Positions 1 through 64,000 of a stretch of DNA of 64,000 bases are shown here, in pieces. This DNA is from Lama glama (taxonomy: Eukaryota). Location of the stretch: contig CM052816.1 in NCBI GenBank assembly GCA_028534125.1, positions 16,680,001-16,744,000 on the forward strand, given 5' to 3'. The notes under the pieces are model-generated. The model saw nothing but the letters and a program-made list of their open reading frames with translations, did no database searches and was not told where the DNA came from. Made by a program: the position numbers and the translations under genes. How positions within the stretch are numbered: position 1 is the stretch's first letter; every line of letters starts with the position of its first letter.

Positions 1-3000
1 GCTGCCTGCCTCAACTCAGAACTAGTTCTAAGTGCCATTGTATTCTGGCATGGTGTTCCATGCACTGTGAACCTAATGAACAATTACTGTCTTTGAATTT
101 CAACTCTTGACAGACTTCTCATTGTAATAGCAGATACACTTATCCTTCCAGGAAAGGAAGGTTTGCTCTGGACACATTCCTAGGTAAGCAAGAATACCTA
201 ACTAGAATACCATTTAAGGCAGAATGCAGTGTAGGACCCCAGTCCTGTCTCGTGTTCCTCAGCCCCCCAACAATACGCCAGTTGGACCCTTTTAGCAGAG
301 GGCCCTTTTTCTTTGAGCTTGGAGTTGAGGCTTTGCTCATAGTGGTCCCTAGTACTGGGAACATGTTCAGTTGTGAGAAAACTTACAATATCAGTTTTGC
401 AGCAGGGCTGAATGGTTTTAGACCCTATTTAAGGAGTCAGAGGAAAAATAAGCCTCTTCTCTAGAATCACTGCTGGAACTCAGATGGAACTGTCCATCTG
501 AGAACTTGGGCAGCAGAAATTTCTTCTGAATCCAGCCTTGTTCTCCAGGGGTCTCAGTAGGACCTTCTGGGATACACTGTGTAGGTGTCCCTTAATTCTT
601 CAGCAGCCTGCTATTTTAGTGAAGGGGAGAAAGGATTTAGGGGAGGTTCAAGATTCTTTCTAACAAGTTGGAAATGATAAGGTTTCTCATTGGGGCAACT
701 GTCCTGGGAGAACATGATGAAGTTCCCTCTGATAACAGCTTTATCTTATGCCACTGGACGCACTTTGAACCCTTGCTTACTGTCTGTTACAAATGAAAAC
801 GTCTTTTTCTGTTTCTGTTTTTCTCTTTTCAAACATTGTCTTTTTCTTTGACTCCAGGTGAATCAAGATAAAGCATGATTATGCTTTTTTTCTTACCTCT
901 TCCAAAACATTGAGCTTAAGAGCCATAATTTCATTATTATACTTGTGGTTACAAAGGGGAAAACAGACTTGATTCTTTTACATTGACAGATTGATCAAGC
1001 TTTCTGTGCTTTAATCAAGTTTTTCTTTCATCTACTTGATTTGTATGTAGATCTGTCTCAAAAGTGTTTACATGTTCACTTTGTCCCTTTTTTAAATTCT
1101 CCAAGTTGTCTTATATCTTTTTTAACATCAATTTTCAGACATGTAGCTTTCATCCAGTGTATTCTTTGTCTTTACTCCTGTCACCATCTTTCCCACCTAG
1201 TTCAGAGGACTTGACATTTTCAGATGCCTGACAGCTTCTTGTTATGCAGATAACTTGGGGGTACTGGGCCTGTACTCGTCTGTTTTCACATTTTCATTTG
1301 ATCATTTAAGGTCTCCTTTAGAAGAATGATCCTTGTCAAAACAAAAGATTGTCTTTTTTTCCTGCCATGTCTGTGGCCTTCTGAATTACATTTTTTTTTC
1401 CTCCAAACCCACATCTAAGTATATGAAAAATGAAGCCCACAAATACATTTTTACTATTCACTAGTCAGTTTACAAGCTTCAAATATCTGCTGTAGGTTGG
1501 ACATTTATACATTTGGTGGAGCAACATGTAATGCATGAGAACATGGTCTGACAGAACCTTGGTATGGTAATATGAACCATTTCCAGCCCCATATTAGTAA
1601 GTGCAGAATAACACAGTACACGTTGAAGGGGGTATAGTGTAAGCAGATGATTTGGGTCTTGAATGAGGTGTTTGGCATTGTCAAAAACTGAAAGATTGTA
1701 TAACTATGTGGGGAGATTTCCTAGGCAAGGCAGATATTGTCAAAGAAAGTTACTTTGGGCATTAGTATCATTTGGCTGATACGGTATCTTTGATACAGTG
1801 GTGCAGTGGGGCTGTAACTCATCTGCAACTTTGAAATGGTAACTGAAATTCCTTCTTGATTAAAAGCCAGTTAGCCTAAAATTAGATTCAAAAGCTTTGT
1901 GTTGGGTGATACTTGGTGAGCTATTAGTGTATTGAAATAGTGCAGAGCATTTTCACATATATGCCTTGTTGGTAAAGTTGGTTTGAACAAGTTTAAGACA
2001 GTCCCAACACAAATTTGCCTTTCAACCTAAATAAACTGTGGTTTGCAGTGAAAATGTACTGATCCCCAAACATTAATTCCTTAATACCTGTGGATATTTT
2101 TAGCTTTCTATTGAAAAAAAGTTTTTTTGGTTTTTGGCTACCCCATTCTCTGGCATCTTCTGGCCTTCATGACTCTACTTAAGCAAGGAGGATCCTAAGG
2201 AAAGACAAGGCTAGGGGTTCATGGATGAAATGTATTTTAATCAAGTAATGAAACTAGTTTTGTGAAGATGGGTTGAATAAAATACATTTTGGCTGCTCAC
2301 AGCAGCTCTGTGAGAAAAGCGATTACTGCCATTTCATGGATGAAGAAATTTTGAAGTAAAGAGAGATTAAGTAGCTTGCCTAGTATCTCAGGCTAACAAG
2401 GGGCACTATTAGATTCTGTTCCCACTTTTCTGATTCCAAAGCCTATGATCCTAACTATTATACCACATGGCTGTGCTCTTTGATTCTTATTTCTTTTGCT
2501 GAATAGAAAAATCTTGCATTCTCTACTGCAAGGAAGATTCTTGTCCAGGGATATTTGCAATTTACTAGAGGGAGCAGGTGTGCTGAGACCCAGGAGCAAA
2601 GATGAAAGTGAACAGGCATGCTGTTTGCAAATCTACCCTATGAAGAACTTGGGTACTAAACATGTTTGTTCTTAATGAGCATCACTGGTGAGAAAAATAA
2701 CTTACTCTTAAATCCTTCCCCAGAAGCTCATTTGTATATTTGCAAGAAGATTAACAGGGAGGCTATGGCTTTTGTTTTATTTGAAAAGTACTTGCACAGT
2801 GGCCAAAAAAGATAAGAAGTGGACTTTCTCAAATATAGGGTCCCGTGTAGAACACTGGTTGATAGTGACTCCCTAATGTTGGTTGTGATTGATATCTCCT
2901 GGCTTTGCATTGATGTGAGAACGCTAGAGAAATTTTCCAGCTTCTGCTGATCCCTGGTGGAATATTCCACTGGGTTGATTTTGTGAAGTGTTTTTGCTTG

Positions 3001-4272
3001 TTTGTTTTGAGTTTTCTTTATATGATAAAGTAAATTCCTGTAATTGTAGAAAAAGTAATACTCCAGCAGATACATACATTTTTGTTTTGGATGGTTGAGT
3101 AATCCTAGTGCTTTTGAGGATAGAACACTAAAATGAGCCTTTTGTAAACTTTCTGCTGAAAAGTTTTGGGACATCTTGAGTTATTATATCCTCTAGGCTA
3201 GAGACGGCTTTAATGCCTCAGTGTGTTCAGATCTTGGTCCTTTTCCAGTCTGGTTATGGCATCTAACCATAAGGTCAGTCGCACAAAACCAGTTTCCAGT
3301 AACTGTCTAGTCTCTTTGAAGATAAACAATCCTCCCTTAGTTTGGTATTCTACAAGCTCTTTATAAAAGGCAGCCCCATCTACCTCCTACTTGCATCATA
3401 AATAATGGGGGTGGGGATCAAGGCAGGGATGAACCAAATTAAAGGTGGCAAAAGAAGGGTTAGTTTTTTATGGTAAGTGACTAATGGGATGGTTTGAGCT
3501 TTTTAGTGAAGCTAAAGCAGGGACAGTAAGTCATTTCAAGGCACATATTAGTTCTTCTCCAAAGACTGGCAAACTTTGAATTGGTATTTAGTAATTTAGA
3601 ATAAATCACTGGTGTCTGAAGTTTTAGAGGAGAGTGAATTTCTGTATTTCTTTCTCCCTTGTGATAAATTACAAAACAACTTCTAGTGTTCCAGCCATAT
3701 TGTTTTGAACTGTGTTTTTGGTTTGGTTCTTCTGTTAGAAGATTTGGCAGATTCTGTAATTCAGTAAAGGTGATCACCACCCACTGCAAAGTCAACTCAT
3801 CTCTCTCTCTGGACTTACTCAGATTCAAATAAGACTTCAGTACCACCTACCAGTGCTGCTTCTGTTTCTTTTTTTTTCCCCCTAGCCGTGCTGGGCCCTT
3901 AATTCTTTGACTTCTACTATTAAGGTCAAGGGGATGGGGCACAAAGAGCTATCAAGTTTCATCTAGCTACCATTTAGTGAGCACATTCTGTTTGCTGTTT
4001 GCTGTCCATGCTAAAAGCATTTGACATATATTCTCTTATAGAATCCTCATGACCTTGTGAAATAAGTAGAAACAGGCCCAAATGGATTTATGTGTAATTT
4101 GCCCTAGGTCGTGCTGACAGGACATGAGTTCAGAGCTGCCTGATTTGAAAACCTGTGCTCATAACCACCCTCTTAATACCTGTCCATATTAAACCTGTGT
4201 AAAACTCGCTTTAGTTTCAAATTAAAGTTTAGTTTTGTTCATTTGGTCAAAGAAGAAAAATGGAAAACCCAT

Positions 4273-4376
4273 GGGAGGGTATAACTCAAGTGGTAGAGCG
4301 CATGCTTAGCATTCATGAGTTCCTGGGTTCAATCCCCAGTACCTCCTTTAAAAAAAAAAAAAGGCCTAATACCCCC
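4273..4376 (+). mobile_element. tRNA-Ala-derived SINE (Vic-1-like)
   Basis: GGGAGGGTATAACTCAAGTGGTAGAGC (A box)...CTTAGCA...GGTTCAATCCC (B box), followed by an A tract. Confidence 0.85.
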
Positions 4377-7300
4377 ACCCACTTGCCCACAGTCACTACC
4401 ACCCTCACTCTCCTTGTGTAAGAGCTACTGATTCAGAATAGAGGAAGGGGAGATCTTTTTTATCTGAACTTTTTTGTTTTATTTTTTAGAAAGTTTACCA
4501 AGGGTTCTGGGGCTCTCGTGCAAATTGGCCAGTGGACAAACTTATAGGAATCACATTTTCTTCCTACCTACCTTTCTAAAGTGTTCTTGGAGCATGTTAA
4601 TGATGATGAGCACTGGTGAGATCTTTGTAGGTCAAAGAATGCCTAGATTTTTTTTTTTGTTTGTCGTTCTTATGTCCGTCTGCTTCAGCAGGCATCTTGA
4701 ATCAAAGGCTGGGACTCTGTGAGCCATAAAGTTACATACATATACACCCCACGGCCCAGGCTTTGTTCTGATTACCTTGAGTTTTCTTTAGAGACCTTTC
4801 AGTCTTGACAATTCAAACGACTTGATGTTTGCCTGTCCATAGTGTTTAGGGGCCATGAAACCTTGGATTGGATAATTAATTGGTAGTACTGCTGTAACCT
4901 CCCATCCTAGGGAGAGAAACTGTTCCTTTCACAATCTCCTTTGAGATTGGGGGAACAGAGTTGTCAGCTGTTTCTCTAAATTCTCTTACTTTTGTCTAGT
5001 TTTAGTTACTGTCCATATTTAGTCTACTTACAACTACTTCCTTCTGTCTTCCTGCTGTTTTATTTCTCAGAAGTTAGTCCTCTGGGTGGAAACACTGCTG
5101 AACTCTTCTTGATAAGGGAAAGTACCCTCAAATGATGAGAACAAGAAGGAATCTGAGAACAGAGGCCCCTGGAAACCTTACAGGGCACGGTGTATGTTGT
5201 GTCTTGTTTTGCCCAGTTTTTACAACATGTGAATCATTGCTGTGTACTTCATAATTCACTGACTCTTAAATGGAGGGGCTTTTGATTTTGGGAAAGGAAT
5301 ATAGTGACAAAGCAGGAGTGGGTGAAAACTTAAAATTAAAGACAGCCAGCAGCTCCTTTGAGAGCTTTTATTTTTCGTTCTACCATGAGGATTGTTCACT
5401 CTACTTTAAAATGAAATACTCAGCTTCCTTGGTTTTATTTTGGTGTTTACACAAACTGGTGTAGCAACTTTGATTGGCTTGCCTGGGGGGTAAATGACTG
5501 TTTATTTTGTTTGGAAACTTCCCTGGAAAAACTTCAATCTGCTTGTATCAAACCCAACGTACAAAACTTCAGAGATTATGATGTAGCCTTGAAAAGCCAT
5601 CCATTTAATCCTTTTTTTCTCATCTCTAGTCAGGTGTCAGAAACTTAAGGTTTCCCCTAGACTGGGTGGGGAAAGGCACAAAGGTAAACTAGTGAAAGGT
5701 AAATTTTTTTAACATGAGTCAAAATTCAAAATGAGTAAGAGGCCAAGACTAACTTTCAAGTAGTGTTTCAAATCTACAAGCTGGTGGAAATATACCAGAC
5801 AAAATTTTTTTGGCAGGTTATACTTTCAAACCATTTTTTTTTAAAGTGGATTCCTATAACAAGATTATGTTCTTAGGTGTCTACTACTTAGAGAACTACT
5901 TCGCTTTCTCTAGGATGTTACATGGATGTGAGTGTAAGATTGACCAACTCTGATGCCATACAGTAAAGTTGCTTAGTGAATGCTTATCTTCTTATCTGCA
6001 GTGGAAAGTAAACAGCTGCTTATCTTAAGGTCATTGTTTTGTCCTCCACATGATTATCTTGCTTTAAGGATTTCCTTTAGGCATTTTGGGTTCACTCAGT
6101 TTGTACCAACATCCTCTTTAGCCTCAAACTTTCCATCCTTTGGGGTTTGGTGCCTATTAGCTTCCTGAGTTCTGTGCCTTCACTCTTGGTGTCTTTGGAG
6201 CCCCTTCTCGTTCCATTTCCTACTGATTTCCTCTTTACTAGTTCTGTCTCCTAGGAAACTACTCTGTAAATCAGAGCACATTAGCTTTTTAAAACAGCCC
6301 TTCTTTTGAGAAATAACTCTCTTGGTCCCTAAAGATTCCACACGCCCCAGGGTAGAGAAATAAGCTCTTTTGAGAATTGCTCATCTGAAAACAAATACAA
6401 GCCAGTAAAGCCCATGTTCTGACTTATCTTTTTCCCCATCTTGTATATTTTCATACAGGTGGCACCTACAATCTAGAATGTTTGAAGTTAAATTTACTTG
6501 CCCAGTTTTTCCAGCCCCTCCCAGAGCAAACTCCTTTCTCCTCCATGGTCTCTAGGATTTGACAGAACTCCAGAAAGAATTATCAAAAACTTTTTTGGAA
6601 ATTCCTCTTCAGAAGCCTAGTAAAATAAATATTGGAAGTAAAGCAGTTTGTTATATTTGATTGTCTGAAAGTAGGATCCAAAGAACACTCCCTGACTGTG
6701 AAGAACATTTTTCTTTTTTTATAATCAAAGATACCAGTTTGTTTCATTTGGGAATTCTTTTTACCATCTCCTTCAGAAACTGAAACTTGGCCAGAGGTAG
6801 AATTGCATGTGTGTCTGATTTTTTATTTCTAGGCACCTTGCCTTGGTTTTCAAAAGTTCCTTTTATGTGGTTATGCTTTAAAAATTAAAATGAAAAGTAT
6901 TTTATAGTGCAGTACATCTGACTTAGTGTAAGTGTGTATGCACATGAGCAAGGGATTGTTCTGAATCACTCTGCTTTGTCAGTACTGTTTCGAAATTTTA
7001 GCTGACTTAAATGGGACTATATATACATTTATATAGATTAAGAAATAACTATGGGTTAGGTATGGTGTTTGCATACACTTTATCTTATATGAAGTGTATC
7101 TTGAAAGCAGCCTTTTTGTAATGATCATTTTGCTTGTGCTTGTGGTGACAACATAATTGTGCTTGATTCTCTGGTTTGGCTAGAATATTTGCTCCCCTTT
7201 CCAAGGGGTGGCAGCAGAGCACACACCATACTTTACCATGTACTGTCATTACTCAACTTGTAGTACATTGGGGAAGGTATCACAAAGGTTGTGAACCAGC

Positions 7301-8388
7301 CTTCTAGGTTTTGAGTAGAAACGTCAACGGAAATAGTGCTGGTTTTCGAGGCAGAACATTAGCTGACAAACTAAGAGTAACTGTTTTGAGAGTGGAAGGG
7401 CTCAGTAGCCAGTCTGTCTGCTTATAAACTTTGCTGGCTAAGGGACCTATGGAATTTACCACTAGGAGAAAACTTTTAGAGGGCAGGGTCTCATGTAAAT
7501 GAGGTCCCTTTCCAATGCTAGTACCAAGGTGCACATTTGTGAAGTTCATTTTCCTCTATGAAGATATATTTCCAGGCATTTTCAGATTTCAAACATCTGT
7601 AGTTACAAAGCTAATATAGGGGTTTTCTCAACTTTTTGATACTGTTCCCCAAACTGTGCCTCTTCCCTTCTTTCTTATAAGTCACTTGGCACATAAGCCC
7701 ATTTGACTTGACACTACCCATCTTTTTCATTTTTTCTTGACAGCTTCCACTGGACGGTGGACACGTGAAATTACTATGCAAGCTCAGTGATTAGGGGAAA
7801 GTTTAAATGCTTCTGGCAGTCTTCCCAGTTTCTCTAAAGCCCCCACTCATTTCATTATGGCACTAATACTTGTAATGATTAAAATTGTCACAGCCTTTAA
7901 GGGCATCATGATCTATAAGAATCTCAGGAAGTAACTCTCCTGCAGACTCAGCTATCAAGAAGAAACAGTTTGTAAAATAGTATACTTCTTAACATGCTTT
8001 GGCTCGTATCAGATCAGTTCTTACCTTCAAAATGTAAAGTGGCTCAATTTATGATGGTAGATATTATAAGAAAGCCATTAGACCTGGTCAGGGGAGATTT
8101 GAGGCTTTCAGTATCCCATGTATATATGTGTTACACATTTGATTGTGTTCGTAATGCTACTTGTTCTCTATAAAATTGCTAATTTAGTTTTTTAAACATT
8201 AAATTATTAAGTTTTATTACTGAATTTATTATTAATTTAGTAAACTCATATTAGCATTTCTCAGGAAAACTTTGATTTTCTCTTAAGCTGTCAAGAGACC
8301 TTAAAAGGAGTACTGATTTTTATGTAGATACTTAAGTAACAGCTTTGAGATATAACTTATATATTGTAAATGTTACTTCTTTTTTCTA

Positions 8389-8496
8389 GGGGGCGGTAAT
8401 TAGGTTTATTTATTTTTTAGAGGAGGTACCAGGGACTGAACCCAGGACCTCTTGCATGCTAAACATGTGCTCTACCACTTGAGCTACACCCTCCCC
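8389..8496 (-). mobile_element. tRNA-Ala-derived SINE (Vic-1-like)
   Basis: Reverse complement of the same head plus the AAATAAACCTAATTACC tail. Confidence 0.85.
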
Positions 8497-8499
8497 ACC

Positions 8500-9070
8500 C
8501 TTTTACTCCCTTTTTTAAGTGTACAATTCACTGTTTTTTTCATAGTTCTGTAATGATCTAATTTTTAAACATTTTCTTTAACCCCAAAAGAAACCCTCAT
8601 TCTGGTTACCCAGTCCCATCCCCCATTCCTCCTTGGCAGTCACTCTCCTTTCTCTGTTTCTGGGTTGCCTGTTCTGGATATTACACATAAGTGGAACTAT
8701 ACAATGTGTGATCTTTTGTTACTACTTTTAACTGGTACAATGTAAATAATGTACCAACTCTATTCCTTTAATCGCTGAGTAATATTCCATTGTATGGATA
8801 ATACCACATTTTGTTTATCCATTCATCAGTGGACATAGGGTTTTTTCTACTTCTTTACTGTTATGAATAATGTCTCAGTGAACACCAGTTTTTGTATGTA
8901 CACAGGTTTTCATTTCTCTTGAACATATACCTGCGAGTGGAATGGCTGGGTCATACAGTAACTCTGTTTAACCTTCTGAGGAACTGCCAGGCTGTTTTCC
9001 AAAGTATTGTACCATTTTACATTCTCAGCATTGAATAAGGGATTCAGTTTCTCTGCATCCTGTATCTTGG
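8500..9070 (-). mobile_element. Old L1 (L1M-type) 3' fragment
   Basis: gctgagtaatattccattgtatggat...ccacattttgtttatccattcatc...gaggaactgccaggctgttttccaaag; the L1 start probably extends upstream of the adjacent SINE. Confidence 0.75.
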
Positions 9071-9339
9071 AGAAATGTCTATGCAAGTCCACTTGATCTA
9101 GATAATCTAATATTTCAAACAGTAAAGTTGAGAATTCATTGAATTTGCATTTCCTAAACTAAGAAGAGAGTCAGAGATGAGAAAAGCACCTTAAGGAATT
9201 CAATGAAAGGAACCACCTAGAATGAACTCACCAGATGATTCTACTGTGCAGCTACAATTGAGAACTGCTGTTTTAAGAGAAATATGTTTTAAAATTTTTT
9301 AAACATATCAATAGATGAACTATTTCATAGGTGTGTTTT

Positions 9340-9800
9340 GTTTTCTTTTTTCTTTCTTTTTTTTGTGGCAAAATACACACAACATAAAGTTTACCATCTT
9401 AACCAGTTTAAGGGTATGTTTTAGTAGTGTTGAGTACATTCACATTATAATCATTCATCCATTGGTGGACATTTGACTGTTTTGATTGATATAATTGTTG
9501 CTGCTATGAGCATTAGTACACAAGTATCTAATGGTTCTCAGCTTTCACTCTTGGGTATATATCCAGAATGGAATTGCTAGATCCATTGCTATGTGGTAAT
9601 TCTATGTTTACTTATTTGGGGAACTGCCATGCTGTTATCCATAATGACTATACCATCTAACATCATCACCAGCAGTACATACGGGTTCCATTATCTCTGC
9701 ATCCTTGCCAACACTTTTTTTTTTTTAATAGTGGCCATCTTACTGGGTGTGAAGTGGTTTTGTGTTTTGATTTGCATTACCCTAATGATAAGTGATGAAT
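9340..9800 (-). mobile_element. Old L1 (L1M-type) fragment
   Basis: aaagtttaccatcttaacc...gggtatatatccagaatggaattgctagatc...ttgatttgcattaccctaatgat. Confidence 0.7.
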
Positions 9801-10531
9801 TGGTATATTCTGGTAATGTAGTTTTTACATTTGCTTCAGGTAGAACTAAGAATATTGAAATGAAGTATTTCTTAACTGGTGATGCTAAAAGATCTTGAGA
9901 ATGTAGGTAAAAAAGATGTGGCTCGCATCAATACTGAGGTTAGAGAGAGGTTGGTGGCTGCTCAGAAGGGACCTCCCATGTGACAAGGCCTTGGTGGCAT
10001 CTTCCATAGTTCAGACTTTGGACCTGGTTTTTAGTTGTAGAAAACTTAAATTTGCTTGGGTACCTAGAGTTGATCAGACTCTCAGTGCGTTGCTCTTTTT
10101 AAATGAAACTTACAAGCGATTAATACATAAAATACATTTAGAGATACATTATTTAGGGTGTGTGTGTGAGTGTGAAAGACAGATAAGCAGAGATTTCCTA
10201 ACTGGGTATTTGTGTGGCTCCCAGGCTCTCATTTCCCATTATTAGAGTACTTAGGATACTAAATTAATGAGTATAAATTTACATGGTGTCTGGAATTTTA
10301 AAAAGGAAGAACAAGATACTAAATTGGCACTTCATCTGGACTTGGAAAGACTTGTTGCATTGCCCTGTGATGGCATCACCCTCTGAAGAACCACTAGATT
10401 GATTCCAAGCCTCTGCCATGGACTTACGGTCAAATTCCAGCCTGTTGTCACACCCTTACCAAAGCTTCTCTGTTTGTCCTTGGAGGATGAGGTGTTTGCC
10501 ACCCCCCCCCCATAAAGTGCCTTATTTCTTT

Positions 10532-10651
10532 TGGGTGGGGGCAGGTAATTAGGTTTATTTACTTGATTATGTTTAGAGGGAGTACAGGGAGAACCCGGGA
10601 CCTCCTGCATGCTAAGCACGCACTCTACCACTTGAGCTGTATCTTCCCCAC
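10532..10651 (-). mobile_element. tRNA-Ala-derived SINE (Vic-1-like) with target-site duplication
   Basis: Flanked by taaagtgccttatttcttt (10513-10531) and taaggtgcctcatttcttt (10652-10670), 17/19 identical. Confidence 0.88.
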
Positions 10652-10893
10652 TAAGGTGCCTCATTTCTTTACTTATTACATAGCTAATATTCATTCAAAT
10701 TGTTGAGCACCTACCATATTCTGAACACTAGTCCTAGTTTTGGTACACTTTGATTACACTATTATAGCTTCTACCTTCACCCACTTTGAGAGTGGTTTAT
10801 ATCTACTATTTTAGGGGTATCTCACTCTTAACACCCTTTACTAATGATAAGCATGAAATAAGCTCTTTACTTATGTAGTACTTGAACTGCTAA

Positions 10894-11151
<258 letters not shown>

Positions 11152-11482
11152 TGATGCTGCCATGATACTTTTGGTCACTTGTGTTTTCTCCACCCAGTCC
11201 CTTTGGCCTTGGAAAATTTAGTCTTTTTTTTTAGTTATTTTTTGAAAGTTAAGTAGTAGTTACTGTTCTTAAAAGAGTAAGTCTTCCCTTTTAAAACATC
11301 TCAAGAAGTTGTTTTCAAATTAAGGAGAGGATTCTGCCTGAGAGATTTACAGATATTTGTGCTTTATTTAAATTATGATTTAAAGGGGCAGGGATGATAG
11401 ACTGTGGGAACATAACATGTCTTATTAATTGAGGAAAATTAGGTGTGGATATAAGTAGAGAAATTGTTTGTGTTCTTTGCAG

Positions 11483-11622
11483 TACCTCCAAATGGCCTGG
11501 TTGTTTACTGTGGTACAATTGTAACAGAAGAAGGAAAGGAAAAAAAAGTCAACATTGACTTTGAACCTTTCAAACCAATTAATACATCATTGTATTTGTG
11601 TGACAACAAATTCCATACAGAG
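11483..11622 (+). CDS. ETF1: eRF1 coding exon ([11 protein letters not shown]...[10 protein letters not shown])
   Basis: tttgcag| ... GAG|gtaagt; 140 nt; contains the YxCxxxF motif (YLCDNKF). Confidence 0.97.
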
Positions 11623-13625
11623 GTAAGTTCAAGCATAGGATACTTTCATGACCCCAGAATAAAACCCTACATGTTTTCATTGGATGAGGTGTCAGGGGTA
11701 TACTTAGGAGTGCAATTTCTGGGTCATATGATAATAATGTTTAACCATTTCAGGAATTGCCAGACTGTTTCCTAAATAATTGTACCATTTTATAAGGTGG
11801 GCTATTTTCAAAAATAAAAGTTTACTTTTTTTGTGACACTGAATGATACCATTCAGCATGTTTGAGGAAAGTGCTAAGCTGGGTTTGAAGAGCTAGTTAC
11901 AAGCAAAAAAATAATTGGCTACCTGATCTCCATTTCTCCCTGTATATCCATGATACTTGCCTGTATTTCTTTCAGCTCACAGATTGTAAAATCTTTACTA
12001 GCAGGATTATAAGAGCTTTTTTCCCCCCATGAAACTTTTGAGTGACAGAACTGCCAGAATATGATTAACATTAAGGGTGGAAAGGAAACCTCATTAGAGT
12101 GACCTAAATCAGTCAACAGTAGAACAATCAGGAATTCACAGCTGGCTCCTAGTTCAGTCTCTTGCCTTTCATCGACCTAGGGGAGAACCTCTACAGTGGA
12201 ATTAGAACTGACATTTGTCGACACAGTTTACAATGGATGATTTTGCTAACTTGACAGGAAGTTCAGCTCCAGCTGGATCTTGATCGGTTGCATAGCTGGT
12301 AGAGACTGATTTTCTCTTGGCTGTCACAGCCTCCTGGCAAAAGCTTCATTGGGGAGGCTCTTTGCCACCTTCTCCCACTTATCTATAGCTGATTTGATGA
12401 AAGCAGATTTGAATCTTGTTGATTTAAGTAGTACCTGGTACTCGTGTTACCTAGTTTTTGTTTACTTATTAAGTTAGCTTCATTGGTTTTTCTAAACCTT
12501 AACTCCTATTCCAAGGTACCATTTCATCTTGCTAGCTTTATTTTGGCTTTAACTGGTTACAAATGTGGCATACTGAACGACACAATTTATGTCCTATTTA
12601 ATCAGGATATTTATGCATTCTTATGAGGGATAAGTCTATTCCCTACGCATGGGCATGTTGAAAATGTAAATTAATCAAGCTACCTAACAGGTTATCACGA
12701 TAAGGTAAAATTTTTAACGGGGGCAATATTCATGTCTTAATGCCAATTATTAAGCATGGTTTGGTTTAAGAGTGATGCTTAATGATTAATCTGCTTTCTA
12801 GTCAATTCCTGAAGGAATTATTTTCTCCCTTAGTTAAAATGGAAAGGGTAATAATTTCTTGGTTCTCAAGAGGCTGCCGCCTAACAGTCACCTACCAAAT
12901 CTATAGTATTTACACTGCATCATGGAAACTTGTGCCCATTTTTGTGGGTCCCAGGACTATTTTTTATTTGCTCTCTCAGGAAGCAGAAATACAGGGATAT
13001 AATGCTAACCCAGAAGGAGCATTTTCCCCACCTTATAATACCTTTCAAAACTCAGTTTTATTGAGTTTTAGATCTTGATGTCATTAATGATGCTCAAGGC
13101 ATAGTTAAATGAAACATTTCAAAACTGGAAGATCTTTTTATAAACTGTTCTGGGTTTTGTACTTGATGAGCACTCCTACTCTGGAATTGATTTACAAGAT
13201 ATTCTTACTTGCTGTAGTGAATACTGCCCTTTAATGCTAGGGTTATTAATGGTAACAAGAAAAATCAGCTTTTGGAGGTTAGATTTTTAATTTGAACGTT
13301 ATGTTCTCTAGACCACTATCAGTCTAAAATCAAGGACCTCGGAATAATTTGAGCCCTGTAACTCTGTATTAGGTTTGTATTCTGTGCCCATGTCAGGTTG
13401 GTAGAAAGGTATATTGGTATTGTTGGTTTTCTCCTACTTCATGTTCAGTTTTATTTATGAGTTACATATTTATAGCTGAAGTCTATAAATTATTCCATGA
13501 TGTAGTACTAGAGAAAAACCTTTCTATAAGTGGGTTGAGAGGGCTTGTATATATTCTTTCAGATTTTGTCTTGATCCTAGCAAAGCTCTGACATGTATTA
13601 TGTGGTACCTGTGTTTGCTTTTCAG

Positions 13626-13764
13626 GCTCTTACAGCACTACTTTCAGACGATAGCAAGTTTGGTTTCATTGTAATAGATGGTAGTGGTGCACTTTTTGGC
13701 ACACTCCAAGGAAATACAAGAGAAGTCCTGCACAAATTCACTGTGGATCTCCCAAAGAAACATG
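13626..13764 (+). CDS. ETF1: eRF1 coding exon ([14 protein letters not shown]...DLPKKH)
   Basis: ttttcag| ... ATG|gtaatc; 139 nt; phase matches neighbouring exons. Confidence 0.97.
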
Positions 13765-14021
13765 GTAATCTAGAAAGAGAACATGAGCACCTTTGCTTTG
13801 TCTACCAATAAGGAAATAGTATATGGGGGAAAGTAAATCCAGATGATGGGAGAAGCATCATGAAATGACTTAGTGGTGCCTGTGGCTCTTTTGACTAGAG
13901 AATTAGTAGACACTCTAAAAATGAGTGATAGTGTTAAGGGAATAGTGATTTTCCTCTTTGTCCTTTCCTTGGGGAGTAATAGCATGATTATGTAGTTTTT
14001 AATTAACAAGGCATCTTGTAG

Positions 14022-14267
<246 letters not shown>

Positions 14268-15034
14268 TAGGTGCTCCATTATATAAGTTTCTAGGTGGGA
14301 GTAGGTGAGTTGTCTGAGTAGTGAGACATGCACATCTTTTTTTTTTTTTTTTTAACTTTTAAGTGTTAAATTCCTTGTTAAAAACCTAGCTCTGAGCTGG
14401 TAAAGTTCCATGTGTATCATTAGAAATATTAGGAAATATTTCCCCATATCTTTCTGGGCTTTTTCTCTTTTGGAATACCCTTTTTTTTTTTTTTCAGGAT
14501 CTTGCTGGGCCCTATGTTAGCCCCTGGTTTAGTGGGTTGCCATAATTGGCTTTAAAATGGAGTTTGACTTCAAAGAAACCCAGAGCTGGTTTTTCCTGTC
14601 TTTTTCTTACTTTCCTGGAGGTAGTAATATAACAGTTGATTAAGTCTAAAGCATTTAATCCAGAAAGCTCTTTTGGTTTGTAACGTAGGCTCAGTGTAAC
14701 ACATTCCCAAGGTGTTCCTCTGGAGGAGGGGTAGTAAGGAGCATTGTGGTAGAAGGCTCAACAGAGAAGCTGTATTTAAATTCTACCACCTTATATGGCA
14801 GGAGCCAGTAGTTCCTCCTTTCCTTCACAGGATACTTTTTTTGTGTTTAATGAGTTAGCCTTTTATAGGTCTAACGGAATGTGTAATATGGTTGTCCGGG
14901 GAAGTTTATCTTGGCACTGTTGCTCACTGAGACTTGCTCATGAATAGATTGGGCTCCTCCCATATGCTTCCTCTGTATACCTCACTGGTCATATTGCTGA
15001 GTTTAGTATGCCATTAAGAGGTAATGGGTCTTGA

Positions 15035-15271
<237 letters not shown>

Positions 15272-15714
15272 TAAAATTTTTTTGTATATATATATATATG
15301 TACATGATTGTATGTAGGAAACAAGACACTGAAAAGGTAAAAGAGGAAGAGTTAGCATCTTTATTAAAATATTTCTCAGTGGAATTATTATTTATAATCT
15401 TCCTTTAGTCAGAGGTCTAATAAATGTGTTTGTTTTTACCCTTTGGCAATAGGAACCAAATTTCAGTCTTATTTCCCCATATTAATTATCCTTTGTAATA
15501 GAGTGATGAATGGAGAGCTCGAATTAAAGCTTAATGGGGGCATTGTTTGGCTTTGTTTTCCATTTAACACACACATTTCCAAGTGGTTGTGTATTTGGCC
15601 CAAATGTTAGCTCTTGAGAGTTACTTTCTGGAGCCTAAACTATTGGTATGATTTCTTGCTGACCTTTGGCACTTCTACTTACTCATTTTTAAGTTGACTT
15701 TTTTCTCTCTCTGA

Positions 15715-15963
<249 letters not shown>

Positions 15964-16383
15964 TAAGATTATTATTTGTTACTGACTTAAGTTTTCAAGA
16001 AACCTGGGGTAGAGATATGGAAAAGGTGGCTGATTTCAGGAGCAACCACAAGGCAGATCTATACCTTGTTACTTACTCTTTTCAGTCTGTATCCTATTCC
16101 TGCGTAGATTTTTCTGCTTGAACTGATAAATGTCTGCTTAAGATTGTTAAATTTTTTTAGGACAGGGGCTGTATCTTAAATATCTTTGGTGTTTACTCAT
16201 GATAGGAACAGTGTACCTGGTAGAGATTCATTCAGTGCATGTGACTAATGAGCTTATGAAAAGAAGGTTGATAGAATGAGTTCAAGATCCCTTTCATCTA
16301 ACCTAACTCATCTCATGGGACTTAACACCTGTTTGTAGTATATGAGAACCAGGTTAACACATTTTTTTCCCCCAATACTACAG

Positions 16384-16448
16384 AGGAGAAAATTCTCTAT
16401 CTAACTCCAGAACAAGAGAAGGATAAATCTCATTTTACAGACAAAGAG
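16384..16448 (+). CDS. ETF1: eRF1 short coding exon ([22 protein letters not shown])
   Basis: actacag| ... GAG|gtatgt; 65 nt. Confidence 0.95.
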
Positions 16449-17099
16449 GTATGTGATTATTTACTTAGTTTGGTGATACATGCAAGGAAATATAATATAA
16501 ATCCATACCTTGGAACATTGGCAGTGTATAGTAGTATCAGCCTTGGGAAACCAAACCTCGTACTTGTTGGCTGTGGGAAGTACCAGAAAGTGATCAGCTC
16601 CTATCTGCCATATACTGATCTGATTCCAATGAAGGTGGCCAGATGATGATTACTCTGGCTCCTTATTTTTAAAGTAATTAAACATGCTCATCCTTGAAGT
16701 AGCAAAGAGGAAGATTTATACCTTTCCTGTACTGTGAAATCTGTGCTGCTTTCTTCACTTACTTTTACCAGCTCTCCTACTGAAGCAGCTTTTGTAGGTT
16801 TGGCCTAAATGCATCCCCACAGCTTAAAATGTCACCTGCCCAACACAGATCCCTTTAATTGGTAGCTTCCTCAAATTCTGAGTTAAAGGACTTTGGCTTT
16901 TACAAGGCTGCTCCAAAAAGCAGTTATGTCTTGTCTCTTCTCAGCTGCTGAATGAGTGCTGCCTAGAGACACTTTATAACTGCTAAGTGTAGGCTGACAT
17001 TCCATTACAGAGGCTAGAGCATGGGGAGGAAGGTTGTTTGAAGTAATCAGAATTTCTGTGCTGTTGCAATTATGTCGCCAGAAATCAGAATTCACTTAG

Positions 17100-17363
<264 letters not shown>

Positions 17364-17572
17364 TAGCAAATCAGAAAACTAAAAGCCAGGGTCTCAGGCC
17401 TTGTCCTTTCCTGACTATCCCAAAATAGTTACTTCAGGGGAGGTATGTTCATTATCCACTGAGGCAGGGGACTGAGGCAGCATATGGCTGCAGGTTCACT
17501 GGTTAGAACTTTTTTTTATCATCACCTTTGCTTTCTATAATCCTGCAAAATAAATTAGGCTTCTCTTCTTAG

Positions 17573-17716
<144 letters not shown>

Positions 17717-19945
17717 GTAGTCGACATGGGTCCGGCAAAACGTGCCTCACCCTCCAGCATCCAACCCAAGGAGCATACCCGTGGTGGAATCCAAACAGAT
17801 CCCTGCCTTACAATTGGAACATTTCCAGAACTTAATCCATGAGCATTGGATATTGAAAAGAAAACCGAAACAAAACCAGACCCAACCCTACACTTTGGTT
17901 TGTCATGGTGTCAGCGCAGCAGCCTACAACTAAGTTCCTAAATGCCACTTTGGACTAATTTAAGAGAATCCCAGTTTTTACTTTTACTCAATGGTGAAAT
18001 TGGTTGCTCTTGTATTTTATGGGAAAAAAAAGATTTTTTTAACCTTCATACATAGAAGCAAAAATACTTTAACTGCTGTAAACCTTCAAAAGTTAATAGA
18101 AATGAGATCATACTGGTTTGTTTCTTATTTTGATTGGAGAAAAATTAAACTGCTGCATTTCGCAGTGACCCATTTACATGGCATTCTCAGCTTAGACTGC
18201 ATAAGAAGAAATATATGTGGTGAAATGTTGGAACCATTTCTCTCTTGGTCTCTTGTTTAATGTTGAAAGGGTGAGCTAATAGGAGGCAATTTCAACTTCA
18301 CTCCCTCACACTACCCCTCCTCTCCAGACTGTCAATTTCAAGAATGCAGATTGCACTGCAAAGTCAAACTGACACATGAAACATTTGGGCCAGTGCTCCT
18401 TCCTTCCATCTGTTTTGCAGGCGCATTTGCACCCGGGGTTTGGGAGCCCTTAGCATCGATTGCTTTGACAAAGGTTCCCATAATCTTAGCCTACTAGAAA
18501 CCAGTTTGGGATGGATACGTGGGGCTTCTGTGCTATTGCTGGGATTGGGAGAAATAAAACATGCAATTTAAGTGGAAGCAAAGAAATTTAAGGAATATTT
18601 TATTTTGCTTGGGTCTGTCCTTGGCAAAAGGGAGGTGGTCGTGTTTTCCTTGTGTTGGATGGCATGAGATTATGTGAATGTTTTGATTTATAAAAAATAG
18701 ACTGCAAGGTTTTTCACAGGAACGACAGACATGTATGATTGCATGTAATTATAAACCCCTGACCTGGTGGGGTTGGATCATCTGTTTCAAATATGGGACT
18801 TAACAAGCACCTCTCATAGGAGAAATTATGGGAGGAGGGGTGGGAAGGGCAAGGGCGGGAAGGGATGGGAACACAGCTTCTGGCACCAAGGACTTAACTA
18901 TGTTGGATCCAAAAGTGGGCCTGGAAACCTGAAGTTTATGCTTCACAGCTGGGCTGTAAATCGGACTTGACCCCAGCTGACATGCAAGGTCGTGGCGTGC
19001 CTGAGGTGGTGACAGTGAACAAAGTGTATAGGACGTGCCCAGTGTTAGCGATGGAAAAAAGTATACCAAATGGACTTTGAAGGACCAAAGGTTTTAAAAG
19101 TCAATTGGTATCACCCCCACACTGATAGGGAGTGGGGTGCATTTGGTTTTCAAATTGGGTACTTTTAACACTTCAGTGCCTGACTGCTGTTCTTCACTGA
19201 CTTGACTCAGTCACTTGTAGCTTTATTGGTCTGAACCAGCTCCTTGTTCCCAGGTTGCAGACCTGCCTATCGTTCCAATAATCCTGTTTCACTTGAATGA
19301 AGGGAGTGTCTTAAATGTAAAGCTTCTGGTTCTCACACTGTACTCTGAGGTCCAAATGACTGTCTGTCGATGTATAACCTAGTGTTTCAACCCCCAGTGA
19401 GAAAAGTCAATTCTTTGGTATTTACCAATGCGGGTGGAGGGGGCTTCACCGCAACAGGCTTTTGCCTTGGGCTCTGCTGTTTGTTTGCAGAACACCCAAG
19501 AGCAAGCAAACATGCTCTCTTCACAGCAGTACCTTAGGGTTTTGCCATTGTAAATGGGTCTAATGTGATATGACAAGACCAGAGAAATTGGATGTAAATT
19601 TACATTTTTTGAATATGCTTGTTTCACATGATACATTTAGGGTATGCAGCTCCTTTTGTAGTTTTTATTTTTACTATTTAAGTTTGGAAATGATGCCAAA
19701 TTTTTGTATTTCTTTAATCAATGTGTTCTTCAGTGATATATATTGCATTATATATTGATGTGTGTATCAATATATACTGATATGTATTACACTTACACAT
19801 ACAAACACATAAATAAGAGGGGGTGAAAACCGTAGCCTTTGCATTCTCTATAGCCTCTACAGAGAGATCCTAAGCAGCGAAATCTTGGTGTTGTGATGTA
19901 CAGAAATGGAGAAGAGTATTAAACCATATTTAAGAATATACTTTG
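17717..19945 (+). other. ETF1: ETF1 3'UTR with proximal AATAAA (18553-18558) and distal ATTAAA (19918-19923)
   Basis: Apparently repeat-free sequence after the stop. The distal hexamer is followed by GT-rich ctttgtgtgc. The 3' end is approximate. Confidence 0.75.
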
Positions 19946-22900
19946 TGTGCTTGAGATTCTTTAGGACTGCTCCTGAGAAAGGTCTGAATTGTGGAGACAG
20001 TGTGAGTGAGCTCTCCAAGGCATGTGTCAGTTTCAGCTTAGTTATTAACTTTTCAGCCTTAGATTTAGTTGTTTTGTTCTACATTTGCCTATGAAAGGGT
20101 ATATGGCAAAGGATATCTGAGGTCACGACCACAGCATTAATGCCTGAGGAAGGAGGTTCCAGATGCTGGGGCCAAACTAATTTTTCTTACTCTGCATGCA
20201 TGCTAAAGGGAAGACTGCCTCCACCCACCCACCCCATTTTTAAAGGCATTTCAAGTATGTTATCCCACATAGTTTAACATTCCATGGAGGTCGATGGTGC
20301 TTCCCATTTTACAGATGATGAAACAGGCCAAAAGAGCTTACGTAGCAGCCCTTTTAGTGGCGAAGCCAAATTTTACCCCAGGCCTAATTCCAAAGTTGAT
20401 TCTCTTTATCTGGTTGCCTTTGAGTCAGAAGAATAGTCCAGATGGAAGAGCAGAAGCCTCCCACTCTGATCCTGCATACCAGGCACTAGATAGGAGAGCA
20501 GTAACCTTGATAATCAAGAGGCTGGCCCAGTGGAGCGGTCCTTCTGGGGTGTATCAAAACAAGAGGATTTTTTGTTTATAGTTTCCGTTCTCTAAAAGTG
20601 GAGGTACTTAGAGAGCGCCTTCTATGTGGTAGTTTAGGAAGGCTCATTGAAGAGCCAAGATGGTACATGATTTGCTTTCTCCAGATTTAAAATACAATGT
20701 TTAACAGTAATGGACCCTTTCCTGTCACTTGCTTTTTCAGCATACTTTTGCCCAGTCTGATTTAGATGGTAGCCTTGATGAAACCCAGTCACCCTCTGGG
20801 AGGGGGCAGGCATGCTCATGCATGGTAGAAGTGTAATTTTTCCTCCTGATGCATCCCTAGATGCTGTTTGAAGTCAAAAGTTGGAAGGCAGCATAATGAT
20901 GCCGGATATGCGGGCTGCTGTACTTGCCTGTCTGGGCCTGTAGCACTTGCCATCTTTTGTTCTCTGGCTCCAGTTCTCATGCCATGATGCTTCCAGACAG
21001 GCACAGTGGATTCAGGGCTGAGTGCCAAAGTACAATTTAAGCTTCATGCCAGCTTCTCCCTTGTTGTCAGTTTGAGTGAGCGCCTGCTGAAAGTCCTACG
21101 TGCCAAGTCCCACCCTGGTAAGACTGTGCCTTTCAGGGATACAGGAACTGAGTTGTTGAGGATATGGCTGAATAACAGGCACTAGAGATTGAGGTAAAAA
21201 TAGTTTACCTCCAGGGTTCTCTGAAAACTCTAAACCTGTCTGGGAACTGTTTCAGGTAGAGTCTGAAATTGCTTGGCAGGCTCATCCTGGAGCTCAAGTT
21301 AAGAGCCCAGGAGAGTCAGCTCTGTGGACAAACATCTCTGGTTCTGTCTCTGCCGTTAAGTTTGATTTGGGATTTCAGGTAAGTCCTTTCCTATCCCTCA
21401 GTTTCCCTATAAGTATCAGGAATACTAAATCTAAAGAGCCTTTCCATCTGTAAAGCTATCAGGATACAAGAGGAGCAGATCTGACATCTGACTGGGATAG
21501 AGATCATGCCTGTGAGACCCTGGCAAATTATTTAATGTGTCTGAGCAGCAATTTCCCTACCTGTAACAATGCCTACTCCATAAGGATTGTGGTAGGGATT
21601 AAATGCAGTAAGACATGCATACTACAATGCCTGGCACTTAGCAAGGGCTCAGATGGAAGCTGCTCTGATGATGGTCCCACGGTAACCAACCTCGGTACTC
21701 TGGAAGTGGCCTGGGTGAATTTGCACTGGCAACCACAAGGTGGTGCTAGAGTTAAGGATTCTTGGCTGTGGAAGAAATTAGTTGCTGCTGGTGGGAAAAT
21801 TTCTGACAAGAATTAAGGGGTACCTGAACAGCTTGCTTACCTTTAAAATGTGGAGATACAGAGAAGGCAAACTACCAAAGGAAACAGGGATGAGTGAACA
21901 GAGAGGAGATCCAGGAGTCTCTATCTGGGCTTTGAGCTACCCAATGGAAAAATAATTATGATCACTAACTTTTGTTAAACAGTTAGCCATGTACCAGGCA
22001 AGGCGTTCTATCATGTGCATCATCTCATTTAATCTTTAGAAAAACTGTGGTATATACTGTTTTATATCTCCCTGTCCAAGTTCATAAGTTACTAAGTGGC
22101 AAAAATCTGGAACTCAAATCCTGTTTGGTTCCAAAGCCAATGCAAATGCAGGTCATTCCTCGCTCAAGAAGAGAGAGAACAGTTGCTGACTGCTGAGAAG
22201 ACAGGTGGACACACCTCACCAACACTTGTGCTTCCAAAGACAACCAACAGCTCGGACTGCATCTGGAAGGCACCATCTAGCAGCTCTCCTTCCCCCAGCA
22301 CATACACGTTTTGACTGGTCAGCCCAGCTTAGCTACAGCCACAGTTGAGGATGGATAAAAGGAACTTCTTTGGACTCTGCAGAGGACTCCTATAATCTAT
22401 CCTGCATCTTCAGAGAAGAATGTATACATATAATGGAATTTCTCAAAGACTAGGGCGCCTGCCCCTACACTTAAAAACTATGTCGTCAATAGGGCAATTA
22501 ATGAAACTGGAATACAGACTATGGATGAAAATACTGTATCAATGTTAAATCTCCTAGATTTGTTATCTGTACTGTGGTCGTGTAAGAGAATACCCTTCTT
22601 CTTGGGAAATATACACTGAAGTATCAAGGGGTTTAAAATAAGACATTCATTAAGGAAATTTTTGAAATGTCAAACACAAAAGAAAAATAAGAGCATCATT
22701 TAACTAACATTTTAGGGTCACTGTGAACACCCAGTATAGAACAGTGATAATGAGTGTTTAAGTTCCAAATGATTCACAAGGTATTTAAAACACAACTTTG
22801 GTTTGAGTCTTCATTCAAGTTTGGTTTTTACTCCGAATTTGCGTTTGACTCAGAGGTCAGCATTTAGAAGAGTTAATTCTGCTGCAGGGTTTTTAGTTCA

Positions 22901-24689
22901 GGAGAAATTCCTAATGTGAGTCAGCGAGTAGGGCTGGGGGCTGTGCCTGGGAGGTGGGCCGAGACTGGAAGGAAGAGAGCAGAGGCAGGACCAGGAGAGG
23001 AGCTGCTGTCAAACACCTCAGAGATGAAATCAGCTCTGAAGTTGGTCCAGTGCTGGCTGAGATGAGGCAATATTAATAATAGGGCTTTTGGGGGGACCCT
23101 TGACCCCTAGCTCATTGAGCAACTCTGGGGATGATGGGAAGAAGGTGGAGCTGAACGGCAGAGCCTAAAACCCATTCTCAGGACAAGGGTGTCATTACAT
23201 GCTAGTCCTTTGTCTATGGCCATACCTTTCTATAAGTTCTTCTGCTGCTCTGTTCTTTCACTTTCTAAGGAATCATAATTTTAGTACTTGCAGGGGCCCT
23301 GGACCATACTATTCTAATCCCCTAATTAAAGAGACAAGAAAACTGAAGCCCAGAGAGCAGCATAATGACCTGTCTTGTTCACGCAGCAAATTAGGTGAGC
23401 CAAATGAGTACTTGATGTTACAACTCCAAATTCAGTGCTCTTAACACATGGAGGATCTCGTCATTCTTCATCTAAGCCCTATTCTCCCCCTTGTTGGAGA
23501 CGAGAAAAGGGAGGATCAGAGAGGGTAAGGGAGTGGCCTGAAGCCAAAGACAGAGCTGGGAGGGGAAAGGTGGCCAACATTTAGGTGGGGTTATGAAAAC
23601 TGTTTTGAAGTCACTTCCCTATGAGTCATGGTTGGCTTGAGTGTCTAGATTAACTTGCTTCTCCAGCCCCCAGGGTTCTATATTATCCCCATCTAGGTTT
23701 CCCTTACTGTCAGACTTTGGCTCTGCCACTCTACTGATACCCTGCCTGGGCTCAGCCCACTCTGCTTGGTTCTCCCATCCTCACCCAAAGGAAATTGAGG
23801 GCAAATCCATTTTCAAGGAAGCCTGGAGACCAGGAAAGGAGGGTGGAGACTTCAGAGAGAGGCTCTCCAAGCAGGAGTAGCAAGGTAAAGGCAAGATGCA
23901 GGAATATTCTGCCAGATGGGGGAAGGGAGGTGGGAGCTGAGCTTGAGAATAAGGAGCGTGATGCTGGAACACCTGCTCCAAGTTACAAGCTGTCCAGACC
24001 TAAGTACATTCCCAGCCTAGGCTCCCCAGGGGAGCAGGATGGACCAACCACCTCATGACACAGTACCAACTGGAGGGTCTGCAAAGGGGGACTCTATTTA
24101 AGGCAGGAGGTCACCTGAGCAAGAGGAGTTGCATTCCTGTGCTCAGGGCTAGAGGCCCTCCCTGGCAGCCCTGTCTAACTCGGATTCTAAAGAGACGTTA
24201 GCACGGAAGGGGCTCTGCTCCTCTCTGAGTAGCTGAGCAAAGGCCCCAAAAAAACTGTCTCCTCCAGCCTCTGTCTGTTTCCACAAACACAGGCCATTGC
24301 CACTTCTATTTCTTAAATTGGACTTAGGTTAACCCTGGTCTTGTTCTGTCATTCAACAAGCATTTACAGACATTTCCTGTGTACTGGACCCTGCACAAGA
24401 TACTGGGATACAGTGGTTAACAATGCAGTCACTGTCCTTGCCCTTCAGCATTTATGCTCCAGCAGGGGAGACAGCAAGAAAAACAATGAAGAGTGAGGAG
24501 TATTAGAGCATGAGGGAAGGGCACCACCACTTCATCTGGGGGTGCCTGAAGTGCCTAGTGAGCCAGGTCAGCCTGGAGAGGTGAGAGGTGAGTTTGGAAA
24601 GGCAGATGTATTGGTTCTGATTGGACCCAAAGGCCAGGAAACCACTCAGATTTCAGGACACTTTTTTTTCACCCTGGTATTTTTGCTGT

Positions 24690-25830
24690 TGTTTGCTAAC
24701 AGCTTTATTGAGATAAAACTTACAAACTATAAAATTCACCCACTGTAAGTATAGTCTGCTAATTTTTTGAAATAAATTCATATAGTTGTGCAAACATCAC
24801 ACAATCCAGTGTCCATCACCCCCAAAGGTCTCTTGTGCTTCTTTGCAGTCAATCCCTGCTCACTCCCAACACTAGGATCTGCTTTCTGTCTCTATAGTTT
24901 TGCCTTTTCTAGAAATTTCATGTTACTGGAATAGTGCAATATGTAGTTTTTACATCAAATTTTTTTCACTTAGCTTCTTTCATTTATATCAATTTTTGAG
25001 ATGCATTCATGTTGCTGCATGTTTGTTTCTTTTTATTGTTGAGTAGTGTGATACAATAAGAAATACATATTTGGTCTTTACCCTCAATTCTTAGTACACA
25101 GCTCCTCTAAAACCCTTGGAATCTCCAGAGTGATAAGAGTATCTTTTGTATGCCAGTGGGGTGACTGTTAGCTGAGGGCCCCTAGACAGCTTCAAGATGG
25201 GGCTGCTTGCCAAAAAAGCATCATTACAGGGTTGGAAAATTCAGCCCCAACCCAAGAGAGGGGAGAGGGGCTGGAGATCAAATTAATTACCAATGGCCAA
25301 TGGCTTAATCAATAATGCCTGCATGATGATGCTTCCATAAAAATTCCTAAATTATGAGATTCAGAAAGTTTTCATTACGGTGAATATATCAAGGTACTGG
25401 GACGGCTCCTTGCAATTATATACAAATTTGAGGACCAACCTTTCCATTTCTGAAAAAAAGGCTACTAGAATTTTGATAGAGATTGCACTGAATCTGTATG
25501 TAGATTGTTTTGGGTATTATTGTCAGCCTAAAGATAGAAACTCTTCTAATCCATAAACACAGGATGTCTTTCCTTTTATTTAGGTTTTTAATTTCTTTCA
25601 AATGCACTGATAGTTTTCTGTGTATAAATATTTTACTTCCTTGTTTAAATTTATTCCTAAGTATTTTATTCTTTTGGATGCTATTGTAAATGGAATTTTC
25701 TTAATTTCCTTTTTGGATTGCTCACTGCTGGTGTCATTCTGGTTCTTATTTTCATTTTCCTGATGACTAATAATGTTGCACATCTTTTCATGTGCTTATC
25801 AGCCATTTATGTATCTTTTTTGGTGAAATG
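24690..25830 (-). mobile_element. Rearranged old L1 fragments containing a nested LTR
   Basis: L1 3'-end motifs at 24690-25047. Degenerate ORF2 ([32 protein letters not shown]) on the - strand at ~25440-25730. Confidence 0.75.
25048..25410. mobile_element. MER21-like LTR fragment inserted in L1
   Basis: tgtgatacaataagaaatacatatttggtc...acagctcctctaaaacccttggaat...gagtgataagagt resembles a MER21 LTR end (recalled, not searched). Confidence 0.6.
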
Positions 25831-26129
25831 TAATCTTTCTTAAATCTCCAATACTGCATTTCCATGAGTGGAGAGACAGGGCGTCCCTTTGTCTCTCAGA
25901 TACTTTCTCCCTTCCTCCATTTCTCTTTACTTGCAAGAAGTACTTAACAGATGGAGGAGTAGCACAGGGCAGGGGCTTAACAACACAGACACTGGATCCA
26001 GATATCCAGTCTCACTCAGCCACTTACTAGCTGCATGACTTTGGGCAAGTATACTTAACTTCTTGTTCAGTTTCTTCCAGCTCAAAACAGGGTGTTTTGT
26101 TAAATTAAGTTTTTATTTCATTTGTTACA

Positions 26130-26880
26130 TAAAATAATTACAGCCTACTACAGACAAGCACTGTGCTAGACCCTACAATGCACTCATGAGCAAAAGAGGT
26201 AACAGCCACTGTCCCACTGAGCTTCCAGTGCATTATTCCAATGAATGTGAAATCCCAGTGGCAATTAACAACTGAGGGAGGGCCACATGTGAGTGTCTGT
26301 CACAGGGCAATCTGAGCTGGCTGTCAGCTTTTCTGAAGACACTGGTGCTTGAACTGAGCAAAGAAGATGTTAGCTAGGCAAAGAGGAGGAAGAGCATCCC
26401 AGTCAGTGAGAACAAGATGTGTGCGGTGGCGGAAAATACAGTTGAGGAAGTAGGTGGAGAGCAATGTTGAAGCTCAAAGAATGAAAGGAGGGTGTGATAG
26501 AAGATGAAGCTCGAAGAAAGGCCAGAAAGGGCAGACTAGGTTGAGACTCAAAGGCCTTGCTGAGAACTTGAAATTTTATTCTGAAGAATAGAAGGAGCCA
26601 CTGAGGTATCTTAAGCAGGAAGTGACAAATTCAGATTTGTTTTTCAAAGAGGTCCTTCTAGGCACAGTGCAGTTTGAGAAGAGAGCATGAGGTTGAGTCT
26701 TAAAGTACTGGAACACTTAATATCCAAACAGAGCATTGTACATCAAGATGTGTAAGCAATGAAAGAGAGGGCTTCAAGGAGAGATGATCGCCTACAGGTC
26801 AAATGGTGCTGAGAATTACTCAAGGAAGAAGACTGAAAAAAAAATCTACTGGACTCAGAGACAGGAGGTTCCTGGTAACA
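26130..26880. mobile_element. L2 relic
   Basis: caagcactgtgctag...gagcatcccag...tgaaattttattctgaag...ggagccactgaggtatcttaagcagg...tcagatttgt. Further L2-like pieces lie near 24340-24600, 29170-29570, 36470-36860, 52780-53150 and 57780-58090. Confidence 0.55.
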
Positions 26881-28455
26881 TCTTAGGAGCCCCCAAACAC
26901 TGCTGCTCAGACCTGAGTCTGTCTACCTTCTCTATAGCCCAACAGCTGCTGCCTTAAGACCTCCCCTCTGGCATATTAGAGCAGGTCTTTCTCATTAAGC
27001 TTCTTAGGATCCCCTGGCAGCTCTCCTGAGTGGCTGTACTAGTTGCATCATGGGGCCAGGCCAGCTCGACCACGTCTGCCCATCTCATCTAATCCACCTC
27101 ACTCATTTAGCTGCTTAGGACCCAGAGGTACCTACTGGATGCCAGCATAGAGGCAGCCTCGTGCATGGCTACGCACTACTCTGAAGTCAGACATCAGTTC
27201 CCATCACAGCTCTACCACTTATCAAGATCTTGGTGAAAGATACTTAAATTGCTGAAACTGTTTTCCAATCTGTAAAACACTGTGATTAAATGTGACAATG
27301 AAGCATGTATCAAGTACTCCATCCTACAATATTAGCTGTCATAGATTCATATCCATTCATTCAACAATTGTTTATTGTACAGGCAACAGGAATATAGTAA
27401 TCAATAAGGCAGATTGTCAACAAGGAGTGCCTAACCTAGTGGGGGACACAGGCAAGTAAAGATTTCATGCTCTGGTGGGAAAAACACAGGGCATTGGGCA
27501 GAGGAACCAAAGTTGTACCCCTAGTCTTGGTAGGGAGGGTTGGTTTTCATTTTGGCACGATCACTCATTATAGCCTAAAGACAGGGTTGGAGTCACTGGA
27601 AAGAGAAGATTTGGTTCCTGTTCTTAAAGAGAATATAATTTGGTTGAGGAGGCAAGCATAGGAAAACAATGAGAAGAAACATGCACAGAAATTCCAGGCA
27701 ACTGCCATATTGGATGGTACACTGGGTTTTTTTGTAAAAACTTTCAGCTTATTAATTCTCAGACTGCAAATATCCCCACTATAGGGAGGCCTAAAAAGCT
27801 GAGCCCCAGGGCCACTGGAGTATCTATCTCTCTCAAGACAGGGAGCAGCCCAGGCCTCTTACTGCTTCGCAGGGTTATCCCAGGCTCAAAGCCCTCTCAC
27901 CTAGAAGTGAACACAAGGCCTGCCCAGCAGAGGCCTGTGGTTCCTGAAAATTCTGTAGCTGGAGAGAAGGCTGCTGGAGCTCCCCAGCTACTCCCAGGCC
28001 TTCCTCCTCTGCTAGGCTCAGCTATAAATAGCTTGCTGGTTTCCAGCTGGGGATCTCCCAGCCCGTGAAGAGCAAGCACCGCCTTCTCACCCTATGCTGC
28101 CCTCAGCCTGAAGCAGGAGGGGTGATGGCCGGCAGGGGGAAGGAGATGAGAGGAGGAAAAGGCAAGAACTAGCATCACAGAGAAGCTGGCCACTGGACTA
28201 CATTACCCACAACCCTGGATCATAGCTGGAAAGAAGAGGCTGCTCGGGGCCTGCAGCCTCAGTTGGGAACAAGGCCACAGGTGTTCTAGTCCCCAGGTGT
28301 GCAGCCCAGGCCGAGTCCCAGGTTTTTCCAAAATCTAACCCCTAGAACTTCAGTCCTTGGACCTTAGAAATAATCTCTCCATGCACCCAATTCACAGGCA
28401 CTAGGCCGACCTGAGGCCAAGGAGACCAACAAAGTTCCTTATCTTTTAGTGCAGA

Positions 28456-28489
28456 GTGTGTGTGTGTGTGTGTCTGTGTGTGTGTGTGT
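28456..28489 (+). repeat. (TG)n microsatellite, one interruption
   Basis: Directly visible. Confidence 0.9.
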
Positions 28490-29669
28490 ACGACCAGAGA
28501 CTAGAAGCCTGTGATTTTATTCTGGACCAAGCCCAGAAGCTGCTTGGTGCTAGAAGTCACCTCCCTGGTATATTACTCAACTCTACTCCCAAGCTCTGAA
28601 GTAAATTCCTCTGCCTCACCTGAGGAAGAACAAAGGCTCACAGGTTGGTCCACGCTGCACTTCTGGAAGAGCTGAGGAGCGGGTGTTCAGGAACTGCTGC
28701 TGGTTTGGACTCTGCTGAAGCCTGGTCCCTCTCTCCGACCTTTGCTCATCTCCCAGCAGATAGATCAGGGTAACCACGGGGCTGAGCCAGGTTTAAGTCC
28801 CTGGAGGTGGTGTACGAAGGCCTGTGGGGGCTTGCTGATTTCTGCAGCGGATAAACCAGAGTTAGCAGGCTGAGCAAGGGAGACCATTGTGGGTGGTGGA
28901 AGCACCCAGTGGGCACTGCTCCAGACCTCAGCCCCACTGCAGGTGTGTACCTGCCCCAGCTCTGCCTCCCCCGACCCATTCCTTCCAACTTTCCATACAG
29001 AGTCAAACGATTCATGTAGGGTTCTGGGGTTCATGAAGCTCCAGACCACAGGTAGCGTAGCAGATGAAGATGTTAAGGGCTAGACCTAAAGTCGGGGGCC
29101 TCTGACCAAGGTGAAAAGGCACCGGTGACTAGCCTGACAACAGAGTCCTTTCCCTGTGCCTCCTCACTCAGGTGCAATAGCAACTCTCACTTACTGAGCC
29201 AGGCACCAGGAATGCAAAGATGAGTAAGATCAAATCACAGTCTAAATAAATAAACGACACATAATACTGTGTTAAGTGCATCACAGGCCTACAGGGTGGG
29301 GGTGGGAGGATTTCCAGATGGCCAGACGTCTGAACCAAGTGAGGGGTGAGTAGCAGTTCTATTAGAATGGTGTGGGAAGGGCATTCTAGGCAGAAGGGAC
29401 AGCTTGTTCGAGTAAAGGCAGGGAGGAGCGAGAAACAGCAAGCAGGCAGGAAACCAAGGAGAAATACCGAAGGCCGACTAGCAAATACAAGGGGAGGAGC
29501 AGTGAGGCGAGAGAGTAGGCCCTCACACCACGCTTAGGAGTTGGGCTTTAGGCCTTGGACTGGTATCTCCAGCAAAGTCTGCTGTGCTTAGAGAATTAGG
29601 GGGAAAAGTGGGACAAAATATGAAACCGGTGGGGGAAGTGGGAACCTCAGCCCTTCTGGGGACTCCCAG

Positions 29670-30320
29670 GTCCGCCTGTCCCGCGTTTACCTCAGCCAGG
29701 CCGCGCCGCGTGTTCGGCCCCGCCGCCGCCCCCTCCTTGGCAGCGGGTCCCCTGGCCGCCGGCTCCCGGGCGCGGGCGGACCCGGAGGGCCGAGCTCCCG
29801 CCCCCAGCCGCCCGCGGGCCGCCTGCCAGACGCGCCGGGAAGGAAGCGCCTTGTATGGGCCTCGGGCAGAGAGGAAGCGCCTGCTAAGGCCCCGGGAGGA
29901 AGCGCCATATATGGCGAGGGGCGGGCCGGGGGCGGGGAGTGCGCCGGGGATGGAGGCCGCTTCCGCCGCCGCGAGGCGGAGCCGCGCCAGCCCTACCCCC
30001 ACCCCGCGCGCGGGCCTTGGAGGAGGGGACGCTCTGGCTGCGGCCCGCGACCCCTCCGAACGCTCCTCACAGCGCCCCGCACAGTTCCCTCAGTGCCACA
30101 GAGCCCCCGGAATTGGGAGCAGAGGGGGTGTCCATCCTGGCTTTGACGCCCGATCAAGCCGAGATGGATTCCTGGCCCCGTGCACTCGCTCTGTGACCTT
30201 TGGGAAAACCCATTCGTCTCTGAGCCTCAGATTCCTCTTCTGAGCGATGTGGGGATAAAATGAGAGGATGCCTGTCAAGAACGTTCTGAAGCGGGCCAGG
30301 CCCGCAGAGGCAACGCATTC
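29670..30320. promoter_or_regulatory. Orphan intergenic CpG island with tandem ETS-CArG units and GC boxes (probable enhancer)
   Basis: Abrupt CpG-rich block. AGGAAGCG-CC(N6)GG occurs three times in 29841-29914, followed by GGGGCGGG boxes. Confidence 0.75.
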
Positions 30321-30685
30321 ACCCTAACAATTGTATGTGGCGGGGTGAGGGGGGCGGTGGACAGATGTTCCCAGTACCCTACTGTGGCCCTTTATCCTCT
30401 GCCTAGCCGATTTGGCGCCTGGGGAGCCTGAATGAAGGGCTATATGGAGCTGATGCCTTCAGAAGAGATCTTTCTAGAAGAAAATAGATACCTTAAAGTC
30501 TAGAGTTTTCCCTTCCAAGCTGCGGGGTTCAGACAGAGGGGGTTCCAATCCCAGCTTTTCCTTAACCAGCTGGTTGATGCTGGGAAAGCTACTTATCTTC
30601 TCTGACTCTCAGTTCCCTTACTGATAAAATGAGGATAATAATTATTGATTGGCAGGATTGTTGTGGTAATCAAATGAAATAGGGC

Positions 30686-30759
30686 GTGTGTGTGTGTGTG
30701 TGTGTGTGTGTGTTGTCTAACACGGAGTAGATGTGTGTGTGTTGTCTAACACGGAGTAG
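30686..30759 (+). repeat. (TG)n microsatellite with adjacent 29-bp-period tandem duplication
   Basis: tgtgtgtgtgttgtctaacacggagtag at 30703-30730 and 30732-30759. Confidence 0.9.
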
Positions 30760-32899
30760 GTGCTTAATTAAGGTCAGTTCCTCAGTTCTCTGCACTTTCC
30801 CAACTGGAGGGTGGGGAGAAGGAGAAAAGAATGGCCAAGTAAGCTTGGCCATTCTTCCTAGAAGCCCTGCCCTCTTGGAGGAGACTGTCCCTTTGGATCT
30901 CTGGTGCCTTGCTGCGAAGATTTGGTGCCTCTACAAGAGATGTAACTGTGGCCCTAATGCGTCCCTTTCTCACTTCAGCCACCTCACCCAATGAGCTGCT
31001 CTCCCTACCTGCTACTCTCTATGCACCCCGCACCCCGGAGCCTAGCTGACCTCCTGGACAGGCTGACAAGGGCAAAAAGAACCTGGAGGAAGTTCTACTT
31101 CTCATCACAGCCAGAACCTGGTATCTAGGACAGCATTCCCTCCCATGCCTGCTGTCAGTACCACACCCACACATTTCAAGAGATGGGTATCAATCTCAGA
31201 AAAACATTTCCCAATCCTTCCTTGTTGGCCCTGCCCTGCCCTCCTCAGTTCTGCCTGTCCTGGAGTCCCATTTAAATCTAACCTGAATTTTCCTGCTTCT
31301 CAGTCGCAGCCAAGCTGCAGTGAGCAGCCCATAAGAGGTTCCAGGCAAGTTTGTGGACACACACAATAGATGTGTCACCCACGGTCTTGTTTCCTTTCAT
31401 CCTGGTTGGACAAGGAAGCTGTCGTTGGCATGGTAACCTTCCCTCTAAAAGTTGCAGCCCTCAAGGATGTTTTTCAGTTCCGGAAGGGACACAGCTCCTT
31501 CCCCCCACCCTACCCACTCTGTGTTGATCGCAAGGGTGACATGTAGCTGTGTCATCTGGCCTCCCCCAGAATGGGGACATGGTGCTGGTAGCACAAAAGA
31601 AGGACTGGAGGGTAGCAAAGGGCTTAAGGAAGATGCTGATTGGATCTCTGAGGAACAGGTTCCTTCTGTCCTACATGTTGATCTTCAGCTACCCAGAGAA
31701 ACCAGTTCTGAGGCCCAGAATATTTAGGGAGCCTCTCAGGGTCTCGTGGTGAATTATAAACACACATCTTCACTAAAACCAAGCACCCAACAAATGGCAT
31801 GATGCCCAGTGCTTAAATCTGGAGAATAAGCTGATAAACAATAAAGCCTCCAGAATCCAGTGATTTCCTTTCTCCTCAGTCTCTCTAAGGAGTAAATGAA
31901 TATTTATTAACCATCTCCCATGTTCCAGTTTCCCATACATTATTTCCACCTAATTCTTCCCACAGTCCTTTGAGGGAGGCATTAGAACACCCATTTTACA
32001 AATGGGGAAACTAAAATTTGGACAGAGGTCTTAAAGGACTTGACCAAAAATACATGGTCATGGAGTGGTGGCACTGGGACTGGAACCCAGGTCTTCAGCT
32101 TCCCAATCCCACACAAATGTCCTGTGTTCCTTTGTATTTGTGATTGTGCTACTGATAAAGAAATCTTCCCCCCCCCCAAGTCCCAAGGCATTGCCTTTCT
32201 AGGATGTCCCCAGGAACAAAATGGGCATCAGCATCAGTCTCTGTGGCAACAAGGTCCTGTGTGGCCCTGCGTGGCACAGCTGTGGCATCCTCATCCTCAA
32301 ACCTGAGGCTTCCACCTGTCAGCTGCCTTGTCTCTGTCATGAAGTTTCCCCAGCAGAGGGCAAGCCACAGGAAAGTGGTTCCCAGCTGCCAGCCTCATCT
32401 AGACAAAATTGCTTTAGCGCCAGCCCTGGCTTCCCTCGGTCCCTCCAGAGTGAGCACATTCAGCTCCCCCGCAGAAGGGAGGGGCAGAGGGACACGGAGC
32501 AAAAAAGGAAACTTCCATTTCTTTTGCTGGCTGGGAAGCACTTGGCTTGGAGCTGCCACTCATCTTGTAGGTGGAGAAGATTAATACTGATCCTCTGGAG
32601 ATAATAGGAGTCTCTAAAATGAACCCTTGGGCAAAAGCTTTGCCAGGGAGAGAGGCTAGTAGGAAAGCCTGGGGTTTGAGTGAAGCAGGAGAGGAGAGGC
32701 AGTGTGAGGAGGGAGTAAAGCCCCTGATCTCCTCCTCCTCTCATTTTGTGCTCTTTTCTGGGTGTCGTTCTTTCTTCTGTAGGACTTCTGTCCTTCTGTC
32801 CAAAAAAGACAAGAGTCATGTCCTGGCAACTGGAGCAGGGTGAGGGAGAAAGCAGTAGGGGGAGGAAACTATCAGATGGTGTCATCAAGCAAAACAGGG

Positions 32900-33290
32900 G
32901 AGGTGTTAATAGTATTAATAGTTAATATTTATTTACAGTGTGTCAACCAGGCCTCATTTATTGTCTCATTTAACCCCTCCCTCAGATAGATCCTACTGTC
33001 ACGCTGTGTTAGAGAAAAAGATACTGAGGTTGATGAGGCTCCTCAATGATGATGGCTCCCAGTTAATGGGGCTGAGCTGGGCACTCTGTAGATATCACCT
33101 CCTTCAATCCCCACCACTAACCAGGGAGATGGAACCATTATGCCCATTTTCTACAGGTGAAAACTGAGGCTCAGAGAAGTAGGGAACTTGCCTGTGATCA
33201 TTAAGTAATGTAAGTGGCAGAGTGTGGAATTAGAATTCAGCTGTGTGACTCCAGAACACATGTGCTTAACTACTTTGTCTTGCTGCCTCC
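32900..33290. mobile_element. MIR relic(s)
   Basis: cccattttctacaggtgaaaactgaggctcagagaagt...aacttgcc. Other MIR cores lie near 21330-21640, 25960-26090, 30500-30780, 31900-32100, 55390-55600 and 63740-63830. Confidence 0.65.
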
Positions 33291-33405
33291 AAGGCTCCTC
33301 CATGCCTTGGGGGGCTCCTATTCATATAGCCTGAGACCACAAAAATCTGCCCACACTTACATTTCCCTAGTGCTCACCACATAGGTGAAAACTTGGCCAG
33401 GAGCA

Positions 33406-33536
33406 GGGAGGGTATAGCTCAAGTGGCAGAGCTCATGCTTAACATACACAAGGTCGGGCTCAATCCCCAGTACCTCCTCTAAAAATAAATAAGTAAACCT
33501 AATTACCCCCCAAATAAAAATTAAAAACAAACCAAA
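33406..33536 (+). mobile_element. tRNA-Ala-derived SINE (Vic-1-like) with target-site duplication
   Basis: TSD aaaacttggccaggagca (33388-33405) / aaaacttgtccaggagca (33537-33554), 17/18 identical. Confidence 0.88.
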
Positions 33537-34989
33537 AAAACTTGTCCAGGAGCATTCACTTGGTTTAGTTCAGACTTGCCACTAGGGTATTTCTAGGGTC
33601 TGGAGAGATGGGCCTGGATAATGTGTGGCCTTGTGTCCTGGGGCTCTGGCTGTCTCCAATCTAGACTCCAGGAATAGGAGGAAACCTGGAGAGGTCTTCA
33701 CTACCCTTCCCATGCCTTGAGATTTCCCTAAGAGATATAAAGATGTATAAATTGCACATCCCTCAGGAGGTCCCCTTAAGACCCAGGAAAGTGCTTCTTG
33801 GAGGAGAGGATGGAGAGCCCAGTGATTTCCATCAGTGAGACCAGAGAGCAGCAACCTCTCCAACTGGGCAGGCTCCCAGTGGCCTTTCTCAGAGACTCCT
33901 CTGCACCTGCACTGTTACAAGAGCAGACTCCATCACTCCCACTCCTGCTACAGGGCTGTGGGGGTGGGATACACTTGGAATCCTGAGTCACAGGAAAGGT
34001 TCCACTTCACTTTCCCTGGAACAGCAAGTCAAGGATGCAGCCGGCAGTCTTTCTGGAAAGGAAGGGTAACTGGAAAGTAAGAATGAATAGTGCTCATTTG
34101 CTTCCCTGCCATCTCTTTTATTTAAAAAAGAACATTTATGTATTTAATTTTTATTCCACTATATGTGATGCATATTCATTGCAGAAAATATTTATGATGG
34201 AAATAAGATTTATTATTGTGAATTTTTCTTCCCTTTTTCTCTCTTAAACTTACCCACCAAAAGGTTTCCAGCTCAGAATCCAATTCCACTTTCTAGTTTA
34301 GAGAGTTCAGTCTTTGCCAGCTCAGTTCCTGGATCTTTTGTAATGCAGAATCAGAATTGGGGTTGAGGGCATTGGTTAAAGAGAGATGTAGAGCCTGAGA
34401 GACGGAAAAGGAAGAACTTGGGCACAGAGGCTAAATTGATCTATTTAATAAAGAATAAGGAAGGGATAGGGAGAAGGAAAAGAGATGGATTAGAAAGAAA
34501 AGGTAGGAGGAATTTTACGAAGTATTCCTGTGGGGCTTTAAGTGGATTCCCTGTAATTCCCCAAGTAGAGAATGGAATAACTCTCTATTTTCTGGCTCCA
34601 GGATCGTAATTCTTTATTTGCAGCTCTTTATTGCAAAGCTCGTAGAACTTTGACCATGTAGAGATCCAGGATTTACTAGGGTTCTATACGGGAAAGTACA
34701 AAAATATTATTATTATTTGATAAATGAAAAAAAACAGTCAAGTATTAATCCTACTTTTTTTTTTTAATAACTGATTAGGCCTAAGTTCTGCATTGACAAA
34801 TTCTGTCTAACAAATGCAAATGGAATGACAGAATTATAAAATCACCATTTTGTAACCTCTTATGAGATAATAGATTTAGACAAGGATCATCAATCCTCCA
34901 GGGATTCCTAAAAGCATTGTGTGGTGGAGGATTGACAGGAACTTTATAATATCAATAGTACTTGAACCCACCAATTAATTTTAACATCA

Positions 34990-35017
34990 CAAAAAGAGAG
35001 AAGAAAAAGAAAAGAAA

Positions 35018-35075
<58 letters not shown>
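34990..35075 (+). repeat. (GAAA)n/(GA)n microsatellite
   Basis: Directly visible purine repeat. Confidence 0.95.
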
Positions 35076-35079
35076 CCAC

Positions 35080-36180
35080 CCACGAGAACTGAAAACATAT
35101 GTTCACACAGAAACCTGTACATAATGTTCATAGCTGCAACATTATTTGTAATAGCTAAAAGTGGAAGCAACCCAATATCCATTGACTAATAAATGGATAA
35201 ACAAAATGTGGTATATCCATACAATGGAATATTATCCAGTCAAAAAAGGGAATGAAGTACTGATACAAGCTACAAAATGGATAAACCTCAAAAACATTCT
35301 GCTAAGTGAATGGGGGCAGATACCAAAGGCCACATATTTTATGATTCCATTTACATGAAATGTCTAGAATAAGCTAATCCATAGAGACAGAAAGTTGATT
35401 GGTGGTTGCCAGGCTCTGTGGGATGAATGGAATCGGACGTGACTGCTACCAGGTTCAGAATTTCTTTTGGGAGTCAAAGAATGTTCTGTTATTAGTGGTA
35501 ATAGTTGTACAGCATGGTGAGTATATTAAAAAAACATTGAATTATACACTTAAAAGTTTAAGGTTTATGTTATATGAATTGTATTTCAATTTTAAAAATC
35601 ATAACTAGGAAATTAGAGTGAGAGATAACCAAAAATTATGTGCCTCTTGGTATACTGAAGTATCAGGTACATAGCATGACCTAAAAAGTGAACCTGAATC
35701 TGATCAAACCTCTAGGTATAACAAATGTACCGGAAATTCATGAGCTAGAAGGACATAGTAAATAACATTATGGAGACAAAAGAAAAAAAATACAATGCAT
35801 CTGTCAAATCCAAAAAGTGGGGAATTCTTCAGGGCAAATAACCTGTTTTCTTCAATAAATAAATAGCGAGGGCAACTATTATGGATGAAAAGAAACTTAA
35901 AGGACATTTCAACCAAATGCAAAATGTGATCTTTTTGGGGTCTTAAGTTAAACAAAGAAACTTAGAAAATACTTATAAAGATATACACTAAAGTATTTAC
36001 AGATGAAATTATGTAATGTCTGGTATTTGCTGCAAAACAATCCAGGGTGTGGTGGCAGAGAGGGAGGAAGATAGACTCAACAAGACCAGCTGTGGATTGA
36101 AAGTTGTTGAAGTGATTGATACACACATTACACTATTCCGTGCTACTTTTGTGAGTGTTAGAAATTTTTCATTCACACAC
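35080..36180 (+). mobile_element. Old L1 (L1MB/L1MC-like) 3' fragments
   Basis: atgttcatagctgcaacattatttgtaatagc...aaatggataaacaaaatgtggtatatccatacaatggaatatta... Confidence 0.75.
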
Positions 36181-39100
36181 ACAAAATGAAGCTTGATCGA
36201 TCCACGAAACTGGAGCATATTTAAAAGTTATATCTTATTTAAAGGAAAATGGGTTAAGACCAAATAATTGAATTTGAGGTGATTCATGCTGTATTGAAAG
36301 CTGAAATTAAAGAACATGAACAAAATCTGAAGTGACTAGTCAAATTATTCTTATCATTACTGTTACTATTACAATCACTGAATTGGAAGTGGAGTGAGGG
36401 CACCAGGAACCTCCCAAGGAGGCAGGAAGCAGTGCAGCTTTTCAAACACTCAGAGACACAGTTAAACTAAGTTGTTGGCCTTCTGGCCCCAACCTGCATT
36501 TCCAGTCCCATTCCTTGCCCCCCTTTCCTTGCTTTTTGGCCACACCACCATTAATTCACTGGTTCCTGAACACACTGACCTCCTTGCCTTTGCACTTACT
36601 GTTCCATCTGCCTGCAAAGTCCTCTCCTGTGAACGCCCCATCTTCCTTCTACACCCTGTTCCTGTGTCTCTTCCTTCTTCACAGAATTAGTCACTCCCTG
36701 CTCCGTACACACCCCATCACACTGTAAGGCAATTACTTATTTCTAAATCTCTCCCCACCAATTCTGTGCTGCCCCAGTCTCTATCTTGTTTATCTCTACA
36801 TGCTCAGGGCCTGACTGAGTATTTGATAAATGTGTTTTGGAAAACAGACTGAGTGATTGAGGAGCAGCACAGCATAGACTTTAGGTGGCCCAGTGCTCAG
36901 TGTGGCCCCAAGAAAGTTACTCAGACTTGGGCTCTCCCAAGGCATGCCTGCTAAATTGGGGTACAACAAAGCAAACAGTCTGATCCAAGGATAACCAACA
37001 GGACCACCTGGTTAACATAATTATTTCACTTGCTAATTAGCAGAGAAAAGAAGTTTAAGAGAAAGACTTTGAGCCCAGTAGTATGCATGAATTATATATT
37101 GGAAATGGGGATAAGAGAGAGAATTCAGTGATGGAGGCGAGATCTCAAGAGTTTTCTAATAAATAGTCGAGGGAGCTTGGTTTGCTAATAAAATAACAGT
37201 ACTTTCCACTTTTAAAACATCTATAGCCACCAAATTTAGAAGCCAAACAGCAGCTCACTGATGCTTCTACCCTGCCAGCCCCAACAGACAATCCACCAGC
37301 AGGGAATATTGAACAGCCAACCTGTGTCGACTCAGCAAAGAACCTGAGCCCCTAGAAAATCTTTCCCTTCTTTATTTGTTAGCACTCTTCTTAACACGTT
37401 ACAGTTGAAGGAGCACATCTGTGCAGGGGGAGAAAATTCTCCATGAGAGGACCTTCATAAAGACCTCTACATCATACTGGATTCTAGAAAATAATTATTT
37501 GCTTACCTAGTCTTATTTTTTCTTTTTCTTTCATAAATTGAATGATTTAATTCTGATGATAAAAATACTCGCTCATTTGGAGAACACAGAAAAGTATAAA
37601 AAAAGAAATAAAAATTTCCTATAATACTGCCAGAAGTAAAAACATTTGATGTAAGTGTGTGCACATGTGTGTATTTTATAAAATTGGAATCATGTCATAT
37701 AGAGTTTTATATATTTATCACTTAGTATTATATTGTAGATATTTTCTTCAGGTCAATAAATACTTCAGAACATGATTTATAATGACTGCCTAATAGTCCA
37801 TCATATAACATTTTATTTCACCCCTCACCCATAGGACATTTATGCTGTTGACAGTTTTTCTCCATTAGGAATAATACACTGTGTATTATTAGCAGTCCTG
37901 GAAGAATTGCTAGGTCAGAGGGCATGAAATTTTACAAGATCTTTAGTGTGTGTTGTTGCATTGCCCTCAGGAAAGCTTGTACCAGTTTATTCTCCCACCA
38001 TCAGTGTGTGAAACTTTTGCTTGTCAAAGTGCTATCCTTCATTTCACCATGTGTGAAAAAGGTAAAGTATTTCTATATTTCTTACAATAGATATATATTT
38101 TTAATCAGAAAAAAATCATGTTATCATGGTTTTTTTAAAGAAGAAAGTAAGCATTATTTCTCCCCATTAAGTGGATTGGGAACCTGAGGCTGATGGATTA
38201 ATAACTTTAAAAGATATTCTTTATGAAGCCTGACAGTTAGGTCTCAGGAGATTGAAAAAAGTGTTTCTGGATAGAACCAAGATGCTTCTAAGAAGAAAAT
38301 TCTAAGGACCTTGGCAGTTTCATTAGGTAAAAATGAAGTCTGGCTCTGAAGAGAATGAAAGATGACTCTGAGGAGACAATTCAGGGGAGTCATCACAAAT
38401 CTAAGGGGACAACATTGGTTCTGAGGCTGCTGGAATGGGATTGGAAGCAGTCACCACTCCAGAGTTTCTGTTTTATAGGGACGTGGGGCAATCAAATTTC
38501 CATTTGTGTCTTTCATAGAAGACTGAGGATGCTCCCCCAAGGTACTGCTTGGCCTCATCACTGATCTGAGAAGACTTACAAATGGGCCAAGTCAGGTAGA
38601 CCTGAGAATATTAAATATGTGGTTCTGAGAAGACAGTTTAAGATGGACAGTTAGTGTTGAGGTGACTGAAAACTGGTTCTGATAAGGCAGCTGGAGGTTC
38701 ACTGTCTCTGACAAGCCAGTTTGAGGGAATTCAAAGTTGGTTCTAAAGAGATTCAAAGGTGTTTGGCAGAGAGATGATTTTGTTTCTCCTTCTCCCAGAC
38801 CCTCTCCTAATCCCCTCAACCAGCTCACCTACAGCAGATGCTTTGTCAATTTTTTTCAATAAATGAAGCACAGTTTGGTTCACCAGGAATCTAGCCTTTG
38901 GGTCTGAAAAGATTCTAGGATGAGAAGTTGGTTCTGAGCAGAAATGAGCTTTTGAGGAGTCTAAGGTAATTTTCTCTGAGGAGGGCATCCACTTCTGGTT
39001 CTGTGGAAATAGTGACTTCTGGGTTTCTGCAAACTGAGGAGGTACTCAGGCCCAGGGGAGAAGCCTGGTTTCCCTGGGTCACAGGGCTGGGAGAAGACAC

Positions 39101-39459
39101 CAGGATAGATTTGTTTCCACTCATTTGCCTCTCCAGATTTATTAGGTCCCCTCCCTCAAAATGAGTCTCCAGTGAGTGTCATGAGGGCCTCCATCCCCAC
39201 TACTGAAAGGCCTGCTCTTTGGCCTTCAGCAAATCAGCACCACAATCTTAGAGTGCTGTGTCCTCCCAGCAGAGGGGCTCATCAGAGCCCAGGGCAGGGA
39301 TGCTAGCAGGAGAGAGGGCCCAAGAGGGTCACCCTCAAAGAGGGAGAACAGGCCTGTAGGATAGAATGAGTCCTGGGAAGCCCACCTGGAGAATGGGAGC
39401 TCAAAGACAGAGAAGAGAAAGATTTTTTGAATTTAGTTTTAATGAGGTGTAAGGAGTTT

Positions 39460-40125
39460 AAAAATAGCTTTAATGAGGTATAATTTAAATACCACAAAAT
39501 TCATCCATTTTAAGTGTATATTTCAATGACTTTTAGTAAATTTACGGAGTTGTTCAAACAGCACAGTCCAGTTTTAGAACATCTGCATCATCCCCAAAAT
39601 AACAAGTTGATTTGCAGTCAAGATCTACTCTTACCTCCAGCACCTGGCAACTACTAATCTGCTCTCTGTCTCTCTGATCTAGCCTTTTTTCTGGACATTT
39701 CATATAAATGCAATCATATAATATGCACCTAACTTCTTTATCATAACGTTTTTGAGATTTATCCATGTAGTAGCACACATCTGTATTTTGTTCCTTATTA
39801 TTATAGAGTGATATTTCATTGCTTGGATATGCTACATCTTACTTATTCACTAACCAGCTGAATAGACATTTGGATTGGTTCCACTTTTTGGCTATTATGA
39901 ATAATGCTGCTGTGAATACTCACACACATATCTTTACATGAACATGTTTTCATTTCTCTTGGGTAGCCAGGAGTGGAGTTGATGGGTTGTATGGTAAATG
40001 TATGTTTAACTTTGTAAGAAATGGCTAAACTATTTTGCAAAGTGATACCTTTTTACGTGCCCACTAGCAATGTATGAGGGTTCCAGTTTTTTCACATCCT
40101 CACCAACACTTGTTATTGTCTGTCT
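39460..40125 (-). mobile_element. Old L1 (L1MB-like) 3' fragment
   Basis: aatagctttaatgaggtataattt...ttggctattatgaataatgctgctgtgaa...ctcaccaacacttgttattgtc. Confidence 0.78.
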
Positions 40126-40939
40126 GAAAAGGATAACTGTTAAGGATAATTCTCTAAAATAAGTGAAGCCACCCTTTCCCAACTCCAACACATAGCCAGG
40201 AAGGCAGCAAGTGACAGTTTATCAGAATTGGGAACACAGACCAGGACCCACTCTCACGCTGCTGCATAGCCCCAGGGTCCCCCGGCCCAGAGAGGAGAGA
40301 GGGAAGGGGCAGTTACAGCCCTGTCTCTGAGCTGAGAGGTGGGAAAGCTGTCGAATAGGGTTTGTGACAACTAGGCAGTGAGTGGGGCCATGTTCCAGAA
40401 ACCCATCCAGGTCAGAGCCCACAGGAGACAGTAATAAAAGGCAACATGTGCAGGTAACTTCTCAGGGCTAGTCTCCTAGGGCAGCTTCCTACATTATTTG
40501 ATCTTAGCCCCTTCCTTCTCGTGAGGTACGAGTATGCTCACCAATGCATGCCCACCATCCACCAGGTAGGTTTTCTCCATGAAAAAGTATCACCGAGGAC
40601 TTAAGTACATTTGCCAAGCCAAATAAACAATGACATATAAACAGGCATACCTTGTTTAGTCCCAGACATCTCATTACCAGGAAGGTGTAAACAAACGGGA
40701 AGGAGTTTGAAGTAGAGCAATAAAGATGATGAAGGGGCTGGCTCTGTTTACCTGTGGAAATATAAAATGGAGTAAATTTTTTTAGGAGGCTGGGCCCTGA
40801 CTCTGTGAGGTTGGGGATGGGGATGGGGGTGGGGTGGGGATAATTACTTTGAGTAAGAGAGACGTGAATAAATGGTGATATGGTGGGAAGAAGGAGCCAG
40901 AAGGTGGGGAGGGGTGGGCTTTGGAGTGGATGAGCACAC

Positions 40940-41470
40940 CCCACACAAAGACTTGTACTCAGATGCTCATAGAAGCTTTATTTCTAATAGCCCCCGAGGG
41001 AACCAACCCCAGTGTCCATGTACGGGCGAAAAGGTGAGCAAATTGTGCTGCAGCTGAGCAGCAGGATACTCTTCAGCAATAAAAAGGAGTAAACTGTACA
41101 CAAAACAACATGGGTGAGTCTCTAAATAATGATGCTAAAATGAAAGAACCCAGACTAAAACAAGTACATTCTGAATTATTCAATTTATATGAAACTCAAG
41201 AAAATGCAAACTGACCTATAGAGTGAGAGAAATCAAATCAGTTGTTGCCTGGGCGCTGAGGTGGAAGAAGGAAAGATTTCCAAAGGGTATGAGGAAAGTT
41301 TTGAAAGTGATGGATATGTTCACTATCTTAATTGTGGTGATGGTTTCACCTGTGTACATATATGTCACGACTCATCAAATTATACACTTTACATGTACCT
41401 CAACTATATTTATTACCAGTATTTTTGTGCTTTCATATGTATGTCAACTGTACCTCAATAAAGCTGTAAT
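40940..41470 (+). mobile_element. Old L1 (L1ME-like) 3' fragment
   Basis: cacacaaagacttgtactc...cagcaataaaaaggag...ttaattgtggtgatggtttcac...tacctcaataaagctg. Confidence 0.7.
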
Positions 41471-42200
41471 AATAGTGATAATAATAATCAACAACAGTAA
41501 GTACTGAGGAAAATGCACTTATGGGAGGGCTCCTTGAAAAAGGAGGTGAGATAGATTTACTTGGATCTGGGGAGCTGAGCCACCACCTTGACCTAAGAGA
41601 GCATCTCAAGTAAGCTTTTCCTCAAAAGGCTTTCCTGGGTTCTAGTAATATGAAGAGGGAGACAGGAAAAAAAAAAAATCACTGTATACGAAAAAAAAAA
41701 TCACTGAAGTGGAGGGCTAGATTTGCTATACGGGTGCAAAAATCTTATTAGCACCCAAAGGCTTATGGGTAAAATGTTGAAATCTTATTTGTACAATACC
41801 TTATTCTTTTAGACTTGGCCTCATTCCCCTTAGGACCCCGGAGATCTCACTCTGGCCAACCTTCCCCTCTTAAACTGCATTAAGTGTGGCTGAACCAAGG
41901 GAAACAGCAGAGGAGAGAGGGGAACATTGGAGGGAAGACCTCTGACTCTACTCTACCCATCCCTGACTCCATTTCTTCCTGGGGTTGGGTAGCTGTAAGC
42001 AGAAGCAGGAAGCACACCTCAAACCCAGCCTGATAACTAGACTGAGCTCTGCCTTTCTGAGTATTTAGAATCTTTCAAAATGGATGAGGCTGAACGTTCC
42101 TGAAATTCAAGAGAAAACAGTACCTCTCAGGTACTAGGAAGAAGAGTCAGAGGTCCTTAGGACCTAAGCTCTTTCTCTTACTTCAAAATCTAAACCAGTT

Positions 42201-43049
42201 TTTTGAAGTCCTAGCCACAGCAATCAGGCAAGAGAGAGAAATAAAAGGGATCCAAATTGGAAAAGAAGAGGTAAAAGTGTCACTATATGCCGACGACATG
42301 TTACTATACATAGAAAACCCTAAAAGGTCCACACAAAAACTACTAGAGCTGATTNNNNNNNNNNNNNNNNNNNNNNNNNNNNNNNNNNNNNNNNNNNNNN
42401 NNNNNNNNNNNNNNNNNNNNNNNNNNNNNNNNNNNNNNNNNNNNNNNNNNNNNNNNNNNNNNNNNNNNNNNNNNNNNNNNNNNNNNNNNNNNNNNNNNNN
42501 NNNNNNNNNNNNNNNNNNNNNNNNNNNNNNNNNNNNNNNNNNNNNNNNNNNNNNNNNNNNNNNNNNNNNNNNNNNNNNNNNNNNNNNNNNNNNNNNNNNN
42601 NNNNNNNNNNNNNNNNNNNNNNNNNNNNNNNNNNNNNNNNNNNNNNNNNNNNNNNNNNNNNNNNNNNNNNNNNNNNNNNNNNNNNNNNNNNNNNNNNNNN
42701 NNNNNNNNNNNNNNNNNNNNNNNNNNNNNNNNNNNNNNNNNNNNNNNNNNNNNNNNNNNNNNNNNNNNNNNNNNNNNNNNNNNNNNNNNNNNNNNNNNNN
42801 NNNNNNNNNNNNNNNNNNNNNNNNNNNNNNNNNNNNNNNNNNNNNNNNNNNNNNAGAATAGATAAACAAGATTATACTGTATAGCACAGGGAAATATACA
42901 CAAAATGTTATGGTAGCTCACAGAGAAAAAAATGTGACAATGAGTGTGTATATGTCCATGTATGACTGAAAAATTGTGATGAACACTTGAATTTGACATA
43001 ACATTGTAAAATGATTATAAATCAATAAAAACTGTTAAAAAAATAAAAT
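42201..43049 (+). mobile_element. 5'-truncated young LINE-1 (ORF2 RT fragment plus 3' end), interrupted by an assembly gap
   Basis: Open frame [50 protein letters not shown] before the gap. After the gap is an L1-type 3'UTR ending aataaaaactgttaaaaaaataaaa. Confidence 0.88.
42355..42854. other. Assembly gap (500 N)
   Basis: Run of exactly 500 n. Confidence 0.99.
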
Positions 43050-43199
43050 GAACATTTTCCTTTTCCCTTTATACTATAGGACTGTAAAACGGGGCAATTA
43101 CTGAGTCTTGGTCTATTTCAACCATGCAAAGAAACTTGAGTTTCAACTGTCAAAACCTAAAGAAACCCTGGTGACAGTACTAATAAAAATTAGCTTGCA

Positions 43200-43360
43200 G
43201 GTTTGGCAGAATTTCTCAACAAGCCATCTACATCAGAATTACCTAGCATGTTTGTTATCAAGGCCAGTTTCGGGACCCCATCCCAGATCTCAAGAATCAG
43301 AACTCTGGGAATGGGGCCTGGGAGTCTGATTCTGATGTGTTATAACAACATAGGAGACCC
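43200..43360. mobile_element. MER5-like DNA transposon relic
   Basis: catcagaattacctag...ccccatcccag...gaatcagaactctgggaatggggcctgggagtctg. A similar relic lies at ~51400-51640. Confidence 0.55.
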
Positions 43361-45044
43361 TTTCTTTTAAAGGAACAGAGTTGAGTCTCTTTACTCCTTC
43401 TTTCATACTTTATTCTTGCCACGTTTTGTTTCTTGGGAGTCTGTGATGAGAAATTCTTAAGAATGTGTAACAGGCATAGACTTGTATTCCTGGGCTTAGT
43501 GTGAGATGGGGAGGGATAGGTGGGGCTGGGAAGAGGTGTGCCAATGCAGATATTGTCCCATCAGGACACGGCAGTTTTGCCAGGAGGCTGGCAGGTATAT
43601 GCCCTTTGCTAGAGAAGGTGGCTTGGTTCCCCCTGTTCCAGGCTGAGGAGTCTGGTATCATAGGAAAGGGCAGAGATCAACAGTGTTGATGCTTAAGGGA
43701 TGGAACATTAGAGAAAGAACTGGGCCGATGCCAGGGGACTGCTGGAATTCCCCTTACTCTAGGAAAGGTATGGATTGGTAACCTGGGAGACCCTTAGAGG
43801 GAGGAGAAGGTATGGAGGTAGGTTAGACCTCAACTTCATTCAGGGTAACTATCCATACTGCGTAGAAAGATACTTTATTGTCCTTGATTTGGGGGGTTGG
43901 AAGTTGGGAAGGGAGCCAAGGCTTGGGAATTCCAGGACACCAAATCTACTGCACCCATCTAACCAGTGGATGGTGGTGTCTGACCAGTTCACAGAAGATT
44001 CATATCAGGGTTGGAGGTAGTGCTTCCATTCAGTAATCCATCTATTCACCCTCCCTGGCTCACACACAAAGCATGCCAACTTGGTTGATTCCTAATACCC
44101 TTCCCAACACAACTTTTCCACTTTTCCTAAGTGCCTGGCTGGGTTGGGTGTCCTTCTCTGTGTTCCCAGAGAGCCCCATGTTTGACCATATTATATAACA
44201 TGACACCATGTAATAACTTTTGGCTTAACATCCCTGTCTCCCCAGCTGACAATCTGCATTGTTGTTGTGGCCAGCTCAAGGCCTCTTATAGAGTAGACAG
44301 AGACTCGTGACCCCGTAAGAATTGCTCTAGTTATGAATGTGGACCCTCAGGGATCTGGGGTCAAAGGAATGTAGCACCTCAGGCCTTCTACACAATAGGG
44401 ACAGATTTGGTCTAGATTGGGAACCTTAGACACCATGGCAGCCTCTTCCCACTCTGTCCTGTGTTACAGGAAGCTGCCAAGGATCACAGCTCCAGCTGGC
44501 AAGTAATGAGATTTCTTCCTGGAAGGATTCTTGGCTAGAGAACTGGTCCTTGCCTTTTCTAGGCTTCTTCGATGCCCTCAGGTTTCTGGGGACATGGAAG
44601 ATGAGAGGGAGAGGCTGAGTCAGCCCCAGCTTTGTTGCTGTTTCCCAAAGCCTGGGGCCCACCCCTTAACTCCCCCAAGTGTATACGGCAGGGATTCCCA
44701 AGAACACGTATTTTCTCAACCCTGCGTAGAGATAGGGGCAGGGCTGGTTAGACATTTGGGGTCAGGAGAATAGTGTTGTCTCTGGCCACACATTATCCAC
44801 CTGTACCTCTGGCCTTGTTTGGCTTTAACTAACCAAAATAAGCTTGCAGCGCACCAGACCGAGGAACAGGCCCAGTATCAAGAAGAGGAGACTCACACCT
44901 AGGTCTCAAAGAATTCAGCCCAGTGACACACAGTGGGCAGGCACGACTCTGACTGAAATATCCTTGTCTCTGTAAAAGCCCTTCAAGCCCCTCAATAGAG
45001 ACGGCTACTAGAGAGGCCTTCCCGTAGCCCAGGAAACACACACC

Positions 45045-46252
45045 CAACCACAGCTATTTTATTTTCCTTTTAATTTTTCTGAAGGATATACACCACATAT
45101 CCCATGGGCAATAAAGCGCATTCAATGTGTTTATAAGCCAAACAGTCACTTTGTTTAAGCAAACACAAGTATAAAGTAAAATAAAACCACAAAATAATGA
45201 ACTGCATGTTCATAACATACAAAAATTGCCGCCTACTCAGTAGGTAACTACAACATTCCAACTCCTGAATATATTTATAAATTTACATTTTCAGTTAAAA
45301 AAATAGACTTTTGAGAGTTCAGATTTTGTTTTAGATTTTGTTTTCTTACATTCTGGAGAACTGAGGCTCAGCTCAGCCCTCTTCCTTATTTTGCTCCCAA
45401 AGCTTCCCCCGGATCATCACTCCCTGCCCCCCTTAAGGCTAGAGGTGAGCACATCCCTCACAATTGCACATGTCAAGCCATCAGCAAGGCGCATCACACA
45501 AAAGGCACCAAGACGTGAAACTTTTTAAACCAAAAGGACAAAAAAACACCACTTTCCAAAAAAAAGATGAAAAACTAAACCATATTTTGCCACATGTGAG
45601 AGTACATTCGGGCGATATTTACAAAAAGGTTAACAGAACAACACTCTGACACATGCTCTGATTAATACCGAGAACTGCTGTTTCAAAAAAAAGCTTCAAA
45701 AGTAATCGTCACAGCATCATCACAAGATAAAGGATCACCATTGGTTTGCTTGGCTTTTTTTTTTCCCCAAAGTGAGGACCTAACTCCAAATAATATGATA
45801 GAATATGCAAATTATCTTCACATCAAGAGTACCCCGGGAAAAACAAAATCCATGGCACAGACACTGTACAAGGGTACAGGGCTGGGCTTTGGGGGACCCA
45901 AACCCCATTTAGCCAACTTGATTTTCTAGCATTGAAGGGAGCAAGGGGTCAGGCATACAATGGAGATGATACTGAAATGATATATTCCAAATCCATGCAA
46001 ATCAAGTTCTTTGGATAGAAGTGAAGAACTTGGACATGGCTGTTTCAGGCAGCTGAAGTCAAAGGGAGTAGGAACTGGGGAGGAAAGGGAGCCAGGCAGA
46101 AAGGATTGCTGGCCAACAGACCTTTCACGGTGACCCCTGGGTCGAGTTGATTTGGTTCTGAGAACCTCCATCTGACCAAAGAGGAACCCCCTCCATGGCT
46201 ATCTCCTCCTTCTGTCCTTTAAGTCTCTTGTGTTTCTTTTTCTCCTTTCCCT
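45045..46252 (-). other. EGR1: EGR1 3'UTR with polyA signals AATAAA (45058-45063) and ATTAAA (45069-45074)
   Basis: AU/U-rich sequence on the - strand; hexamers read as tttatt and tttaat on +. The cleavage site is approximate. Confidence 0.8.
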
Positions 46253-47608
<1,356 letters not shown>

Positions 47609-48298
47609 TTACTGGAGAGCAATCACAGGAGGTGGAGGAGGACCCAAGCGGCCAGGCAAGAGGTCGGCCGGGCTACCATTGACTCTTGAGCTCGTTAATA
47701 ATTGATAGCAGCAGATTGCAATGTTCCTGGACCTGCTCCAGAGGCAGAACCCATTTCAACAACAGCTGACGCAAATACAGAGAATCCCCCTCCACTGCAG
47801 CTCCCCGAGCTCCGCAGCGGCGGCTGTGCGGGCTAGGGATTCCCGCCGGCACCCCCTCGGCCGCGGCTAGTGCGCGCCCCCTACCCCGGGCTGCTGGGAC
47901 AGCCCTGACCGCAGATTACGGCCCTATCTAAGGGACATGCGGCAGGCAAGACAAGCCTTTCTGGAGGGGGAGAGGGAGGGGTCGCAGCCATACCCGTCAA
48001 AACAAGCCCTCCTTCCTCACCACCCACCCACGCAACCCCACAGCTCTTCATCCAAAACAAAAGCTGGCTCTTCTGAGCATCGCTAAGGATAAGGAGGGTG
48101 GAGGTGGGGGTGGATGTCCCCAGGCATCCCTCTAACACATGACCCTGGGGATGCGAGGAATGGAAGGGAAACCCCACTTGCATCCCTGAGGTTCAGGAGC
48201 ACTGCTGCGGTGAAGGGAGAGCTGCAAAGGCCGTGGGGAAAGACTGGACTCCAGGAAGGTGGCGAAAGGGCTAGCCCTCGGCATAGGCCACAGCTTAC

Positions 48299-48596
48299 CT
48301 GCGGTCAGATGCTCATAAGGCTGCTCGCCCGCCTCCCCCTGAGGGTTGAAGGCGCTGCTGCTGCTGTTGCTGCCGCCCCCTCCACCTCCACCGCTCCCGC
48401 TGCTGCTGCTGCTGTTACCGCCGCTGCCCTCGGGGGCCCCGGGAGCACCGAGGAACTGGGGAGCCCCATTGCTCAGCAGCATCATCTCCTCCAGTTTGGG
48501 ATAGTTGTCCATGGTGGGCGAGTGAGGAAAGGAGCCGAACGGGTCGGAGATCTGCAGCGGGGACATCAGCTGCATTTCGGCCTTGGCTGCGGCCAT
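48299..48596 (-). CDS. EGR1: EGR1 exon 1 coding part (MAAAKAEMQLMSPLQISDPFGSFPHSPTMDNYPKLEE...YEHLTA)
   Basis: Characteristic EGR1 N-terminus with a Ser/Gly tract; donor GCAG|gtaagc on the - strand; 298 nt. Confidence 0.98.
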
Positions 48597-48889
48597 CCCG
48601 GATTGGCGGGCTGGAGAGCTGCTGTTGGGGCGGGTGGGCGCAGCCCGGGGCCGGAGCTGCGGGGGACACTTCTCAGGGGCCTGGCCAGGTCACATGCGGG
48701 GCGCGGGGCACACTGTGGAGAGCTCAGGTGGGGTCGCTAGGCTCGCCCTCGCCACCGGCCGGTGTAGATGCGGCGCTGCTACCAAGGCTGGGGTAGGGGC
48801 CGGTCCTGCGGCGGCGGAAGCTGGCGGCGGCGGCGGCAGCTGGCGGCGGCTCCCCAAGTTCTGCGCGCTGGGATCTCTCGCGACTCCCC

Positions 48890-49020
48890 AGATCCGCCTC
48901 TATTTGAAGGGTCTGTAACGGCACTGGCCCGCCTTCGTCGTGACGTACATGGCCATATTTGGGAAGCAGGAAGCCCTAATATGGCAAGACCGGCCGGGAG
49001 GACCCGGAGTGACGTGAAGC
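48890..49020 (-). promoter_or_regulatory. EGR1: EGR1 proximal promoter: TATA-like AAATAGA, CRE-like sites and two CArG boxes with ETS cores
   Basis: tctattt 48899-48905; TGACGTAC 48941-48948; CCATATTTGG 48953-48962; CCTAATATGG 48975-48984, with GGAAG cores between the boxes; TGACGTGA 49010-49017. TSS expected near 48870. Confidence 0.9.
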
Positions 49021-49240
49021 CTACTCTCCGCGAGCCGTAGGCACTGCCATCCCGCACCCCGGGGCCCGCGCGGGCACTCGCACTCTGGGCGCCCAGGTCT
49101 GTAGAAAGCCTAATACTCAAGCCGCAGCTGAGGACTCCCGAACCCCAAGCTGCCCAGTAGTTCCCGGTGTTGCCCCCGCCCCTTCCTCCCTCCTTCTTCC
49201 CTCCTCCTCCTTCCCTCCGCCTTCTTCCCTCCTCCCGGAG

Positions 49241-49343
49241 CCGGAAGCGGCCAGGCCATATCTGGGCGCTCCAAATAAGGCGCTGCCCAAATAAGGGTTT
49301 TTCCGGCGGGGGATCCTTCCTGCTCCTTATTTGGCGTTTCCGG
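49241..49343 (-). promoter_or_regulatory. EGR1: EGR1 distal serum-response element cluster (SRF CArG plus TCF/ETS sites)
   Basis: CCGGAAG 49241-49247; CCATATCTGG 49256-49265 (1 mismatch); CCAAATAAGG at 49271-49280 and 49287-49296; TTCCGG 49301-49306; CCTTATTTGG 49325-49334; TTTCCGG 49337-49343. Confidence 0.92.
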
Positions 49344-49511
49344 GTCGCTGCTGGCTGCTCCCAGGCTCCCACCCTCCTCCCTTGTTCCCAGCCGGGAGTC
49401 CTAACGCGCGCGAGAGCCAGGGACGCCCAGGCGGGGAGGGCTCGGGGAGCGTAGTGCTAGGCACACCGCGGCTCCCTGGCGGGGACTGGGCTGGGAAAGC
49501 CCGGGCCCAGG

Positions 49512-49520
49512 GCGGGGGCG
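49512..49520 (+). promoter_or_regulatory. EGR-binding site GCGGGGGCG (candidate autoregulatory site)
   Basis: Perfect EGR1 consensus about 640 bp upstream of the TSS. Confidence 0.7.
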
Positions 49521-51721
49521 AAGGCGAGTCGGACTGGGGTTCTGCCGCCGTCATCCAAGGCTCGCCCGCCCACCTCTGGGACCGTGGGAGCCGGGCGGGA
49601 GCGAAGGGGAGGAGCCGCTGGGCTGGCCGGGGCAGAGGCCGCCTAGGAGAGGCGGGGCCTTGACCCCTGGCCTGACCAATGGCATGGTGCCTTTCCCAGG
49701 TGTAGCTGGGGAAACTGAGTCTAGGAAATAATTGCCAGAAGATTCCTCGATTCATTTGCGTTGCGGTGGGCTGCCCACTTCTCCATCTACCAATGGGATG
49801 GGGCTGTTGAAGCCTGGGGATCCCTCTGCGCCACAACAACCGAAAGGCTCTTCTCTGGTCCCCACTGGAGAAAAGCCCGCGTTTGGGTGGCTGGATAAAG
49901 GAAGCTGATTGCCCTTGGAGAGACGTGCCTGAGTCCTGTACCCACCAGGAGATGGTGGTTCTTGTGCTTTCCCACCTTTATCCAGAACAAGTGGAGGTGG
50001 GGTGGGCAGTGTGGGAATCTGAAAAAGAGGCTTCCCTATGGACTCTCTGGGGACCCCAGGCTGGCGCGAAGAGAGGACCTGCTTAGCGGCTTGGTGCTGC
50101 CCCCTGGAGGTCCCCTCTCCATCTTGGTTCCCCGAGCTCGGGCTGAATGGGCTCTTCCGCCGCCTTCTTGCTCCCCCTCCCGGCTCCTGCGCTGGGCGCC
50201 ATGCCAGGCCGGGGGAGCCTTAGACGCAGTGAGAGCGAACTGAGCAGGCGCCGCAGCCTGGGCTCCCCCTGCAGTCCCTGGGGAGCCGCCGCCGCCGAGG
50301 TGCCTAGACTCCGGGCGGGGTAACACTTCACTCGCCGAGCCAGGCCAAGGGCGAGGTTGTGGGGGCGTGTAGGCTCCAAAGATTCCCGCAGGTCTCTCGG
50401 GAGCTGGATGCAAAAGGGGGAGCCCTCCCCAACCTATCTCCACTGCCCTTACAGTCAAGTGCGCATCCCAAGGAGAACAGGGATTCCAGTAGGGGAAGGC
50501 GCCGGCTCTAGCTCTGAATCCAGGGGAGGTGCTGTTTTTCTGAATTTAAAAAGAAAGCAGAAAGTGTGTTTGTGAAGGGAGGGTGCTGACGACATCCAGA
50601 GGGAAAGGGAAGGAGGGTTCGGGTCTCCTTGAACCCAAACAGCCTGAGGAGGTCGGGATTAGAGAGTTTAAGTTGGGGGAGAGGAATGTGACTGGCTTGG
50701 TCTTCATCCCTCTGTATCCTCTACAGACACACACACGCGCGCGCGCGCGCATACATTTTCTTAATAAAAATTATTTTTTTAAAAAATTCGTAATAAAAAT
50801 CGTCTTAAGGAATCCAGCAATCAACCAGAACGCCCTTGTGACTGTACTCTTGGTCTGAGCTCCCCATCCCCAATGCTAGGGCATGTTGGGGGCCCACTCC
50901 CATCGCGTACAGAGTTGTCCATTAGGGGCAGGCTTGTGCACCTCTCTGAGGACTTCTGCTGGGCAGGAAGCCCAGGTCAGTCAGGGTGGGATGGTATTGT
51001 GTCTGAATGCCCATTTTGACACTCCATGGTGGAGTACCTTGGCTAGCCTTTTTATATCTCTTTCTTCAAGTGTAAAATAGAGCTAATGTTAATGATACCC
51101 ACATGAAAGAATTGTTGTGAAGACTGAAACTTGCATGGACTGTCATCTGTGAAGTCCCAAAGCACAGTGCCTTCCTTGCAGTTGTTGGCATTCAATAAAC
51201 AGTGGCTATTGTTATTTTCAGGGGCTTCTAACCCACAGGACCGCCCACAGTTCACCCACTCATCCTCAGCCTCCAAGCAAACCCCTGTGTCTCTTTTCTG
51301 AAAAGTTGTACAGAGAAGGAGAAACATTCCAGTTCTAATACAAGGGACATTGTCCTGAAGAGCTCGTCTGAATCCTTGCTGCAGTAGAACATCGTTTTCT
51401 AGAGCAGAATTTTTTGACCTTGACTGTGCAGCAGAATCATCTGTGGAGTGCTGAAAAAGAAAGGTTTTACCCTAAACTAACTGAATCAATCTTCTGGGCT
51501 TTTGAGGCCCAGACACTAGGCACTTTGTCCTAGGATCTTTCTTCTGTCTCTGTGGAGCTGCCCAGTCTCCAAGAGCACATCTTCCTCCCCCAGCCAGGGC
51601 AAACTGGTTCCCCTATGATTCTAATATGTAAGCTGAACTACAGTATCTTCAGATCCTTGCTGAAGGTGGGCACTGGAAATTCTAATAATCTATATATTTT
51701 GCTTTGCATGCCAATCTTTTC

Positions 51722-51853
51722 TTTTCTTTTTTTGGAGGGGGGCAGTCATTAGGTTTGTTTGTTTGTTTGTTAATGATGAAGGTACTGGGGACTGAACCCA
51801 GGACCTTGTGCATGCTAGGCACACACTCTATCACTGAGCTATATCTTTCCCCC
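51722..51853 (-). mobile_element. tRNA-Ala-derived SINE (Vic-1-like)
   Basis: ggtactggggactgaacccaggacc...gcatgctaggc...ctctatcactgagctata, the same family in reverse orientation. Confidence 0.85.
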
Positions 51854-51869
51854 TGCAACCATTCTTTTC

Positions 51870-52340
51870 ATAACATTCCCAGCCAGCGATTTACCTTTGG
51901 GGAACCACCCCAATCCATGTGGTTGAGGCAAAAGAACCCATCCTTGATCTAGGAGTGGGTATGTCACCCAGGCCTGGCCATCCATCTAGGATGTTTCAGG
52001 CCAGGAGTATTCCATCTCCCTAGACATAGCCACTGAGTCAGGTTGTGCACATGATCCAAATCAGGCTACTGAGAATGACTTCTGGGCCATTTGCTGGAAC
52101 TCTTGTAAAAGGGGAATTCTCTTTCCCAGGTGGTACTAAGCCAATGGAATGTAAGCCTGGGGGCCATCGTGCCATCAGGACTGGAATGCTTACCTGAGAA
52201 TAAAGCCGGGGCAGAGGAAATCAAAGAAGAGATACACACACACAGAGGAAGTCTCTGGATACAGCCTGGGCTTTTTAATTATGCAGGTCAATGAATTCCT
52301 TTTTTATTTAATAGAATTTATTTCAGTTTCTGTTACAGCC
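51870..52340. mobile_element. MLT1-like (MaLR) LTR relic
   Basis: cacatgatccaaatcagg...gaatgtaagcctgg...cctgagaataaagcc...ctggatacagcc...aatgaattcctttt; family recalled from memory. Confidence 0.5.
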
Positions 52341-55300
52341 ATTAACACACTCCTTATCCACAACAACAAAAAACTTTTTTGAGGACTTTTCTGTGGGCAT
52401 TTCTGCCTGGGAATAAGGCCTGAGGCATAGGCCCCTGCCTCAGAGAAACTTACAGTTGGGTAGAAGAGAGCCTGGATTCCATGTTACATGAGAATTAAGA
52501 ATAGGAAGCAGCACTGTTTGACACCCGAAGTCAGTTACACTAAAGAACATACATGATAAGGGGGCTGGGAAAAGGGCAAGGATGGTATTTTAGAGGAGAG
52601 AGAACCTGGTAAGGACCAAACTTTGTGGTGAGGAAGTGAGGCACTTTTAGACAGGGGTTGGGGCAGTGGCAGGAATGGGGCTGGTGCATGGCCAGGAGAG
52701 TCCAGGTGTGGTCTATCTGGAAAAAATTGGCTGGAATAGAGAGGGTTCCTATGCAGAAACAGAGGGAGATAAGGTTGAATAAAACATTCATTCTTTTTAA
52801 AAAAGGTTTATTGGTCACTGCCTGTAACAGGCACAGTGCTGTCTTGGGGATTCTGCAGTGAAGAAGGCAGATGTAGTTGTGCCCTTTTGGAAAATGGTAA
52901 TTCAGTGGGATAGACAGAACTAAACAATTACATAAATAAAAAGGATATCTTCAGATTATGGTTAGTGTAACATACTAGAGAAGTGAGGAAAAACATCTCA
53001 GAGGAGAGGAGGTGACATTTAGGCAGAGACACCAACTCTGCATAGAGGGGTGTTGTGGGGAGAGCAGGGGTGTTGTGGGGAGAGCATTCCAAGCAAAGGG
53101 GACAGCTAGGCAAAGGCCTCAGGAGGGAAAGAGGTCTGGCCATGATCTGTCCAGGGCCTCAGGCTTAGGCATGAGTGATGAGAATGTTTAGGACTAAACA
53201 GTACCCCTCCACTCTCATCTCCCTTGTTCTACCCTCACACAGCTCACACAGAGGAGGACATGGCCGTTTTGACCCTGCCCCACCTCCACGGTATATGCCC
53301 CTGGAAGGCACCTTCCACCCAGGAGCAGTGAGAGCAGCTGGGTCAAAACCCCTACAAAGCCCCTACAAAGCCCACTTTTACCCTCACTGTGATGGGGCAC
53401 CAGTGAGAAAGAAAGCCTCCTCCTGGACAGAGTTATGCTGCTGGTCTCCCTTCTCAGCAGTAGGGCTGGGGGCATCTGGGTTATCCCCATTCTCCTCTGG
53501 TTTGTCTTCTAGCCACTGGCACAGTTTGTTTGCTGTGACTGGGGGAACAAAGAAGGGAAGAGATACAGTGAAAAGAACTGGCCCCAAGGAGTCAAATCTT
53601 AGTTTGGGCTTGAGAACACCCAACTTCTGACCAACAGCTCAGTTGGGACAATAGGCCTGGGGCCTAAAGGAAACCAGGTTTGGGGTAAGGAAGGCTCTGA
53701 GCTATTCGTGCTCCCTGGTCTGGGTGTCTGTGGGACCTCGGGGGCACTGAGGGATGAGTCTGGGACTCTCAGACCTCGCCCACTGGGTGACTGATGTCAG
53801 AAACTCTGGAAGAGGTGAGAAGCCCTCAGAGGGTCTACAGGTCTGAACTGCCCTCTGTGCTCAGACTTCCTTGTAAACTGGAGAGGAAGCAGAGGTAAGA
53901 GCAGAACTGAGCTGGGCCATGGCCGCTGAGCTTCCAGGAGAAAGCCAGTGGGAACCATCATATCTCAAACACCAATCCAGGGCTGAGCAGGCTGCAGCTC
54001 TCAAAGGAAAACAAGCCCCTTTTTCCATTGCCACTTCCTCCTCCCCAGCCCCAGGCTACGTCAGCACCCACATGTGCTGCTCAGATCGGTTTGCCAGCCC
54101 AGGGCTCAGGAAGTGACTCTGTCTTTGGTTCTGTCTGGGGTAACTGTCACACTTTCCGATGGCTGATGGACTCCGCCGGAAATGTGGAGGATCTGGCCTT
54201 CAGTGGGTCTGGGGGCAGGTTTGCTCCCATCCCAGGGAGGGTCTTGAGGGGAGAGAAGAAACCTGAAGAAGCCAGGTATGGGGTGGGACAGAAGGTGTCC
54301 TGAGAGGGTGGGGAGAAGTGGAGACATGGAGAAAGAAAGGGGAAAGGAGAGAGAATCATCCAGAGTGCTGGAGTGTGCAGCCATATCATCTACTCCCATT
54401 ACAGATGGGAAGCTGGGTACCAGAGGAGACCCCAAGCCCTAGGATAGGTGGAGAAAGGCAAGTTCTGAGATGTGCCCATGCAGAGTGATGCTGAGGCCTG
54501 AGGAAGAGGGGGTTCCCTGGGCTCTCATGAGCTGCCTGGCATGCACCCCCTGCATGGAATTCAGGGGCTGGAGGGAAGAGCCCATGGAGGATTTGGCCTA
54601 GGTGAGCAGTCTGCCTGGGAGAGTTGGGGTCTGGGCTGCTGTCCTCAGAGTCTGCCTGAGGGGTCGTGTGCTGGACAGAGTTAGGTGAGGCCTGAAGTCA
54701 AAGTTGCTGGGGCATAATCACTTGGGGAGGTGGCACAGAGGGTCCATTAAGGGAAGAGGGAGTGGGTAGAGGTAGGTGAACACTTAGGTTGTGCTCACTG
54801 GGTCCTCTTTGCCCCAGAGTGCCCTGCAGATGCAGAAAGAGGCTGCTGTCCCTGGACATCAGTCCCTCTGCCCTATGCTCAGCGACCCCTCTCTCCCAAG
54901 CCCAGGGTTGGCAGGACCCTAGGCTTAGAGGAAAATCCATCCTGTGGTGGCTTCCTGGCTCCCCCCACCCCCAGCTGAGTGTGCAGCAAAGCTGGCTGCA
55001 GAAATCTCTGGAAGCTCGTTGGGCAGGCAGAGGGAGGGGAACGTTACATAAGAGTCCACTGATGTGCAGGAAGTCTAGAGCAGCCTTTAGATTAGAAAGG
55101 CAGCGTTCCCATCCAGCCCAGAAAGGCAGGAATAGCAACGGCGGTTATTTCTGGCCCCTCACCACCGCCCAACGCCAGGGCTGCTCAGCTTCGTGGTGGG
55201 TGAGCTTGGACTCTGCAGACCTGGGGGGAGGGAGGGGGGTAGGCAGCCCCTAGGGTTACCCCACTCTGGCACCCGCATCACCATTCCCCCCACCCAAATA

Positions 55301-56589
55301 CCAGGATGCCGAAATCAGTGGTGGTGCTTGTTTCCTCTGATTTCCCTTACTCTCCAGATGCAATCCCTACCCGCTTCCCACCCGCAGGACACATTTACAA
55401 TGTGACAGGCTCCGTGCTAAACGTTTGACAGGCATTTGTCCTCACAGTGCCTTATGAAATAGGTACCATGCTCACCCCCATTTCATGGATGAGGAAACAG
55501 GGTCAGAGAGGGCAGACGACTTGCTCAAGGTCAGAGAGCCCAGCAGTGGTATAGTCAGGATTCCAGTCCAGACAGCCTGGCTTCAGAACCCTCTGGCTGA
55601 ACTCCAGTTCATCCCAAGAGCTGTCCTCTGGGGCTCCAGAATGAATCAGACAAAGCTTGCATCCTACCGGGGTTCTTGAGTCAAGCCGAATAGGGGAGGC
55701 AGACCTGTGAGTACATCATTTTAACTCATTCATTCAGCAGTTACTTATCACACATCTGCTCCACTCCAGGCATTAGAGGTATAAGGAGAAGTAAGGCAGG
55801 TTCTCCGTCTTTTGCAGTTCATAGCTCAGTGTGGGAGACAGACAAGTAAACAAGCAGTTATAACAGCGATATGTGTTATCATGGGGGAAGCACAGTGACT
55901 GTGGGAGCCCCCGATTCGATTCCCATCCACTGAAGTGGTCCCCAGCAGTGAGAGAGCCAACTTCCATTCTAAAATAATCCCAGGAGGCTGGGTGGGGAAG
56001 GACTGGTGGTGAGACCAGCCAGGAAACCATGCAGTCATCCAGGAGAGGGGGTGAGGTCTGGATGCATCAGTACCAACTATCACAGAGGCTCTCTTCAGGG
56101 GACTCCCAGGCAGAGGCAGAGAGCAAGAAAAACTGACACCCCCAATTTATTGACAGGCAGCTGGGCCCAAAGTGCATCTACTTCCCTTGGTACAGTGGCC
56201 AAAAGGCAGTGAGATAGGCTGGATGGAAGGGTCCTCTCTTTTTCTTCTCTAAGCATCCCCCTGTCTGGCCTACCCACATAGAAACCCTGTTTTATGGTAA
56301 AGTCAAAATGAGTGACTGGGGAGGAAGCTGGCACCCAGAACCAGTGGGAAGAGCTTCCATCTAGATTATCACACTGACAAGTGGTGAAAAGAGGGAGGGA
56401 GAGTTAGCTTCTATACCCAGGAACATCTGCAGAGGGGTCCTCACTTCACTCTGGGCAGAGGCCACACTTCTGTTCCTATCAACAAAGGGAGGGGATCTTT
56501 GGAACAGAAAGGAGCCAGTTTTCCTCTGGTCAAGCTATAGAGAGAGCCATCATGGCAGATGACAGTGTCTTGAGGCTGACATTGGACTC

Positions 56590-57120
56590 ATTGTTTTTTT
56601 CAAAAATATATTGTGTTAAAATATACATAACATTTAGCATTTTAACCATTTTTAAGCGTACTATCTAGTGGCATTAAGTACACTTGCAATGTTGTGCAAC
56701 TATCACCAGTATCCATGTGCAGAAGTTTTTTTAGCATCTCAAACAGATACTGTGCACTCATGAAACAGTAATTCCCCCTCCTGCTCCTTCCCCTCTGCCC
56801 CTGGTAACCTCTATTTTAGTTTCTGTCTCTATAAATGTGCCTATTCTAGGTACCTCATGTAAGTGGAGATATTTTTTCCTAATATTTGTCCTTTTATGCC
56901 TGGCTTATTTCACTTAGCATAGTATTTTGGAGGTTCATCCATGTTGTAGCATGTGTCAGAATTTCATTCCTTTCTAAGGCTGGATCATATTCCATTTTAT
57001 GTATATACCACGTTTTATTTTGTTTATTCTTTCACCTGTTAATAGACATTTGGGTTGTTTCTACTTTTTGACTATTGTGAATAATGCTGCTGTGAATATT
57101 AGTGGGCAAGTATCTGTTTA
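56590..57120 (-). mobile_element. Old L1 (L1MB-like) 3' fragment
   Basis: ttttaaccatttttaagcgtac...gcccctggtaacctctatt...tggcttatttcacttagcat...gtgaataatgctgctgtgaa. Confidence 0.8.
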
Positions 57121-60100
57121 TGGATTCTGTTTTTATTTATCATTTGTCTCAGCAATTACAAGAGGGATTAAACTTAGATTTAACAAGGACTCCCTAGTTT
57201 CCTACTACCAGTGACCAAAGCAGCAGCATCTCCCTCTTTGGATAGTTTTGATAACCTGAGTCACTTCCACGTCCTGTAATCCCTCCCCTGGATGGGGTAG
57301 TGCCCGGCCATAGCTGCACTGGTGTAGGAAAGAGGCTTTACAGGGGTCATTCTGGGGTCACAGCTCTGGGTGGTTTATTTGCGGGAGCTGGGTGGTGAGG
57401 GTTTCATTATCTTCAGCTTGGGCTCTGGGGACATTTGCCACCACTACCCACCCCAGACCCAACTTTCTCCTTTCCCTGGCAACATCCAGGCTGCCTCCCC
57501 TTTTCTCTCCCAGCCTAAATTAAGAATGTGAAGCTGCTCTTCTTCCCAATTTAGCTTTTGAATTAAAGTGCGAACTGAATGTGGCTGGAAAGCTGACTCC
57601 CATCTGTGTGCATGAGAGAGAAAAGCAGAGCAAGTGAGCATGAGCACATGCCGGGGGAGGCAGAGCGAGGGTAGCTGATCGGGGCAGCTGCTGTTGAGCA
57701 CAGGCACCCATCCTCAGGTGCAGGCAAACAGCTCAGCAGAGAGATGCTGAGGTTGGAAGGTTGGTTTTTTTTTCAGGGACATCATTCGAACATTCTGGAA
57801 AAATGTGCTGAATTCTTGTTGTGGGCAGGCCCTGTACTAAACGCTGGGGAAACAGTGGTGAATGAGGTAGACCCATCGCCTATGCCCCAGCTTTCAGTGT
57901 AATGGGGAAATAGGCAATGACCAAACAGGGTGATGTGTGCAGTCAGGGAGGAGAGCAGAAGGCCACAGAGGCCTGGACAGGTGGGGAGTCGCATCTAAGC
58001 TGAGACCTGAAGCACACACAGAAGCTGACCAAGTGAAGGAGGAGACCAAGAGTGCTTGGGCAGAAGGCACTGCAAATGCAAAGATTTGAGTGGGCATGGC
58101 TTCCCTGCCGGAGCACATTGGCACCCGGAGCCCACCAGTTGGGCTAAGAGCTTCTACCTCCTCCTCTTCCTCTCTCTTCCCCTTCTTCCAGGGAGAACAA
58201 AGCCAGATGAAAATGGCTGGGCCAGAGAAGTTCAAGAGGATGAGAGTCCCTTCTGCCCAGACTCTGAATAGTTGGGGTAGTGGTCAGGGAAACCACAAGT
58301 CTCCTTCTGAGTTGCTACTCAGAAAGCTGAACCTGGCAGATCCAAGATGGACATGGAACAGGGGAAATGAGATCTCAGTTGCATCAGAGGAGACAAAGGA
58401 ATCAAGGGGTCCCTGCTTGGTTTAGCTTACCCCATCCTTCCCTGGAGGGCTGGCTGAGTCGGTTTCTGGGGGACCTGTCCTCTTCGTACCTAATGGCAAT
58501 GAATCATGATTCTAGCTGAGATGGGAACAGGTTGAAATCTTGGCAAAGAAGGACCTTCTCTTGGCAGAGACAGGAATGAGCTCTCTGGGGAGCCATGCAT
58601 TTCTCTGTCAGCTCTTGAGGTCCCCAATGACAGGCACATCTAAGGGATCCTGGTGTAAAACTCGCCATCAATATTTCAGGCAGCATTATTTATTGATCAC
58701 TCATCTGGCTGGGACAAAAGGAGAAGTAATTCATTAGGGATGCAGGGCTGGTAGGGTCATTTTGGGAAAGAGGTCAGGAAAAGGTAGGTCATTGAAGAGA
58801 CTCAGTCCTGGCTTCTGGAAAAATACCTTGAGATTCCAGGGTTTGGGGATGAGAGTCTTTGACTCCTTTTTTGTTAGCCCAATAGTAAGTTCCCCAGATG
58901 AAAATTGAAAATAAGGGAAGGGGGAGGGGACAGGGAGACTTGGGGGCAGGTCTGGGACTGCCACTGTGGCCATCAGAGAGAGAATATCCAGGGAGTCCTG
59001 CAGCTAGGTGAGCTTCCCTTCCTCAGGGCCCAGCCTGCCCCTCCTAAATTCCCTACCCTTGCTACGCCTTTGGTCTTCTCACCTGACCCTTAATTCAGCA
59101 ACAGCAGCCTTTCTAGATACAATTTCAGAAGTCCAGGTTGGGTCCCTTAGGCTGCAGGACCCTCCCAGGATCAGCTTAACAATTTCCCTGATCCCAGGAG
59201 GCGCCTGGTCCTCCTTGAAAGGGAGTACCTGCCTGCTGGGTCTGACCATCTCTTGAGCACACAGGCTGGGGTTAGGAAGTGATTGCTTGAGAACCCATAA
59301 CTGTCCTATCCATACACAAAAATGCTTTGTTCATGAACCTCCAACTCCAGGGATTGGGGCATGAAGCAGCCTGCTCACCAGACCAGACCTCAAGTGACTG
59401 GCTGCAGGAAAGACTGTCCCCTGCAGGGGCCAGGAAATCCCACATTGGGAGGGAGCTGCGCCACCTAGTGGGATTTTTCCTTCTTGCAGGCATTCCTCCC
59501 ACCCGTCACTGCTTCCTGCCCATATGGGACAAGCTCTCCCACTGAACACAAATGGCTCTAAGATTTAAGGTGCCGTCTTTCTCCAGGCAAGCCTGACCCA
59601 GCTCAGAGAAGGAAAAACTGGGGGGGGGGGATTTGTGAGGGCAATGATTACGTACCAGCTGATATTTCAGGCAGAGGAGAAGCCAGCAGTGGCTTTTGGC
59701 CTGGAAAGAGTTTCTCCTCTTATTCTGGATACCACATATGTGAAGACCATGGCCCAGTGCTCCAAGAGCCCCTCCCTCCTTTGTCTAACTCCTTTTCTTC
59801 CATGCTGAACAAGGCTGGGCTCAGCTCTGCTGATCAAGGAAGAGCTGGCACAGGCTGGAGCTGCTGGCTTTCCTCTGACGTCATGGCCTGGAAATCCCAT
59901 TTTAAGCAGGTTCTCTGGGTGTGGGGCAACACAAGAAAGGGAAGGGGAGCCAGCTGAAGCAACTCCAAGCCTGAGGCCGTTTTAGCCAGGGACCTCAGGC
60001 CTGGAGGCTGCCCAGTGTCCCCAGCGTGGTCTGGGCATGGAACACAGGGCTAGACTTCAGCCCCTACTCCACAGCTGATCTTTCTCAATGCCCAGTGGGA

Positions 60101-61879
60101 ATCCAGACAGTGATCAAGCACCCTCCACATAGCTGTAGCCATACACCTCTCTTTTGACATCTCTTCCTCATTCCCCTGGCCTAGAGAGATCTACTGAGGT
60201 AGAGGGGAGAAGGGATGTGGTCCCAGGGAATGAGACAGCAAAGGGTCACGGAGATGTGTCCCACCAGCCTTCCCCCCTCATTTTGTTTGATACACTCCAT
60301 CTCCTCTCCTCCCCTGCACCACAGGGGCCAGGGCCTGTGCCGAGTTCTAGGAGACTGAATGTTTCCATGGCAACGGACCAATGAACTTGGAAATCTGAGC
60401 ATGTTTCTGTTGACACAGGGAAACCCAGATGTGCATGGAGAGGCTGGCAGTGTGGAATCTAGCAGTGACCTCCTTAACCACTGGTCACTATAGGTGCAAT
60501 TGTGTAATCTGAGTGTGAGCGTGTGTGTGTCTGTAATATGCAGCAAATGGGATTTAGGTTAGAGAGGGCCTAACCTGCTTTCCTGACCATATGGTATCTG
60601 CTAGCATGAGACTGCAGCGTCTTACTCTCTGGAGATCTTTCTAGAACAAGGGAGTCTTTCCCCTGAATTCTACCCTGACATTTCCTCTCCTTTCTGAGAA
60701 GAATAGAGAAAGGGGCCAAGTTGCCCAGAGGCCGAGGGTGAAAGGAATACCCTTCAGAGGGCTATTGACTGGAAGATTACAGGAAAGATGGGAAGGGCAT
60801 CTCACACTCCACTGCGACTTCAGTTCAGAAGGTTCTTGGCCAGCTGGCTCAAATGTGGCAGGAAACATGCCCCTGTGATGTTAGGGGAGGGAGAGGAAAG
60901 CTTGATGTAGGGATGTTTTGCCAACCTTTGCACCCAGGACCTGGAGCTAGGTCCCTATTCACACTCCCTACCCCATCCCAGGCTCTGCTTCTTTCATTTT
61001 CCTTCCACAAGGCTGAGCCACTGTTTCTCTTGCTTCCTTCACCCTCCCTCCTACTTCCCTCCCTCTCTTCTTTACTCTTTACTCTTCCTTTGTCTCTTCC
61101 GATGCTGCCTCTGCTCCTGTTATCCTTTCCCTTCTCCTAGATTTTGCCTCTAGGGCCTTGTCCCCACTGGTTGTGCCCCTCAGTCCCTGATGGCTTTGGC
61201 TCTACCTCCCCAGGACTCAGACCCCATGCCCTGCAGCCCTCCTGCTCCTTCTTTCCTACAGCCCAGCCCAGCAGCTCAGAGATCCACCCTTCTGGCCCCA
61301 GCTCTTGGTTCCCTGTCCTCCTAATCTGTCCCCAGGTCAGACAAGAACCATGGGGCTTGTTCCTCATCTCCACCTCTTCCCTCATCCCACCTGTCTCCCC
61401 CTTTCAGTGTTTGGCTCACTGTCCTGCTCCAATATTTTTTAGCCTTCCTAGGCACTGTGGACATCCAATCCCCCAACTCTGACCATCAGCCCCCATATCA
61501 CATCCTCTCTTCCCTGGGGGCCTTATCAGGATCTTTGTCCCTACAGCTTACACCTGGCACTTTCTGTGAGGTACCAGAATGAGAAGGGGCCTCAGGGCAG
61601 GATTCTGAGGGACAAGACAACCTCTGAGGGTGGGAGCCCCTAGCCTTTCTTAAGTCCTGGACCTTCCTAGTCCCCTGGCTCTATCTTGAAGCCCAAAACC
61701 ATCTTCCCAGACTGAACCACCTCAAACCTATCTCTTACCTTGGAGATAAGAGCTCCTAGGGTTCACAGTCTGACCTCTTCCACCCTCCATCCCACAGCAG
61801 AGCCCTGCTTCTCACCTGAAGTCCTTCCCACCTGGGAAGGATGGGTAGAGCAAGAACAAAGCACAGAGGTCAAAATAAA

Positions 61880-63081
61880 TGAGGTGCCAGAATTTGGTTT
61901 ATTGGCTCTTCCAGTACCAAAGGTCTTTTGGTCACCCTCTTTCCATGGAATTGGGAGACCCCTGGCTCCTAAGTTTTTTTCTTCTTCACACATTCCTCCT
62001 AGTCTGACTTCTGAAGCCACAGCAGAAGCTGGGGCAGAGTGTGGGATAAAGGCTGGGTTCTGACAGGGGTCTGCTTACGTGGGGCCTAGTCTGCTTGGCA
62101 CAGGAAGAGGACCCTAGGGGACAAGGAGGATGGGCCCCCAGGTTGAGAGGGAAAGGAACGGCTCAGTGGGGGCCTCTACAGAGGGCCCTGAGGGGTGAAG
62201 GAGCCCAGCCCAGGGGCAGGACAGGAATGCAAGGAGGAGAGAAGAGAGGATGGAGGACAGAGGAAGAGGTGAGAGGCCCCTCAAAGCCCTATTCTCTTGT
62301 GGGCTGGGATCCTCTGAGGCTCAGAGGGAGGGAGGGCTGAAAGGGGGAAAGGGCCAGCTGGCTGTGGGGCTGAAGGTGGGGGGAGATCAGTGCTGGAGGG
62401 AAAGGCCTTTACTCAAAATCTCCCAGCCCTAGACTGAGAAACACACACACACATAAACACACACACACACACACACGCACTCACACACTCCTGGAACCCC
62501 ACCTCTTTTCAGTGGGCACATGCAGCACACAGCCCAACTCAACGCCCCCAGCTGCAGCTCTGGCCTGGCTCACCTAGTCATTGAAGCACACACTAAGCCC
62601 TGTCCTCCATTCACAGCTTCAGCCGGAGCCCCTGCCCAGGTTCCCTGAGGCCTTCCCCACTCCCTCCCTCTTTCCGGTGCCTTCAGGCCTGTCTCTGGTC
62701 AATCTGGGCTGTGACTGGCCCCTGGACCTGGACTCAGGGAGAGCAGTGGGGGCCACATTAGGACTTCAGGGAGTTCAGGGAGGGGGATGGCCATGGTCTT
62801 CAGCAAGGCACTGGGTGGGCGGGGGCAGGGCTGGAGCGGGGAGAGTAGCGTTCAGGCTCTGAGGAGCCTGCATCTCCTTGGCTGGCCCAGTCCTCAGCTC
62901 CTGGTCCAGCCTCTACCCTCAACCCCCACAGCAGGGCCTCCCTCCTCTTTTCCAAGCCCTTCCAGAGGAGTGGCCACTGGGCAGGCACCAGAAACAGCCA
63001 TCTGAGAGGTCCTGGGGCCTGAGGCGCGAGGGCTACTGGCACAGTGTGGAGCCGGGGCTCTGCAGCCTGGGGGCTGGGACC
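61880..63081 (-). other. REEP2: REEP2 3'UTR with AATAAA at 61898-61903
   Basis: tttatt on + about 1.2 kb past the stop; includes a (CA)n tract near 62440-62488. The end is approximate. Confidence 0.65.
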
Positions 63082-63150
63082 TCAAGCTGAGTCGCCCCCT
63101 GCAGAGGTCTTCTTCTTGGGCCGGGTCTTCAGCGTCTTGGAGGCCAGTGG
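63082..63150 (-). CDS. REEP2: REEP2 last coding exon (PLASKTLKTRPKKKTSAGGDSA*)
   Basis: cccacag|CCA; TGA at 63084-63082; 69 nt. Confidence 0.92.
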   Translation of the reverse strand, partial: PLASKTLKTRPKKKTSAGGDSA

Positions 63151-63235
63151 CTGTGGGAAGGACAGAGGAAGACAGAGGGCTCAGCCTGGAGCCACAGTCC
63201 CTCCCCATTTCCCCATGCTCTGGCATGGCTCTCAC

Positions 63236-63366
63236 CTCAGCTTTGGGCACTTTTTTGATGGATTTGACCCTCTTGGTGGCTTTGTCTCCTGTATCATCCT
63301 CAGAGATCTCTGTCCGGGGGTCTCCCTGGTTTGTGCCTGACCTTAAACTCAGGGCAGGGTCATCTC
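63236..63366 (-). CDS. REEP2: REEP2 coding exon (GDDPALSLRSGTNQGDPRTEISEDDTGDKATKRVKSIKKVPKAE)
   Basis: caaccag| ... GAG|gtgaga; 131 nt; phases are consistent. Confidence 0.92.
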
Positions 63367-63466
63367 CTGGTTGGGGGAAGAAAGGAGAACAGGGGTGTCT
63401 GGGTGTCTTTCTCACCTGGCCTCCTTGCCCTCATGCCCTTCTGCCCATCCCTGGGCCCATCTGTAC

Positions 63467-63614
63467 CTAAGTCCTCAATGGTGTCCAGAAGGCTGCCGGG
63501 GCTGGGTCTGAGGCGGCCGTCAGGACCCTGCAGGGGCAGGGCATCTTCATCCCGGATCAGGGTCAGGTCCTGCATGCTGAAGCTTCGGAGCTTCTCTGAC
63601 AGCACCCCCTGGCC
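63467..63614 (-). CDS. REEP2: REEP2 coding exon (GQGVLSEKLRSFSMQDLTLIRDEDALPLQGPDGRLRPSPGSLLDTIEDL)
   Basis: Acceptor cctag|GGCCAG, with an alternative cag| 6 nt downstream; donor TTAG|gtacag. LRSFSMQDL is typical of REEP1-4. Confidence 0.93.
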
Positions 63615-63964
63615 CTAGGGTCACCACCACGCACCGGGAGAACCGGAGAAAGGGGCGGGGTGGAGATAGAGGTCACCGTGGGGCACTAGGCAGCCACTGG
63701 GCTCAGTGCTCTCCCTGCAGTGTCCTCACCCTGTCCTATGGGGTGACAGCCTGGGGCCATGCTTTCCCTTTGGACAGATGAGGAAACTGGCTCAGGGTGT
63801 AAGTCACTTAGTGGAGGGTGTTAGAGGCAAGACTGGAAGGAACCCCGAGCTCCACAAGCCCCCAAACTTCACAGACCCAAGGACAGGGTGGATGCTATGG
63901 GGCCTGGCCAGGGGGACAAGATGAGCCAGGTGGGGCCCTGGGAGCTGAGTCTGTACCATCTCAC

Positions 63965-64000
63965 CTTGGCAGCAGCCGTAACCGCGGCATTGGCAGCCAG
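63965..64000 (-). CDS. REEP2: REEP2 coding exon, partial (LAANAAVTAAAK); continues beyond the window
   Basis: - strand CTG GCT GCC AAT GCC GCG GTT ACG GCT GCT GCC AAG|gtgaga. Confidence 0.88.

Follow-up and report, generated by a model that had tools for sequence, protein, structure and literature searches.

A CpG island with three ETS-CArG units downstream of EGR1 is probably a distal serum-response enhancer with counterparts in mouse and human

Here, we describe a CpG island between the convergent genes EGR1 and ETF1 that carries three ETS+CArG units, and we propose, with a probability of roughly 0.7, that it is a distal SRF/TCF serum-response enhancer, pre-loaded and ERK-gated, and the counterpart of an element about 26 kb downstream of EGR1 in mouse and human, orthology being assigned by position. 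The original prediction, made on the same 64-kb stretch of Lama glama DNA (hereafter the window), was of a MAPK-responsive distal EGR1 enhancer or eRNA promoter. Published mouse and human data at the matching position support an SRF/TCF-bound, MAPK-responsive distal element that contacts EGR1; its status as a new candidate is lost, because enhancer data have already been published for the matching element in both species.

Results

Protein searches confirmed the identity of the two genes that flank the island, EGR1 on the minus strand and ETF1 on the plus strand, which converge across a gap of about 25 kb with the island inside it:

45045..48880, minus strand: EGR1, two exons, ATG near 48596 and stop near 46253, with ends inferred from TATA-like and AATAAA signals
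10894..19940, plus strand: ETF1 (eRF1), the exons that fall in the window and the 3' UTR, stop near 17716, ATTAAA at 19918, 3' end inferred
29526..30375, no strand: CpG island of 850 bp, GC 0.67, CpG observed/expected (o/e) 0.78, 75 CpG

The island had been placed about 19 kb from the EGR1 transcription start and past the 3' end of the gene, and this is where it lies: 18,970 bp from the inferred start, 15.1 kb beyond the EGR1 end and about 10 kb past the end of ETF1. The distances to EGR1 are approximate, since a 500-N assembly gap at 42355-42854 separates the gene from the island. A frame at 42094-42854 runs into this gap through a very AT-rich stretch (GC 0.19 for 42001-43000, Ns counted) and, as we take it, resembles LINE-1 ORF2; a Pfam search with 87 aa of this frame gave no match. 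Frames at 62897-63614 on the minus strand contain short stretches that resemble terminal exons, presumably those of REEP2; they gave no Pfam match, and the mammalian gene order REEP2-EGR1-ETF1 fits them. Nearer to the island, at 30703-30759, two 100% identical 29-bp copies stand head-to-tail directly after a GT microsatellite (30686-30713), and may stem from recent duplication by slippage or be an artefact of the assembly.

Measured against the usual thresholds for a CpG island (longer than 500 bp, GC above 55%, CpG o/e above 0.65), the island passes in length and in both compositional values. It is the only CpG island between ETF1 and EGR1, with no other CpG-rich 500-bp window from 19 kb to 46.5 kb. 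It is a candidate orphan island, the EGR1 start being 19 kb off and the ETF1 start not seen nearby; three GC-rich stop-to-stop frames of 184-245 codons run across it, and a one-mismatch EGR binding site is present at 29770. In a word search of sequencing runs (24 rows), all 98 sampled words were found in 14 runs of DNA or of no stated type, which carry five organism codes and of which 11 are flagged as a possible source, 6 RNA runs shared 0.06-0.29 of the words and 4 runs shared none, which is evidence for neither transcription nor conservation. Could the island instead serve as promoter for an unannotated, stable lncRNA or for a short gene that acts independently? Its make-up is promoter-like, and a 5' splice-site-like motif at 30343 (+) is followed by the first polyA hexamer only at 31840. 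We nonetheless hold this to be very improbable, as no TATA match was found in 29400-30400 and as the human counterpart of the island, described below, is listed among the FANTOM5 enhancers and its RNA behaves like a short-lived transcript (10.1101/689968).

Within the island, the following elements are clustered:

29841..29858, plus strand: unit 1, ETS half, 3-nt spacer and CArG-like box, with 1 non-A/T base in the core
29872..29889, plus strand: unit 2, same ETS half and 3-nt spacer as unit 1, CArG-like core with 2 non-A/T bases
29897..29914, plus strand: unit 3, same ETS half and 3-nt spacer as unit 1, perfect CArG at 29905-29914
29903..29916, no strand: 14-bp perfect palindrome, found by self-match and centred on the unit 3 CArG
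29919..29935, plus strand: two GC boxes of the SP/KLF type (GGGCGG), directly after unit 3
29958..29965, minus strand: fourth ETS site of the same variant as in the units, inverted and without an adjoining CArG, found by motif scan and absent from the original prediction

The three ETS+CArG units that had been read from the sequence at 29841, 29872 and 29897 are all present, each with an ETS core GGA(A/T) and a 3-nt spacer (3/3 units), and their CC-N6-GG boxes begin at 29849, 29880 and 29905, in each case 3 nt past the ETS half. Compared with the CArG consensus CC(A/T)6GG, unit 3 is perfect, unit 1 has one mismatch and unit 2 has two, as expected from the claim that an invariant ETS half precedes a CArG that varies from degenerate to perfect. 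The 8-base ETS half common to the units occurs exactly three times in the 64-kb window, always in the island and on the plus strand, and across the 25 kb that separate the ETF1 and EGR1 3' ends no CArG but that of unit 3 is perfect. GC boxes likewise follow the units, with GGGCGG at 29919 and 29930; four more at 29731-29813 bring the number to six within about 130 bp of the unit cluster. Of the statement that the units are "identically phased", the part that concerns the ETS-to-CArG spacer stands (3 nt each), whereas the part that concerns helical phase does not. Helical phasing was rejected because the CArG-to-CArG spacings of 31 and 25 bp correspond to 2.95 and 2.38 helical turns. The palindrome at unit 3 places a hexamer resembling the YY1 core motif on either strand, overlapping the CArG edges, and a motif scan marks putative YY1-type sites there.

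How far is this arrangement from chance? We shuffled 470 bp of the island 20,000 times with dinucleotide composition preserved and scored composites as GGA[AT], a spacer of 2-5 and at most two core mismatches. No composite was found in 19,660 shuffles, one in 318, two in 22 and three in 0/20,000, and a composite with a perfect CArG arose in 4/20,000. A motif-blind control is a much weaker test, as some 10-mer occurs at least three times in 150/5,000 shuffles (3%). What departs strongly from chance is therefore the motif content and not the mere fact of repetition. Window-wide, the generic composite scan returned 11 rows, three from the island, three from the EGR1 promoter and five from elsewhere, and only four composites with a perfect CArG, namely unit 3 and three EGR1 promoter sites. 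Perfect CArG boxes without an adjoining ETS site also lie in AT-rich DNA at 14540 and 14789 (250 bp apart, in an ETF1 intron) and singly at 210 and 8299; these are probably due to chance.

The motif make-up of the island is typical of its class, because TCF-associated SRF sites tend to have poorer CArG matches together with Ets and SP1 motifs, and many peaks contain several CArGs (Esnault et al. 2014, PMC4018493, accessible parts). Judged from this pattern and from the CArG consensus, unit 2 is probably weak or non-binding for SRF. Graded SRF affinity across the three units is accordingly a prediction from sequence, in which unit 2 may bind SRF hardly at all.

A natural comparison for the island is the EGR1 promoter in the same window:

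48953..49341, minus strand: EGR1 promoter SRE cluster, six CArG or CArG-like boxes

As in the island, an ETS site stands a few bases from a CArG and does so in several copies; the c-fos SRE, a single unit with a 2-nt spacer, likewise has an ETS site a few bases from its CArG. The promoter differs in having five perfect CArGs, against one in the island. The island, in turn, is distal and apparently without a gene start of its own, and its units run head-to-tail at 25-31 bp with a single ETS variant. The outermost promoter CArG (49334-49325) is preceded by GGAA with a 3-nt, CG-ending spacer like that of the island units, and the window contains seven copies of the motif GGAA[AG]CG, of which four, one of them inverted, belong to the island, two to the promoter of EGR1 and one lies at 55378. 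A 14-mer that includes an ETS site is common to the island (29959-29972, +) and the EGR1 5' UTR (48821-48808, -), and is not significant against shuffles. This 14-mer prompted the idea that the island descends from an ancient inverted duplicate of the promoter and 5' UTR of EGR1, which we rejected, since 37-145 of 300 shuffles reach the score in four tests and the blastn E-value is 0.38.

Upstream of the promoter SREs, a consensus EGR binding site is found at 49512, which we take to be the known autoregulation site. Still further out, 4-7 kb upstream of EGR1, a GC-rich block at 53000-56000 contains a weak composite (54189), a CArG with one mismatch (54744) and the GGAA[AG]CG copy at 55378; upstream enhancers of human EGR1 are mapped to roughly this region in a review (PMC13086562, accessible text).

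The repeated pattern raises the question of how the units arose, which concerns origin only and is independent of function. The original prediction held that they were built by local triplication of an SRE, here of about 25 bp; the alternative is separate selection for one ETS+CArG pattern. The four non-core bases around GGAA are identical in 3/3 units, and chance agreement of the GGAA context has P = 0.00025 (215 contexts from GC-rich parts of the window), or 0.002 given GGAAG (91 contexts); the units also form a repeat family, D1, whose members are 71-83% identical to unit 1 across 24 nt. Outside these columns the resemblance fades. The flanks agree in 2/7 columns on each side (4/14) and the cores in 2/6, and Tandem Repeats Finder reports no array at the island at score 30. 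In addition, GGAA[AG]CG recurs in the EGR1 promoter, elsewhere in the window and inverted in the island itself, and tandem copying cannot explain those copies. The shared ETS and spacer columns (4/4) speak for triplication, and the flanks, cores and missing array speak against it; it is unproven because the EGR1 promoter uses the same ETS pattern with a 3-nt spacer, and we would put it at slightly worse than even odds.

In mouse, the position of the island is occupied by a distal intergenic peak at chr18:35,046,340-35,047,906, whose summit lies 26,366 bp away from where Egr1 starts and which is, in the accessible tables, one of only two rows assigned to Egr1 (Gualdrini et al. 2016, PMC5179500). 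The peak is flagged as SRF-bound, TCF-enhanced, Elk-1-bound, DNase-positive and Hi-C-linked (PMC5179500, Tables S1, S3 and S5). SRF reads drop from 247 in wild-type fibroblasts to 39 in the TCF triple knockout, Elk-1 reads amount to 33 versus 4 for the empty vector, and normalised SRF is flat under TPA (310, 218 versus 189, 270), with SRF and Elk-1 present before stimulation (PMC5179500). The likeness to the island lies in the shared gene interval and in binding of the kind that the island motifs predict. Scaled to the EGR1-ETF1 gap, unit 3 has a relative position of 0.603 here and the mouse summit one of 0.598, and at this syntenic position the island provides the only CpG island and the only perfect CArG of the gap. 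In absolute terms the two differ, with 26.4 kb from Egr1 in mouse and 19.0 kb here, and they are matched by position alone.

For human, the enhancer at chr5:137,827,710-137,828,119 is listed as the FANTOM5 "EGR1 enhancer", cited there to Arner et al. 2015, and NET-CAGE shows that it is transcribed simultaneously with the EGR1 promoter after heregulin (10.1101/689968, accessible text). It resembles the mouse element in lying downstream of EGR1 at about the same distance, and it is paired with EGR1 and induced by heregulin. By the hg19 EGR1 start, it presumably lies about 26.5 kb downstream of EGR1. In the accessible text it is defined by CAGE alone (10.1101/689968). A related class comes from the "rapid", ERK-dependent enhancers of immediate-early genes, which have high CpG content, pre-bound SRF and Mediator and MEK-dependent eRNA, and which include two of three Egr1 enhancers (Tyssowski et al., 10.1101/146282); like the island they are CpG-rich and SRF-type, and since the accessible text gives the two Egr1 members without coordinates, the island may or may not be one of them.

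Other sources bear on the element more loosely, if at all. An EGF-responsive enhancer adjacent to EGR1 is mentioned in the legend of Fig. 1D of Yue et al. (PMC5666678), and Table S2 of that paper, on EGF-induced eRNAs, has no row near EGR1. FGF23 is reported to open a distal enhancer of EGR1 located in the interval from EGR1 to CTNNA1, which is given by cCRE ids and is not equated here with the island (10.1101/2024.05.24.595014). No mention of the element was found in the accessible parts of PMC7806227, PMC5371733, 10.1101/163113, 10.1101/585125 and PMC12865816, and no matching coordinates in the text and four supplement files of PMC5364370. Taken together, the island is very likely the counterpart of the mapped mouse and human elements about 26 kb downstream of EGR1, a match drawn from position.

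Does the island drive EGR1, or does it fire alongside it? A bound and transcribed, promoter-like SRF/TCF island could be largely dispensable, activated by ERK in parallel to EGR1, with the promoter SREs responsible for EGR1 induction itself. In keeping with this, the EGR1 promoter here has six CArG-type boxes; so is the mouse promoter, where SRF reads (1437 in wild type, 460 in the TCF triple knockout) are about six times those of the distal peak (PMC5179500). The human eRNA appears simultaneously with EGR1 transcription, not earlier, which fits parallel activation (10.1101/689968), and the authors of the mouse study warn that Hi-C linkage does not predict regulation (PMC5179500). Against this, the ordered grouping of motifs inside a CpG island, at a place that mouse and human share if the elements are orthologous, suggests selection, and in mouse there is direct Hi-C contact with Egr1 (PMC5179500). 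We consider it rather unlikely that the element is dispensable.

The Hi-C data, at 10-kb resolution, link the mouse peak to Etf1 as well as to Egr1 (PMC5179500), and ETF1 might be the main target, or part of a shared hub tying translation-termination capacity to mitogen signalling. The mouse peak is the SRF peak nearest the Etf1 start (44.4 kb), Etf1 is scored as TPA-induced, TCF-dependent and Elk-1-rescued (PMC5179500), and here about 10 kb separate the island from the 3' end of ETF1. However, induction of Etf1 hardly depends on TCFs, its intronic reads rising from 2370 to 6982 in wild type and, with the TCFs knocked out, still from 3365 to 7080. Egr1, by contrast, is no longer induced in the knockout (4084 to 23708 in wild type, 734 to 595 without TCFs; PMC5179500). 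The case for ETF1 as the main target is weakened because its intronic reads still double without TCFs, and we regard this reading as quite improbable.

Discussion

ERK activity is routinely followed through EGR1, and accounts of EGR1 induction usually point to the SREs of its promoter. How could a distal island contribute? Under our preferred reading of the island as a distal, pre-loaded and ERK-gated enhancer, an SRF dimer would occupy the perfect CArG of unit 3, and also unit 1, and ELK1, ELK4 or ELK3 on the adjacent ETS site would help SRF to bind. Unit 2 and the inverted ETS site would mostly add ETS docking, and the GC boxes and CpG richness would keep the island open. The ETS sites have A, not C, ahead of GGAA, and A at this place makes a weaker ETS variant than C. 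With such a variant, TCF and SRF may stabilise one another's binding, which may make the element respond to ERK more than to Rho/MRTF. TCF occupancy would disfavour MRTF, in line with the TCF/MRTF competition that is a general finding in mouse fibroblasts (PMC5179500). ERK would then phosphorylate the pre-bound TCFs, and Mediator and Pol II would arrive, as in the general mechanism described for TCF phosphorylation (10.1101/146282, PMC5364370, accessible parts). Short eRNAs would be synthesised simultaneously with EGR1 mRNA, and a looping contact with the EGR1 promoter may raise the size or the reliability of the EGR1 burst, with ETF1 as a possible second, weaker client.

A more elaborate possibility, which we think unlikely, is that the units form a dose-reading device combined with an ETF1 hub. 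CArG quality goes from perfect to one and then two mismatches while the TCF docking half is fixed, and the units would fill stepwise through TCF-SRF cooperativity, with MRTF kept off the weak boxes and YY1 competing at unit 3. If this were true, the strength or duration of ERK signalling would be converted into EGR1 burst size, ETF1 would be raised and the immediate-early response would be tied to translation termination. The island would also offer a natural 75-bp affinity series for dissecting SRF cofactor choice.

What is new in the distal enhancer that we favour is limited. The SRF/TCF element class is textbook, and if the positional match is right, as in all likelihood it is, the element itself has already been catalogued in two species, in ChIP, Hi-C and CAGE tables. 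The three-unit layout may be undescribed: a search of accessible papers and supplements returned no description of the three units or of the element's motifs, and within the same scope no deletion or CRISPRi test of the element and no reporter. A 2026 review lists EGR1 enhancers only to about +7 kb in its accessible text (PMC13086562). At the mouse distal site, loss of TCFs reduces SRF 6.3-fold, compared with 3.1-fold at the promoter, about twice the dependence (PMC5179500). The three-unit layout would account for this stronger TCF dependence, if the units are conserved.

In conclusion, the island between EGR1 and ETF1 is probably a distal serum-response enhancer of a known kind. Its three-unit layout names the exact bases to edit, and thereby extends the account of a known element in a small but useful way; it does not amount to a novel type of system.
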